Of a DNA stretch of 60,979 nucleotides, positions 1-60,979 are shown piece by piece. The stretch is from a virus: positions 1 to 60,979 of the IMG/VR virus record IMGVR_UViG_3300027904_000002; one strand, written 5' to 3'. A program made the position numbers and the translations under genes. The notes below the pieces were generated by a model that worked only from the letters and a program-made list of their open reading frames with translations, had not been told where the DNA came from and did no database searches. Within the stretch, counting starts at the first letter, position 1; every line of letters starts with the position of its first letter.

Positions 1-127
1 AACACCTGTTCAAGCGACCAATCCACCGCATTATAAGCAAGTATCATGTCTGTCAAGTGTCGCAATTCAGCGTGAGTTTCTAAACACAATTCCTTAATAT
101 AGTCATAAGATATAACATCACCGTCAC
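1..127. repeat. Terminal direct repeat copy 1 (identical to 60853..60979); circular-assembly overlap
   Basis: Bases 1..127 (aacacctgttcaagcgacc...atcaccgtcac) recur base-for-base at 60853..60979. An ORF reads continuously across the junction. Confidence 0.95.
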
Positions 128-485
128 TTGACAGCGTTGAAGCTATTTCCTCGTAAAGTGCTACTGATGAGGACTCCCACGCCCTATAGTCCATAAAACA
201 TTTTTTAACACATTGCCAATTTTCGTTAGATGTGACACCTAAACGGTTTTTGGAAAATGGTGTGATATTCGGTTCAATATGTTCCTCTGACAATAGTTCA
301 TGGCACGTTGACACGATAAAGCGTTTTAGTTCTCTTTGTTTCAAACTTTCACATAAATATCTATATTCGTGCAAAGCATTAAAACCACTTAAAGCTAAGA
401 AGTGGAATATGTCGGCTTGTAGGCGGTGAAATTGCACCGCCCTTAACAAGTTATTATTTACTTTTTCAAGTAACGCTACACTCAT
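1..485 (-). CDS. Hypothetical helical protein, 5' part of the junction-spanning gene (ATG at 483-485, continues into 60852..60708; 209 aa in the closed genome)
   Basis: The minus frame is open from ATG 485 to the window edge (MSVALLEKVNNNLLRAVQFHRLQADIFHFLALSGFNALHEY...). The start overlaps the stop of 482..1213 (ATGA). The frame is the same as ORF-track entry 60708..60941, and 485+145 nt = 210 codons. It is missing from the ORF track because it runs off the edge. Confidence 0.7.
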   Translation of the reverse strand, partial: MSVALLEKVNNNLLRAVQFHRLQADIFHFLALSGFNALHEYRYLCESLKQRELKRFIVSTCHELLSEEHIEPNITPFSKNRLGVTSNENWQCVKKCFMDYRAWESSSVALYEEIASTLSSDGDVISYDYIKELCLETHAELRHLTDMILAYNAVDWSLEQV

Positions 486-1213
486 CGCATGGGTGAAACG
501 TTTGTTGTCCGACCATCACTTCTTGTGTCGCCTGTGGGGTTATCCATGCGCATATCACCTGTTGTTCTATGGTCTGCCCTGTGTGTCGGATTAGCATATC
601 TTGTTACCATATCAAGGGCATTTACCAAAGCATTATGAGTTTCATCTGCTCTGTCTAAATCCATATCCATACGGTCTAAATCATCATGTGGCATATCCAT
701 AGCATAGCGTGTTCTGCGTCTGCGAAAACGACCTGTTCTCGTTCTTGGAGGAAGCCTACGTCTGCGAGCCATTTCCATATCCGCATATTCAGCGTCCATT
801 TCCATTTCTGCTTCCATATCGTCATGAATGTCATAACGGTCATAATCCATATGGGGCATATCGGAGCGTGTACGATAACGTCTGCGTGCCATATCCATTT
901 CAGCGTGGGGCATCATCGGCTGATGTCTGCGGGGCATGATTCCCCCTGCACCGTAATGATGACCGAAGCCGACCTGTCGTTGACTGCCACCGTGACTGTC
1001 TTGACCTAAAAGACTGTCTAAAAATTGGTCGATACCTCCGTGCTTTTCGAGTGCTTTAAATAGTTTACCCATTTCTAATTGCTGTAAAACAGAACTTAAT
1101 GCGACTATATCACTTGCCGTCATTTTAGCTTTACCAGATTGTAGATGATGTAACATTTCATCCAGTTCCTTAAAGAGTATACGCTGACCCTCTTGTATTT
1201 TATGATAACCCAT
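482..1213 (-). CDS. His/Met/Asp/Arg-rich low-complexity protein with an internal duplication
   Basis: 243-aa ORF. It has a helical N-terminus followed by AEMDMARRRYRTRSDMPHMDYDRYD and ADMEMARRRR...RYAMDMPHDDLDRMD repeats. It is translationally coupled to the next gene. Confidence 0.7.
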   Translation of the reverse strand: MGYHKIQEGQRILFKELDEMLHHLQSGKAKMTASDIVALSSVLQQLEMGKLFKALEKHGGIDQFLDSLLGQDSHGGSQRQVGFGHHYGAGGIMPRRHQPMMPHAEMDMARRRYRTRSDMPHMDYDRYDIHDDMEAEMEMDAEYADMEMARRRRLPPRTRTGRFRRRRTRYAMDMPHDDLDRMDMDLDRADETHNALVNALDMVTRYANPTHRADHRTTGDMRMDNPTGDTRSDGRTTNVSPMR

Positions 1214-1229
1214 AGTATTAAATCCTTTC

Positions 1230-1258
1230 TTGACTTTATGATTTTAATTTGATATAAT
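1230..1258 (+). promoter_or_regulatory. Sigma-70-type promoter for the 1383..2272 operon
   Basis: TTGACT (1230-1235), 17-nt spacer, TATAAT (1253-1258). Confidence 0.7.
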
Positions 1259-1382
1259 AAGTACCGCAAGGTACAAGATTGCAAAAATTATTTTATAGAT
1301 TATCCCCTTGAAACGATTTTGTTCTTGCTTGTACCAAGAATTTTATTGTTTTGAGGGGTTAATTACTTTAAGGAGAATTGTT

Positions 1383-1643
1383 ATGAAACAAGACGAAAAG
1401 TATTTAAAGCAAATATGGAAAAACATCAAAGATGGAATATTTTATGTTAAAGGTGAATGGGATAGTGAAACCAACATGCAAGTATTAGCTTTAAAAGAGG
1501 GTAACGTATTCTGCAAAGATAATTGTTATTGGTCTTATGTTGCTGATTTGCCAAACGGAACTTATTATGCAACCGCAGATAAATGTAAGAAAATGCCAGA
1601 CGGTCATAAAGTAATTATATATGCAATGAGCAAAGGAGAATGA
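1383..1643 (+). CDS. Hypothetical small protein
   Basis: ATG 1383 is preceded by aaggagaattgtt. The gene lies inside ORF 1308..1643, and its TGA overlaps the next start. Confidence 0.7.
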   Translation: MKQDEKYLKQIWKNIKDGIFYVKGEWDSETNMQVLALKEGNVFCKDNCYWSYVADLPNGTYYATADKCKKMPDGHKVIIYAMSKGE

Positions 1644-2272
1644 TTATGCAAGAACTAATTAAAGTAATAACTAATGAACAAAATGAGCCAGTAGTAAGTG
1701 GTAGAGAGTTGCATGAATTTTTAGAAATCAACGAAAAATATAACGATTGGTTTCGTAGAATGTGTACTTACGGATTTGAGGAAACCATTGATTTTGTGAG
1801 TTTTACTGTAAATTCTGAAAAACCTCTTGGAGGTAGACCTGCACTTGACCATGTTCTTAAACTTGATATGGCAAAAGAGATAGCAATGATACAAAGAAAC
1901 GAAAAAGGAAAGCAAGCAAGACTGTATTTTATTGAAGTTGAAAAACGATATAGAAATGAATTACAACTCAAGATACCACAAACTTATGCACAAGCATTAA
2001 GAGCATATGCTGACGAAGTTGAACAACGAGAAACGCTTGAAATTGCTTTAAATCAATCTTTAAAGTTTTATACTGTTGCAAAATACAATAGAACGTTTAA
2101 AAAGAAGTGGGATATGAGTAAGTGTAAATATATCGGTAAACAAATGACCGCTTTTTGTAAAGCTAATTCATTTGAAATTAAGCCATGTGAAACTAATGAT
2201 GAACGTTTTGGTGTTGTAAACAGTTATCCGTTAACTGCATGGGAATTATTTTTTAAGGGAGCGGACGATTAA
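1640..2272 (+). CDS. Phage antirepressor (AntA-like N-terminal domain plus KilAC-like C-terminal domain)
   Basis: SGRELHEFLEINEKYNDWFRRMCTYGFEETIDF and HVLKLDMAKEIAMIQRNEKGKQARLYFIEVEK match the AntA/AntB pattern. IPQTYAQALRAYADEVEQRE matches the start of KilAC. Confidence 0.8.
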   Translation: MIMQELIKVITNEQNEPVVSGRELHEFLEINEKYNDWFRRMCTYGFEETIDFVSFTVNSEKPLGGRPALDHVLKLDMAKEIAMIQRNEKGKQARLYFIEVEKRYRNELQLKIPQTYAQALRAYADEVEQRETLEIALNQSLKFYTVAKYNRTFKKKWDMSKCKYIGKQMTAFCKANSFEIKPCETNDERFGVVNSYPLTAWELFFKGADD

Positions 2273-2290
2273 ATCCGCCCCCTATTTTGG

Positions 2291-2989
2291 CTACATGAAA
2301 TCACCAAATTTTTTCGTTCTGCAACGGTCACGTTCAAGGACAAGTCTACCTGCATTATTGAAGTAGAGTACCCATTTTTCACGGTCGCCACATCTACCGA
2401 AACCATTTTGAAGCAGTTTGTTTGTCGTTACGATGTTCCCTCTTAGGTCGAGGTCTACTTCGATAAATTCAAACATTCTACGGTGTCGATGCTCGTGTTT
2501 TTCACATTCGCATTTTTCGTGTTCGCATTCACATTTACAATCATCAAACTTTGCACGGTAGAAACCGGGTAAGTTTTCTGCTGTAAGTTTTAGGAATGGA
2601 AATTCACAAAACGGAACGGTAACGATAGTTTTTTCGAGTTCTAAAGCACCACGCACGAAACGGCACGGTTCTGCCTTAATGAACACCTGCTTTGCATTCC
2701 AATCAATCGCTCTCGGTAAATCCAGTGTATATTCAACATCATAGTCTAAGCAAGGTGTTTGAGTTGACAGGATTATGCAAGAGTTTTCGATTATTACGTC
2801 TGCACATACAGTTTCGCATTGTTTTACTTCACCCTCTTTGATTCTACGGACTGTAAAATCTTCTACGAGTGTGGTGTCCATGAATAGCATTTCTTTTTTT
2901 CTCGGACGTGAGTGTTTATAACTGTTATGTATGCATCCGCAACCGCAACCACAGCCCATGCTGTGTGGAATAAAATTTCTATGGAACAT
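2291..2989 (-). CDS. Cys/His-rich protein of unknown function
   Basis: 232 aa. N-terminal MGCGCGCGCIH, later DDCKCECEHEKCECEKHEHRHRR. SD cggagg lies 9 nt upstream of ATG 2989. Confidence 0.75.
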   Translation of the reverse strand: MFHRNFIPHSMGCGCGCGCIHNSYKHSRPRKKEMLFMDTTLVEDFTVRRIKEGEVKQCETVCADVIIENSCIILSTQTPCLDYDVEYTLDLPRAIDWNAKQVFIKAEPCRFVRGALELEKTIVTVPFCEFPFLKLTAENLPGFYRAKFDDCKCECEHEKCECEKHEHRHRRMFEFIEVDLDLRGNIVTTNKLLQNGFGRCGDREKWVLYFNNAGRLVLERDRCRTKKFGDFM

Positions 2990-3126
2990 TATATGTTTCC
3001 TCCGTATATTGTAGTGCGGAGGTTGAGCGTGGTCGGCTTAAGCTACTGGCGACTACGCTCTGTCACCGCCATATTCAAAACGTGTCGCCAGCATAACACG
3101 GTTGAAACGGTATAATCAGTTACTTA
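2990..3126 (-). promoter_or_regulatory. GC-rich structured 5' leader with an SD-sequestering hairpin
   Basis: On the mRNA, CCUCCG (3022-3017) can pair with the SD CGGAGG (3004-2999). There is also an 8-bp stem ctggcgac (3046-3053) / gtcgccag (3084-3091). Confidence 0.45.
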
Positions 3127-3684
3127 CTAAGCGTAAGCACCTTGAGGTGTGCAAGGGTACGGTGGGTGTGCTGAATAATAACTCGGCACTGCGCCAAGAC
3201 CCCTAATACCAATAATCGTTTCGAGATTATTAAGTTTAAGTTCCGTTGCTCTTAACTTATCCTCTCTGAGATTATTTTCAAGCGTACAAATGCGATTCAT
3301 TATTTCGCTTGTAGATTTTAGTCCAAGTATCTCATTTTCCTTAAATCCCAAAGTGACTAAGTTTCTGTTTTCAAGAGCAGTTTTATCTTGTTGCCAACCT
3401 ACTAATGCAATCTCTTTTTTGATATTTCCCGATTCAAGAAGTAAATCCCTATGTTCGCAACAACAACCATCTTCTTTGCCAAATTTATTAAGTGCCAAAG
3501 CAGGAAGAACACCGTCTATGCCATAGTTGCCTTTGTGGTCATCCCTACGCCAGAATAACGCAATTATGACAACAAAAATGACAAAAATAATCACTGCCCA
3601 AAAAGGATTGTTCCAAGTACCGTTTTGATAATCGCTACCGCCACTTGAAGTAAAATTAGAGGGCATCATCGCTTCGTGTATCAT
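3127..3684 (-). CDS. Single-pass membrane protein with a CCC motif and coiled-coil C-terminal region
   Basis: 185 aa. Hydrophobic segment FWAVIIFVIFVVIIALFW, then DGCCCEH and a heptad-like stretch. Confidence 0.7.
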   Translation of the reverse strand: MIHEAMMPSNFTSSGGSDYQNGTWNNPFWAVIIFVIFVVIIALFWRRDDHKGNYGIDGVLPALALNKFGKEDGCCCEHRDLLLESGNIKKEIALVGWQQDKTALENRNLVTLGFKENEILGLKSTSEIMNRICTLENNLREDKLRATELKLNNLETIIGIRGLGAVPSYYSAHPPYPCTPQGAYA

Positions 3685-3733
3685 TTCTTATATTACCTTT
3701 CTTATTAAATATTATAACCAACAATTTGTTGGA

Positions 3734-4003
3734 TTATTTCTTTTCTGGAGGTGCTTGCGGAATCTGTATCGTATGTGGTGTTTGTGTGTGTTGCGGAGGT
3801 TGTTGAGTTTGCTGTGGATAATCATGTGGAGATTGTTGAAAACTTGGTTGAGGTATGTGTTGCGGAAGTGCTTGTGGTTGTTCTGCACTACTTAATCCTA
3901 ATTGCTGTGCTATATATGGTTTTATTAAACTTATTATCAAAGCACTCGCAGCAACTACAGGGTCTTGGACTGCTTCGTTCACCATTTTCTGTATATCTAA
4001 CAT
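3734..4003 (-). CDS. Gln/Pro-rich small protein
   Basis: 89 aa. C-terminal half reads QPQALPQHIPQPSFQQSPHDYPQQTQQPPQHTQTPH. It is tightly packed with its neighbours. Confidence 0.6.
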   Translation of the reverse strand: MLDIQKMVNEAVQDPVVAASALIISLIKPYIAQQLGLSSAEQPQALPQHIPQPSFQQSPHDYPQQTQQPPQHTQTPHTIQIPQAPPEKK

Positions 4004-4007
4004 AACA

Positions 4008-4307
4008 TTATCCTCCTAACCAACTGTTAATTATTTTATCTTTTACACCCATTTCAGATATTGTGTTTTCAACAAAAGACTGTACATCTTCTGGGTTTTT
4101 ATTTTTTAATTCTCTCCAACTTGGAACATTGTCAAATGCGGAAATCATACCATTTTGTTTTGCCATTTCCTCAAGTCCATTTATAAGTTGTGATAATGAA
4201 GCACCACTTTGTACCATTTGATTAAACTGCTGTTGCATTTGATAAGAATTAGGTACTTTAGGCATATACCACGATAGAACAGCTTTAGCAAGAGCTTCAT
4301 ATATCAT
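4008..4307 (-). CDS. Hypothetical protein
   Basis: 99-aa ORF with a 4-nt overlap with the upstream gene. Confidence 0.65.
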   Translation of the reverse strand: MIYEALAKAVLSWYMPKVPNSYQMQQQFNQMVQSGASLSQLINGLEEMAKQNGMISAFDNVPSWRELKNKNPEDVQSFVENTISEMGVKDKIINSWLGG

Positions 4308-4921
4308 TTTTTAGTACCACCCTTTTTAGATTCTTTTTGTTTGACAATATCTTTAACATAAACATACGGTGTTTCAGCTATTTGTAAAATTAAATCATCA
4401 ATTTTACCGAAACTTTGCTGTATATTTTCAGACAATGTATCAACAGACTCTTTAATGTCGCCCAGACTGTCCAGAATCGTTTCTGTAGCGTTTTTATTGT
4501 CTTGCATGACTTCTGATACCTCTGATTCTGAAATCGACTCTGAGGGCGTAGAAATGGCTTTAAACGTCTTTCGTACCGTTTTCGGTATTGACGCTATGAA
4601 CTGTTGAGTATAAAAGCAATCTTCTGTAGGGTTATAAAACACTTGAACATTGCCCGATAAATCTACATCCTTTTCCCATGCTTGTGATTCTGCGGACACG
4701 ATAGCGTATAATTTGTTATCATTCGGATTATTAGCGATGGGAGACTGATTAACAGGATTAGTAGCTTGTGTAGGGGGTGTATGCGGTTGTTGTGTTTGTC
4801 CATAACCATATCCTTGTTCAAGATTGTTAAGCCTGTTTAATAGGTCGTTGTATTGTTGGTTTGGTTGTTGTGGATATTGAGGGTAATGTTGCGGATAATA
4901 ACTATTCGGATAATTGTACAT
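4304..4921 (-). CDS. Hypothetical protein with a Tyr/Pro/Gln-rich N-terminus
   Basis: 205 aa, starting MYNYPNSYYPQHYPQYPQQPNQQYN. Confidence 0.7.
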   Translation of the reverse strand: MYNYPNSYYPQHYPQYPQQPNQQYNDLLNRLNNLEQGYGYGQTQQPHTPPTQATNPVNQSPIANNPNDNKLYAIVSAESQAWEKDVDLSGNVQVFYNPTEDCFYTQQFIASIPKTVRKTFKAISTPSESISESEVSEVMQDNKNATETILDSLGDIKESVDTLSENIQQSFGKIDDLILQIAETPYVYVKDIVKQKESKKGGTKK

Positions 4922-5069
4922 TACGTTCCCTTTCTTTAATTAAAGATTCAAGCTGTAACGTTATTACAAGCAATTCTTGAAAATTGCCAGAATATTTTGA
5001 TATAAGCTGTTCCGAACATTTATCGCAGTAATGTAAATTGTTCAATCTACTTTTAATAGTGGCTTCCAT
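4902..5069 (-). CDS. Possible small ORF (55 aa), first gene after the terminators
   Basis: ATG 5069 to TAG 4902-4904 (MEATIKSRLNNLHYCDKCSEQLISKYSG...). The SD is weak. Below the ORF-track size cutoff. Confidence 0.35.
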   Translation of the reverse strand: MEATIKSRLNNLHYCDKCSEQLISKYSGNFQELLVITLQLESLIKERERNVQLSE

Positions 5070-5089
5070 AATGGTCACTAATCATCACC

Positions 5090-5120
5090 ACAATAAAAAT
5101 AACAGACTATTAAAGTCTGT
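5090..5120 (-). terminator. Rho-independent terminator candidate (second of a tandem pair)
   Basis: Stem acagact (5102-5108) / agtctgt (5114-5120), followed on the minus strand by tatttttatt. Confidence 0.5.
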
Positions 5121-5145
5121 ATCTAGTGCAACTATCACTAATTTT

Positions 5146-5197
5146 TCAAAAATAAAAAGTGCCCGACATTTAACCTATGAGCCAATTAAATGTCGGG
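5146..5197 (-). terminator. Rho-independent terminator ending the tail-lysis-membrane operon
   Basis: 11-bp stem cccgacattta (5162-5172) / taaatgtcggg (5187-5197), followed on the minus strand by ctttttattttt. Confidence 0.75.
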
Positions 5198-5242
5198 GCT
5201 TTGAAAGGAGGTTGAGGCATGGACATATACTATTATAAATGA

Positions 5243-5839
5243 TTATTTATCATTAGTCAAATGCCTTGCGGTCGCTATTGCAAATAAATGAGCAATATTA
5301 TCCGATAATCTCGATACGTTATAAGAATCACAATCTAAAACGTCTTGTACCATTTTAAAAGAGCGACCTTCACGCCAGATATACTTATAAACGACTTTGA
5401 TAGAATCATCATCTTGTTCATTAACCAAATTCTCAAGTTCTTTTATGACAGGATGATTAGGGTCATTATTACGTATGTAATTCATTACTTCGGCATGTTT
5501 ACGTTCTTTTGACCATGCAAACAAAAACGTATCACTCACATTAAATCTATCTGTCAATACCAAAGCAAAAAATGCAGTTACCACTAACGATATAGTTATG
5601 TCAATATGTGCTATTGCAAATAACGATACAAACAATATTACGCTTGCGAAAAAGCACCTAATCGGGCATTTATAATGTTTAGTTTTTCCGCAAATATTTC
5701 TAACTACAAGAAAAAAGACCAAGATATATGCCACATACCTCCATGTAGGCAATATCCATAGTCCGATTGCTACTATTGTTGTTAACTCTATTCCAAACAG
5801 CAACAAGGCTTTCCAATATTTCTTAAACCACGCTCTCAT
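5243..5839 (-). CDS. Polytopic membrane protein with a cytoplasmic HTH-like C-terminal domain
   Basis: ATG 5839 (MRAWFKKYWK...) lies within ORF 5243..5920. There are about 4 hydrophobic segments. The C-terminus DSIKVVYKYIWREGRSFKMVQDVLDCDSYNVSRLSDNIAHL resembles sigma region-4/HTH. Confidence 0.65.
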   Translation of the reverse strand: MRAWFKKYWKALLLFGIELTTIVAIGLWILPTWRYVAYILVFFLVVRNICGKTKHYKCPIRCFFASVILFVSLFAIAHIDITISLVVTAFFALVLTDRFNVSDTFLFAWSKERKHAEVMNYIRNNDPNHPVIKELENLVNEQDDDSIKVVYKYIWREGRSFKMVQDVLDCDSYNVSRLSDNIAHLFAIATARHLTNDK

Positions 5840-5929
5840 AATGCCCTCGCTCCCAATTATCTTCCACGCTTCAATTATTCGCCTGTTTCTTCGCAGTATA
5901 GGAATCCAATAGTACACCACCCGAACATT

Positions 5930-6463
5930 TTAAACACCCCTTTCAATCATTGTTATAGGAATAATAAGTTGTACAGCAATTAATAAAATATTAAACATAA
6001 CGCAACTTATGTTACGAACTGTAACGCTCTTAATTTTGGGATTATCGCTTTTATCCCAAACAGATAAATATACTTTATATAATTTATTAATATGTTTTTT
6101 AAACACTGTTACACAAGCAAATAATGAAATCCACCCAAGTAACCATCCTAAAATTTCATTTGGTATCGCATAAAAAACGATTGTACCAACTATTACACTA
6201 ATTATTCCTGCTACAGTTATTAAAAATACATCTATAAAGTGTGAACGATATAATAACCATAAAGTTAAATACATTAAAGCAATAAAAATCAAAACTCCCC
6301 ACAACATAAACGGAATAAAAATCTTTATAAGAAAATTCGATAAAAATATAATCGCAATTAATAAAACACGTTTGTACTTAATGTTTTTTGCAAAAATAAG
6401 AAAAAGTCCATAATATAAACTTTCTGGTAGTAATCCTAAAAATATTCCCATTAAAATTTCCAT
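5930..6463 (-). CDS. Polytopic (about 6 TM) membrane protein
   Basis: ATG 6463 is preceded by gaggtggggtt. The sequence is almost entirely hydrophobic segments. Confidence 0.7.
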   Translation of the reverse strand: MEILMGIFLGLLPESLYYGLFLIFAKNIKYKRVLLIAIIFLSNFLIKIFIPFMLWGVLIFIALMYLTLWLLYRSHFIDVFLITVAGIISVIVGTIVFYAIPNEILGWLLGWISLFACVTVFKKHINKLYKVYLSVWDKSDNPKIKSVTVRNISCVMFNILLIAVQLIIPITMIERGV

Positions 6464-6609
6464 AACCCCACCTCTTTCAAGTAAGTGTAAGTATACAGAA
6501 ATAAACTGAAAAAGCAACCCTTTTCATGAATTAGTCTTGATAACTTAATGGTTTGTTAATGTAAAAACCAGATATAGTGTTATATAATAAAAAGTTATCA
6601 AAATGTAGT

Positions 6610-7446
6610 TTATGGAATTACTATGCGTTGCCCTATAGATATAACATTAGCATTTTTTATTTGAGGGTTAGCAGACATTATAGCGTTTACGGTAGTTGAA
6701 TACATACCGGCTATTCTGCTTAGATTTTCTCCTGCTGTGACAATGTGAGTACGTGTTGTAGGTTGAGTTTGTATCGGTGGTGGTATTGTAGTAGATGTCG
6801 GCACATTTATAATTTGTCCAATATCAATACGATTGATGTCACCGATTTGTCCGTTTAAATTCCACAATTCATCTGTTGTTAAATTAAAACGTCTTGCGAT
6901 TGCAGTAAACGTATCGCCACTTTGTACGATATATGTACCTGCTTGTGCAGGTGGTGTCGGATTAGGTTGTTGTGGTGTATTTGCATTTGCAAGTCTAACA
7001 GCTTCTTGCACTGCATTATTACCACGTTGCCACCAATCTCTGCTTGTTTGCAAACTTCTAAATCTGACTTCCATGCTGTTTATATAGTGCAAGCACATAT
7101 GAGAACCCTCTGAATTACGTCTTAAATCAGAAGTAAATATATTAAAAGAATTTGAAGCAACAACAACGCTGTGTGGCATGGTATGAATAGCACAAGCGGT
7201 TACATTATTACCCCATTGTAGTGTACAGGGAATCCAATTCCAAGACCAATTACCACCAGACCATCTTAGCAACCTCTCAGCGTCTTGTCGTGTTTTTGGC
7301 ATATAATCCGAATGATGATAGTTTTGTGGTGAACTTAATCTGATAATTACAGTTTCATTATTACGCAAGTTTCTTAATGTAGCGTCACCGTTTAAGCGTG
7401 GTGTCGCAGCGTTCATCTGTGCTATTGTCATTGCAGTTACGCTCAT
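6610..7446 (-). CDS. Putative endolysin: unassigned N-terminal catalytic domain plus two C-terminal LysM repeats
   Basis: LysM-like segments YIVQSGDTFTAIARRFNLTTDELWNLNG...IGQIINVP and HIVTAGENLSRIAGMYSTTVNAIMSANP...IGQRIVIP. The gene sits directly after the holin-like gene. Confidence 0.65.
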   Translation of the reverse strand: MSVTAMTIAQMNAATPRLNGDATLRNLRNNETVIIRLSSPQNYHHSDYMPKTRQDAERLLRWSGGNWSWNWIPCTLQWGNNVTACAIHTMPHSVVVASNSFNIFTSDLRRNSEGSHMCLHYINSMEVRFRSLQTSRDWWQRGNNAVQEAVRLANANTPQQPNPTPPAQAGTYIVQSGDTFTAIARRFNLTTDELWNLNGQIGDINRIDIGQIINVPTSTTIPPPIQTQPTTRTHIVTAGENLSRIAGMYSTTVNAIMSANPQIKNANVISIGQRIVIP

Positions 7447-7447
7447 A

Positions 7448-7684
7448 TTATTCTTCCTTTAATGTATCGTCAATATAGCTTCTATCTTTTCTGTTAAAAA
7501 AGTAACCAAACACCATTGTTGCAAACGGTACAAATATTTCAGACCCTATTCTCCCATCTATGAATCCCCAAAGCAAGCCGAAACATATTGCTAAAGATAT
7601 TATAGAGCGTACTTTCAATAACTCTATTATTTGATACCGTATGTGGTTTGTAAAAGTATATAAACATTTATGAATATTATTCAC
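7448..7684 (-). CDS. Putative holin (two TM segments, charged C-terminus)
   Basis: GTG 7684 lies 6 nt after SD ggagag. An alternative GTG at 7702 would overlap the REC gene. TM segments SIISLAICFGLLWGFIDG and IFVPFATMVFGYFF, then NRKDRSYIDDTLKEE. Its stop lies 1 nt before the lysin ATG. Confidence 0.6.
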   Translation of the reverse strand: MNNIHKCLYTFTNHIRYQIIELLKVRSIISLAICFGLLWGFIDGRIGSEIFVPFATMVFGYFFNRKDRSYIDDTLKEE

Positions 7685-7686
7685 TG

Positions 7687-8106
7687 TTAACTCTCCAAGC
7701 ACTCTGTAAATGTTTTAGCTTCATGTTTGTTTCTGTGTAATGCTAAATGCAGTTCAATTCGTCTTATCAATAATTCTTTTTTAAATGGTTTTCGTATATA
7801 GTCAACAGCACCACATTCAAATGCTTTGTATTCATCTTCAAAATCCGTTTGTCCAGATACCATTATTACAGGGATGTCAGCAAACTTGCTTTTTTTTAGC
7901 ATTGCAACCGCTTGAAATCCGTCTATTGCAGGCATTACGATATCCATAAGGATTAGGTCTATATTTTCTCTCTCAAGCACAGTAATCATATCGCTTGTGT
8001 TAGTGACTAAATACAAATTATAGTCATGCTCTAACATTGAACGAATTGCATTCAAATCAAACGGGTTATCATCAACAGCTAATAAAGCATTTTTCTTACT
8101 TTTCAC
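7687..8106 (-). CDS. Stand-alone response-regulator receiver (REC, CheY-like) domain protein
   Basis: 139 aa. LLAVDDN (D12, D13), DLILMDIVMPAIDG (D55), PVIMVSG (S84), DYIRKPF (K106-P107). No output domain. The GTG start overlaps the upstream stop (GTGA). Confidence 0.85.
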   Translation of the reverse strand: MKSKKNALLAVDDNPFDLNAIRSMLEHDYNLYLVTNTSDMITVLERENIDLILMDIVMPAIDGFQAVAMLKKSKFADIPVIMVSGQTDFEDEYKAFECGAVDYIRKPFKKELLIRRIELHLALHRNKHEAKTFTECLES

Positions 8107-8495
8107 TTTCTATCTTCCAGTTTTGTGAGAGTTCTTAAAACTTCGCTCATATCCCTTTCAAGAACCTTTATGATTGTGTTTAATCCCGATATAACTTGAG
8201 TATTGTTTGAAACTACTTCTAATACTTGACCCTCTCTTTGCAAATAAGCTACCTGTCTTTTTTCAGCAGCTTCGGATTCAATTTTAGCTTTTTCTTTTAT
8301 TGCTTCGGCTTCGATTTCTGCTATTTTTTCATCGCTGACTCTGCGTTCTTTTCGGTCTTTATACATTAAAAGAGATGGTAAGATTATGGCGATAGCGGCT
8401 ACAGCGATAATGAAAAAGAATATTAAATCACTTTCACTTTGTTTTGTGACTTCGTATAAAACATCCACAACCCCATAATCGCTGTCATACGTCAT
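8103..8495 (-). CDS. Membrane-anchored coiled-coil protein, first gene of the lysis cassette
   Basis: 130 aa. TM segment LIFFFIIAVAAIAIILPSLLMY, then a Glu/Lys/Ala heptad-rich region. Confidence 0.7.
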   Translation of the reverse strand: MTYDSDYGVVDVLYEVTKQSESDLIFFFIIAVAAIAIILPSLLMYKDRKERRVSDEKIAEIEAEAIKEKAKIESEAAEKRQVAYLQREGQVLEVVSNNTQVISGLNTIIKVLERDMSEVLRTLTKLEDRK

Positions 8496-8568
8496 TATTG
8501 ATTACCTGCCCTCTATATTGTCTCACAAAAATATTACCATATTTTATAGATATTGTAAATAATTATTT

Positions 8569-9786
8569 TTAGAATACTAAATGTGGCGCATTTTCTGCTG
8601 CTTGAAATATTAATAATCTCACTTTTTGTATATGTGACGGTAATATTTCTCTAGCCAAACACAAAATGAGGTGTTTATTTTTAAAAGAAGCAAACTGTGA
8701 AATTAAAAATATTTGATTTCCATCTTCCGATTGAAGTATAGACCAATCACGTTTTTGTAACGAATTAGTATATGAATTTATCCCTATGCGCTGTAACGCA
8801 ATGTCAGCAAAAATTGCTTGATTTGTCAAAAATCCAACCATATGTGATGAAATGCGTGATGGTTCAATTAACATAGAATTTAATGCTACATCCGCAGCAA
8901 ATGCTCTATTAGTAGAAAATGGAAATATTGCGTAATTTTCAACTTGTCCAGCTACAAAACCAGCCGGAGGACTATTCATGATTCTAAACGCACCAGAAAG
9001 TCTTGCAGGATATCCATCGGGTGTATATCCATGAACTTCTATAAAATTCGTGTCAAACGCAAATGTAGATGCTTGGCTTGCACCTGCCGCTGTAGTCATT
9101 AACAAGTATTTTCCTACTGTTGCCAAACCCCTTGCCACAAAACTGAGACTAGGCACGCTTGGAACGCTCGATGTAATAACATCTCTTTGCAAAGATTTAT
9201 TATACCTAACAAAATTTATGGGAAAACCACCGCCAAATCCAGACACAACACCTATCAGGGATTCGTTAAACTCTATATAGTCTTGTGAGTAATGTACGCC
9301 TGAATTTGTAACATATTCTAAAATGTGTGATTGCAAAGTATTATCAAGAACTAAAAATGTAGAATTATTTGAATTATGAAGATTAACAAACAAAACATAG
9401 TTTCCTACTGAATATGTTGCCCCGTAGCGAGAAAGAGAAATATTTTTAAATGATTGTGGGATATCAATAATTCCCAATTGATATGTTTCGTCATAAGTAT
9501 ATGTGATTCCCCACGGGTCTGAAAAAATCGCATAATTTCCGATGCTTCCTGCTGCCGACATACCCATTGAAGTAGGAACAAGAGGTGGATGTTCGGGCAA
9601 TAATGGTGGCGGTTTAGGTCTAACAGGAGGCATAGGCTCAGTTGGCAATACAGCTAAAGGCAAATACGGTATCTCCAACTCTGGAAATGGTAAAACAGGC
9701 AACGGTTCTAAATCCGTAAATTTAGACTTAACTGCAAACTTACGCACTATAGGGTAATTTATATTGTTAACATTAGTCCATTCCAT
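8569..9786 (-). CDS. Tail fibre/receptor-binding candidate, paralog B (shared Pro-rich N-terminal module)
   Basis: The N-terminus PIVRKFAVKSKFTDLEPLPVLPFPELEIPYLPLAVLPTEPMPPVRPKPP parallels the N-terminus of 14058..15437. The C-termini have diverged. Confidence 0.6.
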   Translation of the reverse strand: MEWTNVNNINYPIVRKFAVKSKFTDLEPLPVLPFPELEIPYLPLAVLPTEPMPPVRPKPPPLLPEHPPLVPTSMGMSAAGSIGNYAIFSDPWGITYTYDETYQLGIIDIPQSFKNISLSRYGATYSVGNYVLFVNLHNSNNSTFLVLDNTLQSHILEYVTNSGVHYSQDYIEFNESLIGVVSGFGGGFPINFVRYNKSLQRDVITSSVPSVPSLSFVARGLATVGKYLLMTTAAGASQASTFAFDTNFIEVHGYTPDGYPARLSGAFRIMNSPPAGFVAGQVENYAIFPFSTNRAFAADVALNSMLIEPSRISSHMVGFLTNQAIFADIALQRIGINSYTNSLQKRDWSILQSEDGNQIFLISQFASFKNKHLILCLAREILPSHIQKVRLLIFQAAENAPHLVF

Positions 9787-11099
9787 TAAGACAACCTTGA
9801 AACAGCAAAAGCCATTCTACGCCAATCGTTAGTTAAACCACCAAAAACAAATCTGTTGTTTCCGAATGCAGACAAATAAGTATCTAAAATTTCATTACTT
9901 GTATACGTTTCCCATGTTTTAAAATCTTTAGTTGTAGCAAATATAGTAAATTTCCACGATTCGTCCATAAGGCTCAACACAAACGTACCATCAGCAAAAT
10001 GTAATTGAGAAACATAATCCAATGCCCCGTAACTGCTAAACGCTTCATTGCCAGATACTCTTATATATTCCCATGATTTTAAATCACTGGAAGTGTAAAC
10101 AGCAATTTGTGTTTGACCCTCATCCCAATGACGAAACGCATAAGCATACAATCCGTTTCCATATGTATAGGCGGAATTTCCATATAAACCTAGCCAAGTT
10201 TCAAAAATCTCTGAGGTTTCCCAATTAATACCATCGAAAGATTTGGCAAGACCTACATGTACATTCCATGGGTCATAATAATAATGATATTGAACGATAA
10301 ATCTATCTACACTATAAACAAACCCTTTAAAAGTTGTTAAAATAGCCGACTCTTTATCTACATTCAAATCATGTGTTTCCCAATTTATTCCATCTTCTGT
10401 AACATTAACTACTCTTTTATCAAGCTGACTTATATACGAATGTTCAAATAATATTTCATTATTGCCATAAATATCATACTCATTGAAAAGCTGTAAGTGT
10501 GCATTAGAGACATCAACATTAATATCTTCCCACACTATCCCATCTACAGAGGTTGATATTTCAATATTATCTAATTTACTCCATAGAGAATGCGGACTTT
10601 TAAATAATATAAACTTATCGTTTACAAAATATATAGTTCTAATGCGATGATTTGTAATTGGTAAAATCTGACCATCAGTTTCTTCCCACTCAACCCCATC
10701 TTCACTCCTAAACACAGTAACAAGATTGCTGTCTTTAGCTCTATATGAAGCTAAAAATATACCATTATTAAATGCTATATTAACAATAGAGTTCGTTCTA
10801 TTTTCTTCAACAACTACCCACTCTGGTAAAACAGGCGCTTCTACAGGCGGTTTGGGTGGTATATATTCTTCTTCAACAGTTATAATAAATTCTGGTGTAG
10901 TCACATTAAATCCACCGAAATTAGAAATAACTAATTTGGCTGTTCCCTCTGTAACGTTAGTAACGTCAAGTCTATAGGTACTGCCAAAACCGCTTAAAGC
11001 AACTTTATCAGCACTTCCAGTAATGGGAGTCAACTGAATATGGTCTAGCGTAAATCCTGCAACTGGTCTATCAAATTGTATAATAATGTGTGTTGTCAT
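9786..11099 (-). CDS. Tail protein: Ig-like N-terminal domain plus six-bladed Asp-box (BNR-like) beta-propeller
   Basis: ATG 11099 lies 1 nt after the upstream stop. Asp-box-like motifs occur at about 55-aa spacing: SEDGVEWE, SVDGIVWE, TEDGINWE, SFDGINWE, SSDLKSWE, TKDFKTWE. Confidence 0.65.
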   Translation of the reverse strand: MTTHIIIQFDRPVAGFTLDHIQLTPITGSADKVALSGFGSTYRLDVTNVTEGTAKLVISNFGGFNVTTPEFIITVEEEYIPPKPPVEAPVLPEWVVVEENRTNSIVNIAFNNGIFLASYRAKDSNLVTVFRSEDGVEWEETDGQILPITNHRIRTIYFVNDKFILFKSPHSLWSKLDNIEISTSVDGIVWEDINVDVSNAHLQLFNEYDIYGNNEILFEHSYISQLDKRVVNVTEDGINWETHDLNVDKESAILTTFKGFVYSVDRFIVQYHYYYDPWNVHVGLAKSFDGINWETSEIFETWLGLYGNSAYTYGNGLYAYAFRHWDEGQTQIAVYTSSDLKSWEYIRVSGNEAFSSYGALDYVSQLHFADGTFVLSLMDESWKFTIFATTKDFKTWETYTSNEILDTYLSAFGNNRFVFGGLTNDWRRMAFAVSRLS

Positions 11100-11100
11100 A

Positions 11101-13467
11101 TTATTCGTACCTAAATAGTTCAAGTTGACCTATCATTACATAACCAGAATTTGGTAAATGTACTCTGGTTATTGTTATTCTATAATATCTATATGAAGTG
11201 GTGGAAGACAATTTGTGTTCTGTAGCTAAAGGCGTATGCGAAAGCTCTCTATCTATAACCGTATCAAGCACAGTCCAATTAACACCATCGTTTGAACCAC
11301 TAAAAGTAAAATCAGCTGCGGAATATGTTGACGCAGGAATTGGAATTTCCTGTCTATTATGAACTTTGTATAAATTTACATCAGTTATTGCACCCGTATC
11401 TATTTGCAACCATGCATTACCTATTCCCGTACTTGGTGAAAAATTTAATGTACTAGACCATCCATCATTAAGATTTAATGGTGATGTTCTGCCTAACCAC
11501 CTATCAAATGCTTTAAACGGAAAATATCTATAAGTTCCAGAAGTTTCAGCACTGCTTGCACTCGCAACAAACGGAACAGGTAAAGTATTACTTGTCATTT
11601 GAGGAACAACAAGAACCAATACAGGCACTTTCAAATTTAAAACAACATGTGGTGTAGTTACCCTAAACTCACTAAAATTAGATAAAACAAGCCTAATCGT
11701 TCCCACAGAAACCACATTAATATCAAGTCTATAAGTTGTGCCAATCCCCGACAACGCTTGTTTTGTAGCGTTTCCAGTTAACGGTATTATATCAACATGA
11801 CTTAGGTTAAATCCATGTACAACCCTATCGAAAATAATTTCAATGTGAGAAATTACATCATCTTCTAAAATGACTTCTGCTATAAATGTTACATCAATTA
11901 AAGTTGGCGATATATAGCCGATATTATCAATCTGTCTTTGCAAATCAGCTAATATTGAGTCTATATTCATAATAGTTGACGGTTTATTTAAAATGTCTGC
12001 CCATTCTCTTATGCCAAAAGTTTCAGATACAAATAAACGACCATCTTGTGTGCTTATAACAATAGCGTTTCCATCTTCTAAAGATATCAAATCAGCAGGG
12101 TTTGTTATTCCGCCGCCACCACCACCGGGGCAATCAACAGGAGGTGGTGCGCCATGACCATCCCACGGATAACGTGTGTCATATACAACAACTGTATCTC
12201 CGTCATGCCATGTGCTAATCAGTTGCGGTGTAGGCAAGTGTGGAAGTTGTATTACGCCACCGCCAAAGCCACCACCTACCATACGTTCCGATTCTGCGCC
12301 TGGGTGTTCAAATTGTTCCCAAACCCCGTTTTGACAATCGGTACGTGGCATTGCACCTGCATGTACGTCTAAATAAGTAACCCTATATACTTCTCCAGAT
12401 ACACGCCCTATAACTTTATCCCACGGCTGTATCGCAGGGTTTACAAGGCTGTTTCCGATAAGTATAGGCATATTAACATAGCCACGAATGTAACTTAAAG
12501 TTTCGTCAACCGCTGCTTGACCTCTTAGCCACGGTACGTGAACGTCCAATATGTAACCCGTAGCATTCCCTGAAAAGAATACATTTCCGCCACGATTACT
12601 TATACGCAATCCAGTTATCGGAGGGTGTTCAGTTTCAATTACATCATAATCCCATTCGGAAATCAGTATAGGTTCATCGGGTGTGAATTGTCTGTTAGGT
12701 GGTGCTATATCGTGCATTATACCCCACCCTGTTATCATCCCATCGGGTTTACAACGTGCGTTAGCACCTATAGTTATCAGCATAAAAGATAAAACCAAAC
12801 GACAGCTCATATCATCTGGCACGTTGTCTATAATATGAGTTGTATTAAGCATATCATCAATCGGCACACCTGTAATGCGTTTTATGCGTTCAACAGCGTT
12901 AGCATATGTCATTGGAAATGTAACTGTTTCACCACGGATAAAAGACGTGTTTTCCAAATACCACATAAAATCAAAACACTTTATACTTATTCTACGTGTT
13001 TTATGGTCGTGTGTTACTTCCATTACACGATATGTGCCGATTAATACCCATTCTGAAACATTTTCAAATTCATCATTTACGTTTGTCGTTGTTGCCGAAA
13101 ATGACGTAAAATCCACGCTCATAGGTTCTATAGCAGGAGACATTTCTTCCGAAACAGCTCTTGCAGTAAAGGTTACATCTATCAATTCTGGTGTTTTGTC
13201 TATGTCATAATCCACAACAATCCGCATATAAACGCCAATTATTTCACCTACATTCGGAACGGTTGCTGATTCTTTTAAAACGCAGTTAAAGCTACCCATA
13301 AAAGCATTGCCAATACAAAATTCTTCACCATCTGAGAACCCATCTATCCAATTAGGCGAATCTGCAAAGTCAGATGAAAAAACAACCTTACCGCCAAAAA
13401 CTAAAGCGTATTCAAACCTGCCACGCTTATTATATAAATCATTAAATTTTTGGCTTACTTCACGCAT
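11101..13467 (-). CDS. Large tail-tip protein (Tal-like N-terminus, Ig-like middle domain, C-terminal discoidin/F5-8 type C-like domain)
   Basis: 788 aa. The Ig-like segment HIEIIFDRVVHGFNLSHVDIIPLTGNATKQALSGIGTTYRLDI is paralogous to the N-terminus of 9786..11099. The C-terminus FKAFDR...NAWLQIDTG...GSNDGVNWTVL...YRYYRITITRV...IGQLELF fits the discoidin pattern. Confidence 0.65.
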   Translation of the reverse strand: MREVSQKFNDLYNKRGRFEYALVFGGKVVFSSDFADSPNWIDGFSDGEEFCIGNAFMGSFNCVLKESATVPNVGEIIGVYMRIVVDYDIDKTPELIDVTFTARAVSEEMSPAIEPMSVDFTSFSATTTNVNDEFENVSEWVLIGTYRVMEVTHDHKTRRISIKCFDFMWYLENTSFIRGETVTFPMTYANAVERIKRITGVPIDDMLNTTHIIDNVPDDMSCRLVLSFMLITIGANARCKPDGMITGWGIMHDIAPPNRQFTPDEPILISEWDYDVIETEHPPITGLRISNRGGNVFFSGNATGYILDVHVPWLRGQAAVDETLSYIRGYVNMPILIGNSLVNPAIQPWDKVIGRVSGEVYRVTYLDVHAGAMPRTDCQNGVWEQFEHPGAESERMVGGGFGGGVIQLPHLPTPQLISTWHDGDTVVVYDTRYPWDGHGAPPPVDCPGGGGGGITNPADLISLEDGNAIVISTQDGRLFVSETFGIREWADILNKPSTIMNIDSILADLQRQIDNIGYISPTLIDVTFIAEVILEDDVISHIEIIFDRVVHGFNLSHVDIIPLTGNATKQALSGIGTTYRLDINVVSVGTIRLVLSNFSEFRVTTPHVVLNLKVPVLVLVVPQMTSNTLPVPFVASASSAETSGTYRYFPFKAFDRWLGRTSPLNLNDGWSSTLNFSPSTGIGNAWLQIDTGAITDVNLYKVHNRQEIPIPASTYSAADFTFSGSNDGVNWTVLDTVIDRELSHTPLATEHKLSSTTSYRYYRITITRVHLPNSGYVMIGQLELFRYE

Positions 13468-13496
13468 TTAATTTTACCCATTTCAAAGAGTTTGCA

Positions 13497-13631
13497 TTAT
13501 TCAGAATATTCCTTGCCTGTAATATTAAAATAATTTTCAGCAGTTATAATTTGTGCTTTTACAGCAAGTTTTAATTGGTATTCAGTCCACAAACCTGCTT
13601 CATAATTTCTTTTTGCAATAGCTTCTGTCAT
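13497..13631 (-). CDS. XkdX-family small protein (44 aa)
   Basis: MTEAIAKRNYEAGLWTEYQLKLAVKAQIITAENYFNITGKEYSE matches the XkdX pattern (W..eql..aV.kg.IT.eeY..ITG). Below the ORF-track cutoff. Confidence 0.6.
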   Translation of the reverse strand: MTEAIAKRNYEAGLWTEYQLKLAVKAQIITAENYFNITGKEYSE

Positions 13632-13632
13632 T

Positions 13633-14043
13633 TTAGTTGCCCTCCATTGAATTGATTATTTCCATAACGCACAAAAATTCCAACGCTGCCGCAATTCGTT
13701 CTTCTGATGTAGGTGGCACTTCTTGCGGTCTGCTTTCAAATTCTTCGATAACGTCAAGAACTTCACGGTCTGACATTCCATCTTCTAACTCTAACCCCAT
13801 ACGTACATACATTTCAACAAATGAATTATACTCAGTGAAAATAGTTCCGTTTATTGCTCCACCACCAATGACCGCTTTTGAATTAGGTGCAGTTATCCAC
13901 GGGTGCATTTCAAAATATTCTTCCGCAGTCCATCTACTTTGACCCTTTCGCACTATTTCGCCTGTCATTGGATTTATTACGTCAGGGGTTCTTCCAATTG
14001 TTATTATGTCGTCTTGTTTGTTCCAAATTGCATATCTTGCCAT
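13633..14043 (-). CDS. Hypothetical tail-module protein
   Basis: 136-aa ORF, tightly packed with its neighbours. Confidence 0.65.
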   Translation of the reverse strand: MARYAIWNKQDDIITIGRTPDVINPMTGEIVRKGQSRWTAEEYFEMHPWITAPNSKAVIGGGAINGTIFTEYNSFVEMYVRMGLELEDGMSDREVLDVIEEFESRPQEVPPTSEERIAAALEFLCVMEIINSMEGN

Positions 14044-14057
14044 GTTTATTTTTCTCC

Positions 14058-15437
14058 TTAATTATAAATATAAGTTTCAAATTCTGATATTCCGTTGATT
14101 TCCCCATTTGTTCTAACAATTACTTTCAGACTAGTATTGTTTATATCTGCATTATCCATTGAAAGTTCTCTTGACCTTGAATGAGTTCCAGATAGTCTTG
14201 TATTTGGGGATACATTGCCTGAGAGCGACCATCCATAAGTATCAATAACCATAAAAGGTGCAGTTTCAACATTACCCTCAAACAATATAAGACTGATATA
14301 ATATCTTGCGATACTATGAAAAGTAACGACTAATGCAGCTGATAATGATGAAAAATTCTCTAATCTAGTATTATATGCGACTATATGTTGACCTATAGCA
14401 AATAGCATAAAGTTGCCAACCGAAGACGCTTTAGAATTAAATATGTCAGGAATTGACTTTCCTAGAAGATTGAAAAAAAGACTTGAATTTATAGCGGAAT
14501 TGCTATACAGACCAGCAATAATCGCTAAATCTTCACGCAATATATTCGTTGCTGACCCAATTATACTACCGAATCCCACAATACGTGGTAACGTATCTAT
14601 TTGAAATGATTTATTTATCGAAAAAATATCCCCGCTGAGTTGACCCGTTGGTCTATCAAACAATAAATATTCTTGCACTGTTGTAGTTGTCGTGTCTAAA
14701 GCTCCGCCTGTTATTCCAGTCACAATATGTGAGAATGTCCTTTGCAAAGACTCATCAAATGCTTGTACATGTAAAGAAGTGTTGGAGCTTCTCCCAAAAA
14801 TTATTGCATGATTATTAAAAGAATCAGACTCCATCATCCCAGTATAAAAAGACGCTAATTCACTCCCAACATATTGAAATTCTTTTGTTATTGCTGATAC
14901 GTAACTTCTAGGCACTCCAGTAACATCTGCAAAAATTACATAATTTCCTACGTATGACGCTGTTCGCAAAGTTCCATGAAAAGGCATGGTTGGTAATATT
15001 TGTTTTTGTAGCACATTATTATATACAACTAAACCCCCGAGTGTTACAACTACACAATGACGAGCATCCGATGTTTCTGTTGCAACACTTGCACGATATA
15101 CTATAGGATTTAAATCAATTCTTTGAAGTGCATTATTATATGCATAAATAGCATTGTTGGCAAGAGTAGGAAAATAAATCGCATAATCTTGAACCCTTGT
15201 CGCAACAATCGAAACCCAATCGCTAGGCAAAGGTAAAATCCCATCTGGCGGAATCATAGGCGGTTGGGGCGGTTTCGGTCTAACAGGAGGCATAGGCTCA
15301 GTTGGCAATACCATCAAGGGCAAATAAGGCAACTCCAATTCGGGAAATGGCAATATCGGCAAAGGCTCAAGTTCCATGTCTTTAGACTTTACCGCAAATG
15401 ACCTTGTTATGGGGAATATTTCGTTAAAGTTTTCCAT
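14058..15437 (-). CDS. Tail fibre/receptor-binding candidate, paralog A (shared Pro-rich N-terminal module)
   Basis: ATG 15437 (MENFNEIFPITRSFAVKSKDMELEPLPILPFPELELPYLPLMVLPTEPMPPVRPKPP). It shares an exact 35-bp stretch with paralog B. Confidence 0.6.
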   Translation of the reverse strand: MENFNEIFPITRSFAVKSKDMELEPLPILPFPELELPYLPLMVLPTEPMPPVRPKPPQPPMIPPDGILPLPSDWVSIVATRVQDYAIYFPTLANNAIYAYNNALQRIDLNPIVYRASVATETSDARHCVVVTLGGLVVYNNVLQKQILPTMPFHGTLRTASYVGNYVIFADVTGVPRSYVSAITKEFQYVGSELASFYTGMMESDSFNNHAIIFGRSSNTSLHVQAFDESLQRTFSHIVTGITGGALDTTTTTVQEYLLFDRPTGQLSGDIFSINKSFQIDTLPRIVGFGSIIGSATNILREDLAIIAGLYSNSAINSSLFFNLLGKSIPDIFNSKASSVGNFMLFAIGQHIVAYNTRLENFSSLSAALVVTFHSIARYYISLILFEGNVETAPFMVIDTYGWSLSGNVSPNTRLSGTHSRSRELSMDNADINNTSLKVIVRTNGEINGISEFETYIYN

Positions 15438-15442
15438 TAATA

Positions 15443-15820
15443 TTACATCTCTATTATATTGATTTGCGCACCGTGTACCCACGCACCACGCTTTACACTT
15501 ATCAACCTTGCTTCACGCTTATTTATATAACCTGTAAAATTTACCATACCACCTGTGTATGTGTTGTATGCTGTATAAGTATTCACTCTGCCATTAGCAG
15601 ACACAGCATTTGCAAATTGTCTAAACCTTGCACTCATTTTATGGCTTTTAGGGAATTGTAATTCAACCCTATGCTTAGTACCGATAATAGTAAATTCCAT
15701 TAATCCGTCAAGAGGGTTTCTACCACTGCCCTCTGCGTGCAAATCCTCTGTGACAAAGTTATAGTTTTCTCTGAATATTAAATCTGAAAAGTCTTGACCG
15801 TTTACCAATAACAACGTCAT
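15443..15820 (-). CDS. Tail component in the distal-tail-protein position
   Basis: 125-aa ORF overlapping the tape-measure stop by 4 nt. The call is positional only. Confidence 0.4.
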   Translation of the reverse strand: MTLLLVNGQDFSDLIFRENYNFVTEDLHAEGSGRNPLDGLMEFTIIGTKHRVELQFPKSHKMSARFRQFANAVSANGRVNTYTAYNTYTGGMVNFTGYINKREARLISVKRGAWVHGAQINIIEM

Positions 15821-18800
15821 GTTTTAAACACCACCTTACCCGCTTGTAAAGATGAATCGTTGATACCATTACGGATTATTCTAAGCAGTAACTTTTCGTT
15901 AAAGTACCCTGCCATTTCTTGATTCATTATAGCGTCAATCAATTCTTCAAGTAAACTATTTGTAGTTTGTTGTTCCGCATATAAATCATCAAGCCTTTTG
16001 CTGTCAAAATCAACTGCACCACCGTACTCGCCACCCATTGTTCGACCTTTTTCAACTAATGCACTTATCGTAGAACCGCTTATAAGCCCTCCTCTGGGCA
16101 TTTCGGGTAACTTGAGTTGAATATCGCTTATAGCTGTTAAAGCTTCGTACAGGCGATTTATTTCAACGAGAACATCATCTACAAAGCCTTTGAATAAATC
16201 ACGCCATGAATCAAGCATATGCTCTATAGCCATTATCGGTGAATCTTCTTCATCTTCCATGCCCTTAAACAAGCCTTGCATTAAAAATTGACCTATTTTA
16301 GCAAATACTACGGAGGGTGATTTTACACCGAATATGCCACTTACCGTATTAATAACAGAACTTGCTATATTGCTAACAACATTAAACACTGCACTTGCCA
16401 TGCTTGAAATACCGTTTGCTAATCCGCTCATTAAGTTAGAGCCGATTGTTTTCATGTTATTTACAAGACCGCTAAAGAAGTTTTGTACACTATTGCCTAT
16501 AGTTTGTGCAGCATTAACAACCGTTGATTTTGCTTTTGTCATTGCATTTGACATATTAGTAATTGTAGCTCTGCCAGTTTCAGTAAACCATTCTCTGGCA
16601 TTGCTAAATGCGTCTTTTACGTCATTCCAACGATTTGTAAAGAATTGTTTTGTGCCACTCCATGCTTTTTCAACACCATCTTTTGCACTTTTGAATTTAT
16701 CTGTAAACCATTCTCCGACATTTTTAAATACGTCTGTAATTCCATTCCAAATATCAGTAAACAATTTGATTACATTTTCTATTAATTTTGAAATACCCTC
16801 AAGCATACCCTCAATTATCCATCCACCAATTTCAGCCATTACAGTAGACGGTGATTTTATGCCAAATAAACCTTTTAAAGCGTCTATAATAGGAGCAAAT
16901 ATATTTTCTCTTATCCAAGTAAACGGATTCGGCATACCGTCTAAAATCCCACCAAATAATCCGTTGATTATATCCCACCCGATTTCCATAATTATAAACG
17001 GAAGCTCTAACATTGTTGTTACGATATAATCAACGATTCCTACTACGATTTTCCCTATGCCCTGCCATGCAGTTTCCCAATCGCCTGTAAATACACCGAC
17101 AAGAAAATCAATAATTCCACCTAAAAGATATAAAAATGGTTCAAGAATATCCATTATAAGATTAAATGCACCCTTTACAGCAGCAACGATACCTCTAAAT
17201 ACGCCTTTTACAACTTCCCATAAAACGTTAAGCACCATTTTTAAGTTTTCAAAATCAATAATCCCATCATCTATTGCTTTTTTTACAATCAGGAAAACAG
17301 CAACAATACCTGCGATTACAGCAATAATTTTAGCAAAAGGTATCAATAAAGCAATAGCACTTTTACCTAATAAAGCAAAAGCAAATCCCGTCAGAGCTGC
17401 TTTTGCTAATAGCGGAACTATAATACCTGCCAATAATCCAAATACAGTTACAGCAGTGCTTATTTTCATTATCAAACTTCCAATATCAACATCGTTTTCT
17501 TTTATCCACTCCGCTAATCTTTCAAATGCGTTTGCAATCCAATCTATTACAGCAGGTAGTGTTGTTTCAGCTAATTTTGTAAACATAGGCAATAAAGTAT
17601 TTTCCCATGCGTCAGCAAGGCTATCTAAAATAACAGTAGCCAATTTATTAAATGCTATAAGCAATCTTTCAACACTTTCCAATAATGGACTTGCATTAAG
17701 TGTTTTCGCCCATTCAGCAGTAGATTTTGTAATCCTGTCGATAAACCCTAATACTAAAAGCAATAAATCAAGGATATGCCCCCAAATTCTCACACCTAAT
17801 TCATTTTCATTCCACGCTACTCTAAATCGCTCAACCAAATTCTCAACAAAATTAGCAATATTTGTTATTATTTGAAGTATAAATGCAAATATACGCACAC
17901 CACGTTCATTTTCATTCCAAGCTTTAATAAACGCTTCACCTATATCGTTAGCAAATCCCAAGATAGAAGTCATTGCTCTTGTGATAGCCAAAAGCATGTT
18001 ATATCCTCTGTCGTTTTCATTCCAAGCTTTTCTAAATGCGTCACCTATATAATGAATCAAATCAGCAATCAATATCAATGTTCTTGCTACTTCATCTAAA
18101 AACTTATCCCAAGTAGCAGACGCAAATAGCCTTGCCAAATCATTCATAACGTCAATCAGTAAATCTCTTACTGTCGTCATTGCACGTTTCCAAGCTTCTA
18201 CAATAGCTTCACCGTGACGCTCCCACATGCGTACTAATGAGTTCCAAAATTCTTGAGCCATATTTTTTAATGCATCCCATAAAGGCTCAAGCCAATCTAA
18301 TAGCTTTTTAAACCATTCGGGAACTTCGGGTAATTCAAAATCAAAATCGGGAATCAAATCAGACATATCCGTATCTTCTGCTTTTGAACTAACTACAATC
18401 AATTCATCAAATGGTGCTAAAAATCGTTCTAATGCTTTTGCACCCGCTTTAGAAGCTTTAACATTTTCCCACATTGCTTTTGCGTTTTTCTTCATTATGT
18501 TAGGGTCTAATTTGAAAAAGTAAGAAGCCATTACAGCTAAATATTGCATTGCTTTAGCAAGTAAATTTACAAAGTGCAATAAAATAGGTACTATTACTTC
18601 AAAAAATGGTTGAAATGCGGTTAATGCAGAGCCTTTAAGCAATGCCAAAGCCGACCTAAATTCTGTTGTAACCATCAAGGCTTCATTTACATACCGCACA
18701 TATTCCCTTAGTTTTCTGCGTATTTGATTAAACACCATAGCAGTAACAGCTAAACCAATCAGACGAGCGTTTAGCTTGCCAAATGCACTATTTGCTTTAT

Positions 18801-20097
18801 TTGTTTCTCTTGTAGTTTGTTTCATACTACGATTTACAGTAAATAGATTTTTTATAAGCCTACCTGTAAATCTAACAGCATTGCCAAATGCTTGTCTTAC
18901 TCTTTTTCCAAATGCTGATATGCTTCTTTCAATAAATTTCAAAGCATAGAACATCCTAAAAGATACTTCAACGCCTTTTAACTTTTCCTTGTTTGCCATT
19001 GATTGCTGTTCTTTATAGAAACCAAGTGTGCCGGATAATTCTTTTAGTTTTTGTTCTAATCTGCCATATTCGGTACTTGCCTGTCTTGCATTTTTTGAAG
19101 CTTGCTCAATAGCTTCAACCTCTTTCATTGAAGTAACTTTTTCGGGTACGGTTATAGGTTTTTCCATAACCTGCCTTAACGCACCCATTCTGTTCTTTAG
19201 CTTTTCAATTTGCAATTCAGTACGCTTAATAGCACTTTCAGCTTGACTAAACGACATAACAGATTTAGCACTAACTTCTTGAGATACTTGTGATATTTTA
19301 CCCAAAGATTCTGTAGTGCTATCTACAGAATTTTTTAATGCTTGTGTTATAACAGGTTCAACAGGTTTGGTTTCTACTCTTTGTTCAAGTGCTTTAACAA
19401 TTTGTTGTGAAGCTTTTATTTCAGCACTTACTCTATGGTCGATTCTCCGCATTGCGTCAGCGTGAAGTTGAGCGTCAGCTTGTGCTTCTTGTTGATGTCG
19501 TGCTTGCATATCTGCCATAGCTTGTTTTCGGGCATTAGCACGTTCCAACTCTTTTTGCGTTAAAGATTGTTGTTTTTGTTCCTCTTGCGTCAACAATCCC
19601 AACCGTTGACCGATTGCTTGAACGTCTGCGGTAATTGCACCTGTAGATTCTTGTCGCAACCTGTGTTGTTCTAATATTCTCGCATTTTCTTCACGGGCGA
19701 ATTCAATTCGTTTTTGTTCATCTCTCTCAAATGCTGTAGATGCTTCACCTAACTTTTTAAAGCTATCTGTAGTTTGATTAATTGGTGATTCTAACTTCTT
19801 TATATCATTTCCAATGTTGCCTAATGTTTTTGGAATAGGTGTCAAAGCATTTTCCATGCCTTGAAATGCAGCTGTTATAATTCCAGACGTTTTATCAGCA
19901 GAATTTTGTACTTCTGTTAAACTCTGCTCTACGCTTTTAGTGTTTAATTCTGCACCAACAACAACTTTAGGTGGCTCAAACTTTCCAATTTTAGCCAACT
20001 TGTCTTGTAGTTTATTTATTTCATCGTCTATGCCAGTTGTGTCAAGCTTTACATCAATTTTTACAGAACCGTCTGCCACTGTTTCACCACTTTTCAT
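15817..20097 (-). CDS. Tail tape measure protein
   Basis: 1426 aa. Coiled-coil N-terminal third, hydrophobic central segments, and a threefold AWNEN(D/E)RG / AWNENELG repeat. It lies downstream of the chaperone-position genes. Confidence 0.9.
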   Translation of the reverse strand: MKSGETVADGSVKIDVKLDTTGIDDEINKLQDKLAKIGKFEPPKVVVGAELNTKSVEQSLTEVQNSADKTSGIITAAFQGMENALTPIPKTLGNIGNDIKKLESPINQTTDSFKKLGEASTAFERDEQKRIEFAREENARILEQHRLRQESTGAITADVQAIGQRLGLLTQEEQKQQSLTQKELERANARKQAMADMQARHQQEAQADAQLHADAMRRIDHRVSAEIKASQQIVKALEQRVETKPVEPVITQALKNSVDSTTESLGKISQVSQEVSAKSVMSFSQAESAIKRTELQIEKLKNRMGALRQVMEKPITVPEKVTSMKEVEAIEQASKNARQASTEYGRLEQKLKELSGTLGFYKEQQSMANKEKLKGVEVSFRMFYALKFIERSISAFGKRVRQAFGNAVRFTGRLIKNLFTVNRSMKQTTRETNKANSAFGKLNARLIGLAVTAMVFNQIRRKLREYVRYVNEALMVTTEFRSALALLKGSALTAFQPFFEVIVPILLHFVNLLAKAMQYLAVMASYFFKLDPNIMKKNAKAMWENVKASKAGAKALERFLAPFDELIVVSSKAEDTDMSDLIPDFDFELPEVPEWFKKLLDWLEPLWDALKNMAQEFWNSLVRMWERHGEAIVEAWKRAMTTVRDLLIDVMNDLARLFASATWDKFLDEVARTLILIADLIHYIGDAFRKAWNENDRGYNMLLAITRAMTSILGFANDIGEAFIKAWNENERGVRIFAFILQIITNIANFVENLVERFRVAWNENELGVRIWGHILDLLLLVLGFIDRITKSTAEWAKTLNASPLLESVERLLIAFNKLATVILDSLADAWENTLLPMFTKLAETTLPAVIDWIANAFERLAEWIKENDVDIGSLIMKISTAVTVFGLLAGIIVPLLAKAALTGFAFALLGKSAIALLIPFAKIIAVIAGIVAVFLIVKKAIDDGIIDFENLKMVLNVLWEVVKGVFRGIVAAVKGAFNLIMDILEPFLYLLGGIIDFLVGVFTGDWETAWQGIGKIVVGIVDYIVTTMLELPFIIMEIGWDIINGLFGGILDGMPNPFTWIRENIFAPIIDALKGLFGIKSPSTVMAEIGGWIIEGMLEGISKLIENVIKLFTDIWNGITDVFKNVGEWFTDKFKSAKDGVEKAWSGTKQFFTNRWNDVKDAFSNAREWFTETGRATITNMSNAMTKAKSTVVNAAQTIGNSVQNFFSGLVNNMKTIGSNLMSGLANGISSMASAVFNVVSNIASSVINTVSGIFGVKSPSVVFAKIGQFLMQGLFKGMEDEEDSPIMAIEHMLDSWRDLFKGFVDDVLVEINRLYEALTAISDIQLKLPEMPRGGLISGSTISALVEKGRTMGGEYGGAVDFDSKRLDDLYAEQQTTNSLLEELIDAIMNQEMAGYFNEKLLLRIIRNGINDSSLQAGKVVFKT

Positions 20098-20125
20098 TGA
20101 CTTTTTGGTTTATATGTGGTATAAT
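20097..20125 (+). promoter_or_regulatory. Promoter of the HNH cassette
   Basis: TTGACT (20097-20102), 17 nt, TGgTATAAT (-10 at 20120-20125). Confidence 0.65.
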
Positions 20126-20151
20126 ACCATCAAAAATAAGGAGATTTATTT

Positions 20152-20898
20152 ATGGAAATTTGGAAACCCATTGTTGGATTTGAGGATTCATTTGAAGTTT
20201 CAAACTATGGTAATCATAGACGCATTGCATATCATCACACTAACGCAAGAAATCAATTACCCTTAAAAACTGTATTAAGACAACAGAAAGCAAGAGATGG
20301 ATATATGCATATGCCTATAAATTATAATGGTCACAAAAGGGCATATCCTGCACATAGAATTGTTGCTCAAGCATTTATTCCTAATCCTAATAATTATCCA
20401 CATATAAATCATAAAGACGGTAATAAACAAAACAATTATGTTGATAATTTAGAATGGGTTACACCATCTATGAATCAGAACCATTCTGTTAAGATAGGTA
20501 CTTTTACCCCAAGAAAACCACCGTATAAACCCGTTGGTAAATTTGATAAAGATATGAAATTATTGGAAATTTATGAAAATTCATATAAAGCTGCGGAATC
20601 TGTTGATGGATTTGCGACTAAAATCAGAGCATGTTGTTTTGGAATTATTAAAACATATAAAACTTTTGTTTTTAAGTTTGTCGATGAAAATGGAAACATC
20701 TTGACTCCCAAAAAAGAGGGAGGTAAAAAGGCTGTAAATCAATATGATAAAGATGGGAATTTTATAAGACGGTATGATACAATAAAACAAGCAAGTTTAG
20801 ATGTTGGTGTAAACAGTAATCAGATAGTATGTTGTTGTAAAAAACGCAAATATTTTAAAACAGGTGGTGGCTATATCTGGGAATATGCTGATAATTAA
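20152..20898 (+). CDS. HNH homing endonuclease (NUMOD4-like N-terminus, HNH_3 core, C-terminal HTH-like repeats)
   Basis: MEIWKPIVGFEDSFEVSNYGN, then HRIVAQAFIPNPNNYPHINHKDGNKQNNYVDNLEWVT. It lies on the opposite strand, between the tape measure and chaperone genes. Confidence 0.8.
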   Translation: MEIWKPIVGFEDSFEVSNYGNHRRIAYHHTNARNQLPLKTVLRQQKARDGYMHMPINYNGHKRAYPAHRIVAQAFIPNPNNYPHINHKDGNKQNNYVDNLEWVTPSMNQNHSVKIGTFTPRKPPYKPVGKFDKDMKLLEIYENSYKAAESVDGFATKIRACCFGIIKTYKTFVFKFVDENGNILTPKKEGGKKAVNQYDKDGNFIRRYDTIKQASLDVGVNSNQIVCCCKKRKYFKTGGGYIWEYADN

Positions 20899-21554
20899 AG
20901 TGGAGGTAATCCTTGTTCCGCTCTTATGCGGTTTTTTTCTGCCAAAAATTCATCTTCGTGTTGTTTTTCAGCTTTCAACTTGCGTACGTCAACCATTCGC
21001 ACCATATCCATGCCCCAAACGGATTCAGCTTCTTTTTTCTCATTTTTATATTCTTTTTTGTCTAATTTTTTATCTCTATAAAGTGACCTTATGTAAAGCA
21101 ATCGGTTATATGGAGCTTCAACGGTTGCAATCAACCTTATCTTTTGCATTAATTCGGGGTAACTCATTTTGCCAATTTCAAATGGATTAATATTATATGG
21201 TGGTATCAATGATAATGCGTCACGAATCAATACTATATCGGTACTCCAATTTATTAGTGGAGGCTTATTGCTTTCTTTATCTATTTCAGATATACGGGCG
21301 TATTTAATAAAATATTCTGTAAGTTCATCTAAAACGTCTTTTACTTCCTGTTTGTCTATGTTAAAAACATCAAACTCACGATTTAACATTAAATCATATG
21401 CTATAGATATTGCGGTCAAATCTGACATTTCACCGTCTTTTGCAAGCCTAAACGCTTCTTGTGTTTTGACCGCTTGTTCTGCACCAACGTTTATAGGTAT
21501 TTCCGCACCTTTAACGGTGATAGTAGTCTGTATAGACTCTATGAGTTCAAACAT
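20895..21554 (-). CDS. Tail assembly chaperone-position protein (second)
   Basis: 219 aa, immediately upstream of the tape measure region. The call is positional. Confidence 0.45.
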   Translation of the reverse strand: MFELIESIQTTITVKGAEIPINVGAEQAVKTQEAFRLAKDGEMSDLTAISIAYDLMLNREFDVFNIDKQEVKDVLDELTEYFIKYARISEIDKESNKPPLINWSTDIVLIRDALSLIPPYNINPFEIGKMSYPELMQKIRLIATVEAPYNRLLYIRSLYRDKKLDKKEYKNEKKEAESVWGMDMVRMVDVRKLKAEKQHEDEFLAEKNRIRAEQGLPPL

Positions 21555-21555
21555 T

Positions 21556-22053
21556 TTATTTGTTTGCTAAAAACGCTTGTTTTTCAGCCTTTACCTGTTC
21601 GGCTTTCGCTTTCCGATTTTCCATTTCCTCTAAGTTAGCTTTGGTTTTAGCAACTTCATTAAACCAATCCATAGCTTGCCTTACGGTTTCCAAAAGTTCT
21701 TTAATGCCTTGCTGTTCGATTCCGCTATATTTAAAAACAAATTTTGCCGCACCATCACCGAAAATGCTGTCAAAATGATAGTCTATTTTTTCACTTAAAC
21801 TTGAAAAACGTTTAATAGCTTCGCTAACTTCATTTTCATTATCTTCATTAAAATCGGTAATGTTTTCCTCTTTTATATTTTCAAGTGCAAAGATGTGCTG
21901 ATATATACCCTTATCATTAGGATTAAAATACAACGTCTTTACAATATCACCATCAATAGAATTTTTTACAATGTACTCAATAGGTATACGCTCGTCTTGT
22001 GTTACTACCTTAAATTGTGGCATTTCCAACCCTTTATTTGCCTTTTTGCTCAT
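21556..22053 (-). CDS. Tail assembly chaperone-position protein (first)
   Basis: 165 aa, acidic. The call is positional. Confidence 0.45.
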   Translation of the reverse strand: MSKKANKGLEMPQFKVVTQDERIPIEYIVKNSIDGDIVKTLYFNPNDKGIYQHIFALENIKEENITDFNEDNENEVSEAIKRFSSLSEKIDYHFDSIFGDGAAKFVFKYSGIEQQGIKELLETVRQAMDWFNEVAKTKANLEEMENRKAKAEQVKAEKQAFLANK

Positions 22054-22114
22054 ATCGCCTTATCTCCCTTTTTAAATTGAGGGGCGATTTATCACCGCCC
22101 CCATGTTTGATTAA

Positions 22115-22288
22115 TTAGTTTTCCTCTGCTATTTTAACGTCTGAATCGTCATGCAACCACGACTTTTTATCCTTTTTACTTGGCTTAACGGGTGAATCAA
22201 CATTGTCCGTCACTATTGCAACTCTTTGTTTAACTTCACCGCCAAGAAGGGGTAATCCTACGCTTTCACGATATTCGTTTAAAGTCAT
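22115..22288 (-). CDS. Small ORF (57 aa) between the major tail and chaperone genes
   Basis: ATG 22288 to TAA 22115-22117 (MTLNEYRESVGLPLLGGEVKQRVAIVTDNV...). It is followed by the hairpin ggggcg/cgcccc at 22081-22101. Confidence 0.4.
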   Translation of the reverse strand: MTLNEYRESVGLPLLGGEVKQRVAIVTDNVDSPVKPSKKDKKSWLHDDSDVKIAEEN

Positions 22289-22303
22289 ATCCGCACCGCC
22301 TGA

Positions 22304-22879
22304 TTAAGCAGCTGCAAATTGGAATGATTCTGTCGGAATATCAAAACGTGGATATGCAGTTGTGCTTGTCGGATTTGCGTCTGTGGGTGTGCCTGTGATT
22401 TTAAGCGTAAACGGAATGTCTACACCGTCAGTTGACTCTCCACCGATACCTTGTATCAAAAGAACGCAATCTTGCACGTTTGCAAACATTACTTTCATCG
22501 GAGCGTCACCAAGCTTTTCAAGGTACACCTCACCATATTGTGCTTGAATATCGTCAAGACCTTTACGCTTGAAGTACATATCAAGCAATTGATGTGTGAG
22601 GGGGTCTCCCGCTCTTGCAATGTACTTGTCAACATCTACAGTAACCGCAGTCATAACGTTTGAAGATGTCATTTCCTCACGCACGTTCATTTCATCGGTT
22701 TCTTCCCAATCGGGTTCTGCGGAAGCGTCTGTATTATCCCTCATTAAAGCATACGTGCGCTTTGCAGTACCTACAGTAAGTATTAAATATTGTCTGAACC
22801 AACTTCTGGTTGACTTAGGGTCGCCCGGAAAGGGGTTCAGTAATTGGCTGTTAGCACCAATTTCGCCAATACCACTCAT
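22304..22879 (-). CDS. Major tail protein candidate
   Basis: 191 aa. It sits after four connector-size genes and before the chaperones and tape measure. Confidence 0.55.
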   Translation of the reverse strand: MSGIGEIGANSQLLNPFPGDPKSTRSWFRQYLILTVGTAKRTYALMRDNTDASAEPDWEETDEMNVREEMTSSNVMTAVTVDVDKYIARAGDPLTHQLLDMYFKRKGLDDIQAQYGEVYLEKLGDAPMKVMFANVQDCVLLIQGIGGESTDGVDIPFTLKITGTPTDANPTSTTAYPRFDIPTESFQFAAA

Positions 22880-22947
22880 TATTATATTCTCCTTGTCTTA
22901 GTATTTTTGTTTATATCATCAACTGTATCAGTACATACAGCTAATTT

Positions 22948-23424
22948 CTAAGTAATATCAAAATCAAAATGTAAGCTGATAAGGTACTCTCGCAACCGTA
23001 TTCCACTTATTTCTAATGCAAGTGACGGATAACCACCATTTGCACTCATGATTTCATAGCTTGTATCACTGAATTTTGGTAATAATGGATTTGCGTTTGG
23101 TGTATTGCGGTCGCTATCAGATTTGTTTATCCAATCTAAGAATCTCGGCAATGCTACCGCTATATAAAATCTTTCATCGTCCAATTCCGCAGGTCTGCGG
23201 AATATAAGATTATAATTAGCACGTTTACGCAAAAATACCAATTCATCACGCACATTTGTTTGCCTTGTTACAATGTTTTCACCAACAGGGATTATCATGT
23301 TTCCGCTTGTTTCTCTTGCAGGGTCAATATCAATGGTGTCAAGAATGTCTATACATTCACCTTGCCAAACAGGTACAGGGCATGATAACAAAAAAGCGTG
23401 TATTTGTTCTATTCGGCTTGGCAT
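22948..23424 (-). CDS. Head-tail joining/tail terminator-position protein
   Basis: 158 aa. Start and stop codons overlap those of its neighbour. The call is positional. Confidence 0.45.
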   Translation of the reverse strand: MPSRIEQIHAFLLSCPVPVWQGECIDILDTIDIDPARETSGNMIIPVGENIVTRQTNVRDELVFLRKRANYNLIFRRPAELDDERFYIAVALPRFLDWINKSDSDRNTPNANPLLPKFSDTSYEIMSANGGYPSLALEISGIRLREYLISLHFDFDIT

Positions 23425-23831
23425 TATACTACCCCACTGTTTATGTGCTGTTCAAATTCTGCGGTCAATACAGGCATATCATTCGCTATTATATTATTTG
23501 ACCAATATGCATTTGATAACGGATTTGTATATCGCTGTATAAATCTTTCACCAAACAAACTTCTACCTGTCCAAAGCCAGACCGCTTGATACGGATAACC
23601 GCTTTCGGGGTCTGCTTCAAATATGAGTTCGCCTGTACCAAACTGATTCGGGTCGTTTAATGACCGATTGTGATTTAGGAAATCACCATACTCAAACGGA
23701 ACATATTTTTCCATAGCATACCAGACTTTTTCATCCCACGCTTTTTGTGCAGGTGATTGTATGCCAAAACGCTCTTGTAAACTCGGTAAAATGTTATCTA
23801 TTTCAATTTCAGTTTGAAATGTGATTTTCAT
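23424..23831 (-). CDS. Head-tail joining protein (positional)
   Basis: 135-aa ORF in the connector block. Confidence 0.45.
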   Translation of the reverse strand: MKITFQTEIEIDNILPSLQERFGIQSPAQKAWDEKVWYAMEKYVPFEYGDFLNHNRSLNDPNQFGTGELIFEADPESGYPYQAVWLWTGRSLFGERFIQRYTNPLSNAYWSNNIIANDMPVLTAEFEQHINSGVV

Positions 23832-23833
23832 AT

Positions 23834-24319
23834 CTACGCCCTAATCAAAATGTGACTTGCTTTCGGCGAAACATCGAATTGGTGATTTTCGTAACCTGCA
23901 ATGCGAGTTGACCCATCTATCCAATCAAACCGTCTGCCACTTGGTACATTCTGTGTGATAATATCACGTTCTATGTTGGTAATCTCTGCATTTGTACCTG
24001 CGGGTATTTCAAGTTGAACAGCTTGTGGTATTATAACAGTATTTGTACTACCACCTACTTGTAAAGACCAAAAACCGTCAAGTTCATCCTCTGGTTTCGC
24101 TAACCATTCGTGATAGGGTATAAAAGTTAGCTGTGGTGTGTCAAATATCATGTATAAGTTAGCTTGATTTAAAATAACACCTGTTCTGATAGCTGTTGAT
24201 TCACGTTCTGATGTAAATACCGTTTCGGGTAAAATGCGTGGGATTAACTTAATGAGTCCTGTGGTTTTATGTACCCATCGTATTAAAACTGTTACAGGTC
24301 TGCGATAACGTCCGCTCAT
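23834..24319 (-). CDS. Head-tail joining protein (positional)
   Basis: 161-aa ORF in the connector block. Confidence 0.45.
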   Translation of the reverse strand: MSGRYRRPVTVLIRWVHKTTGLIKLIPRILPETVFTSERESTAIRTGVILNQANLYMIFDTPQLTFIPYHEWLAKPEDELDGFWSLQVGGSTNTVIIPQAVQLEIPAGTNAEITNIERDIITQNVPSGRRFDWIDGSTRIAGYENHQFDVSPKASHILIRA

Positions 24320-24321
24320 GG

Positions 24322-24720
24322 TTATATACCTGCGTGTACAAGCAAGTTATGAAGCGGAGTAAACGCCAAATATACACCGATTGCGTCTCTTATTTGCTTT
24401 TCATATTCAGCTTTATCAGTTACATCTTTTAGCGTATATGAGTAACTAAACGCTTTTTCGCTTGTAACGTCACCTGCTTTTGGAGCATTACTTTTTTCAA
24501 ATTGAATGGTCGCCAATCTTGCAACGCACATCTTTAGATATAAGGGAAAGTCACCATTATCAATACGCAATTCATCTAATGGAACATTCCTCTTGTTAAC
24601 AACCGCCCATGCTTGAGATTCAAAATGCCCCCATGCGTTTCTTGTGATAGGTGGATTATCCATACCTGCCATGTACATTTCAGTATAAAATTGATATGAA
24701 ATGAACGGAACGTATGCCAT
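24322..24720 (-). CDS. Head-tail adaptor-position protein
   Basis: ATG 24720 lies 7 nt after aggtg. It is the first gene after the capsid gene. Confidence 0.45.
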   Translation of the reverse strand: MAYVPFISYQFYTEMYMAGMDNPPITRNAWGHFESQAWAVVNKRNVPLDELRIDNGDFPLYLKMCVARLATIQFEKSNAPKAGDVTSEKAFSYSYTLKDVTDKAEYEKQIRDAIGVYLAFTPLHNLLVHAGI

Positions 24721-24805
24721 GATAATCACCTTTCAAGATTATTGTTTGTATCTGCTGAGTATCGTGTACTGCCGACACTCAGCAGAGTTATGTTTTGTTA
24801 GTTAC

Positions 24806-25798
24806 TTATGGAGTCGTGGGCGCAGCTACACCCAAAAACGCAAACGGTACAGGATTATTGCTCATTTGTGTTACGGGGTCGAGTACCTGCCAGCCTAATC
24901 TCATGTGTAAGATAAGGGCTGTTTTGTTTTCTTGTGCAAGATTATGTGATTTCCCTGCACCGTCAACAATGATACCGTCACGAGTCGTTCTGTAGGTGAT
25001 TTCCTCACGAATTGAATATACAAGACGTGTGAAGTCAGCCATAAGCATTGAAGCTTTTGTATAATCCCATGAACCGTTACGCACAAACCAAAGCGGAAAA
25101 CCGCCAAGTGCAAAAGGTGTACCCTCTTGAAGTGTAGCGTTGGGTGCAAAAATCGGTCTACCGTCACCATCGACCATGCCTTGTAATCTTGCTCTCATTT
25201 GAACAGCAGATACAAGTCCTGTCGGAGCGTAATCGGTAAGTTCGATTTTTTCCATTACACCGCCAACACCGAATAAGTCAACATAATTGTTAGCTGTCGG
25301 TGTTACTACAAGACCGTTGGTGCTTGCTCTAAGCCAGAGTGAATCAATGTCTGCCCACTCAACAGGCTTATCTACTCCAAAAATGATTGCACGGTCAATC
25401 GCACGACCAAATTGTGAAGCGAATACAGGAATGTCACCACCGATAACATCATAGCCATTAGCGAGAGCGTCTGCTAAATCAGCGTCACGGAATACTTTAA
25501 TAGCGGCAAATTCGCCAGCTTTAAGTAAACGTGGCTCAAACTTTTGTGTGGTAACTTTCTTTGTGTTTGTTTTTACTGACGGGACTGCTCCACCCTCGTT
25601 GTAACCATCAACTGCAAACGCAGAAGGCAATTCGCTACGAACATCAAGCCAAGTTTCCCTTGCTATCATGTTACGCATACGAGTGAAGTTAGAGAGAACA
25701 ACAGATTCCCTCATTGTGTTTTCAATTACCCCTGCTATAAATTCGGGGTGTAACAACCCACCATACTGAGGATGGGATGTAAAAGTTTCTTGTGGCAT
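24806..25798 (-). CDS. Major capsid protein (HK97-fold type)
   Basis: 330 aa, directly after a scaffold-like gene. The size and sequence style (e.g. FAAIKVFRDADLADAL) are typical of HK97-like capsid proteins. Confidence 0.8.
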   Translation of the reverse strand: MPQETFTSHPQYGGLLHPEFIAGVIENTMRESVVLSNFTRMRNMIARETWLDVRSELPSAFAVDGYNEGGAVPSVKTNTKKVTTQKFEPRLLKAGEFAAIKVFRDADLADALANGYDVIGGDIPVFASQFGRAIDRAIIFGVDKPVEWADIDSLWLRASTNGLVVTPTANNYVDLFGVGGVMEKIELTDYAPTGLVSAVQMRARLQGMVDGDGRPIFAPNATLQEGTPFALGGFPLWFVRNGSWDYTKASMLMADFTRLVYSIREEITYRTTRDGIIVDGAGKSHNLAQENKTALILHMRLGWQVLDPVTQMSNNPVPFAFLGVAAPTTP

Positions 25799-25818
25799 TT
25801 CTTATAATCCTTTCTGAA

Positions 25819-26415
25819 TTAAGAGTGCCGCCCGAATAATGCTTGTGTATAATTAGTAGGCTTCTTTACGTTGTTTTTTGAATTTGTACCACCTACATAC
25901 AAAGCACCCTTAGGCGGTTCTGGTTTAGTTTCTACATCATCTTTTTTATAAGGATTTTTTTCAAAATATTCTTTAGCAGTTGTAGCAAAATCTTTTTCTT
26001 TTGTTACAAGTTTATCAATGCGTATAGAATAAATCTCAATATCCTCAGGGTCAGTCACTTGATATGATTGGACAATTTTGTGCTTTTCGTTAGTAGATTT
26101 ATAATCTTCCAATTCAGCAATTCTTTTATCCTTTTCTTGGATTATCATATCAGGTGTGATTTGTTTTTCTTTCCATTCGGTAGCCATTTTATTGATAGTT
26201 TCGGGGTCAAGTCCGCTTTGTTCAAGCATTGACTTAAATACACCCATCATCTTTTTTTCGGCTGCTTCAATGGCTTTTTGTTCTGCTTGTGATACTATCG
26301 CATTTGTATCAACGGGTGTTTGAACATTTATAACAGGTGTCGCCTGTGTACCGCCCACTTGTGGCGTTGTAGCCTGTACAGGTTGTACAGTTGTTTGTGT
26401 AGCTTGTTCGCTCAT
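25819..26415 (-). CDS. Scaffolding protein
   Basis: ATG 26415 follows ggaaagga. The protein is helical, charged and Gln/Thr-rich, and the gene lies immediately upstream of the capsid gene. Confidence 0.65.
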   Translation of the reverse strand: MSEQATQTTVQPVQATTPQVGGTQATPVINVQTPVDTNAIVSQAEQKAIEAAEKKMMGVFKSMLEQSGLDPETINKMATEWKEKQITPDMIIQEKDKRIAELEDYKSTNEKHKIVQSYQVTDPEDIEIYSIRIDKLVTKEKDFATTAKEYFEKNPYKKDDVETKPEPPKGALYVGGTNSKNNVKKPTNYTQALFGRHS

Positions 26416-26528
26416 GGTATTCCTTTCCGTATTTAAACGCTCGTCAGCTATATTCCATGTTTTATGTCGTGTCCGACAATATGTAGTTCTATAATCACCA
26501 CTATACCACATGATATAGTGTTAATCAA

Positions 26529-26897
26529 CTAATTTTTATCGGGAAACATCTCCCTAATTTCTTTTCTGTGTTTCCTGCTTGCAACTCTCAATTCTTGTGC
26601 CGCTTGAGGGTTTTCGTCAACTTCCTCGTAATTGATTATCTTAATAGCCGCTTGGTCTATCGTGCCACCTAAATCATCAAAGTACATGGTAGCGTATGCG
26701 TTTGCACGTTGCTCTGATGGTACATCGGGTATGTCAACGATTTTAAGATTGATTAACCTACCCTCTGTGATACGCTCCTCAAACGATTCCAAGACAGCTT
26801 CAAGTTGGTCTGCTTCAATAATCATCTGATTGTTTTCGTCAAACTTAGTCCAGATGTCGCCGTTAAGTTCTTCGTAATATAGTTGTTTTCTTGCCAT
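26529..26897 (-). CDS. Hypothetical acidic protein
   Basis: 122-aa ORF. Confidence 0.65.
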   Translation of the reverse strand: MARKQLYYEELNGDIWTKFDENNQMIIEADQLEAVLESFEERITEGRLINLKIVDIPDVPSEQRANAYATMYFDDLGGTIDQAAIKIINYEEVDENPQAAQELRVASRKHRKEIREMFPDKN

Positions 26898-26908
26898 GAT
26901 TTTCCTCC

Positions 26909-27841
26909 TTATGGCATACTATCGTTAGTAATCCATGTCATAGATGTGCGAATGTCGTTATTTGCACTTGCGATATTAACTGTTGGTCTTACTGTACTTC
27001 TTGCAGTTCCGCTTGCTTCGCTCACTTGTAATCTCAAGTTTGCAGCAGCAGGAACAATAGCCGATGTAGCTGTCGCAGTAGGTCTAAATCCTATAGGAAT
27101 TGTCCATAGATTTTGTGCTGTTGTAATAGCACCTGCCGCTTTTTCGTTAGGAATATCCATTACAACAACTTGACCAACTCTTGACAAAACAGGAGTGTTT
27201 GTGTCTGTAAATATCGTTGGCGCTTGTGCCGAAACAGACAATCCGTTTGCACCAGACCATTGCCTAAAAACTATTGACCTACCAACAGTAGCGTCACTTA
27301 TTTGTCCGAACCAAAAAGCGTGTCTCTGTGACGCTGTTCCAGATGTTTGAGTCAAAGCAACCGCTGAACTAAAGCTAAAGCTAAAAACATCACCTTGCTC
27401 ACATTCTGACACAGCAAAAATGCTAGGACTAATTACCCCCAAATTCATACCTTTATTATTCCACGTTTTTAATATTTCAGCTCCTCTATACAGTTGAATC
27501 CGAATACTTTCATTACTTACAACATTTTTATTTCCCGCTCCTATAAATAATGCCCATGTTCCCTTATTTGAAACAGTTAAGTATACACCATTTATAAGGT
27601 TTGTTCCTTTTTCAAAAACAGGAGTAAGGTCAGTAAATGTTTCTAAACTGGCGACTGCCGTTACGCTTCTACTCGCATAATTCCCCTCACAGTACGGCAA
27701 CCCCATCAATCCTGCTCTGCCTAGTATGATGTCAAGGTTTTCACCGTCTTTACCAAACACACCGTTGGTAGCAGTCACGGGGGCATAGGGGTTTCCCTCA
27801 TGGTCTAATGCTATGCCTAGTGGTAATTCGTGTATGTTCAT
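26909..27841 (-). CDS. Fibre-like protein with C1q/TNF-like jelly-roll motifs (family member 4)
   Basis: LTPVFEKGTNLINGVYLTVSNKGTWALF ... ECEQGDVFSFSF parallels the C-terminus of 27851..29113. Confidence 0.55.
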   Translation of the reverse strand: MNIHELPLGIALDHEGNPYAPVTATNGVFGKDGENLDIILGRAGLMGLPYCEGNYASRSVTAVASLETFTDLTPVFEKGTNLINGVYLTVSNKGTWALFIGAGNKNVVSNESIRIQLYRGAEILKTWNNKGMNLGVISPSIFAVSECEQGDVFSFSFSSAVALTQTSGTASQRHAFWFGQISDATVGRSIVFRQWSGANGLSVSAQAPTIFTDTNTPVLSRVGQVVVMDIPNEKAAGAITTAQNLWTIPIGFRPTATATSAIVPAAANLRLQVSEASGTARSTVRPTVNIASANNDIRTSMTWITNDSMP

Positions 27842-27850
27842 AAATATCTC

Positions 27851-29113
27851 CTATGCTATTCTGCGGAATAAAAAGCTTAAAGGGGGCGATGTAGGGGTTA
27901 TTGAAGTTCTTGCGATTGCGCTATTGATTTGAACACGTATGCGCTCACCTTGTTTTAAATCTTCAACGTATACTATCGACATAAAAGAACCCGCATTAGC
28001 TGCACTAACATCATGTCTGAAATGTCGAGATTTTTCGGAAATAGTTGTTATGCTTTCTGTGCTTGCCAACACCATAACATGAACATTACCTGCCGTAGTT
28101 GGTGCAAACAAAAATCTTCTAGTTGATAAAACATAAGTACCCTTTTCGGGTGCTATTAAAAACGTACCATCTACCATATTTATGCCCGATTCAAAAACTG
28201 GTGTTATTGCCTCGTCAACACCTGCCGCTAAACTTCTGTCTTGAAAACGACCACGCATTGACGGCATATCCATCTTAATAACAGCAGGACTACCATCAAA
28301 CGGTTTCATTGTAGGTACTGCCGCAGGGTAATTCAACCAATTCCAATAAGTACCATCCCATTGGAAATCCCAATCGCCAACAGTTAACAAAGACGCTATT
28401 ATCGGTTGACCATTCCAACGTATTTCAGCAGCACCTGTAGTTGTGACGTTCAATCTCGGTGTTGCGTGTGTGTTTGCTACTGTTAACCGTATTGTCACTC
28501 TCGGATTGCCAACACGGACGAAGCCTGTAATCGTAGACGCTTTGTCTTGTGTTCCTGCTGCTGTGTTGCTTGTGCCATACCATATATCTTGAGCGTTAAT
28601 CCACAACTTTAAGCGGTCACGGTTTGCTTGTGGTAGTTGTGTTGTTGTTGGTGCTGTTGTCGGTGTTGATATGTTTTGTAAAACTCGACCTGCTTGTTCG
28701 GATGTTAATGTTTGAGCAGCGTCAAAACGTAATCTTGTATTGAACAGGTGCAACATTTTATTCCAAATACTTTGAAGTGTGTTTAGTAATGTTACGTTTG
28801 TTGTAGCCGCAGGTGCTGCACTATCTGCGGTTGGAGTAGCTAAACTAAACGTAGTGTCTCTTACTTGCTGTGGGTCGAAAACGCCACCTGTTCCACCATC
28901 ACCATCAACAGGAAACTTAACAAATTTTGTTCCGTCATATCCGATTTTATAAACTTTCGGAGGATTTCCAACAACGGAAACAACTTGTCCGTTAAATGCT
29001 TCACCTACAAGCAAATAATTATCAAGCATTGCTTCATTTTCAAATGTGCTTGAAACATCAAGTGGTCGTCTATTTAATCTTTTAAAGCTACCTGCTTGAT
29101 TAATAGTTGACAT
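27851..29113 (-). CDS. Fibre-like protein: shared N-terminal module plus C1q/TNF-like C-terminus (family member 3)
   Basis: The N-terminus MSTINQAGSFKRLNRRPLDVSSTFENEAMLDNYL parallels that of 29123..30487. The C-terminus reads ITPVFESGINMVDGTFLIAPEKGTYVLS ... DLKQGERIRVQI. Confidence 0.55.
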   Translation of the reverse strand: MSTINQAGSFKRLNRRPLDVSSTFENEAMLDNYLLVGEAFNGQVVSVVGNPPKVYKIGYDGTKFVKFPVDGDGGTGGVFDPQQVRDTTFSLATPTADSAAPAATTNVTLLNTLQSIWNKMLHLFNTRLRFDAAQTLTSEQAGRVLQNISTPTTAPTTTQLPQANRDRLKLWINAQDIWYGTSNTAAGTQDKASTITGFVRVGNPRVTIRLTVANTHATPRLNVTTTGAAEIRWNGQPIIASLLTVGDWDFQWDGTYWNWLNYPAAVPTMKPFDGSPAVIKMDMPSMRGRFQDRSLAAGVDEAITPVFESGINMVDGTFLIAPEKGTYVLSTRRFLFAPTTAGNVHVMVLASTESITTISEKSRHFRHDVSAANAGSFMSIVYVEDLKQGERIRVQINSAIARTSITPTSPPLSFLFRRIA

Positions 29114-29122
29114 AACTAACTC

Positions 29123-30487
29123 CTATATTGTCAGTGTAAAACGCTCATTTGAAATAAACGGAAACTCGGGAAGTAAATAAAGTATTCTATAATCAACGGC
29201 GGTAAATCCATTTGCTCCTTGAACAGAAACTATAATTTCAGTAAACAATGACTTCACATCACTTCCAAGACCTGCTTGAACAATGCTTGTTGGAAACCTT
29301 AAACTGCTTGGATATGCGAATACAACACCACGACCACCTGTAGGCACTTCTGCAATCATTTGAAAATTCTCACCAACATTTAATTGACTGCTTGCTAAAG
29401 CACGAATAAACGCTGAATTGTTAGGTATAGTTCCGTCTGCCAATACACCCCAAAAAGACCTGCGTTGTGGAGTGTATGTTACGTTATTTGATGTAATCGA
29501 ACCTGCTTCAATTCTTCCAACCGGGTCTGGGTTTCCCTCACTGTCGTCTTTAACCGCTCCTTGAGCAAAATCAACAATAGCTTGATATGTTCTGTTAGTA
29601 GTCAGTTGAAAAGTTGTATCGGAGTGAGCAATCGGAGTAGCACCTGTATAAATGTTTGTTCCATCACGAGTAACCCTATATCCTGTTGCCCCACCACTAT
29701 CCCCTGCGTTCCAATCAGGCGTTAGTGTAGGTGTGATATTTTCCCCTATTTCTCTTGCAAGCGGAGCAGTACCACTAAGCGACAAAGTAGGTGCTGTATA
29801 TTTTGCAGGAACACGAGGGTTTAATATTTTACGCATTGTTGCCAATAGGGTATCTGTATCAGATATTACAGTTCCGCTTGCTAACCCTAAATTTGCATTA
29901 GTAACTGGAATAGTCGCCCCAGATATAATATCATCAAAACTGCCCCCAACTTCACCTGCCTGCCAAACACGGTTTAAATCCCATGTTATAGCACCAGAAG
30001 TAGCATTTATTTCTTTTACAACGTATCTTGTATAATTTCCGTTTTGCGTTTCGTCAACACGAACATAAGCGAAATCATTTACAGATATGCTTTTCCATGC
30101 AGATTTATTTGTGGGTAAGTCCGCTTTTGTATTGAAAGTTCCTGCATATTGACCAAGTTCTGCGATTCCGTCTATTCTATCAGCTAATTCACCTAATTTT
30201 GCCCTTATATCTGCATGAGATAATTCTGATATATTATGAGCATTTATCGCAGTATCTATATCTTCTGTATCACCACTTATAGGTGAATAAGTAAAATCCT
30301 CGTTTATGATAAAGACCAAAGGTGTGTTTTCAGCAGTACGAACACTGACTATTTGTCCGACATAAGCCGCACCTGTTGCAAGATAACTTTCAAACAAAGC
30401 CATATTGTTAAACGTTACGTCTGGGTCTAAATTTCCTCTAAATAATCTTTTAAATTGACCTGCTACGTTTATTGCATTAACTGACAT
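29123..30487 (-). CDS. Fibre-like protein (family member 2)
   Basis: The N-terminus MSVNAINVAGQFKRLFRGNLDPDVTFNNMALFESYL is shared with 27851..29113. The C-terminal ~225 aa are paralogous to 30500..31477. Confidence 0.55.
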   Translation of the reverse strand: MSVNAINVAGQFKRLFRGNLDPDVTFNNMALFESYLATGAAYVGQIVSVRTAENTPLVFIINEDFTYSPISGDTEDIDTAINAHNISELSHADIRAKLGELADRIDGIAELGQYAGTFNTKADLPTNKSAWKSISVNDFAYVRVDETQNGNYTRYVVKEINATSGAITWDLNRVWQAGEVGGSFDDIISGATIPVTNANLGLASGTVISDTDTLLATMRKILNPRVPAKYTAPTLSLSGTAPLAREIGENITPTLTPDWNAGDSGGATGYRVTRDGTNIYTGATPIAHSDTTFQLTTNRTYQAIVDFAQGAVKDDSEGNPDPVGRIEAGSITSNNVTYTPQRRSFWGVLADGTIPNNSAFIRALASSQLNVGENFQMIAEVPTGGRGVVFAYPSSLRFPTSIVQAGLGSDVKSLFTEIIVSVQGANGFTAVDYRILYLLPEFPFISNERFTLTI

Positions 30488-30499
30488 ATCATATTCTCC

Positions 30500-31477
30500 T
30501 TAAATCGTCAATCTGAACACTTCCGAACTTGCGTAGGGAAATTCTGGTATTAAATATAGAACTCTATACATAACTGCTGTAAATCCATTTGCACCACGCA
30601 CAGGCACAGCAATTTCCGTGAACCAAGATGTCACATTTAACCCCAAAGACACTTGAATTATACTGCTTGGTGGTCTTAAAGACTGTGGATAACAGAACAC
30701 TAACCCTCTTTGACCTGCGTTTACTTCAACTGTTATCTGAGTTCCATTTTGGGGATTATCCAAACTTTGCGATAACGCTCTTACGCTATCTGAATCAGTT
30801 GGAAACTGTGGTGTAAATAAAGCGGAATAAAACGCTCTGCGGAATGGCGTATATGAAACCGTATTGCTTGTAACCGTTCCTGCTTCAATACGTCCTGTAT
30901 CATCTGGTTCACCTGCACTATCTTCTTTGATTTCGCCTTGTGCAAAATCAGCTTGTGCAAAATAATTTCTATTTTCAGTCAACTGGAATGTTTCTGTTAT
31001 TGGTACAGCACTTGTTCCAGTGTGTATATTTATTGCATTTCTTACTAATCTATATTGTTCTAAAGCACCACCATCATTTTGAGTAAATGTAGGCGTAAAA
31101 GTTGTCGTTATATTCTCACCTATTTCTCTTGAAAAAGGGACTGTTCCTGTAAGCGATAAAGTTGGTTTAATATATACTGGTGGTTCAATAGGTCTTAATA
31201 TAAATCTTAATATTGAATACAAATCTCTTTCACTTTTAATTTCTGTGCCTAAAGGTATTCCAGCATACGGATTTGTTACTATAAAGCTATCTCCACCCAT
31301 GAAAACTTCACGAGCATCGTTTGTGCCACCTGCACCTTTGTTTAATTCAGCGATTATATTACGTTCATCTTCATCATCTATAGAAACAAATCCATCAACA
31401 TAATCGAAAAGTATACGCCCATGTTGTATAGGAACTTCAACATCTGGAGTTTTTCTATATGCAATACTGAATATCAT
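30500..31477 (-). CDS. Fibre-like protein (family member 1)
   Basis: The C-terminal region PTLSLTGTVPFSREIGENIT...GRIEAGTVTSNTVSYTP...GANGFTAVMYRVLYLIPEFP aligns with 29123..30487. Confidence 0.55.
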   Translation of the reverse strand: MIFSIAYRKTPDVEVPIQHGRILFDYVDGFVSIDDEDERNIIAELNKGAGGTNDAREVFMGGDSFIVTNPYAGIPLGTEIKSERDLYSILRFILRPIEPPVYIKPTLSLTGTVPFSREIGENITTTFTPTFTQNDGGALEQYRLVRNAINIHTGTSAVPITETFQLTENRNYFAQADFAQGEIKEDSAGEPDDTGRIEAGTVTSNTVSYTPFRRAFYSALFTPQFPTDSDSVRALSQSLDNPQNGTQITVEVNAGQRGLVFCYPQSLRPPSSIIQVSLGLNVTSWFTEIAVPVRGANGFTAVMYRVLYLIPEFPYASSEVFRLTI

Positions 31478-31478
31478 A

Positions 31479-32006
31479 TCAGAATACCTCCACCGTTAAT
31501 ATTTCTCTTGAAGCTACATCAACATAATCGTTTAATTCCGTAGAAAAATATTGAAACACATTATATGTTATTCCATCAGGAGTAGTTCTTAAATCTTCTC
31601 GAATTATAGGCGTAGAATTATTCGGAGTCTTAACATACACATGAGTTGCAAGAGGTGGTTTCGGGGGTGATTCTTCCGCAAAACCACTTTCAACTACGGA
31701 TATGAATGTAGAATTTATTGTGCGTAAATTGCCCGCCATGACGGAAACTTCAATTGTGCCGACTTCTTGTAGCATTTCATTCGGAATAGGCATAATTCCA
31801 TTTTCGTCAAGAAAATAATGACCTACTGCATAATTATGTTTTAAAATTATCGCAGGAGTTAAATTGCTCCAATGTTCGCTAAACGTAAACTGAATAAACG
31901 CATAATTTTGTGTCATTCTATAAATCGGAGTTACATCGACACGACTTATATTTCTGTCACTTACGTTTATCTTTATCAGAATATCATTTACCGTTAACTC
32001 GTACAT
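31479..32006 (-). CDS. Hypothetical structural protein (weak BppU-N-like look)
   Basis: 175 aa, with start and stop overlapping its neighbours. The domain resemblance is only an impression. Confidence 0.4.
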   Translation of the reverse strand: MYELTVNDILIKINVSDRNISRVDVTPIYRMTQNYAFIQFTFSEHWSNLTPAIILKHNYAVGHYFLDENGIMPIPNEMLQEVGTIEVSVMAGNLRTINSTFISVVESGFAEESPPKPPLATHVYVKTPNNSTPIIREDLRTTPDGITYNVFQYFSTELNDYVDVASREILTVEVF

Positions 32007-32392
32007 TATTTTCTCCCACGCTTGCGACGTAAAACTATGCTACTTGTGCGATATTCGTTTTTAGGCTTATTTTTGCCCTCTGGCTTGCCTTTTCGCTGTG
32101 GGGGTGTATGTTTTGTAGGGGCAACATCAGGAACGCTTACAGGCGATTCTTTTGGCTCTGGTGACACTTCAGCTTTTTCGGGTTTAACAGCCGATGTCGG
32201 CATTACGGTTTCGTGCCGATAAGAACGCAAGAAGTCCGCTTCTTTTTTTGTAATATATTTTTCGTCAAGCAATCTTTGTATCACCGTCATGGGTATCGGA
32301 ATCTTGCCAAGTGTTTCAAAATCTTTGTTACCGTTAAGGATTTCTTCGATAAACTTCTTTTGGCTACTGTTTAAATTTTTGGGGATTGTCAT
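32006..32392 (-). CDS. Basic Lys/Pro-rich protein
   Basis: ATG 32392 follows aaggag (9-nt spacer). The C-terminal tail is rich in K, P, E and R. Confidence 0.6.
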   Translation of the reverse strand: MTIPKNLNSSQKKFIEEILNGNKDFETLGKIPIPMTVIQRLLDEKYITKKEADFLRSYRHETVMPTSAVKPEKAEVSPEPKESPVSVPDVAPTKHTPPQRKGKPEGKNKPKNEYRTSSIVLRRKRGRK

Positions 32393-32536
32393 TATTTTAA
32401 TCTCCTTTGGCTTCAAATTCAGTACACATCATATCTTCGCTAATTTGTTCTGTGCAAAATTGGCTTTCGGGATTTGTGCAGACGTTTTCACCAAACATAC
32501 TGTGACTACTTACAAACCACATACAATCCCTACAAG

Positions 32537-34021
32537 TCATTGTTTCTGACTCCCTGCAAAATGGAGTTCGGACTCGATAGCCATATCTTCATAGAAGTCT
32601 AAGTTTGTATCGTTGCCTTGCGGTTGTTGTGTACCACCAAACATATTCACACGTTCAACAGCTTTTTTTATCATTTCGTCATTTATGCTGTGTAGGTCTT
32701 TTGACATTTCGTACATATAAGCTGCCGCAAGTCCTGTTGGTACTTCACCCTTGCTTTGCAGACGTAAAAGAGCGTTTACAGTACGGTCAAGAGCGTCCAA
32801 CTGTTCTTGTTCTGTGGTCATGATACTGTCGCCTATTACAAATGTCACATCATCTTTATTAACATTGCTATTTCCAAGTGAATAAGCATGGGTTATCTCG
32901 GAATATATAACAACAGCTTCTCTTAAAACCTTTTCAAGCTGTTTCTGTATCGTATTTACAAGCACGAAAAATCTTTGTCTACCGTGCATTATTTCCGTTG
33001 CTGTTTTTTCAACACTTGAAGTTTCGCTTAGTATGCCAAAACTTAAACCTACCGATATTTCAATTTGTCGCAATAATTCTTGTTTGCGTTTCTGATAAGC
33101 GTCAACTCTTATTTCGGGATTGAATATAATCGGATTAAGTTCTTGTCCTAATCCTGTGTCAATTCCCATAAACACATCACTGCCACTATCATTGATACGA
33201 CCACTACTGTCAACCTCTGCCATTAGTTTATCAATAATAATTCGGCTACGAGCGTTTTTAAACTCTCTCACTAATAACGAGTCAAGTTCATCAGCAAGCC
33301 TTATCAGCTCAATGGCTCTATGGAAAACAGCTTCATTATTCGGTGCAATCAATTCTACAAACCACGCTCTTGTAGTTTGAAAATTAGATGTAGGCTCTAT
33401 ATATTTCCACGCTTCAACTTCGGATAAAGCCACTTCACTACCAAGCATATTCTTATCACTTGACCGAAACGCTTTATTGATTATGGTGTATTCTCCGTAT
33501 TCAGCATTTTCCTCTTTTACAAAATCCAAGTGGGATAATAGCGTATAAAACAATTCACCGATTTGTTGTCTGTCAACTACGACCACTTCTGACAACTCAC
33601 CCGAAACATCATATCGTACAGGAAAATAATTACCTGCCCCCACCGCATTAACTGCTATTTTATCCCCTGCGATATACGGTCTTAACAAAACGCTACCAAC
33701 AGCACCCATTTGCTCTACAATAGCACCTAAACCGTTTATCAGCTCTTGATACCATTCGTTAAGCATTTCATTGTTTTGTATTTCGGACTCAAATTCGCTA
33801 ACGCAATTTCTGGCAATTTCCGCACAAATAGAATAAGCCAAGTTTAGGCTTGGCACTTGAGGGGTATTCCAATTTGCCTCTCCCAAAAACAGGCTTTTCC
33901 ACAATTCAATATCGTCAACTTCCTCTTGTGAAAGAAGTATCTCTACATCTAATGCGCTTGCAACGTCACGTTTTGGAATCATGCTTTTAATCCACCTTAC
34001 GATATTCGACAACAGCGACAT
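32537..34021 (-). CDS. Portal protein (SPP1 Gp6-like)
   Basis: 494 aa. The position after terL and the N-terminal style (IELWKSLFLGEANWNTPQVPSLNLAYSICAEIAR) are typical of Gp6-type portals. Confidence 0.8.
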   Translation of the reverse strand: MSLLSNIVRWIKSMIPKRDVASALDVEILLSQEEVDDIELWKSLFLGEANWNTPQVPSLNLAYSICAEIARNCVSEFESEIQNNEMLNEWYQELINGLGAIVEQMGAVGSVLLRPYIAGDKIAVNAVGAGNYFPVRYDVSGELSEVVVVDRQQIGELFYTLLSHLDFVKEENAEYGEYTIINKAFRSSDKNMLGSEVALSEVEAWKYIEPTSNFQTTRAWFVELIAPNNEAVFHRAIELIRLADELDSLLVREFKNARSRIIIDKLMAEVDSSGRINDSGSDVFMGIDTGLGQELNPIIFNPEIRVDAYQKRKQELLRQIEISVGLSFGILSETSSVEKTATEIMHGRQRFFVLVNTIQKQLEKVLREAVVIYSEITHAYSLGNSNVNKDDVTFVIGDSIMTTEQEQLDALDRTVNALLRLQSKGEVPTGLAAAYMYEMSKDLHSINDEMIKKAVERVNMFGGTQQPQGNDTNLDFYEDMAIESELHFAGSQKQ

Positions 34022-34039
34022 TTATTCACCGCCTAAAAA

Positions 34040-34714
34040 TCACGCAGTTCTAATTTCGCCCCAATATTCAAGTTCTAACTGCTTTCTTTTCAAAAATGCT
34101 TCCTCAAATGTATCAAAAGTTCCAAACTGTTTCATTTTGCCATTTACAGGAAACCTTACTCTCCATTTTTGCGTGGATTTTACAAGTCCTACACCTGCAC
34201 ATCCCGACGTATTTTGTTTTGGTAATTTTTGGTTTCTTGCTTGTTCCTCATCTGTTGCCCATCTAACATTGCCCGGCTCATAATTACCTCTTTTGTTAGG
34301 GTATCTGTCTATTGAATATCCCTCTTTACCAAAGTTTTCTAACTTAGAAACATAATCATACCAAGACAAAAAATCATTTATCCAATTTTGATATACTGTT
34401 ACACCGACTGCTCCATAAAGCTCATAGCTGTCATTATTTTTATTATAACACCGTTCTTTCATATTTCTCCAAACTATGTAAATTGGAGAATCTGCAAATC
34501 CGTGTTTTGTGCTTCTTTGTATAACTAATTCTCTTTTATAACATCCACATGAAACAATCCTGCCCGAAAGTAATCCACGACTTGCTATTGATTTAACGTT
34601 TCCACAATCACATTTGCACAACCAATAAGCCTTATAGTGCTTGTCTGTTTTGTCAAATTGTAAAACTAATAATCTGCCAAATCTTTGACCTGTTAAGTCT
34701 TTTCTCTCACTCAT
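34040..34714 (-). CDS. Free-standing AP2-domain homing-endonuclease-like protein
   Basis: LTGQRFGRLLVL...WLCKCDCGN...SCGC, then IDRYPNKRGNYEPGNVRWATDEEQARN and an AP2-like SGCAGVGLVKSTQKWRVRFPVNGKMKQFGTFDTFEEA. Confidence 0.7.
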   Translation of the reverse strand: MSERKDLTGQRFGRLLVLQFDKTDKHYKAYWLCKCDCGNVKSIASRGLLSGRIVSCGCYKRELVIQRSTKHGFADSPIYIVWRNMKERCYNKNNDSYELYGAVGVTVYQNWINDFLSWYDYVSKLENFGKEGYSIDRYPNKRGNYEPGNVRWATDEEQARNQKLPKQNTSGCAGVGLVKSTQKWRVRFPVNGKMKQFGTFDTFEEAFLKRKQLELEYWGEIRTA

Positions 34715-34832
34715 TATTGTAACCTCCTATAGTTACTCCTAAAGTTTTGAGTGGGAAACGGTGTTAGGATTCACCGCTTGTCGTGTTGCAATCACTATCC
34801 CACTATATATATTTACACAATTATACATTGTC

Positions 34833-34862
34833 ATTCTATCATATAGTGCAAACTGTTGTCAA
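34833..34862 (-). promoter_or_regulatory. Promoter of the AP2-endonuclease cassette
   Basis: On the minus strand: TTGACA (34862-34857), 18 nt, TAGAAT (34838-34833). A ~110-nt leader with stems gtggga/tcccac and cggtg/caccg follows. Confidence 0.55.
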
Positions 34863-34903
34863 CAATATCTTGTTGTGTTCATAATTTCGTAACACAAGAT
34901 ATA

Positions 34904-34929
34904 GAAAAAGCCACTATTTTCAAGTGGCT
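34904..34929 (-). terminator. Terminator after terL
   Basis: Stem agccact (34909-34915) / agtggct (34923-34929), with a T-run on the minus strand (plus strand aaaaa at 34905-34909). Confidence 0.6.
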
Positions 34930-34968
34930 TGTGTATATTTATTCAGTTAAAATGGATATATATGCAAT

Positions 34969-36212
34969 TTATTTTATAAAATTCTTTATTCTGTGCGTGA
35001 AAGTATAGCAGAAACTGTCATAGTCATCGACAGGCGTACTATAATCGTCAAGAATAGTATCTGGTTTATCTGGATGCCACACTAATTGAGTTAAAGAGTC
35101 AACCAACGATTCACAATCATCTGTCATGTGAAATCTGCCAAGTGCCATTAAATCTGTTAATGCCTGTATTCTTTCAATACCCTCTGGTTTTTTAGCATAC
35201 GCCACTTGTAATAATGGATATTTTTTTCTTACAGATATTCTCAATTTATTACCCATATATTGCGCTCCGTCAAAAAAAACACAACGCACATTCCCATAAG
35301 TCATCATAATTTTATCTAAAAAATCAAGAAACAACTTTTCTATTTGCTCTGGTGTTGTATCTTTAGCAGGATGTCTTTCAGTTGCTAAAGCATGAACTCC
35401 ACGCCAATTTTTAGTTATACCAGAAGCAGATAGAGCGTGATTTGACCGATTTTCACCGCAATCAAGAGCTACGATAATTTCTGCAAATCTTTCAATGTGA
35501 CCTGTTTTTTTATCGAATACGGGTTTTATAAATTTATTGGGGTTTTCTGCAAAAAGCGGAAAAACAATGCCGGAACCTACAGCCCATTCACCCTCACAGT
35601 AGCGTTTGTACCATACAGAGCCAACGGGGTACATAGATAAAATAAAATCTCTTTCATTTTCGGGTAAAAATGGATTATCCCATATCGTATATTTCTGATA
35701 GTAAACATATTTTGGGTTATCATCAATTAGTTTCTTAACATGATGTGTAGGAAAAAGCGGATTTAGTGTACCGTCTGCAACGCTATATGGCTTATCAAGG
35801 CATGGTATCAGTTCGACTACAACTTCCTCTGGGAATGTAGCCAATTCATCAAGATTTAGATACTTAATACCTGCACCTTTAACTTTTAACGCTTGTTTTA
35901 TATTGTTTGTTCCAAAACAAGTAACTATTTGTCCGAACATTCTTGCTTCATTTTTTGAGTTAATTTCAGAAACTAAAGCCTTGCCGTACATTTGTTGTAG
36001 CGGACGTATTATGTTAGTTGTTAATGTTTGTTTTGTGTGTCCTAATAAAAATACTTCACCCTCTAAATCAATTCTTTCACGAATACGTTTAGGGATTAAA
36101 AATCTGTTTAGGTAGGTTATTTGCCCGTTCTTCTTGCCCCTCCAGCCAAATTTATTTTTTTAGTAGCATTTCTAAGATATTCCTGCTGATGGTCTGAAAA
36201 TGATAAGTTCAC
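34969..36212 (-). CDS. terL: Terminase large subunit, reading frame broken inside the Walker A codons
   Basis: The frame starting at GTG 36212 (SD aagggggtg) encodes ...KKINLAGGARRTGK and then TAA at 36117-36119. The -1 frame continues ITYLNRFLIPKRI...YLNLDELATFPEE (Walker B-like) to 34969. Skipping the two bases ta (36119-36118) would restore GARRTGKT. Confidence 0.8.
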
Positions 36213-36257
36213 GGTTAAACCACCCCCTTTTACCCCAAACACTCGCAGCACAACACG

Positions 36258-36536
36258 CTAAACCACCGTTTTATCAGCTAAAACGTACTCGTAGGCTGCA
36301 ACTTTTCCACTTAAGAACGCAAGTTCAAGGTGTAGTTCGCAAATGTCATTGTCCTCGTCAACCTCGCATTGACCGCACCCATCGCAGATGTCCTCTGGCG
36401 AAATGCTACAAAACTCGTCCTCATCGTCTGCAAATAGTTTCTCAAGGAAGTCAAAGACCTCTTTTAGCTCATCATCGTTCAAAGATGATATGTTCTTGTG
36501 CTTAATTTTGTCAAAACTTGCCTTATCCATGCTCAT
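36258..36536 (-). CDS. Small highly acidic Cys-containing protein upstream of terL
   Basis: 92 aa. Asp/Glu-rich (ADDEDEF, CEVDEDNDICE) with CDGCGQC. Confidence 0.65.
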   Translation of the reverse strand: MSMDKASFDKIKHKNISSLNDDELKEVFDFLEKLFADDEDEFCSISPEDICDGCGQCEVDEDNDICELHLELAFLSGKVAAYEYVLADKTVV

Positions 36537-36594
36537 ATTACTCCTTTTTCAATATTTAGTAGTTGAAAATCAGTATAGCACAATATATTCCCTA

Positions 36595-36623
36595 TTGCAA
36601 TTAGTTTTTACTTATGGTATAAT
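36595..36623 (+). promoter_or_regulatory. Strong sigma-70-type promoter of the plus-strand cassette
   Basis: TTGCAA (36595-36600), 17 nt, TGgTATAAT (-10 at 36618-36623). The leader contains an 11-bp inverted repeat gataacgccat (36639-36649) / atggcgttatc (36706-36716). Confidence 0.7.
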
Positions 36624-36755
36624 CGGTATTGCAAACATGATAACGCCATGTTGCCGACAGATGTTGTTATAGCCTTATTGGTTTTAACGGTTCAGTAGCT
36701 TTTGGATGGCGTTATCGTCCAAAAAGTTACTGAATTTTATTTTAGGGGCGTACAA

Positions 36756-36998
36756 ATGGCAACAGAGAAATCTTGCAAAATGGAAAAGTGTTTGGACACT
36801 TCCACCTACTTTGACAAGTTGATAATAACGTCCGAAGCGTTTAACAACGTCAGTTACGAAATCAAGGGTGACGCTATTCAGCTACTTGTTTGGTTACATG
36901 GTGCTAAAGACCCTATTAAATTGCCTATGAGGTTTGGGGATTGTCTTGTTTTATGTGATGAAATGTCTGAAATTGTGAGGGAGTGGCGGTATTTGTGA
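36756..36998 (+). CDS. Hypothetical small protein
   Basis: ATG 36756 (MATEKSCKMEK...) within ORF 36702..36998. Confidence 0.6.
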   Translation: MATEKSCKMEKCLDTSTYFDKLIITSEAFNNVSYEIKGDAIQLLVWLHGAKDPIKLPMRFGDCLVLCDEMSEIVREWRYL

Positions 36999-37194
36999 GC
37001 CAATTTACTTTTGATATGTATAGCAAAGAACGGTTTATCAAAGTCACAACTATACAAAACCGCCGGAAACTCAATCTGCTGCGGAGTGCTTGAAGCTATA
37101 TTCAAACAGATGTTACCAGACGAAAGGAGCAACCCATGCTAACAATGACCCTTATTGAAAAAAGCGAACTCACTTGTGCGTTTGGAGGTAGATT

Positions 37195-37395
37195 ATGAAC
37201 AAAGGTATTAAAAAGCAAATAAAAAAAGCAAGAGAAAATGTTTTGAACGAGATACATACACAAAGCAGAAGTCATGTTCAGCGTGGGTTGTCTACTGAGG
37301 GTTACGCAGGTGGCTATTTAGACGCTTTAACTGATGTTGAATTAGCTTTAAACGGCGTTTATAACAACAATAGCAGATATTGGGTGAAAGAATAA
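37195..37395 (+). CDS. Hypothetical small protein
   Basis: 66-aa ORF with ggaggtagatt immediately upstream of its ATG. Confidence 0.65.
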   Translation: MNKGIKKQIKKARENVLNEIHTQSRSHVQRGLSTEGYAGGYLDALTDVELALNGVYNNNSRYWVKE

Positions 37396-37438
37396 CCCTC
37401 GCCCACGCAATAGTAAAAAATATTTAGGGAGTGTAAAT

Positions 37439-37705
37439 ATGTTGATAGATGAATTAGAACAGACAAGCAATTATCACGATTTAAGTATAGAGCTTGAAAG
37501 GGAAAACGCTCAACTCAAAATAAAGTTGGAGTTGGCACTCGCTGATTTAAAATTGATTTGCAGCAGTAAATACGGTGACGGTTGCGAATTTTGCCTTTAC
37601 GAAAATGATAAAGAAAAGATAGAAACTGTTTGTGTTTTATGCAATGAATATCACGATAAGTGGGTCTGGCGTGGCATGAAAGATAGTGAGGTAAAAACCC
37701 CATGA
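37439..37705 (+). CDS. Hypothetical coiled-coil/Cys protein
   Basis: 88-aa ORF preceded by an SD (agggagtg). Confidence 0.65.
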   Translation: MLIDELEQTSNYHDLSIELERENAQLKIKLELALADLKLICSSKYGDGCEFCLYENDKEKIETVCVLCNEYHDKWVWRGMKDSEVKTP

Positions 37706-37833
37706 ACAACAATGAAAAAATAAAAGCGTGTTTGCTTTATTGCGAAATTTGTAAAGGCACATTTATTTCTGTTATGGATGAACAGATTTGCGAATGGTGT
37801 AAAATTGCCAGAGCAAGACACACCGAAAATTAA
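37702..37833 (+). CDS. Small zinc-ribbon-like ORF (43 aa)
   Basis: The ATG overlaps the upstream stop. CLLYCEICKG...CEWCK. SD gaggt lies 9 nt upstream. Below the ORF-track cutoff. Confidence 0.45.
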   Translation: MNNNEKIKACLLYCEICKGTFISVMDEQICEWCKIARARHTEN

Positions 37834-37872
37834 CGCTTGCAAATTGCAAGAGGGATAGGGGAGAAATGAATA

Positions 37873-38067
37873 ATGAAATGTCCATACAGGATAAAAACAA
37901 CAAGGTATAATAATACAAATAATACTGGATTTTATGAAGTGCAAGAGTGGTGTTTGTGTATTCAAGAGGATTGTATGTTTTATAAACCACAAGATAAAAG
38001 AGAGCAACATCGTGAACAATACCATTGTCAAAAAGCACTTTTAGAAAGTTATATAATTTTAGATTAA
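37873..38067 (+). CDS. Hypothetical Cys-rich small protein
   Basis: 64-aa ORF, SD ggggagaaatgaat. Confidence 0.55.
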   Translation: MKCPYRIKTTRYNNTNNTGFYEVQEWCLCIQEDCMFYKPQDKREQHREQYHCQKALLESYIILD

Positions 38068-38118
38068 CAAACAACCAGATATGGAAAAATAGGTCTTGAC
38101 AAAGGAGGATATAAAAAC

Positions 38119-38325
38119 ATGTTAGAATTTGTTTTAATTGACAAAAAAGGTAAAGAAGTAGAATGGATTGACCCTGTTGTTAACATTGTTATTGATGAAA
38201 ACACAATAAAAGTATATAACGGATTTAATAATGTTTATGATTTTAAAATTCATGGCTATAAGTGTTTGCATTGGGATGAAGATAAATTCGGTGAATTTGA
38301 TTTTGTATTAAGAATCAAAAAATAA
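38119..38325 (+). CDS. Hypothetical small protein
   Basis: 68-aa ORF, SD aaggagg. Confidence 0.65.
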   Translation: MLEFVLIDKKGKEVEWIDPVVNIVIDENTIKVYNGFNNVYDFKIHGYKCLHWDEDKFGEFDFVLRIKK

Positions 38326-38350
38326 ATAACTAAATATAGTATTTTGGGTG

Positions 38351-38379
38351 TTGACAAACACTATATATCGTGGTAATAT
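38351..38379 (+). promoter_or_regulatory. Consensus-like promoter ahead of the Lar-like gene
   Basis: TTGACA (38351-38356), 17 nt, TAATAT (38374-38379). Confidence 0.7.
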
Positions 38380-38496
38380 ACTCTTACGAGTGCTACCGTG
38401 ATATGCTTGTATGTTAGTGGCAACACTTTCAAAATAAATAGCAAAACGACTCGGACGGTAGCACGTTAATGGGTCGTTTTACTTTGCGGAGATATT

Positions 38497-38673
38497 ATGA
38501 CAGAATTAAAGCCTTGTAAAAAATGCGGTGGCGAACCTAAATCATCTTCACATAAACCAATGTACAGAACTAAGTTTTTCGTTTATTGCTTAAATTGCAA
38601 TTATTCAACTCATAGATACCACGATAAAGAACAAGAAGCTATGGACACATGGAATCAAACCATGTCTAAATAG
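38497..38673 (+). CDS. Lar-family restriction-alleviation-like protein (58 aa)
   Basis: MTELKPCKKCGGEP...FFVYCLNCNYST...EQEAMDTWNQ fits the Lar pattern (LKPCPFCGG ... C..C ... eA...WN). Below the ORF-track cutoff. Confidence 0.65.
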   Translation: MTELKPCKKCGGEPKSSSHKPMYRTKFFVYCLNCNYSTHRYHDKEQEAMDTWNQTMSK

Positions 38674-39074
38674 CTTTTTTATTTTTTAATTAAATATTGT
38701 TGCGGTTTCTATGCAATCGTTCCGCTCGCAAAAAACGATTAGGTTAGTAGCAACCAAAGCTAATTGAAAAAAGCTACAAAAGAGTTTTTCCGATTACTCT
38801 ATAAACAAATAACGGGGGCGGTACTTGTTTCAGTTTTTAACTGAGGGCATTTACTGAAAGTGATTCCGTAGGGCGCAAGAGCGGAACATAGTCACTTTTA
38901 GACTTTATGACGGGGCGATTCCGTACGGCGTGATAAAGGTTTGTCCGCTTCGTGCGGGCAACCTATAATCAAAAGCTCAAACCGTTAGCGTAAAACAATT
39001 ACAAACAACCAAAACTACCTAAACTTAAATAATATATAATAAAAACTCACATGATGTTTATAGAAAAAATTTTA
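38674..39074 (+). ncRNA. Candidate ~400-nt structured non-coding RNA / long 3' UTR
   Basis: No ORF of at least 60 aa on either strand. GC-rich islands form many local helices: aatcgtt/aacgatt, tcagtt/aactga competing with tttcagt/actgaaa, agtgattccg/cggaa..tcact, and gtccgc-ttcgt-gcgggc. The region is bounded by a promoter upstream and a terminator downstream. Confidence 0.45.
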
Positions 39075-39113
39075 AGCCCTTATTAGCTTTATTTAGCTGA
39101 TAGGGGCTTTTTG
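39075..39113 (+). terminator. Rho-independent terminator of the Lar/ncRNA transcript
   Basis: Stem agcccttat (39075-39083) / ataggggct (39100-39108) with one G-U pair, then ttttg. Confidence 0.65.
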
Positions 39114-39261
39114 TCGTTATACCAAAAAAAAATTAGCCATACGTTACTAACATAACTATACAACTACACAAAACGAAAGAGCCTACAATAAGCAGACTCA
39201 ATCTCAGCTAATATACATCTTGGTTATATCAGTCGACTATCACGAAAAATCAAGTTCCACG

Positions 39262-39313
39262 ATAGTAATATATGAGTAGGTTAAAAAACCAAATCACACT
39301 ATAGTAATATATG
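39262..39313. repeat. Two copies of the 13-bp direct repeat atagtaatatatg
   Basis: Exact copies at 39262-39274 and 39301-39313, just downstream of terS. Confidence 0.8.
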
Positions 39314-39405
39314 TAGAGGGATTTGCGATTCCAGACCACTACATAGGGTGGTAGGGGAGGGTGTCCACCACCACATCTTGACAATTAAACAAACACCCAT
39401 TTTGT

Positions 39406-39909
39406 TCAATTGGTCTCTTCTGGCTTGCAATCGGTATCTCCCGAACCGATTGTTATCTTGTTTAACACTTCATCAAGTTTATTGATAGCTTCAGCGATGC
39501 CGGAGTCATCTTGTTGTTGAGCGGGGAGTTTGTAACCATGATTTGACATCCACATGCCGTGTAACCGTGTATCAATAGCACCCTGTTCAAATCTCATACG
39601 TGCATTGAGTTCACACTCTTTGTGCATACGTGTAACAGTTTCAAGAAACTCGGCTTCATTGTTAGTCATATAGGTTTCATTAAAAGCCTGTTCTGATATG
39701 TCGTTATGTATACAGAAACCACCGATTGTATAAGTTATCGGGGCAGGAACGTCTTGTGTAAAGAACTGACCTAAACGTTGACTAAATTCTGTACGTGGTT
39801 TAGTCATATTATCACAGTAATGTTTATATTCATTCCATTTTAATAATAGGTCATCCGATGTTTTAAATACTCTAGGACGACCTATTTTATTATTAGCTTT
39901 ATTACTCAT
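39406..39909 (-). CDS. terS: Terminase small subunit
   Basis: 167 aa. N-terminal IGRPRVFKTSDDLLLKWNEYKHYC and PITYTIGGFCIHNDISEQAFNETY (HTH), later FEQGAIDTRLHGMWMSNHGYK. This is the typical TerS pattern. Confidence 0.7.
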   Translation of the reverse strand: MSNKANNKIGRPRVFKTSDDLLLKWNEYKHYCDNMTKPRTEFSQRLGQFFTQDVPAPITYTIGGFCIHNDISEQAFNETYMTNNEAEFLETVTRMHKECELNARMRFEQGAIDTRLHGMWMSNHGYKLPAQQQDDSGIAEAINKLDEVLNKITIGSGDTDCKPEETN

Positions 39910-40046
39910 GTTATATCATTCCTTATTATGGGATATTGCTATAACTCAATATTTTACGTTCTGCGGGCATTTTATTATCCTAGTAGTATTGTTTATGCCC
40001 GGCATTTTACACGCTGTTTAGAACGCCGTTATTTGCGTCATATGAG

Positions 40047-40076
40047 ATTGTACCACATCATCATATTTTTTGTCAA
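40047..40076 (-). promoter_or_regulatory. Promoter of terS
   Basis: On the minus strand: TTGACA (40076-40071), 18 nt, TGgTACAAT (-10 at 40052-40047). A ~130-nt leader follows. Confidence 0.65.
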
Positions 40077-40099
40077 TATATAGTGTATTAAGTTAGTGT
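40070..40099 (+). promoter_or_regulatory. Early promoter candidate with a TAGTGT -10 element, back-to-back with the terS promoter
   Basis: TTGTCA (40070-40075), 18 nt, TAGTGT (40094-40099). Its -35 shares bases with the minus-strand -35. Confidence 0.4.
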
Positions 40100-40389
40100 A
40101 AATTGTCATTTTGGCAGTTTTTTGTCTATATGTTGTGTTTTTAGCCATTTTGACACACGTGGGTACGTTGTTATGTCACTCCATTTTGTAGAAAATAAGT
40201 GTTGCAATCTGTGTTTGTTTGTGGTAGGGTATGTATACAAAGTAGAAAACACAATTAAATATCAGAGTCATTATACTGTACATCAAGACTATAAAAAGAA
40301 GTACGGTGCAGGACACACCGAAACTATTAAAAAAATGTCCGTGAGTTATGAACAGAATGTTATAGTATGGCAATATAGAAAGTGAGATT

Positions 40390-40599
40390 ATGACTATGAA
40401 TAATAATAGTTTATGGAATAAATTAGTTGATGACAAACAATGCCGCGAATATTGTGAAAAATGTGCTTTTAATGCCGGAAAAGGTAGATGTGCAGCATTA
40501 AAAGATTCTACACGGGATTATAAATGTAAAATATGTAATATACATCATTGTTTCAAAACATTAAATAACGATAATATATGCTTAACTTGTGCAAGCTAA
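40390..40599 (+). CDS. Cys-rich small protein
   Basis: 69-aa ORF containing CREYCEKC, CKICNIHHC and CLTC. Confidence 0.6.
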   Translation: MTMNNNSLWNKLVDDKQCREYCEKCAFNAGKGRCAALKDSTRDYKCKICNIHHCFKTLNNDNICLTCAS

Positions 40600-40666
40600 C
40601 AACAAATAACCATACTATAACATTGTGTTTATAACACTAAAATAAAATACGATTGGAGATACTACA

Positions 40667-40861
40667 ATGTTTTTAACTTATGACGAAAGATGTATTATTG
40701 CAAATTTAATCTATGATAGGGGATATCATAATATTCCATTAAACGGTATTTGCCCGTTTTTTATGGGATATATTGTAAATCGTGATGCCTACAGTGATTA
40801 TAACGAGATGTATAACGATATCGCAAATGATTATATCATAACAATTTATAAAGCAGCTTAA
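40667..40861 (+). CDS. Hypothetical small protein
   Basis: 64-aa ORF, SD ggagatactaca. Confidence 0.6.
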   Translation: MFLTYDERCIIANLIYDRGYHNIPLNGICPFFMGYIVNRDAYSDYNEMYNDIANDYIITIYKAA

Positions 40862-40890
40862 TTGACTGTTAGTGTACACTTCCATAGTGT
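40862..40890 (+). promoter_or_regulatory. Promoter candidate with a TAGTGT -10 element
   Basis: TTGACT (40862-40867), 17 nt, TAGTGT (40885-40890). The 9-mer tagtgtaca occurs twice (40870, 40885). Confidence 0.45.
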
Positions 40891-40940
40891 ACATTATAGA
40901 GTTAATTAACTCTTATTATTTAAAAAGGACGGGTAAAATT

Positions 40941-41384
40941 ATGAGCATCAATTATTATGCAGAGCTAAACGGACGTTATAGAACAAAAAGTAAATTCAAT
41001 TCGGAGTATATCAGAACGCAGGTAAATTGTGAGGAGTATATGGCAATCCATAGCAGAACAGAAACCGCAGAAATACTTGACATGATAAAATGGGTTAAAT
41101 GGGTATTGAAACAAAATGACGGACGTATAGCATTAAATGAACGCCTTGACAATGTATATCACACACTTCCGGCAATATTAACAATCAACCGTGAATATAT
41201 GAACGGGAAAGAAGTTTTAGTTTACCGCGACTGGCTTGACTATAATGGGCGCAAGGTTGACAGGGATGACGGACGTGAAATCAAACTATCAGATATTGAC
41301 AGTCTTATTGTTAAAGCAATCGACCGCAGGAAACGTCAAGTTGATAACATGATACAAGAGGAGTCTAAAAATCAATCAGCATAA
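40941..41384 (+). CDS. Hypothetical protein
   Basis: ATG 40941 follows aaaaggacgggtaaaatt. It lies within ORF 40872..41384. Confidence 0.65.
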   Translation: MSINYYAELNGRYRTKSKFNSEYIRTQVNCEEYMAIHSRTETAEILDMIKWVKWVLKQNDGRIALNERLDNVYHTLPAILTINREYMNGKEVLVYRDWLDYNGRKVDRDDGREIKLSDIDSLIVKAIDRRKRQVDNMIQEESKNQSA

Positions 41385-41406
41385 CAAAGTTAAGGAGTAT
41401 TTTATC

Positions 41407-41676
41407 ATGCAAGGTAAAATTATAGCAAAGTTTTACGATAAATTTGTCAATGCATTTTTCGAAGTTTTTGAAAATTTAGAAGATGCCGAAAAAGTTAGTA
41501 ATAGCGATTATGAATTACGGTATTACGTTACTGTAAATGTCACAAATAAACAAGCAGAAGGATACTTAAAAAGAATAAGAGGACACAATGCGGAGCAAAG
41601 ATGGCTTGCATATCTGTATAAACTTAATATTGACAATGAAGTTTGCGTTAAAAAATACACAAAAAGAAACGTTTAG
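41407..41676 (+). CDS. Hypothetical protein
   Basis: 89-aa ORF, SD aaggag. Confidence 0.65.
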   Translation: MQGKIIAKFYDKFVNAFFEVFENLEDAEKVSNSDYELRYYVTVNVTNKQAEGYLKRIRGHNAEQRWLAYLYKLNIDNEVCVKKYTKRNV

Positions 41677-41693
41677 CATACTTTAAGCCGATA

Positions 41694-41720
41694 TTGACTA
41701 TAATATCGGCTTGATAGTGT
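41694..41720 (+). promoter_or_regulatory. Promoter candidate with a TAGTGT -10 element (within or after a hairpin)
   Basis: TTGACT (41694-41699), 15 nt, TAGTGT (41715-41720). It overlaps the 11-bp hairpin aagccgatatt/aatatcggctt. Confidence 0.35.
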
Positions 41721-41770
41721 ATTAAACACTACCAACAAATATTATAATATATACAAGGAGATTTAAGGCA

Positions 41771-42160
41771 ATGGAAAGAACATTATATCTATCTGAGGAA
41801 TTTAAAGAGTACAGAAAAACACTTCATAAAATCGGCATGGACGGTTATGACCTCGACACGTTAGACAATGGAAAGTATGAAATAACACTTATTGAAAACA
41901 GATACGAAAAGTTAGGACGTAAACACTTCCCGAAAAATCCTACAACAACAGAAACGTCACAAATAACCGCCCGTCAATACGCTTGTTATATAACTTCTAT
42001 CGGATTTTTTAGGGATAGAGTAGTTAAAGGTTATACGGCAGCCGGAAATATCGTCACCCGTTTAACTTGTCAAAATCCCGATAAAACGCTAAAGGTTGAG
42101 CGGATATTCAGAATAAAATATAATCCCGATGCAGAATATAAAATAATCAAAACAGCTTAA
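41771..42160 (+). CDS. Hypothetical protein
   Basis: 129-aa ORF, SD aaggagatttaaggca. Confidence 0.65.
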   Translation: MERTLYLSEEFKEYRKTLHKIGMDGYDLDTLDNGKYEITLIENRYEKLGRKHFPKNPTTTETSQITARQYACYITSIGFFRDRVVKGYTAAGNIVTRLTCQNPDKTLKVERIFRIKYNPDAEYKIIKTA

Positions 42161-42162
42161 TA

Positions 42163-42189
42163 TTGCTAAAGTACACTAATTGTTAGTGT
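42163..42189 (+). promoter_or_regulatory. Promoter candidate with a TAGTGT -10 element
   Basis: TTGCTA (42163-42168), 15 nt, TAGTGT (42184-42189). It is embedded in the 11-bp inverted repeat aagtacactaa/ttagtgtactt. Confidence 0.35.
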
Positions 42190-42238
42190 ACTTCATGAAG
42201 TATTAAACAACACAAAATATTATAAAGGAGTTATCAGC

Positions 42239-42454
42239 ATGAAACGACAACAAGGCGAATTAGTAAAAATTCAAACTGAAAACGGGGAACAATACGGCGT
42301 TATTATGTATCAAGTAGGCGTAAACGGACGGTACAACAATAAAACCGGACGGCGTGACGGACGTTGCCGGAAAGTAGAAAAAACAGTTTATTCAATCTAT
42401 GTTAAAGGTGACGGCGAATATCGCCGGACTTCTGACAAAATCAAATCAGCATAA
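42239..42454 (+). CDS. Hypothetical basic small protein
   Basis: 71-aa ORF, SD aaaggag. Confidence 0.65.
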   Translation: MKRQQGELVKIQTENGEQYGVIMYQVGVNGRYNNKTGRRDGRCRKVEKTVYSIYVKGDGEYRRTSDKIKSA

Positions 42455-42520
42455 ACAAAATCAGCAGTCAAGGCGGTTAATCCCGCCTACGCTGCTACAC
42501 TATGAAAGGGGTTATAACAG

Positions 42521-42664
42521 ATGAAAAAATATATAGTCAATTACACTTCAAACAATGGTGAAAAAAATCAATGTGTCATTAAAGCTGATAATATGGATGC
42601 AGTTATAGAAATATGGGCGTTAACTCATTGTGGAGTTATAACAAGCATTAAACCTATTCAATAA
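42521..42664 (+). CDS. Small ORF (47 aa)
   Basis: ATG 42521 follows gaaagggg (MKKYIVNYTSNNGEKNQCVIKADNMDAVIEIW...). Below the ORF-track cutoff. Confidence 0.45.
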   Translation: MKKYIVNYTSNNGEKNQCVIKADNMDAVIEIWALTHCGVITSIKPIQ

Positions 42665-42694
42665 CTATACTAAACTAAAGGATATAAAAAGACT

Positions 42695-42925
42695 ATGAAT
42701 TTAAAATATAAACGCATAAAAGACAATGACGGATATGTAAAATCTTATATAAACATTCAATACGATATTGAAATTATTTTAGAGTATGGCAGTTTTACAA
42801 ATAATGTGCCAGTAGGATATACATTACACATTAACGGAAACGAAAAAAATTCATACCAAACCTTAAAAGAAGCTAAAGAAATGGCAATATATTATTTAAT
42901 CAATGAAAGGGGTATAAAACTATGA
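42695..42925 (+). CDS. Hypothetical small protein
   Basis: 76-aa ORF. Confidence 0.6.
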   Translation: MNLKYKRIKDNDGYVKSYINIQYDIEIILEYGSFTNNVPVGYTLHINGNEKNSYQTLKEAKEMAIYYLINERGIKL

Positions 42926-43179
42926 TAACCGCAAGAACACCATTAAAACCATATGAACAAGACTTTTATGGACTTTTAAACGATTATGATATGTTATCGC
43001 TAAAATATGAAGGTCATTACGAAAATTGTACCAAAAAAGATTGCAAAAATTGCCGAGCAGATACAAGGCTTATACAAGAAAAATCATGCAAACATTTTGA
43101 ACGTGAATTACTTGAAATCGAAAAAGAATATAAAAAAATATCATACATAGAGGATTATAAAGGAGTTAAAGTATCATGA
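42922..43179 (+). CDS. Hypothetical small protein
   Basis: 85-aa ORF with a 4-nt overlap with the upstream gene. Confidence 0.65.
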   Translation: MITARTPLKPYEQDFYGLLNDYDMLSLKYEGHYENCTKKDCKNCRADTRLIQEKSCKHFERELLEIEKEYKKISYIEDYKGVKVS

Positions 43180-43538
43180 TTATTGATTTAATATTAGACC
43201 GTAAAGACGGCGACAATTACAATGCACACGAATTTTTAGAGGGAATCAAGCGATATAATGAAACTTTTGACGGAATCGGCGAGGAAATAATAACCGCATT
43301 TAACTCTAAAAACGGTTATAGCATTAAACGAGCACTTGCAAAATACATAATTGACAATGATTATAACCTTGACATTATCAGCTATATAAATTCAGTTGAC
43401 TGGAATACACCGATAAACATTGAAATCACAGCATTAGAACTCAAAAACCTTATCGAAAACAAAAGGCAAATAACAAAAAATTGCGATATTTACAATGACG
43501 GTAAACTAATCGGTACATTTGTACCCACTGTAGCGTAA
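43176..43538 (+). CDS. Hypothetical protein
   Basis: 120-aa ORF with a 4-nt overlap with the upstream gene. Confidence 0.65.
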   Translation: MIIDLILDRKDGDNYNAHEFLEGIKRYNETFDGIGEEIITAFNSKNGYSIKRALAKYIIDNDYNLDIISYINSVDWNTPINIEITALELKNLIENKRQITKNCDIYNDGKLIGTFVPTVA

Positions 43539-43592
43539 ATAATACAATCTGTATTAACAACCATCAATTAACAAAAAGGAGATTATAAAACT

Positions 43593-43829
43593 ATGAGCAG
43601 TAACACAAAAAGTCAGTCCATGCAGAAAACATCATATCTACCAACATTTAAACACGGTAAAACCGTCAAAATGACATTTAACAAACTAATGGACTTTATC
43701 AATTCAGCATATACAACACTTGAAATTGATATGTTAGCCGAATTGTTAGAACTTGTAGAACTATCACCGCAGGAACGCAAACAAGCGGAAACAGCTTTTA
43801 ACAAGGTTATAAGAAACTATTTATACTAA
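43593..43829 (+). CDS. Hypothetical small protein
   Basis: 78-aa ORF, SD aaaggag. Confidence 0.65.
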   Translation: MSSNTKSQSMQKTSYLPTFKHGKTVKMTFNKLMDFINSAYTTLEIDMLAELLELVELSPQERKQAETAFNKVIRNYLY

Positions 43830-43836
43830 GAAAGGA

Positions 43837-44124
43837 TTGGTGATGACAATGTCAATTGTAGAACTTACAGAAACCGCTACCGAATACCGTATCATACAAG
43901 CAGAAATTAAAGAGTTAGAACAACAGCTAAACGAACTCAAACAGCAGTTGATTGCGGAAATGGATTCTCGGCAAGCGGAAAAAGTACAAGCGGGCGCATT
44001 TACAATAAGCTATGCACCCATAAGTCAAAACAAATTTGATTCCGCTTTATTCAAAAAGGAAAACCCCGAAACATACAATGCCTATCTTAAAAACAGCGTA
44101 TATTTGAGGTTTTCCGTAGCGTAA
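43837..44124 (+). CDS. Coiled-coil small protein upstream of the FtsK-like gene
   Basis: 95-aa ORF. EYRIIQAEIKELEQQLNELKQQLIAEM. Confidence 0.65.
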   Translation: MVMTMSIVELTETATEYRIIQAEIKELEQQLNELKQQLIAEMDSRQAEKVQAGAFTISYAPISQNKFDSALFKKENPETYNAYLKNSVYLRFSVA

Positions 44125-44178
44125 AAACAGTATAACAGATATTAACATAAATTACAAGACGTTAAATAACCGCTCTAA

Positions 44179-44253
44179 AATCGCCTACAATCGCATGAGC
44201 GTTTTGGTATATAGTTTATCGCATGAAATACTAAAACGCTCACACAGGCGATT
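44179..44253 (+). other. Two-tier 18-bp hairpin in the intergenic region before the FtsK-like gene
   Basis: The outer stem aatcgcct (44179-44186) / aggcgatt (44246-44253) encloses the inner stem tgagcgtttt (44196-44205) / aaaacgctca (44233-44242). Confidence 0.6.
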
Positions 44254-44306
44254 CTCGCAAGCCACAGACACATATAAACTAAAATATTATTATAGGAGTA
44301 ATTATT

Positions 44307-45464
44307 ATGAAAAGTACACGTTATTGGCAGACACCTAATATCAGCATATTAGACCATAGTGAAGCAAAACTTCCAGATGAGGAAACGGTATATGCGGAGG
44401 TTAATCCTCGCAGTATCACAGAAGCATTACAAAGTCTTGGTATACCTGTTAATAGTTGCGGAATGAGTAGTACACCATCAAGCATAATTTACAGTTACCG
44501 CTTATGTGATTTAAGGCATTGGAGTAAACTGCAAAAAGCCATCGAACCTTTATCGGCAAGGCTGAACAAAAATATAATTTTTACGTCATCAGAAATCGGA
44601 GATTTTGCCTTAGCAATAAGCAGAGAGAAGCGGTCATGGGTAAATTTAAAATCCTGTCTATTAGCAAAAACCGATTTTACGGATGATTGCACATTGTCGG
44701 ACTTTGCAAGAGCAGGAAAACAATCAGATATGACCGCAATTTTGGGTTACGGTCAAAAACCGCTGATTATAGACATAGCAGACGCACCACATATTTTAGC
44801 CGGTGGTGTTTCGGGAAGTGGTAAAAGCACCCTATTGCATACAATGTTATGTTCACTCATGTTTAATGCAACGCCCGCCACTCTCGGCATGATAATGATT
44901 GACGTAAAAAAGGTGGAACTCTCGCAATATAGAAATGTTAAGTTTTTAGAACGTCCGATAATTACAGACGCAGTTGAAGCAACAATGGCTCTTGAACAGA
45001 TTTGTCAAGTAATGGAGCAACGCTATGAGGACATTTTAAACGGTAAACCGATAACAAAACGCATTTTAATTGTGATAGATGAGTTGACAGATGCTATCAT
45101 GATTGGTGGCGATATGTTTAAAAGACATTTAACCAGAATATCACAAATGGGTAGAGGTTGTGGCTTGCACTTGTTATGTTGCACTCAAAATCCTTTGGCA
45201 AAAGTGTGCGATACACTTATCCGCTCAAACTTCAATGCACGTATCGGATTATCAGTTAAAGAGCCTAACACCGCAAGAGTTGTCGGAGTTGTCGGATGCG
45301 ACCGCTTGCAAGGCAAGGGCGATGCTCTTTGGCAGTCGAATGACCATACTAAACTTCCAGAGCGTTTTCAAGTTGCGTGGACTTCCGCAGATGACATAAA
45401 GGCTATAACTGAATATTGGTCATCAAATGCATGTATCAAAGAGGTTGCGGAAGATGTTGCATAA
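44307..45464 (+). CDS. FtsK/SpoIIIE-family DNA translocase-like ATPase
   Basis: 385 aa. Walker A GGVSGSGKSTLLH, Walker B RILIVIDELTD, and GLHLLCCTQNP. Confidence 0.75.
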   Translation: MKSTRYWQTPNISILDHSEAKLPDEETVYAEVNPRSITEALQSLGIPVNSCGMSSTPSSIIYSYRLCDLRHWSKLQKAIEPLSARLNKNIIFTSSEIGDFALAISREKRSWVNLKSCLLAKTDFTDDCTLSDFARAGKQSDMTAILGYGQKPLIIDIADAPHILAGGVSGSGKSTLLHTMLCSLMFNATPATLGMIMIDVKKVELSQYRNVKFLERPIITDAVEATMALEQICQVMEQRYEDILNGKPITKRILIVIDELTDAIMIGGDMFKRHLTRISQMGRGCGLHLLCCTQNPLAKVCDTLIRSNFNARIGLSVKEPNTARVVGVVGCDRLQGKGDALWQSNDHTKLPERFQVAWTSADDIKAITEYWSSNACIKEVAEDVA

Positions 45465-45485
45465 TCTATGAATATATGTTATAAT
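45457..45485 (+). promoter_or_regulatory. Promoter of the HNH-AP2 cassette
   Basis: TTGCAT (45457-45462), 17 nt, TGtTATAAT (-10 at 45480-45485). Confidence 0.65.
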
Positions 45486-45495
45486 AGGTTATGCA

Positions 45496-45586
45496 ACTAC
45501 CACTTGCAAAAAACTTAATTCAGCTAATAGGTCTGATTTTGTTAATTCTCGATAGTGGTAGTATTGGGAAAAGCAATTTCAGACCT
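45496..45586 (+). promoter_or_regulatory. Structured leader with interleaved (pseudoknot-topology) helices
   Basis: S1 is actaccact (45496-45504) / agtggtagt (45554-45562). S2 is aggtctga (45529-45536) / tcagacct (45579-45586). Confidence 0.45.
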
Positions 45587-45608
45587 TAAAGCATATTAAG
45601 GAGAAATT

Positions 45609-46370
45609 ATGAGAAACAAAGACCCCAGATTTATTGACAGAACGGGCGAAACAAAAATCCAAAACAGTAGCGGAATAAATGCAACAATAATCGCATATCG
45701 CAATAACAAAAGCATTGATGTTGAGTTTGACACAGGGCAAATTGTCAAAAACAAACGATATACTGACTTTTGTAAAGGGTTAATTAGATGTCCTGTAAAA
45801 ATTGAGATTGTTGACGATTATGCAGTTATAACAAATGTAAACACGGATAGCGAAACTGTTTTTACGATTGACATCGAAGATATACCGCTCGTTGAGGGTA
45901 AGCATTTTCGCATAAATCCAAAAGGATATGTAATAGCAGGACATAAGCCTATTAAACTGCTTCATAGGTTGATAATGAACGTACCGCATAACGCCATTAT
46001 CGACCATGCCGATATGAATACTTTGAACAATTGCAAAAGCAATCTTAGAATTTGCGATAGGTCTAAAAACGGAATGAATAGAAAATCACCAAAAAGCAAC
46101 ACTTCGGGATATAAGGGTGTAATATTTCATAAAAATTATTGGAACGCTCAAATATCCGCAAGCGGAAAGCACATATACTTAGGCAATTTCAAACACAAAG
46201 AAGCTGCCGCATATGCGTACAACTTTATGGCAAAACAGCTACACAAAGAATTTGCACAGCTTAACACCGTAACAAATCCACCATCCGAAGCGATTGCCGA
46301 ATTTAAAGCATGGCTTATCAAAAAAGGCTACGACACACAAATAATTGAAAGTGAAATGGAGAGAATATGA
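45609..46370 (+). CDS. HNH homing endonuclease with a C-terminal AP2 domain
   Basis: HRLIMNVPHNAIIDHADMNTLNNCKSNLRICDRSKN, then TSGYKGVIFHKNYWNAQISASGKHIYLGNFKHKEAAAYAYN. Confidence 0.8.
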   Translation: MRNKDPRFIDRTGETKIQNSSGINATIIAYRNNKSIDVEFDTGQIVKNKRYTDFCKGLIRCPVKIEIVDDYAVITNVNTDSETVFTIDIEDIPLVEGKHFRINPKGYVIAGHKPIKLLHRLIMNVPHNAIIDHADMNTLNNCKSNLRICDRSKNGMNRKSPKSNTSGYKGVIFHKNYWNAQISASGKHIYLGNFKHKEAAAYAYNFMAKQLHKEFAQLNTVTNPPSEAIAEFKAWLIKKGYDTQIIESEMERI

Positions 46371-46537
46371 TATACACTAAAGAACTATACGAATGTCAAG
46401 AGCGGTTAATCACTTCCCTTGAAGAAAAAATCAAGATTAATGAGGAATACATTACCCACCTTGAGCGACTTGTTACTGAATTGCAAAGTCAAAAGCAGCG
46501 TGAACAAAAATACAGAAACATGAAAGGAAAATATTAA
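46367..46537 (+). CDS. Small coiled-coil ORF (56 aa)
   Basis: The ATG overlaps the upstream TGA (ATGA). MIYTKELYECQERLITSLEEKIKINEEYITHLERL... Below the ORF-track cutoff. Confidence 0.5.
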   Translation: MIYTKELYECQERLITSLEEKIKINEEYITHLERLVTELQSQKQREQKYRNMKGKY

Positions 46538-46538
46538 T

Positions 46539-46784
46539 ATGTCAGAGTTTGAATATACATGCGAAACTGTATTAAAATGCGAATATATGGGTGAAACCTT
46601 TTTAATCAACAAAAAGCAGCAGTGCCCTAACGTAATATACTTTGAATTTGCAATAGCAAAACCCGATGAACGATGCGATTGTCCTGTCGGTTGTTATGAT
46701 AATTTCAATATAGCCTTAAACAAAATGACCGACTATATCAAAGAAATGAACTGGAAAAAGGGGTGTTATCAATGGAAAACATAG
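46539..46784 (+). CDS. Hypothetical small protein
   Basis: 81-aa ORF starting 1 nt after the previous stop. Confidence 0.65.
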   Translation: MSEFEYTCETVLKCEYMGETFLINKKQQCPNVIYFEFAIAKPDERCDCPVGCYDNFNIALNKMTDYIKEMNWKKGCYQWKT

Positions 46785-47131
46785 GGCTTTTAAACTATCA
46801 ATCAATCCAAATGCCACAAGAACGCACAGACCACAACACCTATTGTTGTATCTGTGACAAGCTAGACGAAACTGACGAATGTACCAAAATAGATGGGGAG
46901 TGGTATTGCGAGTCTTGCAGGGATAACCTGTTCAACTATTGCGAAAATTGCGAGAAATATTTTACTGACGATTATACCCACAAAATACAGCCTACAGAAG
47001 ATGATTATGAAAACGGAATCACGAAACCACACTATCTTTGTGACGAGTGTTACGAATTGAGTCATGAAATGCAAAGCTATTACGCCACAAGAAAACATGG
47101 AGAAAGTTATGAGGAATGGTGTTATGGATAA
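46772..47131 (+). CDS. Cys-rich zinc-ribbon-like protein
   Basis: ATG 46772 follows aaaaagggg. CCICDK...CESCRDNLFNYCENCEKY...CDECYE. Confidence 0.65.
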   Translation: MENIGLLNYQSIQMPQERTDHNTYCCICDKLDETDECTKIDGEWYCESCRDNLFNYCENCEKYFTDDYTHKIQPTEDDYENGITKPHYLCDECYELSHEMQSYYATRKHGESYEEWCYG

Positions 47132-47327
47132 CATTGTCGAAACCACCTACAACGGACACAAATACATGATATGGCAACAAGGCGGTTTGTATGCACTTTC
47201 CGCTTGCAGCATTGATTCCGAATTTGGGAACAAAGTAAATTCATACGCAACCATTAAAGAAGCATTAGACACAATCACAGACATAATAGCACCACAGCAA
47301 AGCGAGGACAAGAACAATGTGGAATGA
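47124..47327 (+). CDS. Hypothetical small protein
   Basis: ATG 47124 overlaps the upstream stop (MDNIVETTYNGHKYMIWQQGG...). Confidence 0.55.
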   Translation: MDNIVETTYNGHKYMIWQQGGLYALSACSIDSEFGNKVNSYATIKEALDTITDIIAPQQSEDKNNVE

Positions 47328-47517
47328 TATAAATAAAAAGTTGCCCGATTCCGACATTGCAGCAATTGTCCATGCAAACAATACCTTTTACACTGCAAGA
47401 TTTGTCACAAAAGATATGCGTTTTGCCAACTTTAGCCACTATATCGACCACAAAGAAATGACACACTGGATGGAAATACCACCATTGCCAGAAGAAACGG
47501 AGGAAAACAACCAATGA
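47317..47517 (+). CDS. DUF551-like small protein
   Basis: MWNDINKKLPDSD...MTHWMEIPPLPEE matches the DUF551 hallmark (W..lP...THWmplP.pP). Confidence 0.55.
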   Translation: MWNDINKKLPDSDIAAIVHANNTFYTARFVTKDMRFANFSHYIDHKEMTHWMEIPPLPEETEENNQ

Positions 47518-47723
47518 ACGAATTTGAAATATCGTGGAAAGACAAAGTGAGAGATATTAAGGAATTGTCGGGCATGACATTAGAGGAAATGGAAACCGCT
47601 TCGGGCATAAGTATGCACACAATCAAGTCTTGGATATATGGCGAAAAGACAGCTAAACCGTATAATCAAGACGGTTTATTGTACCGATTGCGAAAACATT
47701 GCGTCACAAGGAGAACACCATGA
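47514..47723 (+). CDS. Small HTH (XRE-like) protein
   Basis: IKELSGMTLEEMETASGISMHTIKSWIYGEK. Confidence 0.55.
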   Translation: MNEFEISWKDKVRDIKELSGMTLEEMETASGISMHTIKSWIYGEKTAKPYNQDGLLYRLRKHCVTRRTP

Positions 47724-47950
47724 ACAAAACCGACAAACAATATATCGAATACCTTGAACGCAAATTGCAAAATCTTGAGTGGCTACTTGCAGAATTTATC
47801 GGCGGAGTGCAAGAACACCTACCTGATACGCACAAAACACCCCACAATCCCACTGACGCACCCAAACGCACTATACCCGTAATAGATATAGCCGATGTGC
47901 CGAAGCTGATAGAACGCAGGGAAATGGCTCAGAAAGCAGGTAACAAATGA
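47720..47950 (+). CDS. Hypothetical small protein
   Basis: ATG 47720 follows ggagaacacc and overlaps the upstream TGA. Confidence 0.6.
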   Translation: MNKTDKQYIEYLERKLQNLEWLLAEFIGGVQEHLPDTHKTPHNPTDAPKRTIPVIDIADVPKLIERREMAQKAGNK

Positions 47951-48177
47951 ACGGACTATCTGAAAAACAAAAAGAATATCTTAATGCTAAAAAAACCAAA
48001 AAGAAAACCTGTCCTATGTACTCAATACATAATCGAATAACCAATGAATGTTCCGAAGATAGTTGTGCATGGTATAACGACCATTGGAAACAATGTTCCA
48101 TTCTTGACATTTCACAATCGCTTAACGGAATAAACGAGGGTATTGACTCCATCAGAAACTCAGTTTATAGACCATAG
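47947..48177 (+). CDS. Hypothetical small protein, last gene of the plus-strand block
   Basis: 76-aa ORF with a 4-nt overlap with the upstream gene. Confidence 0.6.
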   Translation: MNGLSEKQKEYLNAKKTKKKTCPMYSIHNRITNECSEDSCAWYNDHWKQCSILDISQSLNGINEGIDSIRNSVYRP

Positions 48178-48183
48178 CAAACT

Positions 48184-48227
48184 GACCGCTCGGCAGTCCT
48201 TACGGATTGTCGGGCGGTCTTTTTTTG
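48184..48227 (+). terminator. Rho-independent terminator of the plus-strand early block
   Basis: Imperfect 12-bp stem gaccgctcggca / tgtcgggcggtc, followed by ttttttt (48220-48227). Confidence 0.65.
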
Positions 48228-48414
48228 CGTTCACAGCACTTTTCGGTCAGCCTGTAGCAATATTTGACTTGTTACAGCTACTTTTCAACCTCTTTTGGCG
48301 GTGGTGGTTTGTCGGCTTGCCTACGCAATCGGCATTTCCGTTTACAGATACAAGGCAGACCGCTACTCCATGAATCCTGTTTCAAACACATCTTGTCGGG
48401 ATTTATCATAGCTG

Positions 48415-49132
48415 TCACCTAAATAAACTCATTTGAGATAATTCAGCGTCAACACGCTCTTTACCCAAGTTAAAATAATATTCATCACGTTCAATTCCAA
48501 CATACTTGAAACCTGTTTTAATGCAAGCGATAATAGAACTTGCCGAGCCAAAATGTGTATCGAGGATAATGTTACCCTCTTTAGCATAATTATTCAATAA
48601 CCAGATATATAAATTGACAGGTTTCTGATTCGGATGTTGACGTTTTTCTTTATTTTTCATATCCTGCTGTAACATTCCATTCCATTTGTAGCGGAATATT
48701 CTTACTGCAGATTTGAATGAAGTCCATGCCAACTCGCAGTCGGCAAAATCATTAGCTTCGTTTACTTTATCCCAAACAATCCAACATGGACTATCAATCG
48801 GAAACCTGCTGATAAGATGATTCGCACCCCATATGATGAAATGTCTTGATACCCTAAACAACTCGTCAAAATACTCTTGGGGGGGGAGCAATATCGCCAC
48901 CGTCATACGCTTTATATTCTCGGCAATATGCCGCTGCATTACTCAATGATTGTTTGCCCTCAAAATGTGGTTGCTTACCCCTTGTAATCGCTTTGCTACC
49001 GTCCTCGCCTATTCCGTAGGGTGTTCAAGTGTCAATGATTGCTAAATCGAAAAACTTGTTAGGAACGCTCGGTAAAATATCCATACAATCTGAATTTATT
49101 AACTGACTTTCAAAATTAACATCATTGAACAT
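48415..49132 (-). pseudogene. Beta-class N6/N4 DNA methyltransferase, disrupted by an in-frame TGA and a G8/C8-tract frameshift
   Basis: ATG 49132 (SD aggagg) gives MFNDVNFESQLINSDCMDILPSVPNKFFDLAIIDT, then TGA (49025-49027), then TPYGIGEDG... The frame then shifts at the C8 run (plus-strand G8 at 48880-48887) into PPQEYFDELFRVSRHFIIWGAN...HPNQKP...DTHFGSASS. Confidence 0.75.
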
Positions 49133-49307
49133 CTTGCACCACCTCCTTCTTAAACGGACAATACTCCATATCTGGCATTACTCTCTTGCCACCCTCAAAC
49201 ATATCGCAGTTAGCTTCACCCATGCACTCAAAGGTTATGCACATCACACCGTCAATTTCTTTAGTACAAATCTGGCTGTCATTAGTACATATTGTCATTT
49301 TTCGCAC
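49122..49307 (-). CDS. Cys-rich small protein
   Basis: 61-aa ORF. Its end overlaps the methyltransferase start. Confidence 0.6.
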   Translation of the reverse strand: MRKMTICTNDSQICTKEIDGVMCITFECMGEANCDMFEGGKRVMPDMEYCPFKKEVVQDVQ

Positions 49308-49365
49308 CGCCCCTATTATTTAGTTAATCTTGAATGTTTGTTTTGCTATAGTGCAGATTTTAAGT

Positions 49366-49920
49366 TTAAGTAGTGTCGCTTTCATACTTCCATATATATC
49401 CCCCTGCGTGTTTATGTTTCCCCCCTGCACATTCAACTATATTAGACAATGGTATTTTATTGATTTCACTTGCTTCAGTTGCAGAACAATATCTTTTTAC
49501 ATAATTTTCATTAACGTCAAATTGCAAAATTGGTCTTGATTTTGCTTTTGATATTTTTTTACTTCTCAATTTACCGTACCTTATATTTTCTAAAAATGTC
49601 ATCCATTCTAAATTTTCAACATTGTTATTTGTTTTCAATTCGTCTATATGATTGACAGTTTCTTTATTAAACGGATTTGATATAAATGCTTGTGCAACAA
49701 GTCTGTGTACCTTAAATGTTTTAACTTTTCCCTCTTTGCATAAATGAACTACTAAATATCCACAATAATCTAAACGCTGAACAAGAAGTTTCTCATTGAG
49801 TTTTATTTTTGCATTACCCTTTCCTCGTTTTATTCGTTCTAAACTTTTAACATTCCCATAGTTACTAACTTGATAATATCCCTCATATCCCTCAATATCT
49901 TTCCATTTTTCATTATTCAT
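49366..49920 (-). CDS. HNH homing endonuclease (NUMOD4-like plus HNH_3)
   Basis: ATG 49920. NNEKWKDIEGYEGYYQVSNYGNVKS and HRLVAQAFISNPFNKETVNHIDELKTNNNVENLEWMT. Confidence 0.8.
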   Translation of the reverse strand: MNNEKWKDIEGYEGYYQVSNYGNVKSLERIKRGKGNAKIKLNEKLLVQRLDYCGYLVVHLCKEGKVKTFKVHRLVAQAFISNPFNKETVNHIDELKTNNNVENLEWMTFLENIRYGKLRSKKISKAKSRPILQFDVNENYVKRYCSATEASEINKIPLSNIVECAGGKHKHAGGYIWKYESDTT

Positions 49921-50027
49921 AAAATTAACCCCTTTGCTCACAATTATTACGTTGGGTCAAGCAACGTCATATCTGCAAACAAAAGGGATTAACACAATGC
50001 AAAATGCGTACTTGACCTACGCACCCC

Positions 50028-50057
50028 TATTGTACCACAAATAGCCATAATTGTCAA
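50028..50057 (-). promoter_or_regulatory. Promoter of the 49366..49920 HNH cassette
   Basis: On the minus strand: TTGACA (50057-50052), 18 nt, TGgTACAAT (-10 at 50033-50028). The leader has stems tgcgta/tacgca and acgttg/caacgt and a long-range pair ggtcaag/cttgacc. Confidence 0.6.
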
Positions 50058-50108
50058 CTAAATCTATGGGAATGTCAAGACATTTTAACACTAAATGTTG
50101 TGGGATAA

Positions 50109-50375
50109 CTATACATTCTGTATAATCTTATAAACTGATTTTGTCGGAAACTCTGGGTCATTTTCCTCCATGTGTTTAAGTCCGCAGACGAGTACCTTTG
50201 GACAACCACTTGCAGACTTCACACGCAACATTTGTCCTTTTTCAATAGTGCCTATAAGGTTGTCGGGGATAAGCCAATGCAATTTACGTTTGCTTATTCT
50301 CATAACACCCTTATCGTTGACTTTGAAGTGGCAACATTCGACCACATTCGCCACGCTCTCAGACTTCTTTGCCAT
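50109..50375 (-). CDS. Hypothetical small protein
   Basis: ATG 50375 follows aaggag (10-nt spacer). It lies within ORF 50109..50399. Confidence 0.6.
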   Translation of the reverse strand: MAKKSESVANVVECCHFKVNDKGVMRISKRKLHWLIPDNLIGTIEKGQMLRVKSASGCPKVLVCGLKHMEENDPEFPTKSVYKIIQNV

Positions 50376-50754
50376 GTTGGTCACGCTCCTTGCGTTCAAA
50401 ATTAAAGCAATTTATTCTGCACCAATCGCCTAAAGGTGGTTGTATGTTACAATCTTTTTTCTTAGCACAATCGTTACAACTTGGTAACTGTGATATGCGT
50501 TGCGAGTGTAGTTTGAAACCGCAGTTATCGCATTTATTTTTGGAATCGCTATCATATTTGCCATTTAGTTGTCTAACATCAATCACAGCATTAAGTGTAC
50601 CACCCTCGATATTGTCAACGGTTAAAGTGTAGTCAATGTTTCCGTATCTCTCATGCACTATTGCCATAATCTCTTTAAGCATAAACAATCTTGCTGACTT
50701 TTCTCCGCTCCAATTACCCAAATCCTCTAAACTTTTAATAGGTCTGTTTGCCAT
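50359..50754 (-). CDS. Hypothetical protein with a C-terminal Cys cluster
   Basis: ATG 50754 follows aaggagcgtgattgagc. CDNCGF...CNDCAKKKDC. Confidence 0.65.
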   Translation of the reverse strand: MANRPIKSLEDLGNWSGEKSARLFMLKEIMAIVHERYGNIDYTLTVDNIEGGTLNAVIDVRQLNGKYDSDSKNKCDNCGFKLHSQRISQLPSCNDCAKKKDCNIQPPLGDWCRINCFNFERKERDQHGKEV

Positions 50755-50756
50755 GC

Positions 50757-50942
50757 TCAATCACGCTCCTTACAACCACATTCAACCGTTACGTGTATCG
50801 GCTGTTGGTGTTCCTCTATAATTCTTTCAGCTTCTTTCACTTTAGCAATTCCGTCAAGCGTAAAAACCACTATCATTATAACAAATACACCTATTAAAAT
50901 ACCCGTGACTACCGAACCTACCGTATCCCAATTTATTTTCAT
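50757..50942 (-). CDS. Small single-TM protein
   Basis: VGSVVTGILIGVFVIMIVVFTL. Confidence 0.6.
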   Translation of the reverse strand: MKINWDTVGSVVTGILIGVFVIMIVVFTLDGIAKVKEAERIIEEHQQPIHVTVECGCKERD

Positions 50943-50944
50943 GC

Positions 50945-51265
50945 TCATATCTCCTTTGGTGTTGTATCTCTGATTTTTATAATTTGTTCATCTGTAAAAA
51001 AGTTTTCGGGTTTAAGTGCTTCTTTGATAATGTTTTTTAAGTCAACATATCCGACTTTAGTATATGCAGGTGTTCCATCGTAATACGGTTTACTGAAGCT
51101 ATCTGTATAAAATGACTGCCTTTCGTGTTTAACAACACCGTTGATGGCTTGTACGGTTTCTGAATATGTGCCATGATTTTTAATAAAGATAAAATATCTA
51201 CCCTCTGGGTGTCCTGCCCACTTATTTAACACAATGTCACCACATCTAAACGGTGTTTTTGCCAT
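50945..51265 (-). CDS. Hypothetical protein
   Basis: ORF 50945..51271. The second ATG has better SD spacing. Confidence 0.65.
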   Translation of the reverse strand: MAKTPFRCGDIVLNKWAGHPEGRYFIFIKNHGTYSETVQAINGVVKHERQSFYTDSFSKPYYDGTPAYTKVGYVDLKNIIKEALKPENFFTDEQIIKIRDTTPKEI

Positions 51266-51389
51266 GCTCATGTCTCCTTTTCATTTTAAGGGCAATTCTC
51301 GCCACTCTGTTGCGTTTTGTTGTCGCCCATACACTTTCACGCCAACAATGCCGAAAACGTCATACGGGCTATTATTTGCGGTATTTTGA

Positions 51390-51743
51390 CTATTCTATGA
51401 CTTTCTGCTTGCTAATGACAAAATGATTGCAAGTCGGACATCTTGAGGTTACAAAAAAGTTTTGCATATTTCCGTCTTTGTCTCTGCCCGAATCAGTACC
51501 CCTTAAACGCTCTGGTATTTGTCGCAGTGGTACAATAAATTCTGCATTACATAACTCACATAAAAAGTGGTATCGGACATTATTGCCCTCTCTGATTGTG
51601 TATGCTCCATGTTTTTTATTATGTACTTCAAGATATTCTCTAAGTTGTTCGCCTTTTTGTTCTTGAGTCATCATATTTTTCGGTGGTGGAAACATCTCTT
51701 TTTCAAGTTCCTCAATAGCTGATTTCTTTTTAAACCATTTCAT
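51390..51743 (-). CDS. Zinc-ribbon-like protein
   Basis: 117 aa. CELCNAEF ... RCPTCNHF. Confidence 0.65.
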   Translation of the reverse strand: MKWFKKKSAIEELEKEMFPPPKNMMTQEQKGEQLREYLEVHNKKHGAYTIREGNNVRYHFLCELCNAEFIVPLRQIPERLRGTDSGRDKDGNMQNFFVTSRCPTCNHFVISKQKVIE

Positions 51744-52123
51744 TATTCTATCTCCAAATAATCCTTTATAATGTTTATTGCTTGGTCATATCCACGACAA
51801 GTAGCAACCCTGTACCCTTGTTCACTTAACGCATTAAGCCACCATACCTGTTCTTTTGAAACAACTCCACCTTTAAGACGTTTCATTTCAATGAATAAAC
51901 CGTGATAGCCTTTTCTCGCAACAGCTAACATTAAATCGGGTACACCTTTTTTTAATCCCTCTGCTTTGAACATACCACTTGCAGCTTTACTTTTATAAGT
52001 ACCGTTGGGAATCGCAAAGAGCATTTTCAATTCGGGGTGCTGAAGTTCATGCCATAACGCCCATTCAACAACCGCTTTTTGCTCCTGATGTTCTGTTGGA
52101 ATTATTACCCCATTGTGTATCAT
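51743..52123 (-). CDS. VRR-NUC domain nuclease
   Basis: ATG 52123 follows aaggagaaaaag. EHQEQKAVVEWA...GVPDLMLAVARKGYHGLFIEMKRLKGG...EQVWWLNAL fits the PD-(D/E)xK VRR-NUC pattern. Confidence 0.75.
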   Translation of the reverse strand: MIHNGVIIPTEHQEQKAVVEWALWHELQHPELKMLFAIPNGTYKSKAASGMFKAEGLKKGVPDLMLAVARKGYHGLFIEMKRLKGGVVSKEQVWWLNALSEQGYRVATCRGYDQAINIIKDYLEIE

Positions 52124-52158
52124 CTTTTTCTCCTTACTCGGTGGCAGGAATGGGCTTC

Positions 52159-53130
52159 TCATTCGGAGTCACTCCCATTTCTAAACTTATCCATGAACTT
52201 GTTATTACTCGGATTACAATCTCTGCAAAAATCAATATCAATTTGATAATGTTTACATATCCGACAAGGCGTAGTCATACAATGCTCGTCTATTGCTTCT
52301 CTTAATGCAATTATTTCTGCTTTATAATAAACGACCCGCTCATTCAATATTGCCAACTCTCTACGCTGATTCCGTATCTTCTCATTGCGTCTTTCGTAGC
52401 AGTCCAAACAACAGCCTGTGCATTGAGTTTTTTTGAGTTGTTCAATATCTATATCATACTGGTCAATCAGCATTTCAATTTTTGTGTTTAGTTGTCTACA
52501 TTCTCGACACTCCGATACCGCCACTGTCGGCTTTTCTTTTGGTCGCCAGTTCTTCATTTGTCCTGTTTCATCTTTACAACTTGCACAAGGCTCATAATAA
52601 TGTGAGGTTAATGTAAATCTACAATCATCACAAAACCGCTCGAACTCTTGAACAGGCACTTTTGGTTGCCATTCGTTACAATCAGTTTGGTTTGCCAATG
52701 TGTAATGCTTTAGTTTGCAGTTATAAATATTTGTCAACTCACCATGCATACACGTTTCACAACTTTTCGGCTCTGCTATGCTCTCATTTGTGTCGGAAAC
52801 ATCTTGTTCTAAGCATTTAGGGCTACATTCTATGCATTTTTTCTCAACATCAAATGCACAATGTATCGTCATTTTGTTTCTTGGATTGCTTGTGTGCCTA
52901 TCCGCACCCTCGCTTTTCCTATAAACATGAAACACATCACTCTTTGACCGCTTTACGCAACTTACATGAACACCATCAGCAAATTGTGTATGAAAACAGT
53001 ATTGCTTGCCTTTGTAGGTTTCCGACACCTTGCCTCCGTTTATAACACTATGCACATAATACATAGCTTCACTGTCCGATATATCGTCACTGTGTATGCG
53101 GATTATTATGTTGCGTTTGTTGTCACTCAT
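52159..53130 (-). CDS. Large multi-CxxC (zinc-finger-rich) protein
   Basis: 323 aa with at least 7 CxxC pairs (CIECSPKC, CETC, CDDC..CASC, CRECRQ, CTGCCLDC, CRIC..CRDC). Confidence 0.7.
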   Translation of the reverse strand: MSDNKRNIIIRIHSDDISDSEAMYYVHSVINGGKVSETYKGKQYCFHTQFADGVHVSCVKRSKSDVFHVYRKSEGADRHTSNPRNKMTIHCAFDVEKKCIECSPKCLEQDVSDTNESIAEPKSCETCMHGELTNIYNCKLKHYTLANQTDCNEWQPKVPVQEFERFCDDCRFTLTSHYYEPCASCKDETGQMKNWRPKEKPTVAVSECRECRQLNTKIEMLIDQYDIDIEQLKKTQCTGCCLDCYERRNEKIRNQRRELAILNERVVYYKAEIIALREAIDEHCMTTPCRICKHYQIDIDFCRDCNPSNNKFMDKFRNGSDSE

Positions 53131-53369
53131 GCTCTATCTCCAATCTTAGGCATTGAATTATAAAGTTCAATCATTTCTTGATTCCGCTTTTGTTCCTTAA
53201 TCAGTTCATCTTGCTTGCGTGTGTGTTCTTCCCAATCTACAAAGCTGTCACATTCACGAACACCGTCACGCAACGTCATAGCGTCATGACCGTACTTTGT
53301 ACACGCTCCGCTTACAGGGTCTTGATGAAAACACACAATACAGTCGCCACCATCCACTGTCACACCCAT
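53127..53369 (-). CDS. Hypothetical small protein
   Basis: ATG 53369 follows aggtgg. It has an ATGA overlap with the downstream gene. Confidence 0.6.
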   Translation of the reverse strand: MGVTVDGGDCIVCFHQDPVSGACTKYGHDAMTLRDGVRECDSFVDWEEHTRKQDELIKEQKRNQEMIELYNSMPKIGDRA

Positions 53370-53381
53370 CACACCCACCTT

Positions 53382-53633
53382 TCATCGCTTATCGTTTTGC
53401 TTGCTTGGTATCTGTTCATGCCTTATATCCCATTGATTTTTTAATTCTGCATACACCGCAAGCAATAATCCGCTTAATAGTGTGTCCTCTTTGGCAAGTT
53501 GTACGCATTCTTCATCCGCTGCCCGAAAATCGTCAAGACTATCCGCTCCGTAATGTTTTTCAAGGGTTTCATAAGCCACCTTAAAACACCTGTTTATTCG
53601 ATTTTTCTGTTCATTCGGTATCGTTCTGTTCAT
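53382..53633 (-). CDS. Hypothetical small protein
   Basis: 83-aa ORF. Confidence 0.6.
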   Translation of the reverse strand: MNRTIPNEQKNRINRCFKVAYETLEKHYGADSLDDFRAADEECVQLAKEDTLLSGLLLAVYAELKNQWDIRHEQIPSKQNDKR

Positions 53634-53724
53634 TTCTCACCATTTCCACAATCTCTAAAATAAACTGTTGTAAATCTTCGCACTTATCTATTGCTACACT
53701 TAGCATACGTTCAACGTCTGTCAT
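53611..53724 (-). CDS. Possible small ORF (37 aa)
   Basis: ATG 53724 overlaps the end of the upstream small ORF, and its own stop overlaps the next start. Confidence 0.3.
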   Translation of the reverse strand: MTDVERMLSVAIDKCEDLQQFILEIVEMVRNEQNDTE

Positions 53725-53872
53725 ATTCTCTCCTAATTTCATATTCAATTTGTTCTACTTTTTCTAATATCTTGCATAATAGTTTAGTGTTTTGTGAAGC
53801 TGTACTGTCACAGGTCGTACAGTATTTATCAACGTCAAATGGTTGTCCGCAAATTTCACATTCAATAATCAT
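53711..53872 (-). CDS. Possible small zinc-ribbon ORF (53 aa)
   Basis: ATG 53872 follows aggagaaaattt. MIIECEICGQPFDVDKYCTTCDS... Confidence 0.45.
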   Translation of the reverse strand: MIIECEICGQPFDVDKYCTTCDSTASQNTKLLCKILEKVEQIEYEIRREYDRR

Positions 53873-53882
53873 AAATTTTCTC

Positions 53883-55922
53883 CTAATCATCTAAAAAGGG
53901 TAATTTTATTTTTTCGTATACTTCGTAAAATTCTGAATCTTCCCAACCATACCGCTTATGCTCATGCTCATAGTTTTTTAACCGCTTTCCTTGATTGCAG
54001 TAATATAACGGTATAAACGTGTCCATTGTTCCCATTTCTCTATCTTTACATATCTCAATTACATTCGTTGCTGAATATAAATCATTGTTCTTTTCCCACT
54101 TATACATAGCATGAGATAATCTTTTAAAATCGTCATTTACTCTATGCACTATAAAAGCATTATCTACCCTGTTTGTAATATCACCACTTCCACCTACATC
54201 ATCTAATCTTAAAAATCCTAATGGTTTTCGTGGGTGTGCTACAAACAACGTATGAACATTCGATAATTTAGAATAGTCCATAAGCGTTTGAACAAACATA
54301 CTCTGCTGACGATATATTTCTTTTTCAAGCATTGAAATATCTAATGCCATTAAGTTATCTAATATTATAAAATCGACTTTATATTTTTCAACGCACTCTG
54401 CTAATCTATCAAATATTTTAGCAAAATCATTTCCGTGTGCATTATTATAAACATATATTTTATTGTTTAACCAATCTACTATTTTTTGATTAACTTCATC
54501 TTTTACCGTAAAAAAATTATCATATTGTGTTGGATTGACATGATACTTCCCTGCGGATTGAAGTTTTAACCATGATGATATTTTTTTAGTTTTTAACTCT
54601 CCGCTAAATATTGCAGTTCTATATCCCTGTTCTGCCGATTCAATAGCAAGTTGTCCTATCCACGTTGATTTGCCCGACCCTCTCAAGCCTGTTATGCACG
54701 TTACACAACCTTTTGCAAGTCCACCCATCTTTGTATCTATAACATCTGTTCCTGTCTTTATATACTCGTCTGGTGGTGTTACAAGTTCTTCTATCTGTTG
54801 CATTGTATAAAATACAGGCTCGTCATTTACATCTTGTACTATTTTCTGATTAACGATTTTAGGTGATGTGTGATTTTCGTTATTGCTATTTGACCCAAAA
54901 TTAAGTTTAACATATTTTTTATCAGAAAAATTAGGCTCATACATCGCTCTTAATTGTTGCCATTTGTTGTTAGCACATGAATTATGAAAACAAAAGAAAC
55001 CTATTGCACCATTATCATTTATCGTTACCATTGAATCCTTACCCTTATGTTCGGGATTGAATGGACAATGCTCTAAAATATATTTTGTATATCCACTTGC
55101 TGTAATTTCTTGCTTTACTCGTAGATGTTTTGCCATAAATTCATGGATATTAAATTGCTTATTATTATATCCGTTCCGAAAATTATTTATCTTTACTTCT
55201 GGCTCTGGCATTAGTGAAGCAAGTTCTTCCAATAGATGTTTTTTGTTTTGAATAATATTGTCGGGGATTTTTAAAACTTCGCTCATTCGGTGTGGTCGTT
55301 CTTCTGTATTATCACCTTTGCATGATTTAGTACCATAAAGTTTAAATATTCTCGATGGATTAGATGTTTTAACATCAATGTTTATGTGCTTATCGGAAAA
55401 TAACATGCTCAAAACTTTAAGACAATTTGAAACAAGTGTTGCGTTTTCTCTGCTATTTTCAAATCCTATAAGATATAGCAAGTGATAACCGTTTCCGCTC
55501 ATGGCAACTATCGGGTCGCTAAAACCATTTGCATACATAAAGTTTCTAACCTCATGTGCTTTATGCCTTGCCAAAAGCAATTCATCACTTGTAGATGATA
55601 CGTTTGTTGGTCTAACAGGGTCTACGTCTATTGGCAACCACTCATAATAATTTATATCATTATCTGATGTTGTCGGCTTTGCTCCACTTACAAATTTATT
55701 AAATTGTTTTCGCTCCTTGCACTTATCGTTAATATTATTAAGCGTAAAATAAATATTAGAATTATTAGGAAAACTATAATCTTTCAAACATTCGACCGCT
55801 GTTGTTATGCAATCAAAATATCCGCTTACAACTTTACCACCACCATATAATGCCCTAATTTCAAATAGCTTGTTATCTGGTTTTATGACTTCTAAAAAAG
55901 CATTTATAACATCAAACTTCAT
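53883..55922 (-). CDS. Bifunctional AEP-type primase plus RecA/DnaB-like helicase
   Basis: 679 aa. AEP motifs WLPIDVDPVRP, AMSGNGYHLLY and INIDVKTSNPSRIFKLYGT. Zn motif CPFNPEH...CFHNSC. Walker A GLRGSGKST and Walker B DFIILDNLMAL. Confidence 0.8.
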   Translation of the reverse strand: MKFDVINAFLEVIKPDNKLFEIRALYGGGKVVSGYFDCITTAVECLKDYSFPNNSNIYFTLNNINDKCKERKQFNKFVSGAKPTTSDNDINYYEWLPIDVDPVRPTNVSSTSDELLLARHKAHEVRNFMYANGFSDPIVAMSGNGYHLLYLIGFENSRENATLVSNCLKVLSMLFSDKHINIDVKTSNPSRIFKLYGTKSCKGDNTEERPHRMSEVLKIPDNIIQNKKHLLEELASLMPEPEVKINNFRNGYNNKQFNIHEFMAKHLRVKQEITASGYTKYILEHCPFNPEHKGKDSMVTINDNGAIGFFCFHNSCANNKWQQLRAMYEPNFSDKKYVKLNFGSNSNNENHTSPKIVNQKIVQDVNDEPVFYTMQQIEELVTPPDEYIKTGTDVIDTKMGGLAKGCVTCITGLRGSGKSTWIGQLAIESAEQGYRTAIFSGELKTKKISSWLKLQSAGKYHVNPTQYDNFFTVKDEVNQKIVDWLNNKIYVYNNAHGNDFAKIFDRLAECVEKYKVDFIILDNLMALDISMLEKEIYRQQSMFVQTLMDYSKLSNVHTLFVAHPRKPLGFLRLDDVGGSGDITNRVDNAFIVHRVNDDFKRLSHAMYKWEKNNDLYSATNVIEICKDREMGTMDTFIPLYYCNQGKRLKNYEHEHKRYGWEDSEFYEVYEKIKLPFLDD

Positions 55923-56659
55923 TTTTCAATAACCCTCAATATTGTACCATCATTATTGTAATGCACATCAATATACTCTTGTTCAACTTTATTTACTTCC
56001 ACTTCATCATCTAAATAGTTATTTATAACTTCATTAAAAAAGTTATCTCGTTTATGTAAATATTCTTTGGGTTGAGTTTCAAGATATTTTTTGCAAGCTG
56101 ATTCAACCCTATCATAACCATAATCATATAATTCTTCTTTGCGTTTTTTTGATACTTTACTTTTCCTATCATTAACGTGTGGTGGCAATAGTTTCCAAAT
56201 TTTTTCAAAAAGTTCGTCAATATAATTTATGCTATTCTTTTCTGCACTATTCTGTTCTATACTACTCTGCGTTAACTTTTGTTTAACTTCCGTTAAACTT
56301 TGGTTTAACTTTAGTTTAACCGCACTGGCACAATACTTCCCGTTGTCTATATGCACTAAAGATTGTTCTTCAAGATATTCTGTTGGTTGAATTTTATTTT
56401 TATCAATGTAATTATTTTTATGCCAATCTACTATTACAACTACTCCCGTTTCAAAAGGTATTACATATTCCTTTAGTATCAATAATTTTAAATCATCATC
56501 TGTTGCTCCGTGTGTTCGCATCACTCGTCTTGGTGAAACAAATCCATAATCATCAGCTTCCATTCCTAACAGAAAATATAAGGCTTTACTGCTCATTGGC
56601 ATATCGCAAAATTTATCTTTATTTACAATCTCCCTATCAAACATTCTTTTTCTTGCCAT
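55919..56659 (-). CDS. Phage replisome organizer (N-terminal domain type)
   Basis: MARKRMFDREIVNKDKFCDMPMSSKALYFLLGMEADDYGFV matches the replisome-organizer N-terminal pattern. Confidence 0.7.
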   Translation of the reverse strand: MARKRMFDREIVNKDKFCDMPMSSKALYFLLGMEADDYGFVSPRRVMRTHGATDDDLKLLILKEYVIPFETGVVVIVDWHKNNYIDKNKIQPTEYLEEQSLVHIDNGKYCASAVKLKLNQSLTEVKQKLTQSSIEQNSAEKNSINYIDELFEKIWKLLPPHVNDRKSKVSKKRKEELYDYGYDRVESACKKYLETQPKEYLHKRDNFFNEVINNYLDDEVEVNKVEQEYIDVHYNNDGTILRVIEK

Positions 56660-56683
56660 ATATTGCTCCTTGTAACAGACAAA

Positions 56684-56771
56684 CCCTGTGACTTATGTAG
56701 GTTGTGGCTACTAAGTTACAGGGGATTGGCTTACTATATTCAGATTAGCAAACCCACAACGTAAGCCAATC
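56684..56771. other. Two adjacent large inverted repeats upstream of the organizer gene
   Basis: ccctgtgactta (56684-56695) / taagttacaggg (56712-56723) with one mismatch. gattggcttac (56724-56734) / gtaagccaatc (56761-56771) is perfect. Confidence 0.7.
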
Positions 56772-56843
56772 ACACTTTGTCTTTACAAGGATTATACCAA
56801 ATTGACTGTCACTTGTCAACAGATATTTTAAATAAATTATGAA

Positions 56844-57485
56844 CTAAAAAGGCAAAATCGCTTCCACTTCTTCGTCTGTCATTTCCTTAAAATCATCAGT
56901 AGATGGCATTTTAGAACTGTTTGTGCTACCCCAATTTAACGCCCTTTTTACAATATCTTTTTGCCAATCGGGGATTTTTTCAAGCGTTTCTTTGAAGTCT
57001 GGTGCAGACCAATCTAAGTTGATAATTTCAGTTGCAGGTTTCGGTGGCTCAAGTCCTTTCATCAATGGCATAACGTGATATACTTTTTCTCTTATATCAC
57101 CGTTATTTTTCTCATTGTGGACAATCTGCAACATACAGGGTACACCTAAGATATTTTTCAAGTCAAACGATTGCATTTCCTCTTTTGTAAACGGTTTACC
57201 TCTCCACGATACAAGATGTTTATACAGTGTTGATTTTTCACCTATAATAGCTTCACCGTCTTTGGTAGTACCGAGATTATAAAATTCGCTAATCATGCGT
57301 GGCATGGGAACACCGTCAATATCTATAGTTATATCGGGCAACTCCCAACAAATTATAATCTGGTGCTTATCACCATACATACTTCCTTTTTGAACGCCAC
57401 AATCAATCAATCTCGTTGCTACTGCTCTAAACGTTTCTGCGGGTATCAATTCTCTTTCAAATCCACTTCCGACTTTGATTTTCAT
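56844..57485 (-). CDS. Hypothetical early protein (possibly DUF669-like)
   Basis: 213-aa ORF. The family resemblance is only an impression. Confidence 0.6.
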   Translation of the reverse strand: MKIKVGSGFERELIPAETFRAVATRLIDCGVQKGSMYGDKHQIIICWELPDITIDIDGVPMPRMISEFYNLGTTKDGEAIIGEKSTLYKHLVSWRGKPFTKEEMQSFDLKNILGVPCMLQIVHNEKNNGDIREKVYHVMPLMKGLEPPKPATEIINLDWSAPDFKETLEKIPDWQKDIVKRALNWGSTNSSKMPSTDDFKEMTDEEVEAILPF

Positions 57486-57519
57486 TACTTTTACTCACTT
57501 TCTTTTACTTTTATAGTTT

Positions 57520-57702
57520 TTAATATTTTTTATCATCTGTATCGTCAAAAACCTCATAATCCTTTTCCATCTGCTTCAACTTATCATCCGTCTTTTTACT
57601 TCTTATCCGCTTGTCAATTATGAATAACAGTATTAAAACCGCTACGCAACTCATAAACCCAGAAAGCCACCATAAAAAAGCTGTACTTACATAGATGTGC
57701 AT
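57520..57702 (-). CDS. Small single-TM protein
   Basis: AFLWWLSGFMSCVAVLILLFII. Confidence 0.55.
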   Translation of the reverse strand: MHIYVSTAFLWWLSGFMSCVAVLILLFIIDKRIRSKKTDDKLKQMEKDYEVFDDTDDKKY

Positions 57703-57713
57703 ATAATCACTCC

Positions 57714-57914
57714 TTACTGATTGCCTTTAATGGTATCAATATTAAACGATTTAATAGATAACTTTATTTCAATATGAACATTAGCACCTGTGTTACCTAC
57801 GCTAATATATTCTATTCGGGAACAACTGTCATTTAAGTCTACTAACTCGCCGTCAACGTATAACCTGTTGTTTTCTAATTTGACTTCGGGTATTACTATT
57901 TTATTCTTTTGCAT
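57714..57914 (-). CDS. Hypothetical small protein
   Basis: 66-aa ORF. Confidence 0.6.
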   Translation of the reverse strand: MQKNKIVIPEVKLENNRLYVDGELVDLNDSCSRIEYISVGNTGANVHIEIKLSIKSFNIDTIKGNQ

Positions 57915-58192
57915 TAAAAATCAACCTCCATTATTTCAAACCACTTTTTATGTAAGTGATTGCGATTTAATTTTTCTTTATTAACAGCTTTTATTAAAAT
58001 ATCTAAACCATCTGTCATAACCTCAAGCGTATTCCATCTATTTTCGCAAGCAAGGCACTTTCGTCTGCGCCTTATACCCATACTGTTCCCCCTACTATCA
58101 AATACCATAATGTCTGTACTGCGACATTCGGGGCAACAAGGAAATGCGTGTTTATCACCCTTATTCCTGATTGTCCAACTGTTTTTATCCAT
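57914..58192 (-). CDS. NrdR-like zinc-ribbon protein lacking the ATP-cone
   Basis: CCPECRSTDIMVFDSRGNSMGIRRRRKCLACENRWNTLEV parallels the NrdR N-terminus (CPFC..dtkViDSR....vRRRReC..C..RftTfE). Only about 90 aa in total. Confidence 0.6.
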   Translation of the reverse strand: MDKNSWTIRNKGDKHAFPCCPECRSTDIMVFDSRGNSMGIRRRRKCLACENRWNTLEVMTDGLDILIKAVNKEKLNRNHLHKKWFEIMEVDF

Positions 58193-58197
58193 TGTCC

Positions 58198-58422
58198 TCA
58201 ATCCAAAAAGATAGAATCGTTATGCAAGTAATCATGATTTAAACTGCTGTCAACCATGCCCACTTTCCTGTCTGCTTTTTTCGCTTGCGGATATTGCTGT
58301 TTCGGATATGTAAAATTCCAGAATCCCGGCACTGGTTGTTTCAACCGCCTTGTGCAAATATGCGGTTTATCATCCTCATAGTGAATCGTTCCGCAAGTGT
58401 TACATAGAATTGCTGTCCTCAT
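58198..58422 (-). CDS. Small zinc-finger-like protein
   Basis: 74 aa. CNTCGTIHYEDDKPHIC. Confidence 0.6.
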   Translation of the reverse strand: MRTAILCNTCGTIHYEDDKPHICTRRLKQPVPGFWNFTYPKQQYPQAKKADRKVGMVDSSLNHDYLHNDSIFLD

Positions 58423-58448
58423 TAGCTGTTAACTCCTTTTCAAAACCC

Positions 58449-58604
58449 CTACATTTTCCACTTATCTTTGCCCTCGTTTCTGTCAATCCACTCTGTCAAT
58501 ATTGCAACGACAACATCTTGCACCCTACGACCTTTTTTATCAGCCTCGATTTTTATGCGTTCATATAGCTTTTTGGGAACGCTCGGTCTGTATGTATCAG
58601 CCAT
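58449..58604 (-). CDS. Ribbon-helix-helix (Arc/CopG-like) regulator, first gene of the early minus operon
   Basis: ATG 58604 follows ggtggtgaaaat. MADTYRPSVPKKLYERIKIEADKKGRRVQDVVVAILTEWI. Confidence 0.6.
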   Translation of the reverse strand: MADTYRPSVPKKLYERIKIEADKKGRRVQDVVVAILTEWIDRNEGKDKWKM

Positions 58605-58625
58605 ATTTTCACCACCTTTGCCATT

Positions 58626-58654
58626 ATGATACCACATCAAAAACAGTTTGTCAA
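58626..58654 (-). promoter_or_regulatory. Early leftward promoter
   Basis: On the minus strand: TTGACA (58654-58649), 17 nt, TATCAT (58631-58626). Confidence 0.6.
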
Positions 58655-58685
58655 CACTTTTGTCCAAAATAATACCAAAAACTTA

Positions 58686-58714
58686 TTGACTTATCCCGAA
58701 ACATCTGTTATTAT
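58686..58714 (+). promoter_or_regulatory. Divergent rightward promoter
   Basis: TTGACT (58686-58691), 17 nt, TATTAT (58709-58714). Confidence 0.65.
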
Positions 58715-58744
58715 CATAACGTAAAATAAATTATCGAAAGGAAT

Positions 58745-59368
58745 ATGAGCAAAATGAAAACATTAAAATGTAGGGCAACACTTATGGAGGAAATGTTAGG
58801 CACGCAAGCTAACGACAAAGAAATACATGAGGAATATATCGCAAGTTTAGCACCTGACGCTCCGAGCAGAGAGGAAGAAGTGGCTGCAATCGGTGTTGAA
58901 GCAGAAGTAGAAAAATCAATGACAGTGTTTCCACGATTAAACGGTAAACCAGACGGACAACCGTTTATGTGGGATTATCAAATTAAAGGTTTTCTGAAAG
59001 AGTCCGCAAGAGCGATGGCAAGGGTAGGTGGCTCGGAAACATCAAAAACAAAAGCATACATTAAAATCATAAACGATTGTGTTTTTGTATATCCACGCAA
59101 AATACCATTATGCTATGAGGGTGCTGAACAAGGCATTGTAGGCAATATGCAAAGACCATTACGGGCGCAAACAGCACAAGGGGAGCGTGTGACGCTTGCT
59201 AATAGTGAAACAGTACCCGCAGGAACAACATTTGATTTTGAAATTAAAATGCTTGACGTTAAATTTGAAAAACTAATCCGTGAGTTGCTTGACTACGCTC
59301 AATACAAGGCTTTTTTACAGTGGCGTAACAGTGGTTATGGTCGTGCGGAAATAACTGTGCAAGATTAA
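58745..59368 (+). CDS. Orphan 207-aa protein of unknown function (weak RAMP-like motifs)
   Basis: The only plus-strand gene in this region. DGQPFMWDYQIKGFLKESARAM and C-terminal QWRNSGYGRAEITV are loosely reminiscent of the RAMP IKG..R and G-rich loop motifs. Confidence 0.7.
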   Translation: MSKMKTLKCRATLMEEMLGTQANDKEIHEEYIASLAPDAPSREEEVAAIGVEAEVEKSMTVFPRLNGKPDGQPFMWDYQIKGFLKESARAMARVGGSETSKTKAYIKIINDCVFVYPRKIPLCYEGAEQGIVGNMQRPLRAQTAQGERVTLANSETVPAGTTFDFEIKMLDVKFEKLIRELLDYAQYKAFLQWRNSGYGRAEITVQD

Positions 59369-60213
59369 ACGTGATTGTAAGGCGAAGCGTTTTAATTTGA
59401 GGTGTAGGTAAGGTAAGGTTTAGTGTCGTACAGTGGCGTGATTGTTCCGCAAGGTATTTTGCCGTAATGTTTGGGTGTAGTGACGTAAGGTATTGTGATG
59501 GTTTAGTGACATGCTGTACCTTGACGTAATGGCAAAGTGAGGTAAAGCAAAGTTGCGTCACGTGCTTTAAAGCAATGAAACGGTAGAGTAAAGTCTTGTG
59601 CCCTTGCGTATAGTTTTGGTGCGGTACAGTATATTTGTTTTTTTGTGGCGTAATGGTTAGGTACGATATTGTGTGTTTTGGTACTGTCTGATACGGTGAC
59701 GGCATGGTTCAATATGGTCTTGTACGGCTCTGTGGTGGTGAAGTCCAATAATGTGAAATACGGTCAAGTAGATGTACGGTAGTGTGGGATAGGGTTGAAT
59801 GTTGTCAAGGTTTTGTGATGAACAGCGATATTGTGCTTTGGTTTCGTTATAGTTTAGTTCAGTTAAGTGAATTAAAGTGCAGTAAAGGTAAGGTCGTGCA
59901 TCGCAAAATGAGGTAGCTTAATGGTGCAGTAGGGTCAAGTTTCGTGGGGTTTAGTATTGGTAAGGTGAGGTGGGGTGTAGTGACGTGGTTTGCTGTAATG
60001 GTACAGTTCGGTTAAGTCACATATTGTTTCGTTACGGTTTGGCATGGTTGAGTCTGCTGTTGTAAATGTCATGTCTCGTGAGACATAGTATAGGTTTGGT
60101 GGAGTAGAGTCATATGTTGTTTTGGCGAAGTGAGGTTGTGAAAGTTGTATAAAGTGATGGTATGGCAATGTGAAATGCAATAGAGTAGAATGATGTATAT
60201 TTTTGTATAACAC
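59369..60213 (+). other. ~845-bp non-coding, GT-rich/C-poor strand-asymmetric tract with dispersed short repeats
   Basis: Hand counts over three 60-nt lines (59401, 59701, 59941) give C = 6, 8, 3 and G = 21, 18, 26. The exact 14-mer gggtgtagtgacgt occurs at 59473 and 59973. ggcatggtt occurs at 59701 and 60041. ggtttagt occurs at 59417, 59500 and 59948. A palindrome atgtctcgtgagacat lies at 60071-60086. Confidence 0.7.
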
Positions 60214-60239
60214 AAAAACCCCTCGCTTTAGAGGGGTTT
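60214..60239 (-). terminator. Rho-independent terminator (hairpin is usable in both directions)
   Basis: aaaaacccctc-gcttta-gaggggttt. On the minus strand it follows the stop of 60238..60612 and is followed by tttttgtgtt. Confidence 0.8.
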
Positions 60240-60612
60240 ACTTAATTTTACTATAAAGATTAGCAATCCAATCTTTTAAAATGTTTTTTTCGTCAACATC
60301 AGCACCTTGACGCAAAACATCTATCAATTCTGACAAACGGTGTAAAACCGCCTTAAAATCGCCTACATCAGCTTTTTCGTTTCGGAGTATAGATTGCCGC
60401 TTGCTATCCGCATAATCGCAAATAACCGCATTAAAATGAGCCATAAGCTGTTCAAGGTGGTCGTCAGTATCAACAACCGAGATTTGCTCGATAGTTGGCA
60501 ATTTTTCTTTTAGCAATAGCAAATGTGCGAGGTCGCTTGATAACGCCAAAGTTGGCGGTTGCTCAAGTATAAAATTTACTTGTTCATCTATTGCGGTCAG
60601 CCATTCTTGCAT
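60238..60612 (-). CDS. Hypothetical acidic helical protein
   Basis: 124-aa ORF. Confidence 0.65.
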   Translation of the reverse strand: MQEWLTAIDEQVNFILEQPPTLALSSDLAHLLLLKEKLPTIEQISVVDTDDHLEQLMAHFNAVICDYADSKRQSILRNEKADVGDFKAVLHRLSELIDVLRQGADVDEKNILKDWIANLYSKIK

Positions 60613-60736
60613 AAATTATCCATTTCGCAATCAGCAGAATTAAAACCAAAAGTCCGTAGACCAAAATAACGACATTAAAAAGTCCAAAGTTTGACAACCA
60701 AACATTTTCAATCCACAATGCTGGTGTTGTGAACAT
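60584..60736 (-). CDS. Small single-TM protein
   Basis: ATG 60736 follows aaaggac. FGLFNVVILVYGLLVLILLIAKWII. Confidence 0.55.
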   Translation of the reverse strand: MFTTPALWIENVWLSNFGLFNVVILVYGLLVLILLIAKWIIYARMADRNR

Positions 60737-60979
60737 AGTAAAGTCCTTTCTTAGAGTCACTAACGTCACTATTCATGTGATGACCCAAATACGGGGAGTG
60801 AAGTTTTGATATTAAAAACCTATAACGCTCCGTTAAGGTATCGTTATCGTGCAACACCTGTTCAAGCGACCAATCCACCGCATTATAAGCAAGTATCATG
60901 TCTGTCAAGTGTCGCAATTCAGCGTGAGTTTCTAAACACAATTCCTTAATATAGTCATAAGATATAACATCACCGTCAC
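60708..60979 (-). CDS. 3' part of the junction-spanning gene (see 1..485)
   Basis: The frame is open from the window end down to the stop at 60708-60710. 60853..60979 duplicates 1..127. Confidence 0.7.
   Translation of the reverse strand, partial: DGDVISYDYIKELCLETHAELRHLTDMILAYNAVDWSLEQVLHDNDTLTERYRFLISKLHSPYLGHHMNSDVSDSKKGLYYVHNTSIVD
60853..60979. repeat. Terminal direct repeat copy 2
   Basis: Identical to 1..127. Confidence 0.95.

Follow-up and report, generated by a model that had tools for sequence, protein, structure and literature searches.

At the locus described here, a gene for a stand-alone response-regulator receiver (REC) directly precedes a small gene encoding two transmembrane segments and a gene for a LysM protein, at the end of a block of tail genes, and an XkdX-family gene is found upstream. 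The locus is part of a 60,979-nucleotide stretch of viral DNA, which was analyzed over its whole length and is called the window below. Its genes were compared with those of two relatives, L001 and L005; P0002 is the REC homolog of the L001 contig. The features, all of them on the minus strand, are:

8531..8559, minus strand: promoter-like motif TTTACA-17-TAATAT (TG-extended), within the gap of 73 nt that precedes the TM/CC gene
7687..8523, minus strand: extent of the module of TM/CC and REC, from blastn against L001 and sliding identity
8103..8495, minus strand: TM/CC, a 130-aa bitopic membrane protein with a coiled coil, from hydropathy, charge and heptad analysis
7687..8106, minus strand: stand-alone response-regulator receiver (REC), 139 aa, GTG start, from Pfam, PDB alignments and P0002
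7448..7684 (GTG 7684) or 7448..7702 (GTG 7702), minus strand: holin-like small membrane protein, from sequence and hydropathy
6610..7446, minus strand: presumed endolysin, 278 aa, from LysM and position
5930..6463, minus strand: conserved 177-aa protein with 5-6 transmembrane segments (TM6), downstream of the lysin and kept in L001 and L005
5243..5839, minus strand: AgrB-like membrane protein with four transmembrane segments and a C-terminal domain that is soluble, encoded by the final gene ahead of the hairpin
5162..5197, minus strand: terminator-like hairpin, a 14-bp stem followed by a T-run

REC had been described in the first-pass annotation as an intact canonical receiver without an output domain, and the searches bear this out. 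In the Pfam search REC matches PF00072 with E=5.2e-25 and 88.2 bits (cutoff 30.2) over profile positions 2-110 of 111, and 81 PDB receivers match it at E<=1e-8; its identity as a receiver is far beyond chance. When REC is aligned to solved receivers, D12/D13, D55, S84 and K106-P107 all fall on the canonical columns, D55 aligns with D53 of PleD, and Y103 takes the aromatic switch position (K-3) on beta-5. D12, D13 and D55 are unchanged in all seven aligned homologs. P0002, with 137 aa, 72-73% identity and likewise no output domain, keeps D12/D13/D55/S84/Y103/K106-P107, so that the one close homolog retains the acceptor Asp. The alignments thus show a canonical receiver with all the residues that are predicted to serve phosphoryl transfer and a Ser/Tyr conformational switch.

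By its architecture REC is a single-domain response regulator: the ORF stops at residue 139, ~22 residues past helix alpha-5, and contains no output domain. Conservation of the ~22-aa tail that follows alpha-5 equals that of the core of the domain, and in the cellular homologs P0003 and P0004 the tail lines up with linker helices. The nearest cellular homologs are receivers whose genes follow that of a hybrid kinase. The name CheY/Spo0F-like, which was first given to the protein, is correct for this architecture but not for the family. The best family and structure matches are receivers of the PleD, CovR/VicR, CtrA and MtrA types with 30-40% identity, and the top NCBIfam matches (PleD, CtrA, MtrA and OmpR receivers) are far under the equivalog cutoffs. 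REC is not a CheY ortholog, as the CheY_Halo model of NCBIfam gives 62 bits against a cutoff of 200, and Spo0F is absent among the 60 best PDB matches.

TM/CC starts with an acidic N-terminus, followed by one transmembrane segment (residues 24-44), a K/R-rich juxtamembrane stretch and a charged helix of ~86 aa with a heptad coiled coil. The topology is predicted to be N-out/C-in, which would place the coiled coil in the cytoplasm, and the protein contains neither His nor Cys. TM/CC is 93% identical to its L001 counterpart. It received no assignment from Pfam, NCBIfam, PDB or PADLOC; matches to PspB (E=0.016) and TIGR04561 (E=0.002) lie far under the cutoffs and were taken as composition effects. 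Reading the minus strand confirmed the ORF coordinates and the overlap that had been reported between the two genes, in which the TGA stop of TM/CC (8105-8103) and the GTG start of REC (8106-8104) share the sequence GTGA. In L001 the junction is an ATGA overlap and the REC homolog starts with an ATG at the equivalent place, which supports the upstream GTG as the REC start. A programmed frameshift that would fuse TM/CC to REC was considered and rejected, since there is no X_XXY_YYZ slippery heptamer at the junctions of the two phages.

Together, the two genes lie in a block of 838 nt that reaches from 28 nt before the TM/CC ATG to the REC stop and is 81.5% identical to L001. This block is the sole DNA of the neighbourhood that can be aligned with L001 across both genes, and its flanks are unrelated. 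The dN/dS is ~0.08 for TM/CC as well as for REC and the GC content is phage-like; judged by these substitutions, both proteins are under purifying selection. The module is common to the window and to one other phage contig, L001, only, and both instances come from the assemblies of one study. P0002 is the only close relative of REC in a word-indexed search of 5.8e9 proteins and in an exhaustive search of 1.84e9 representatives, and among the same 5.8e9 proteins the only copies of TM/CC are its own and that of L001. IMG/VR gave no match when it was scanned with REC or TM/CC as a single protein, and the GenBank phage collection has no near DNA match to the window. P0172, which was taken up as a further instance, is the window's own JGI copy with V translated at the GTG start.

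The relative L005 shares the lysin but not the module. In its slot before holin and lysin it has a different membrane-anchored coiled-coil protein, which suggests that this is a slot for lysis accessory proteins. Neither TM/CC nor the L005 slot protein matches XhlA (PF10779) at E<=1, and in sequence comparison TM/CC is unlike the L005 slot protein, XhlA or any known holin or antiholin. Since L005 presumably lyses without the module, the module is dispensable, and since it has the same lysin without REC, REC is an accessory to lysis at most.

The holin-like protein has 78 aa if translated from GTG 7684 or 84 aa from GTG 7702. The former start lies 2 nt past the REC stop and is preceded by a GGAGAG ribosome binding site with good spacing; the latter overlaps REC by 16 nt. 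In this protein two hydrophobic segments are followed by a charged C-terminus, and the topology is class-II-like (N-in/C-in). Its size, the number of its transmembrane segments, its charged C-terminus and its place just before the lysin, where the late genes end, fit a holin, and the layout in L001 and L005 is the same. Its only match is phrog_13256, a family of unknown function (E=3e-4), and it is not homologous to the protein in the corresponding slot of L001; in searches of Pfam, NCBIfam and phage databases neither of these two small membrane proteins matches a holin family or an annotated phage gene.

The lysin gene starts 1 nt past the stop of the holin-like gene. The presumed endolysin consists of an N-terminal domain of ~160 aa with invariant His, Cys and Asp residues and two LysM domains (E=1e-25), and its homologs exchange LysM for an SH3_3-like domain, as endolysin binding domains do. 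The N-terminal domain matches no family. The fold search with a full-length structure model was swamped by LysM matches, and when only the N-terminal domain was modelled (pLDDT 77, pTM 0.79), nothing in PDB or BFVD matched. No other cell-wall hydrolase family is found within the window ORFs. The term lysis cassette, as used in the first-pass annotation, is therefore upheld by position, topology and LysM but not by family matches of the holin or by family and fold matches of the lysin N-terminal domain, and we infer "holin" and "endolysin" from topology, position and LysM domains only.

The gap between REC and the holin-like gene is just 2-6 nt and contains no terminator. The promoter-like motif upstream of TM/CC is a lead only, as the regional motif count is not above the shuffled expectation, and L001 has no equivalent of the 73-nt spacer in which it lies. 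With no terminator after REC and no room in L001 for a separate promoter, the module appears to be read together with the lysis genes. Downstream, the TM6 gene probably belongs to the transcription unit of the lysin, and the hairpin at 5162..5197 probably ends a unit that runs from TM/CC through REC, holin, lysin and TM6 to the AgrB-like gene. The AgrB matches of the three orthologs in Pfam have E-values of 3.8e-4, 3.5e-5 and 1.2e-4, one of which reaches the Pfam cutoff; H55 and C62 are invariant, and the gene is also present in L005, which has no REC.

No HisKA, HATPase_c or Hpt domain was found in the 100 window ORFs at E<=1e-4. Neither an integrase nor an HTH_3-type (CI-like) repressor domain was detected in the window, which argues against a moron expressed during lysogeny. 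With regard to Detocs, REC has no DtcA or DtcC neighbours, and the single PADLOC match was PDC-M60B (E=0.0019), with nothing DtcB-like. The portal is only ~29% identical to portals of C. difficile siphophages, and neither the portal nor the lysin domain gave a match when scanned against GTDB genomes.

Receivers in other phages were also surveyed. REC-like genes occur at 23 loci in IMG/VR, 19 of which encode multi-domain proteins; the other four are stand-alone and have no lysis-family neighbours. Six of the best REC matches among GenBank "phage" records come from unverified scaffolds, and each of the six is a regulator with several domains (239-818 aa). The first-pass annotation knew of no described lysis cassette with a receiver, and we likewise found none in the literature or in the surveys of IMG/VR and GenBank phages. 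When relatives were examined for the same slot, the only close homolog, on the L001 contig, was found to keep REC there.

The best explanation of these data is that TM/CC and REC form a rare two-gene accessory module at the head of a presumed phage lysis cassette and are expressed with it. It had been thought that REC is tied to the holin. This link is not supported: the module is discrete and the downstream holin-like gene of L001 is not related, so that the likely partner of REC is TM/CC, which is conserved with it, and not a particular holin.

The leading option, which we put forward tentatively, is that REC and TM/CC act as a membrane-tethered phospho-switch that tunes lysis. Termination-reinitiation would yield REC in a roughly fixed proportion to TM/CC, and REC would then bind to the coiled coil that TM/CC is predicted to expose to the cytoplasm, perhaps via the conserved helix that follows alpha-5. 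Because the same tail segment links the receiver to an output domain in the nearest cellular homologs, TM/CC may serve as an output domain in trans. D55 would receive its phosphoryl group from a membrane histidine kinase or from acetyl phosphate; the donor must be the host's because the window encodes no kinase or Hpt. The phosphorylation state of REC would alter the oligomeric or membrane behaviour of TM/CC, and TM/CC, as a lysis accessory with an antiholin- or XhlA-like role, would shift holin triggering according to the physiological state of the host. As the downstream holins of the two phages are unrelated, such an effect is expected at the membrane or on TM/CC and not through a specific contact between REC and the holin. 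The more specific idea that REC senses the phosphorylation state of the host, as set by a membrane sensor kinase or by the acetyl-phosphate pool, and via TM/CC makes the holin trigger earlier or later seems unlikely to us at present.

The main rival hypothesis is that REC is a membrane-localised phosphate sink or decoy, where TM/CC tethers REC near host kinases, REC drains their phosphoryl groups and lysis timing is not the target. The targets might be kinases for envelope stress or sporulation, LytS-type kinases or a two-component system with a role in defence, for example Detocs, and the response of the host late in infection would be silenced. A canonical phosphorylatable receiver without an output domain and without a phage kinase fits this idea, as do the hybrid kinase that adjoins the nearest cellular homologs and the occurrence of the module with two unrelated holins; elsewhere stand-alone receivers act as sinks or buffers, for example DtcB, and gut phages have domain-truncated regulators of host phosphorelays. 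However, co-transcription with the lysis genes implies late expression, which is a poor time to reprogram transcription, sporulation or defence. REC has no PADLOC or DtcB-like match and does not specifically resemble Spo0F, Spo0A or a receiver of any one host pathway, and the 93% identity of TM/CC suggests more than a passive anchor. We give this explanation slightly less weight than the phospho-switch. The module could also be cargo unrelated to lysis or host signalling, with a role for example in superinfection exclusion or inter-phage competition. The junction of tail and lysis genes is variable, and in phages unrelated cargo is often inserted there, which also counts against the switch; here the module behaves as a discrete mobile block between unrelated flanks, is very rare and absent in L005, and has a promoter-like motif upstream in the window, whilst other stand-alone receivers in viral contigs lie outside lysis contexts. 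Yet neither a terminator nor a spacer separates it from the holin gene, the promoter-bearing spacer is missing in L001, no defence family was matched, and with integrase and repressor not detected there is no lysogen in which it would be expressed, which makes cargo decidedly unlikely.

REC may be a protein-binding adaptor that works independently of phosphorylation, in the manner of pseudo-receivers. Pseudo-receivers typically lose catalytic and switch residues, whereas REC keeps all of them at 72% overall identity under purifying selection. We therefore find an adaptor very improbable, even though the cognate kinase is missing in cis and pseudo-receivers are common (PMC12632262). REC could otherwise be one arm of a phage agr-like quorum-sensing circuit, which together with the AgrB-like and multi-transmembrane proteins would time lysis by population signals. 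The weak AgrB matches are consistent in three orthologs, one of them at the Pfam cutoff, with an invariant His/Cys pair, and the gene lies in the putative transcription unit of REC, which extends up to the 5197..5162 hairpin. But a kinase domain is absent throughout the window, no AgrD-like ORF adjoins the AgrB-like gene, and REC does not resemble AgrA and lacks a LytTR output; moreover, L005 keeps the AgrB-like protein and TM6 without REC, so the modules are independent. Such a circuit is the most doubtful of the explanations considered here.

If the host phosphorylation state does act through REC and TM/CC on holin triggering, no earlier case would be known in which two-component phospho-signalling is coupled directly, at the protein level, to the phage lysis clock. 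In the current view, lysis timing depends on holin accumulation together with membrane energisation, and to our knowledge antiholins are its only known modulators. With a phosphorylatable receiver in the cassette, host signalling or metabolic state would become a further input, a class of control that is not yet described. If REC is instead a sink for phosphate at the membrane, it would give the virus a compact means to silence a two-component system of its host and would complement the effector-only spo0A homologs of gut phages. With just two small genes, the module lends itself to gene synthesis and to experiments in a model Gram-positive bacterium. Two further features of this phage lysis region stand out, a catalytic domain of the presumed endolysin that may be new and an AgrB-like protein.

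Among known systems, cassettes of the PBSX/SPP1 type (XhlA-XhlB-XlyA) have a membrane-anchored coiled-coil protein just before holin and lysin and after the tail genes. The window resembles them in this accessory slot and in the XkdX-family gene upstream, but the topology of TM/CC is opposite to that of XhlA: the transmembrane segment is N-terminal in TM/CC and C-terminal in XhlA. We know of no receiver in cassettes of this type. As far as we know, LytSR with LrgAB/CidAB is the one system in which two-component signalling has been firmly connected to holin-like membrane proteins. That system is chromosomal and controls transcription by way of a LytTR regulator, whereas REC has no DNA-binding domain and is encoded inside a phage cassette. 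Gut phages carry effector-only spo0A homologs that are thought to tap or bypass the host phosphorelay (PMC10294663). These keep the DNA-binding effector and drop the receiver, and REC is the reverse, with no specific similarity to Spo0A. In Detocs, DtcB is a stand-alone receiver proposed to act as a "buffer" that absorbs phosphoryl groups (bioRxiv 10.1101/2023.01.24.525353); REC is also a stand-alone receiver, but it is found in a phage and not in a defence operon, without DtcA or DtcC. REC also resembles single-domain response regulators such as CheY, Spo0F, DivK, MrrA, EpsW and the sink-type CheYs, which are likewise lone receivers with the full catalytic set. They bind a partner in a phosphorylation-dependent way or serve as relays or sinks for phosphate, and their roles as sinks or hubs have been described (PMC5964349, PMC3868531). 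REC differs from them in being phage-encoded, with no kinase in cis and no named ortholog, and in being paired with a novel membrane coiled-coil protein.

The 139-amino acid ORF that we call REC is unmistakably a receiver domain. In a Pfam profile search it covers the whole PF00072 profile with E=5.2e-25 (88 bits, cutoff 30), and 81 solved receivers match it at E<=1e-8. As the first-pass annotation had claimed, all catalytic columns are filled, by D12/D13, D55, S84 and K106-P107, and the 139-aa ORF holds no output domain; the aromatic switch position is Y103. The CheY/Spo0F likeness that the annotation also claimed is not specific, since REC matches PleD, CovR/VicR, CtrA and MtrA-type receivers best, at 30-40% identity. 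REC lies directly ahead of the presumed lysis genes, in this order:

Upstream of TM/CC, (-): tail-type genes, including a 788-aa F5/8-type-C protein and an XkdX-family gene
8103..8495, (-): TM/CC, a 130-aa membrane/coiled-coil protein
7687..8106, (-): REC, 139 aa, PF00072
7448..7684 or 7702, (-): small hydrophobic holin-like protein
6610..7446, (-): LysM protein, 278 aa

The gene junctions are as previously described: TM/CC and REC overlap by GTGA at 8106-8103, REC and the holin-like gene are separated by 2 nt (GTG 7684, with GGAGAG ahead) or overlap by 16 nt (GTG 7702), and the LysM gene follows after 1 nt.

The window (ENA ERZ27257344 k141_4891153) is a phage-like contig of ~61 kb and 36.6% GC, close to complete, with capsid, portal, tape-measure and tail genes. 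Its portal shares only ~29% identity with the portals of Clostridioides difficile siphophages, and 185,579 species genomes yielded no relative; the host is probably a low-GC member of the Bacillota. Among 100 ORFs scanned with Pfam, REC was the single receiver and HisKA, HATPase_c and Hpt domains were absent, and therefore a phosphoryl donor for REC, if any, must be host-derived. Neither an integrase nor an HTH_3-type repressor came up in the same scan. Other Pfam matches are an FtsK/SpoIIIE-family protein, a KaiC/AAA_25/DnaB_C-type ATPase, a Lar-like restriction-alleviation protein, an N6/N4 methylase, VRR-NUC, two NUMOD4/HNH_3 homing-endonuclease-like genes and an NrdR-like zinc ribbon; nrdR belongs to the classes of sporulation-associated genes given for gut phages (PMC10294663).

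The N-terminus of TM/CC is acidic (1 K/R against 6 D/E), and its single transmembrane segment (residues 24-44) is followed by a juxtamembrane stretch rich in K/R; from these features an N-out/C-in orientation is predicted. The predicted cytoplasmic part, of ~86 residues, begins as a charged helix, continues as a clean heptad coiled coil and contains no His or Cys. TM/CC matched no family, structure or defence model, and its only relative among 5.8 billion proteins is encoded on the 52.6-kb phage contig L001, which comes from the sister sample. L001 also encodes the one close homolog of REC (P0002, 72-73% identity), in which the acceptor Asp and all other catalytic and switch residues are kept. 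Beyond P0002, an exhaustive search of 1.84 billion representatives gave no REC homolog above ~45% identity, the other top matches being multi-receiver hybrid proteins.

The gene order in L001 is that of the window: TM/CC (93% identical), an ATGA overlap, REC, a small 2-TM protein and a LysM lysin (53% identical). The two contigs have one common blastn block, of 838 nt and 81.5% identity, which runs from 28 nt ahead of the TM/CC start codon to the REC stop codon; neither the upstream tail gene nor the downstream holin-like gene could be aligned. Both TM/CC and REC are under purifying selection (dN/dS ~0.08 each) and have the GC content of their neighbours. At the TM/CC–REC junction dS rises from ~0.53 to ~2.0 (window 7687..8495 against L001:9612-10414) and nucleotide identity drops from ~90% to ~68%, a pattern that suggests recombination with a breakpoint close to where the two genes of the shared module meet.

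REC is kept in the same slot in L001 but not in L005, a phage contig from the window's own sample. The lysin of L005 belongs to the same family (56% identity) and both downstream membrane proteins are present, but TM/CC and REC are both absent, so the module is dispensable in a relative. Its slot is used there by another membrane-anchored coiled-coil protein, of 134 aa, whose coiled coil is N-terminal and whose TM segment is C-terminal. Next comes a holin homologous to that of L001; the holin-like gene, between conserved neighbours, has been replaced, being of one type in L001:10421-10633 and L005:9819-10004 and an unrelated 2-TM protein in window 7448..7684. Judged from these sequence comparisons, TM/CC and REC are a discrete, selected and exchangeable two-gene module, seen in only two uncultured phages from one study, in which the constant partner of REC is TM/CC and no particular holin.

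The nearest cellular homologs of REC are 37-42% identical. One of them is encoded directly 3' of a hybrid histidine kinase and runs on into a coiled-coil linker and further domains. The ~22 REC residues past alpha-5 align with this linker and are as conserved between the window and L001 as the domain core, which fits a receiver that was captured from a multi-domain regulator, truncated, and may now work with a coiled-coil protein in trans.

No terminator-like site was found from TM/CC through to the AgrB-like gene (5243..5839, -), 3' of which there is a strong hairpin with a T-run (5197..5162). The 73-nt gap ahead of TM/CC holds a promoter-like motif with a TG extension (8559..8531), of a kind whose count in the region is not above shuffled expectation; in L001 this spacer is just 20 nt. 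The module would therefore most simply share a transcript with the holin and lysin genes and be expressed late. The best promoter-like match of the region, TTGACT-17-TATAAT (11/12), overlaps the AgrB-like gene end (window 5162..5260, -) with a 14-bp-stem hairpin and T-run within ~35 nt; this pair could be a terminator alone, or give a short transcript or attenuator.

The region is probably a lysis cassette. The small proteins are holin-like in topology and position, and matched no holin family or annotated phage gene. Among 5.8e9 proteins just 5 are homologs of the LysM protein, one with an SH3_3-like domain in place of LysM, a swap of the C-terminal wall-binding domain that looks like typical endolysin modularity. 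The N-terminal ~160 aa of this presumed endolysin (6964..7446, -) may be a new catalytic domain: H44 H45 S46 D47, C85 H88 H92 and H116 C118 H120 are invariant, no Pfam, NCBIfam or PDB sequence matched, and the AF2 model (pLDDT 77, pTM 0.79) had no Foldseek match in PDB or BFVD. No further cell-wall hydrolase family was found in the Pfam scan of the window. Between lysin and AgrB-like gene, a 177-aa protein with 5-6 TM segments (5930..6463, -), without family match, is kept in L001 and L005; in L005 its gene starts 2 nt past the lysin stop, and hence it may be part of the lysis unit.

How might such a receiver act? The reading that we tentatively prefer is that REC would bind the predicted cytoplasmic coiled coil of TM/CC, be phosphorylated by a host donor and switch TM/CC between states, so that holin triggering is advanced or delayed. 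The main rival, only slightly less likely, is a phosphate sink, in which TM/CC merely positions REC beside host sensor kinases that REC drains. Stand-alone receivers are thought to act so in Detocs DtcB (bioRxiv 10.1101/2023.01.24.525353), as are sink-type single-domain regulators, and the unrelated holins of the two phages and the lack of any lysis-family signature in TM/CC fit it as well. Yet two points favour the holin-timing switch over the sink, namely the predicted late co-expression with lysis genes and how strongly TM/CC is conserved. It is unlikely that the module is unrelated cargo, e.g., for exclusion, and quite improbable that REC is a phosphorylation-independent adaptor.

Least probable of all is that REC belongs to an agr-like circuit with the AgrB-like membrane protein encoded two genes past the lysin (also L001:12198-12800 and L005:11484-12086). 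Pfam AgrB matches the three orthologs at E=3.8e-4, 3.5e-5 (at cutoff) and 1.2e-4. They share invariant His55/Cys62, with a spacing that corresponds to that of the catalytic H77/C84 in S. aureus AgrB, and the C-terminus is a ~100-aa soluble domain. Against such a circuit, neither an AgrD-like ORF nor a kinase was detected, and L005 keeps the AgrB-like gene without REC.

Receivers as such are present in phage protein families: six PHROGs match REC, all of unknown function. On the surveyed viral contigs receivers are mostly in multi-domain regulators, and the few stand-alone ones do not adjoin lysis genes. Four IMG/VR contigs (L012, L018, L023 and L027) carry stand-alone receivers of 123-167 aa; the Pfam matches of their neighbours include Baseplate_J, Mu Gp48, integrase and HTH proteins and no lysis families, and therefore stand-alone receivers recur in phages in non-lysis contexts. 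No receiver-bearing lysis cassette was found in the literature searched, most subscription journals being outside its reach. The receiver domain itself is ordinary; what is new is that it is paired with a novel membrane coiled-coil protein and sits in the lysis region of a phage, a context that would surprise lysis specialists and, as a two-gene module, is experimentally tractable. Among known systems, REC resembles Detocs DtcB in being a stand-alone receiver (bioRxiv 10.1101/2023.01.24.525353), and it is the mirror image of the spo0A homologs reported in gut phages, which are effector only (PMC10294663) whereas REC is receiver only.

What the first reader, a model, noticed from the sequence alone, without database searches (positions are those of the whole stretch)
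26909..32006. Five-gene fibre-like paralog family with C1q/TNF-like motifs embedded between the portal and scaffold genes
Head modules normally run portal, (minor head protein), scaffold, capsid. Here ~5 kb of large genes intervenes. They form a modular family:
- 29123..30487 and 30500..31477 share a ~225-aa C-terminal region (PTLSL.GT.P..REIGENIT...GRIEAG..TSN.V.YTP...GANGFTAV.YR.LYL.PEFP).
- 27851..29113 and 29123..30487 share an N-terminal module (MS.N.....G.FKRL.R..LD....F.N.A....YL).
- 26909..27841 and 27851..29113 share a segment with the C1q/TNF jelly-roll pattern (TPVFE.G.N...G.(F/Y)L....KGT(Y/W)(V/A)L ... (K/E)QG(E/D)..(R/F)(V/S)).

These could be head fibres or decoration adhesins, or a second receptor-binding set encoded in the wrong module. 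Either case is poorly described.
Basis: partly seen in the sequence, partly recalled or inferred. Interest (0 to 1): 0.65.

Follow-up and report, generated by a model that had tools for sequence, protein, structure and literature searches.

The report
Portable fibre-adhesin cassette among head genes
A siphophage carries, between its portal and capsid genes, a horizontally mobile block of predicted virion fibre/adhesin proteins built from swapped modules, and the same block sits among head or packaging genes in about ten otherwise unrelated phages, which suggests a second adhesion device mounted on the head or neck rather than the tail tip.

Summary
On the minus strand, portal (32537-34021) and putative scaffold/MCP (25819-26511, 24806-25798) are separated by about 5.5 kb of tightly packed genes. 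Four of them are linked by shared modules:
- g325/g454: 47% identity over 314 aa.
- g454/g420: 45% identity over an N-terminal 72 aa.
- g420/g310: 30% identity over about 140 aa.

The fifth gene, g175, is not a paralog but is a conserved syntenic partner.

AlphaFold2 plus Foldseek gives a TNF/C1q-type jelly roll for the g420/g310 module. This model has moderate confidence. The g325/g454 C-module is predicted as two tandem Ig-like sandwiches, with pLDDT above 90.

The 70-aa N-module defines a large uncharacterised family of 1,542 cluster representatives. It almost always sits at residue 1 and is followed by collagen, foldon, coiled-coil, LRR, RCC1 or tail-tip domains.

The gene order C-only, then N+C, then N+variable recurs in about ten metagenomic or isolated phages. 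There it lies next to TerL, portal, protease or MCP genes of different families, and never next to TMP/Dit/Tal. Between the window and contig L003, only the cassette is conserved.

Best reading: auxiliary trimeric fibres or adhesins anchored by the N-module, probably on the head or neck. Their location on the virion is untested. This is a new variant of a known kind.

The parts
31479..32006 (-). g175 (175 aa). Not a paralog of the others, but a conserved upstream partner of the cassette. It has an N-terminal beta-rich domain of about 110 aa followed by a Pro-rich linker.
   Evidence: phrog_19695 (unknown function), E 1.6e-3. Homologues lie directly upstream of the C-module gene in L003 (43% identity) and in FP_Brigit AUV56644 (jackhmmer 2e-34).
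30500..31477 (-). g325 (325 aa). A 'C-only' protein: a unique N-terminus of about 95 aa, then the C-module (residues 96-325, coordinates 30503-31192).
   Evidence: blastp against g454: 47% identity over 314 aa, E 6e-87. phrog_35541, E 1e-14. C-module HMM, E 2.6e-115.
29123..30487 (-). g454 (454 aa). An 'N+C' protein with four parts: N-module (residues 1-72, coordinates 30272-30487); helical segment 74-114; small beta domain 144-175; and C-module of two tandem Ig-like sandwiches (residues 225-454, coordinates 29126-29815).
   Evidence: AF2 with a 13-sequence alignment gives pLDDT above 90 for residues 225-454. Best Foldseek PDB matches are Fab, PECAM, FN3 and CARDB, E>=1.5e-3. BFVD gives 37 hits at E<=1e-3, mostly uncharacterised gut-virome proteins.
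27851..29113 (-). g420 (420 aa). An 'N+variable' protein with three parts: N-module (residues 1-72, coordinates 28898-29113); a poorly predicted shaft with helix 106-131; and a TNF/C1q-like jelly-roll head (residues 281-420, coordinates 27854-28273).
   Evidence: blastp against the g454 N-terminus, E 9e-12. AF2 gives pLDDT 60-83 for the head. Foldseek PDB gives 254 hits at E<=1e-3, all of TNF/C1q type or phage knobs.
26909..27841 (-). g310 (310 aa). It has no N-module. It carries the TNF/C1q-like module (residues about 42-182, coordinates 27296-27718) and an extra C-terminal domain (residues 183-310, coordinates 26912-27295).
   Evidence: blastp against g420 residues 281-420, E 8e-9. TNF-module HMM, E 1e-52. 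C-terminal part matches phrog_3971 (unknown function), E 9e-6.
32006..32416 (-). g136. A small basic-tailed protein between the portal and the cassette. Whether it belongs to the cassette is uncertain.
   Evidence: No family match. No homologue in the related loci.
26529..26897 (-). g122. A small acidic protein between the cassette and the putative scaffold. Whether it belongs to the cassette is uncertain.
   Evidence: Only a weak match to phrog_4883, E 5.7e-3. No homologue in the related loci.
32537..34021 (-). Portal protein. This is the upstream boundary of the cassette.
   Evidence: phrog_533, E 9.8e-68. tblastn finds Clostridium phage portals at 29-30% identity, E 1e-43.
24806..26511 (-). 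Putative scaffold (25819-26511) and HK97-type major capsid protein (24806-25798). This is the downstream boundary of the cassette.
   Evidence: MCP matches phrog_10 (1.7e-21) and PF05065 (1.8e-11). The scaffold is assigned from position and composition only.

Best explanation
The block g175-g325-g454-g420-g310 is a horizontally mobile cassette of auxiliary virion fibre or adhesin proteins. It is co-transcribed with the head genes.

Proposed mechanism (inferred, not shown):
- The roughly 70-aa N-module of g454 and g420 is the attachment or oligomerisation domain that fixes the proteins to the particle.
- Helical or low-complexity shafts project the distal heads.
- The heads are tandem Ig-like sandwiches in g454 and g325, and a TNF/C1q-like jelly-roll knob, presumably trimeric, in g420 and g310.
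- The heads bind surface glycans or proteins of the host or its environment, giving reversible first-contact adhesion that adds to the tail-tip device (Tal with an F5/8 type C module, 11101-13467).
- The anchor-less paralogs g325 and g310 may join through the module each shares with its anchor-bearing neighbour. This is speculative.
- The cassette sits among head or packaging genes in every context that could be placed, and never next to TMP/Dit/Tal. The C-module also occurs in a tailless phage. The most likely site is therefore the capsid surface or the neck.
For: Shown:
- Significant modular paralogy.
- Tight operon structure with SD sites and no internal terminator.
- TNF/C1q-like predicted fold for the g420 head.
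- Confident tandem beta-sandwich fold for the C-module.
- The N-module profile finds 1,542 cluster representatives at E<=1e-3. Nearly all matches start at residues 1-20 of proteins 78-1358 aa long.
- Sixty of the longer N-module proteins carry Collagen, Fibritin_C, Phage_fiber_rpt, Collar, Phage_tail_C, YadA_head, LRR, DUF285, RCC1 and coiled coils downstream. This is the classic pattern of a fixed anchor with variable distal domains.
- Comparing g420 with its L003 ortholog: N-module 62.5% identity, shaft 17%, head 31%.
- The order C-only, N+C, N+variable recurs in L003, L009, L010, L016, L019 and L021. The minimal pair of C-only then N occurs in FP_Brigit, L006, L015, L022 and MT835569.

Observed contexts:
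- Window: portal > cassette > scaffold > MCP.
- L009: TerL-portal-HNH-MuF > cassette.
- L010: cassette > scaffold-MCP.
- FP_Brigit: TerL > cassette > portal.
- L006: protease-MCP fusion > cassette.
- L015: portal-protease > cassette.
- L016: cassette > ParB-TerL-portal.
- L003: cassette > head-tail adaptor.
- L021: minor capsid protein > cassette.

Other supporting points:
- The portal and MCP families differ among these phages (phrog_533/113/21/64; phrog_10/1005/S78-fusion).
- Between the window and L003, only cassette genes are similar.
- The C-module is present in the tailless Salisaeta phage SSIP-1, as ORF56.
- In the window the three modules occur only in the cassette, not in the tail-tip genes.
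Against: - No homologue has an experimentally determined location, and no PDB sequence relative exists.
- Named BFVD structural neighbours of g454 are labelled tail fibre, tail protein, minor tail protein gp31 C-terminal domain or collagen repeat.
- In L004 the C-module ends an 892-aa collagen-like protein inside a cluster of collagen/Peptidase_S74 fibre genes of unknown module.
- Two N-module proteins carry PF24243, a tail tip domain.
- The g420 model is of low overall confidence (mean pLDDT 44, 5-sequence alignment). The N-module is modelled only at pLDDT about 60.
- 55 of the 147 listed new N-module hits are shorter than 150 aa. This fits a stand-alone decoration protein, but equally a small chaperone or adaptor encoded after a fibre gene.
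- Gene position is not proof of virion position.
Confidence: 0.5

Rival explanations
1. They are ordinary tail or neck-to-tail side fibres (an accessory receptor-binding set) that merely happen to be encoded in the head gene block. The N-module would dock on a tail, collar or baseplate component.
For: - Annotated structural neighbours are tail fibre or tail proteins, including crAss-like tail proteins.
- Pfam partners of the N-module include Phage_tail_C, Collar and Phage_fiber_rpt.
- In L004 the C-module sits in a cluster of collagen/S74 fibre genes.
- TNF-like knobs are known on tail structures: the phi812 central spike (9eul) and the cyanophage A-1(L) short tail fibre (8ke9).
Against: - In about nine placed contexts the cassette adjoins TerL, portal, protease or MCP genes, and never TMP/Dit/Tal.
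- The hosts of the cassette include a siphophage (the window) and a myophage (FP_Brigit), whose tail tips are unrelated.
- The C-module occurs in the tailless phage SSIP-1.
- The window already has a Tal with a discoidin-type module plus 445-aa and 405-aa tail-tip proteins, none of which carries these modules.
- 'Tail' labels in metagenomic records are automatic.
Confidence: 0.3
2. They are Hoc/pb10/tentaclin-like decoration proteins with the opposite polarity. The conserved C-terminal Ig-like sandwich pair would be the capsid anchor, and the N-terminal parts would be the exposed, variable ends. The proteins would be monomeric, not trimeric fibres.
For: - Across relatives the C-module is the constant part and the N-terminal portions vary. 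Examples are g325, P0006, the L004 892-aa collagen protein, FP_Brigit 529 aa, and SSIP-1 ORF56, which is C-module only.
- The C-module fold is Ig-like.
- Tentaclins are proposed to anchor by a C-terminal Ig domain (PMC10743442).
Against: - No homology to the FP_Brigit tentaclin AUV56679 (hhalign probability 0.25%; blastp not significant).
- No C-type lectin domain, and no reverse transcriptase was recognised in the window, although that was never specifically searched for.
- This reading does not explain the equally conserved N-module, the TNF-like C-terminal heads of g420, or the conserved-N/variable-C pattern of g420 orthologs.
Confidence: 0.12
3. They are not virion components. The cassette would be a moron-like cargo, for example secreted or cell-surface proteins, or assembly chaperones, carried inside the late operon.
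For: - Horizontal mobility.
- Lower GC3 than the flanking portal and MCP genes: 0.19-0.28 against 0.32-0.34.
- Many N-module proteins are very short, which is reminiscent of chaperones encoded downstream of fibre genes.
Against: - No obvious signal peptide was seen on reading the N-termini. No predictor was run.
- The genes are tightly spaced (0-12 nt) inside the head operon, with no terminator-like site.
- The domain repertoire of relatives is that of fibres: collagen, foldon, tail-fibre repeats.
- About 5 kb of a 61-kb genome would be a heavy cargo.
Confidence: 0.06

Closest known systems
Bacillus phage phi29 head fibre gp8.5
   Same: - A fibre gene embedded in the head gene block: scaffold gp7, MCP gp8, head fibre gp8.5, then tail and connector.
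- An N-terminal base binds the capsid, with a trimeric shaft and a distal end (own knowledge: Xiang and Rossmann 2011).
- It is dispensable and has an accessory adhesion role.
   Different: - No sequence relationship: hhalign of the N-module profile against gp8.5 gives probability 0.2%.
- phi29 has one gene, whereas here there are 4-5 modular genes.
- The distal domains differ: Ig-like or TNF-like here, against a helix-turn-helix supercoil in gp8.5.
Ig-like capsid decoration proteins (T4 Hoc, T5 pb10) and tentaclins (Baykov et al. 2023, PMC10743442)
   Same: - Exposed Ig-like sandwiches on phage particles are thought to mediate weak adhesion to mucus or host surfaces.
- pb10 combines a small N-terminal capsid-binding domain with a C-terminal Ig-like domain (own knowledge).
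- These proteins are common in gut phages.
   Different: - No detectable homology to the FP_Brigit Hoc-like tentaclin.
- No C-type lectin domain or DGR.
- g454 additionally has helical shaft segments and an N-module shared with a TNF-headed paralog.
TNF/C1q-like knobs of viral fibres: phi812 central spike knob (9eul), cyanophage A-1(L) short tail fibre CBD (8ke9), PRD1 P5 spike head, Sf6 tail-needle knob
   Same: The g420 head is predicted as the same jelly-roll fold. In all of these proteins the fold is a trimeric distal knob at the end of a fibre. PRD1 P5 is a capsid-vertex fibre on a tailless phage (own knowledge).
   Different: - Sequence identity is only 10-18%, and there is no Pfam C1q or TNF match.
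- The known phage examples, apart from PRD1, are tail structures.
- Here the gene lies in the head block, and the module is duplicated into an anchor-less paralog (g310).
Ancillary carbohydrate-binding modules of Gram-positive siphophages (neck passage structure, MTP extensions, evolved Dit/Tal)
   Same: These are extra adhesion domains at exposed virion positions other than the true RBP. They are proposed to aid host binding (PMC7533335).
   Different: - Those modules are extensions of neck or tail proteins, or NPS genes near the tail genes.
- Here there are free-standing genes in a mobile cassette with its own N-terminal module.
- No CBM family match was found.
T4 fibritin (wac) collar whiskers
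   Same: Trimeric fibres attached by their N-terminus at the neck. One N-module relative carries a Fibritin_C foldon.
   Different: No homology was shown. The window proteins lack a foldon match.

Membership tests
C1q/TNF superfamily (jelly-roll trimer) | Ten-strand jelly-roll beta-sandwich fold | tested here: met
   AF2 model of g420 residues 281-420 has pLDDT 60-83. Foldseek PDB gives 254 hits at E<=1e-3, led by the phi812 knob, APRIL, RANKL, 4-1BBL, Caprin-2 C1q, C1QL3 and TNF-alpha. Target-normalised TM scores are 0.6-0.72. This is a predicted structure from a 5-sequence alignment, so the result is provisional.
C1q/TNF superfamily (jelly-roll trimer) | Sequence-profile match to Pfam C1q (PF00386) or TNF (PF00229) | tested here: not met
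   No Pfam hit at E<=0.1 for g420 or g310. The profile of the module finds nothing in PDB sequences at E<=10.
C1q/TNF superfamily (jelly-roll trimer) | Homo- or heterotrimeric assembly about a three-fold axis | not testable with these tools
   Only monomer prediction was available.
phi29-type head fibre (gp8.5) | Homology to gp8.5 | tested here: not met
   hhalign of the 158-sequence N-module profile against gp8.5 gives probability 0.2%.
phi29-type head fibre (gp8.5) | Gene located inside the head morphogenesis block | tested here: met
   Window: portal > cassette > scaffold > MCP. The cassette also lies in the head or packaging block in L003, L006, L009, L010, L015, L016, L021 and FP_Brigit.
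phi29-type head fibre (gp8.5) | Physical attachment to the capsid surface | not testable with these tools
   Needs virion proteomics and cryo-EM.
Tentaclins (Baykov 2023) | N-terminal C-type lectin domain with a beta-hairpin, often a DGR target | tested here: not met
   No C-lec match. The g454 N-terminus is a small alpha/beta module. The FP_Brigit tentaclin is a different gene, AUV56679, next to the RT.
Tentaclins (Baykov 2023) | Conserved C-terminal Ig anchor domain homologous to the tentaclin Cterm_Ig | tested here: not met
   hhalign of A4 against AUV56679 gives probability 0.25%. blastp of FP_Brigit AUV56645 against AUV56679 gives E>1.
Ig-like phage decoration/adhesion domains (Hoc, pb10, Big_2, FN3 class) | Ig-like beta-sandwich fold exposed on a structural protein | tested here: inconclusive
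   The fold is met: two sandwiches, pLDDT above 90, with best PDB matches Fab, PECAM, FN3 and CARDB. However, these matches reach only E>=1.5e-3 with low TM scores. No Pfam Ig, Big or FN3 match was found. Exposure on the particle is untested.
Siphophage tail-tip receptor-binding proteins | Gene adjacent to TMP, Dit and Tal | tested here: not met
   The tail-tip genes lie at 8569-20097. The cassette is 7-12 kb upstream, on the other side of the capsid, connector and tail-tube genes. None of the related loci places the cassette next to a TMP.

The most novel reading that the evidence does not exclude
The N-module is a general, portable capsid- or neck-docking domain of about 1,500 sequence clusters. 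It would let phages with unrelated portal and capsid families mount interchangeable adhesin heads (Ig-like, TNF-like, LRR, RCC1, collagen-tipped) on the head. This would be a self-contained second adhesion system, distinct from the tail, that moves horizontally as a cassette of C-only, N+C and N+variable genes. It may form mixed assemblies between anchor-bearing and anchor-less paralogs, as C1q A/B/C chains do.
Probability: 0.3. Interest if true: 0.75.

Novelty: new variant of a known kind. Interest (0 to 1): 0.55.

Why it matters
- Host range and retention of phages in an environment are usually attributed to tail-tip proteins.
- A widespread, mobile set of head- or neck-mounted fibres with swappable heads would be a second, largely unannotated layer of adhesion. 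All five cassette genes, and nearly all relatives, are 'hypothetical' or match PHROGs of unknown function.
- The closest isolated relative (FP_Brigit) and MT835569 come from the human gut. Most other relatives are metagenomic contigs whose sample origin I could not check.
- This matters for predicting hosts from metagenomes, for the mucus-adherence model of gut phages, and for engineering phage particles that display binding domains.
- The N-module family also offers a simple sequence marker for finding such proteins.

Tried and rejected
- **Nucleotide search of 24000-36000 against 50,697 phage records:** no match.
- **tblastn of g310 against the phage records:** nothing. g420 gave only weak hits to Evtepia phage 'tail protein', E 1e-3.
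- **Word-indexed protein searches:** very few relatives. g454 gave 13 hits, g420 gave 2, and the TNF-module profile gave 1. The AF2 alignment for g420 was therefore shallow.
- **PDB sequence searches:** single sequences and profiles of all modules and of g175 gave nothing meaningful.
- **Tentaclin / Hoc-like membership:** the FP_Brigit paper trail led to tentaclins, but the FP_Brigit tentaclin is another gene and is not homologous.
- **phi29 gp8.5 homology:** rejected.
- **Close relatives of the window phage:** the portal query found none in viral or metagenome contigs. Presence or absence of the cassette among near relatives could therefore not be examined.
- **Genome (prophage) scan with the C-module alignment:** nothing found, so no host assignment.
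- **Alignments A2 and A5:** too divergent for the search for related loci.
- **DGR in FP_Brigit locus L001:** no TR/VR pair. The repeat search instead turned up a repeated C-terminal peptide.
- **L003 541-aa upstream protein:** it is not a capsid fusion of the L006 type.
- **Antisense ORF 29652-30035 (+):** 'conserved' in relatives only because it mirrors g454. It is not considered a gene.

Full report
**1. What is in the sequence**

The window is nearly a whole siphophage genome. Its late genes lie on the minus strand in this order:
- a TerL fragment (34969-35991)
- an HNH endonuclease (34040-34714)
- portal (32537-34021; phrog_533, E 1e-67)
- g136
- g175 (31479-32006)
- g325 (30500-31477)
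- g454 (29123-30487)
- g420 (27851-29113)
- g310 (26909-27841)
- g122
- a putative scaffold (25819-26511)
- an HK97-type MCP (24806-25798; phrog_10, PF05065)
- connectors and a tail tube protein
- a 1426-aa tape measure
- a putative Dit, assigned from its position only (no family match)
- a 788-aa Tal-like tail protein with an F5/8 type C module
- two further tail-tip proteins
- an endolysin

The phage with the closest portal, Clostridium phage phiCD38-2, has the standard order: portal, MuF-like minor capsid protein, a small ORF, scaffold, coat. The roughly 5.5 kb between portal and scaffold in the window is therefore unusual. No MuF-like protein was found in that interval.

The five cassette genes each have a GGAG-type ribosome-binding site and are spaced 0-12 nt apart. 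No terminator-like site lies on the coding strand between the portal and the MCP. They are therefore almost certainly expressed with the head genes.

**2. The paralogy claim**

blastp confirms all three stated relationships:
- g325/g454: 47% identity over 314 aa, E 6e-87.
- g420/g454: 45% identity over the N-terminal 72-74 aa, E 9e-12.
- g310 (46-182) / g420 (281-420): 30% identity over 148 aa, E 8e-9.

These involve three different modules linked in a chain:
- an N-module, in g454 and g420
- a C-module, in g325 and g454
- a TNF-like module, in g420 and g310

g175 has no similarity to any of them. In the window these modules occur nowhere else, including the tail-tip genes.

**3. Predicted folds**

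*g454.* AF2 with a 13-sequence alignment models residues 225-454 at pLDDT above 90 as two consecutive beta-sandwiches. Foldseek against the PDB finds only generic tandem Ig-like proteins (Fab, PECAM, FN3, CARDB) at E>=1.5e-3. Against BFVD it finds 37 viral proteins at E<=1e-3. These are mostly uncharacterised gut-virome proteins. The few named ones are 'tail fiber', 'tail protein', 'minor tail protein gp31 C-terminal domain', 'collagen triple helix repeat' and 'hyaluronidase', and several come from crAss-like phages.

*g420.* The model is poor overall (mean pLDDT 44, 5-sequence alignment). Its C-terminal 140 residues are all-beta at pLDDT 60-83. Foldseek gives 254 PDB hits at E<=1e-3 that belong almost uniformly to the TNF/C1q class or are phage knobs:
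- phi812 central spike knob (2.6e-6)
- APRIL, RANKL, 4-1BBL, TNF-alpha
- Caprin-2 C1q, C1QL3
- cyanophage A-1(L) short tail fibre CBD

Target-normalised TM scores are 0.6-0.72.

It extends by homology to g310 and to three L003 proteins. No Pfam C1q or TNF sequence match exists, and the trimeric state could not be tested.

*N-module.* In both models it is a small beta-alpha-beta-beta-beta unit at pLDDT about 60.

**4. Relatives and modular logic**

The family is rare at BLAST level. g454 has 13 relatives among 5.8 billion clusters, and g420 has only itself and one other.

A profile of the N-module searched exhaustively finds 1,542 cluster representatives at E<=1e-3. The match almost always begins at residues 1-20, in proteins of 78-1358 aa. 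Of the 147 listed new hits, 55 are shorter than 150 aa.

Sixty of the longer members carry DUF285, LRR, RCC1, Phage_tail_C, Phage_fiber_rpt, Collagen, Collar, Fibritin_C, YadA_head and many coiled coils downstream. This is the signature of a fixed N-terminal attachment or oligomerisation domain followed by trimerising shafts and variable binding heads.

Domain-wise identity between the window and contig L003 fits this picture:

| Protein | Region | Identity |
|---|---|---|
| g420-type | N-module | 62.5% |
| g420-type | shaft | 17% |
| g420-type | head | 31% |
| g454-type | all four regions | 67-81% |

**5. Synteny**

The gene order C-only, then N+C, then N+variable is repeated in several loci:

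| Locus | Protein lengths (aa) |
|---|---|
| L003 | 327, 456, 331, plus two extra TNF-module proteins |
| L009 | 368, 451, 262 |
| L010 | partial, 455, 257 |
| L016 | 332, 453, 482 |
| L019 | 394, 463, 339+ |
| L021 | 362, 341+ |

A minimal pair of C-only then N occurs in:
- FP_Brigit (529, 104)
- MT835569 (481, 102)
- L006 (306, 140+)
- L015 (234, 340)
- L022 (549, 90+)

L004 (892 collagen+C, 602, 146) and L005 (308, 345, 85) instead follow the full C-only, N+C, N order.

A g175 homologue precedes the C-module gene in L003 and in FP_Brigit.

Where neighbours could be identified, they are head or packaging genes of several different families:
- L009: TerS-TerL-portal(phrog_113)-HNH-MuF, then the cassette.
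- L010: the cassette, then scaffold(phrog_673)-MCP(phrog_1005).
- FP_Brigit, a myovirus: TerL, cassette, portal.
- L006: protease-MCP fusion, TIG-domain proteins, then the cassette.
- L015: portal(phrog_21)-protease(phrog_53), then the cassette.
- L016: the cassette, then ParB/MTase-TerL-portal(phrog_64).
- L003: the cassette, then a head-tail adaptor.
- L021: a homologue of the FP_Brigit 'minor capsid protein', then the cassette.

In none of them is the cassette next to a tape measure, Dit or Tal.

The C-module also occurs as ORF56 of the tailless, membrane-containing Salisaeta phage SSIP-1, next to structural protein gp57.

Between the window and L003, the only similar proteins are the cassette proteins (43-72% identity). 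Connectors, tail tube and other structural genes show no BLAST similarity. Likewise, FP_Brigit and MT835569 share the cassette at 76-86% identity, but MT835569 showed no BLAST match to FP_Brigit's TerL or portal nearby. The cassette genes also have lower GC3 (0.19-0.28) than the portal and MCP (0.32-0.34). The cassette therefore moves horizontally as a unit.

**6. Interpretation**

*Shown:*
- a modular, co-transcribed, mobile gene set
- predicted products with a shared N-terminal module, shaft-like regions, and Ig-like or TNF-like globular heads
- a conserved association with head or packaging genes

*Inferred:*
- the products are virion fibres or adhesins
- the N-module is the anchor
- they sit on the head or neck
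- they bind host or environmental surface molecules as an accessory to the tail-tip device

I give about 0.85 to 'virion-exposed fibre or adhesin proteins' and about 0.5 to the full statement including head or neck location.

The main rival is tail or side fibres encoded out of place, at about 0.3. It draws on the 'tail' labels of structural neighbours and on L004, where the C-module ends a collagen-like protein within a fibre gene cluster.

A reversed-polarity decoration model of the Hoc or tentaclin type, with a C-terminal Ig anchor, is possible for the C-only proteins. It does not explain the N-module or the C-terminal TNF heads. Tentaclin homology was tested and not found.

A non-virion role is unlikely.

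**7. Comparison with known systems**

In function and layout, the closest analogues are:
- the phi29 head fibre gp8.5: a gene inside the head block, N-terminal capsid base, trimeric shaft
- Ig-like decoration proteins (Hoc, pb10)
- TNF-like fibre knobs (PRD1 P5, Sf6 needle knob, phi812 spike)
- the ancillary carbohydrate-binding modules of Gram-positive siphophages (PMC7533335)
- T4 fibritin whiskers

Membership in any of these families by sequence was tested where possible and not met (gp8.5; tentaclin; Pfam C1q, TNF and Ig). Only the TNF/C1q fold class is met, and only on a predicted model.

**8. Novelty and score**

Phage fibres, decoration adhesins and modular exchange are all well known. 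What is new here:
- an undescribed N-terminal module family of substantial size
- a recurrent three-gene architecture
- its consistent placement in the head or packaging block of phages with unrelated capsid and portal families

I rate it a new variant of a known kind, with interest 0.55. It would rise to about 0.75 if the proteins prove to be a portable head-mounted adhesion system.

Noticed in passing
window 34969-36200 (minus strand): TerL looks split by a frameshift at its Walker A motif. One frame reads '...INLAGGARRTGK*'. The next frame continues '...GKKNGQITYLNRFLIPKRIRE...MYGKAL...' into the 340-aa ORF, which lacks the ATPase P-loop. This could be an assembly error in an A-run or a genuine frameshift.
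   Followed up: partly
window 34040-34714 (-); L009 5433-6035; L010 5083-5721; L006 3128-3652: Free-standing HNH endonuclease genes sit inside the head or packaging block close to the cassette in four different phages. Three are phrog_374, at 38-41% identity to each other; the L006 one is HNH_3. They could be packaging-associated HNH proteins, or homing endonucleases that help the neighbouring cassette spread.
   Followed up: no
L001 (FP_Brigit) 7706-7755, 9699-9748, 10611-10660: Three adjacent cassette proteins of FP_Brigit end in the same peptide of about 16 aa, IATDxEVxEMLxxVF. They are the g175-like 183-aa protein, the N-module-only 104-aa protein, and the next 294-aa protein. The peptide is encoded by a 50-nt direct repeat at 66-70% identity. 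It may be a shared docking tail. It is not seen in the window proteins.
   Followed up: partly
window 32006-34021 versus L011 (phiCD38-2) 2046-5670: No MuF-like minor head protein was detected between portal and scaffold in the window. The phage with the closest portal has one there. g136, with a strongly basic C-terminus, occupies the first position after the portal.
   Followed up: no
L003 1-1626: The cassette relative L003 starts with a truncated ORF of at least 541 aa that has no family match and has beta-helix-like repeats (for example 'VSVNANGINIGTAENITLSNGKDIILSPSGRV'). It lies directly upstream of the g175-like gene and may be a further fibre or spike component of that cassette.
   Followed up: partly
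window 28340-28600 (g420 residues about 175-258): The middle of g420 contains a motif, 'YGTSNTAAGTQDKASTITGF...LNVTTTGAAEIRWNGQPI...WDGTYWNWL'. It gave weak tblastn hits (32% identity, E 1e-3) to annotated 'tail protein' genes of Evtepia and NatCom gut phages. It was modelled at very low confidence.
   Followed up: no
window 29652-30035 (+): A 127-aa antisense ORF inside g454 appears 'conserved' in L003, L009 and L010, but only as the mirror image of the conserved g454 gene. It is very unlikely to be a gene.
   Followed up: yes

Follow-up and report, generated by a model that had tools for sequence, protein, structure and literature searches.

The systems called Viral Interference Programmable Repeat (VIPR) were described in two bioRxiv preprints in 2026, the second of which is devoted to structures (10.64898/2026.04.26.720920 and 10.64898/2026.04.26.720927). 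According to the text of these preprints, Vipr is a phage-encoded RAMP protein of approximately 20 kDa that branches before the RAMPs of CRISPR systems, and VIPR is reported as a possible ancestor of the CRISPR RAMPs as well as a minimal programmable DNA binder (10.64898/2026.04.26.720920,.720927). The vrRNA consists of 9–16 YNNGG repeats (GGY/NN) followed by a 3′ tail (10.64898/2026.04.26.720920), the variants NNNGG, YNNNG and NNNNG being named in the preprint methods, and certain arrays are staggered and without separators while others are interspersed with (hammerhead) ribozymes (10.64898/2026.04.26.720920,.720927). One Vipr protomer is placed on each repeat and the protein polymerises, with the GGY element gripped between thumb and G-loop (10.64898/2026.04.26.720927); the NN bases read dsDNA, and one base is skipped per unit, usually the wobble position of a codon (10.64898/2026.04.26.720920,.720927). 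In this manner VIPR silences the transcription of rival phages, satellites and prophages, and the loci typically comprise two genes, vipr and vap, of which vap is not a defining feature; the founding survey covers 2,664 sequences, and seven types are distinguished (10.64898/2026.04.26.720920). In a characterised example, Vipr of Escherichia phage SUSP1, W178-R179 hold the GGY element (stacking on G2 and closing the Y3 pocket), H17 and D177 read the first G, and K82 and K88 act as clamps on the non-target DNA strand (10.64898/2026.04.26.720927).

The current study concerns a stretch of viral DNA of 60,979 nucleotides (IMG/VR record IMGVR_UViG_3300027904_000002, positions 1 to 60,979), here called the window, in which an orphan early gene adjoins a GT-skewed non-coding tract. 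Employing a combined approach of profile, structural and periodicity analysis, we conclude, with a probability that we put at nearly nine in ten, that this gene (vipr) and the tract constitute a VIPR system, i.e. a Vipr-type RAMP with a pentanucleotide-repeat guide RNA array. As judged from its sequence, the locus would represent a new member of a kind that was itself described only in the 2026 preprints.

Results

Gene and transcription unit

The open reading frame of vipr was confirmed on the plus strand and encodes 207 aa as listed (Table 1), although the real start of the gene is probably the ATG at 58754, which would yield a protein of 204 aa; this codon is favoured by the database copies, including those of the ESM Atlas, and by its sensible spacing from the ribosome-binding site. 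The rightward promoter faces a leftward promoter located at 58654-58626. The first-pass annotation had noted that no terminator intervenes between gene and tract, and this is indeed the case, as no terminator-like site was found between the vipr stop codon and the hairpin that follows the array. Given the rightward promoter and the location of this first terminator-like site, vipr and the tract are predicted to form a single transcription unit.

The motif (T)ACAGTGGCGTRA is present at 59313-59332, 59426-59445 and 59638-59657, the first copy being situated where vipr ends, over the codons for QWRN in the G-loop, and the two others lying within the array. The first copy is overlapped by a promoter-like site, albeit a weak one (59314-59341).

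Table 1. Coordinates of the predicted features of the vipr locus in the window.
Feature	Position	Strand	Remarks
Sigma-70-like promoter, TTGACT-17-TATTAT with TG extension	58686..58714	+	10/12 consensus matches
vipr gene, single-RRM RAMP protein, 207 aa (204 aa if start at 58754)	58745..59368	+	
vrRNA-type array, 163 tandem N1-G2-Y3-N4-N5 units	59371..60210	+	
Candidate guide, units 15-26	59449..59510	+	sole array stretch with near-perfect 1-nt-skip matches
Intrinsic terminator hairpin, bidirectional	60216..60239	.	terminates the array transcript as well as the leftward gene that converges on it

Relatives, conservation and fold of the protein

The gene product had initially been regarded as an orphan, a view that must be abandoned since 5,049 clusters (90% identity) are related to the 207-aa protein at E ≤ 1e-3, corresponding to 1,996 representatives at the 50% identity level. 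The nearest ESM Atlas clusters are approximately 90–98% viral and all unnamed. Among species-representative genomes of bacteria, at least 151 contain relatives as well. Most of them belong to gut Clostridia (Oscillospiraceae, Lachnospiraceae and others), alongside some Bacteroidales, Coriobacteriia and Megasphaera, and the copies are probably carried by prophages; the bulk of the family as a whole comes from phages of the gut and from prophages of Clostridia. Searches of annotated collections were less rewarding: tblastn against the GenBank phages matched only four records, all unannotated faecal phages, Pfam returned no match, PHROGs gave just a weak match to a family of unknown function, and NCBIfam gave matches to Csm4 only, far under the cut-off (15 versus 55 bits).

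In an alignment of 34 sequences of the window protein's family (A1), residues P70, Y75, Q76, G79, K82, W190, R191, G194 and G196 are invariant, as is K104, while K98 is conserved in at least 90% of the sequences. The two segments in which faint RAMP-like motifs had been perceived are present and show the highest conservation within the family, the invariant blocks of A1 coinciding exactly with both. When compared to PDB sequences, the A1 profile retrieved type VII Cas7 (E 6.7e-4), followed by Csm4 and Cmr4. An AlphaFold (AF2) model of the protein (pLDDT 80.6) found its best Foldseek matches in type VII Cas7 and Csm3 (E ~1e-7), and VIA-align superimposed it on Csm3 (6ae2_B) with a Z score of 12.7 and an rmsd of 2.8 Å over 144 residues; the first 21 VIA-align entries are CRISPR RAMP-type proteins without exception (21/21), with Cas6 proteins further down the list at Z ~7. 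The model comprises a helical-bundle insert (residues ~20–55), helix-1 (74–88), a thumb hairpin (130–154) and the G-loop QWRNSGYGR (189–197). The modelled fold is that of a Cas7/Csm3-type RAMP, and not one unrelated to RNA-binding proteins, an outcome that would have spoken against the initial proposal.

As Csm3 and type VII Cas7 are its nearest matches among solved structures, and as some phages carry homologs of cas genes by which CRISPR is antagonised (preprint 10.1101/2023.06.24.545427), the protein could be viewed as a phage-borne Cas7 mimic, i.e. an anti-CRISPR that enters or sequesters host type III or type VII effectors, with the tract being an unrelated RNA or a decoy. Indeed, the backbone proteins Csm3, Cmr4 and type VII Cas7 share with the window protein an RRM, a thumb and a G-loop (Z 11–12.7), and have in common with Vipr the placement of one protomer per RNA segment and thumb-induced base flipping. 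Cas7 effectors, however, employ 6-nt crRNA segments and are accompanied by cas genes and a CRISPR array, whereas the array of the window has a period of 5.16 nt and neither cas genes nor CRISPR repeats were detected near vipr at the window locus. Furthermore, the window protein contains its own helical bundle instead of the separate small subunit of Cas7 effectors, and its RNA scaffold is defined by sequence, every unit carrying G-Y, unlike that of Cas7 systems. A Cas7 mimic would also leave the near-universal same-strand pentamer array described below unexplained, while the Trp-Arg pair of the G-loop aligns with the GGY-holding residues of SUSP1 Vipr. We therefore deem an anti-CRISPR function of this kind most improbable; the literature on phage Cas7 homologs and anti-CRISPRs also provided no lead to the identity of the gene.

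Anatomy of the pentamer array

The tract (59369-60213, 845 nt) is composed of 292 T, 264 G, 204 A and 85 C residues, and the dinucleotide GT recurs in it at lags of 5, 10, 15/16, 21 and 26 nt at 2–2.8 times expectation. Fourier analysis over the 845 nt revealed a peak at 5.16 nt with a power of 8.7, compared to 2.2 for the best of 200 shuffles and to just 0.37 at exactly 5.00 nt; no similar periodicity was found elsewhere in the 61-kb record. Segmentation by dynamic programming resolved the array into 163 units of the form N-G-Y-N-N, in which G2 is kept in 81% and Y3 in 98% (T in 88%) while N1, N4 and N5 are variable, N1 being G in 34%, A in 28%, T in 25% and C in 13%. Five nucleotides make up 137 of the units, six make up 25 and four a single one, and 34 degenerate units are scattered along the continuous array.

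The extra nucleotides are spaced regularly, at a mean of 6.1 units and with a coefficient of variation (CV) of 0.31 as opposed to 0.88 for random placement (0 of 20,000 random placements had a CV as low as that observed), so that a super-period of 31 nt, i.e. six units plus one nucleotide, is superimposed on the pentamers. The unit after an extra nucleotide starts with G, and thus displays the full GGY, in 18/25 cases against 37/137 elsewhere (Fisher p = 4e-5). No recurring tail, ribozyme, internal terminator or strong conserved structure was found between sub-arrays, and Rfam gave no match on the tract. A perfect 6-bp hairpin (AUGUCUC-GU-GAGACAU) is located at 60071-60088 inside the array, the C-poor RNA having few other structured spots.

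This anatomy bears on two further readings, namely that the protein is a Cas6-like RAMP which processes or cuts the long transcript and nothing more, or that the RNA sponges a host protein in the manner of TRAP. Cas6 proteins do feature in the fold list, albeit lower, and a continuous array would need to be cut if discrete vrRNAs arise from it. TRAP binds triplets at a spacing of 5–6 nt, and its arrays resemble that of the window in presenting a short motif every 5–6 nt with one subunit per repeat. This likeness is one of spacing only, as TRAP has an unrelated fold and binds 11 (G/U)AG triplets, in contrast to the 163 N-G-Y units of the window. The best structural matches of the window protein are backbone Cas7 and Csm3 rather than Cas6, conservation in the window family extends to the lysines gripping the non-target DNA strand, and the characterised relatives are stated to make filaments and to silence DNA (10.64898/2026.04.26.720920,.720927). 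Both readings are consequently considered highly improbable. The proposal in the first-pass annotation that the tract RNA is cleaved by the protein fares no better, since by homology this RNA would rather be the guide array of a polymerising protein that reads DNA.

Co-occurrence and turnover of gene and array

Co-occurrence was assessed using the Fourier signal of G alone in 100 loci from viruses and metagenomes, the window being one of them. A same-strand array abuts the gene in 98 of these loci (upstream in 62, downstream in 27 and on both sides in nine), and one of the two loci lacking an array is a truncated contig. In an independent set drawn from bacterial genomes the array lies beside the gene in 75 of 80 loci, the remaining five showing sub-threshold peaks, whereas an opposite-strand signal of any kind was obtained in just nine of the 80. 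A previous scan, limited to GT at lags 5 and 10, had detected the tract only in relatives that are at least 75% identical and had suggested that it is absent in homologs of 62% identity or less; this was overturned by the G-only Fourier analysis, which was adopted because one relative has mostly GC instead of GT. Homologs thus retain a periodic tract next to the gene and on its strand, and the suggestion that the protein's partner is the G/U-rich RNA encoded immediately downstream is supported by this co-occurrence and, by analogy, by the binding of such RNA reported for a studied relative.

Every one of the 51 arrays whose signal is strong has its peak at 5.12–5.18 nt, indicating that the extra nucleotide per 6–7 units is a family trait. 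Across the family the unit reads N-G-H-N-N, U being preferred after G in the clade of the window. The arrays are hypervariable next to conserved genes: among relatives that are 75–77% identical the vipr genes retain approximately 70% nucleotide identity, while their arrays are unalignable and of unequal length. One locus of 53% identity (IMGVR_UViG_3300035130_000336) has three arrays around vipr (701-1350, 3101-4700 and 5601-6750), one of which is approximately 1.6 kb long and holds some 295 units.

Neighbour clustering across the 100 loci revealed no conserved coding partner and no vap gene at the window locus, the largest real cluster comprising 20 loci to which the window does not belong. 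In these 20 loci (for example at 5572-5949 of locus L047) a gene of approximately 130 aa, not present in the window, is positioned directly 3′ of vipr; it could represent a clade-specific, vap-like accessory.

The same data weigh on the possibility that the tract is a DNA element, for instance an origin of replication, a hotspot of recombination or a region that is bent or unwinds, whose adjacency to the gene is incidental. The tract adjoins the early and replication region, its period of 5.16 nt approximates half a turn of B-DNA, and GT-rich DNA is favoured by RecA-type pairing. A DNA element would not, however, be expected to occur always on the coding strand of the gene, whether upstream or downstream of it, nor within the same promoter-terminator unit as vipr. 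Moreover, only the G(Y) scaffold is kept while the bases between and the length of the array turn over, and the same motif belongs to an experimentally demonstrated RNA in SUSP1 according to the preprint text (10.64898/2026.04.26.720920). On these grounds an incidental DNA element appears scarcely credible. A TRAP-like sponge, a RecT-type 5-nt footprint and a Chi/RecA-type GT-rich hotspot had also been entertained and were dropped in view of the RAMP fold and the match to the VIPR literature; sponging of ribosomes by Shine-Dalgarno-like sequences was likewise dropped.

Comparison with SUSP1 and other VIPR types

The Vipr protein of SUSP1 was located as a 195-aa open reading frame (KT454805.2, 28474-29061, minus strand), its identity being deduced from H17, K33, R39, R138, D177, W178 and R179, which match the numbering given in the text of the structural preprint. 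The vrRNAs flanking it, at 27499-28031 and 29061-29511 of the same accession, resemble the window tract; they follow a strict 5-nt step across 15 units and have no extra nucleotides, in contrast to the extra nucleotides seen in every array of the window's family.

Comparison of A1 with the single SUSP1 Vipr sequence using hhalign gave an E value of 0.0026 over the full length, while comparison with a profile of the SUSP1 clade (A2, 26 sequences) gave an E value of 1.3e-4 and a probability of 54% over 104 C-terminal columns, from helix-1 to the C-terminus. These values weakly suggest homology of the window family to SUSP1 Vipr. As placed by the alignment, W190-R191 of the window protein correspond to W178-R179, and the helix-1 lysines K98 and K104 to K82 and K88. 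No counterparts were found for the two first-G readers of SUSP1, as H17 is opposite a gap and D177 opposite Q189, which agrees with the free N1 of the window array. From this weak alignment we infer that the free N1 may be linked to the loss of the first-G readers. The relaxed first G would mark a variant, as repeats lacking the first G are listed in the text of the VIPR preprint.

Insofar as the preprint text permits comparison, SUSP1 and the Pseudomonas fulva prophage (VIPR type II) share with the window a RAMP of approximately 200 aa in which a single RRM is combined with a helical bundle, thumb and G-loop, adjacent same-strand pentamers with a conserved G-Y and variable dinucleotides, and arrays that are situated upstream and/or downstream and are hypervariable among close relatives. 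There are differences as well: no vap gene was found at the window locus, the sequence similarity is marginal, the window array runs unbroken for 163 units while that of SUSP1 is described as units of approximately 100 nt with a 3′ pseudoknot tail, its first G is free where SUSP1 has GGY, and it gains one nucleotide per 6–7 units, unlike SUSP1. The window array showed no sign of discrete vrRNAs of 9–16 repeats with a 3′ tail, of pseudoknots or of ribozyme spacers. With regard to the other VIPR types, as worded in the preprint text, the window repeat is YNNNG-like (U-N-N-N-G) and that of the wider family NNNNG-like, and the continuous, tail-less array fits the expression 'staggered arrays', while the 31-nt super-period does not appear in that text. 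Judging from the preprint text, the window locus is possibly of an already described type.

Search for DNA targets

The 1-nt-skip rule of the preprints was applied to every stretch of ten consecutive units against approximately 1 Mb of phage DNA, resulting in one candidate guide (Table 1). When skips of 0–3 nt were tried on this DNA, matches of 19/20 outside the array were obtained with the 1-nt rule only. These 19/20 matches involve units 17–26 and lie over the P-loop codons of a gene for a 677-aa ATPase, both in MT835477.1 and in a related IMG/VR phage; in MT835477.1 the skipped base falls at codon position 1. The ATPase is SMC/RecF-like, and its gene (81210-83243 of MT835477.1; 1480-3513 of the corresponding locus, L003) lies approximately 0.5 kb upstream of that phage's vipr.

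Units 15–22 match the window's own tape-measure gene (15817-20097) at 16/16 positions and in wobble phase (17840-17863, minus strand). As one in 12 permuted arrays gave matches like this in approximately 1 Mb, both chance and self-regulation are possible. An exact scan of IMG/VR with units 15–24 retrieved nine contigs from two gene groups, encoding a 257-aa virion structural protein of 160–259-kb phages and a protein of 53–54 aa, respectively, all nine matches being in wobble phase at codons ~6–16, while controls with permuted order retrieved 6 and 1. Units 15–25 match the 5′ ends of two phage genes at 20–22 of 22 positions, again in wobble phase, and permuted controls scored similarly. Whole-genome scans of five phages revealed no other guides converging on the candidate target phages, and three-base (NNN) reading rules produced nothing above shuffles. 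Since permuted guides score about as well as the real guide, we claim no natural target.

Discussion

The assignment of this locus to VIPR is directly supported by the RAMP fold, the anatomy of the repeats, a transcription unit delimited by consensus signals, same-strand co-occurrence throughout the family, the hypervariability of the arrays next to conserved genes and a weak, though in-register, homology to SUSP1 Vipr, while RNA binding, filament formation, DNA reading, silencing and a role between phages are extrapolated from the VIPR preprints. Following these, an early rightward transcript would carry the vipr mRNA and then approximately 840 nt of pentanucleotide repeats, to which Vipr protomers may bind, one per repeat, by analogy with SUSP1 and P. 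fulva. The conserved G-Y (here N-G-U) would be sequestered between thumb and G-loop and two variable bases per repeat presented, so that a helical ribonucleoprotein filament could read dsDNA in a gapped code in which two bases are read and one is skipped. Such a filament sitting on DNA would constitute a transcriptional block, its likely targets being rival phages and prophages in the same gut Clostridia hosts. For the window family in general, RNA-guided DNA binding and the silencing of rival elements would be expected by homology.

It is conceivable, though on balance doubtful, that the family represents a distinct VIPR architecture, characterised by a tail-less, continuous array of up to approximately 160–300 units, a register reset of +1 nt per 6–7 protomers and an unread first G. 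If true, its assembly, processing or DNA read-out rule would differ from that of SUSP1, for example if each helical turn took one spacer nucleotide, if filaments were very long or if guides overlapped.

Based on the findings of this study, what had been an orphan early gene and a GT-skewed non-coding tract can now be annotated as one functional unit, and testing G for a Fourier period of approximately 5.16 nt provides a simple and reliable means of finding such arrays. The divergent VIPR branch to which the window would belong is extremely frequent among the phages and prophages of Clostridia from the gut, as it encompasses more than 5,000 clusters at 90% identity compared to the 2,664 sequences of the survey as given in the preprint text. 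The locus also offers natural variation for understanding the code, in that a relaxed first G is paired with the loss of two reader residues, and further variation in the form of the regular addition of one nucleotide per 6–7 units, very long tail-less arrays and the lack of an accessory protein.
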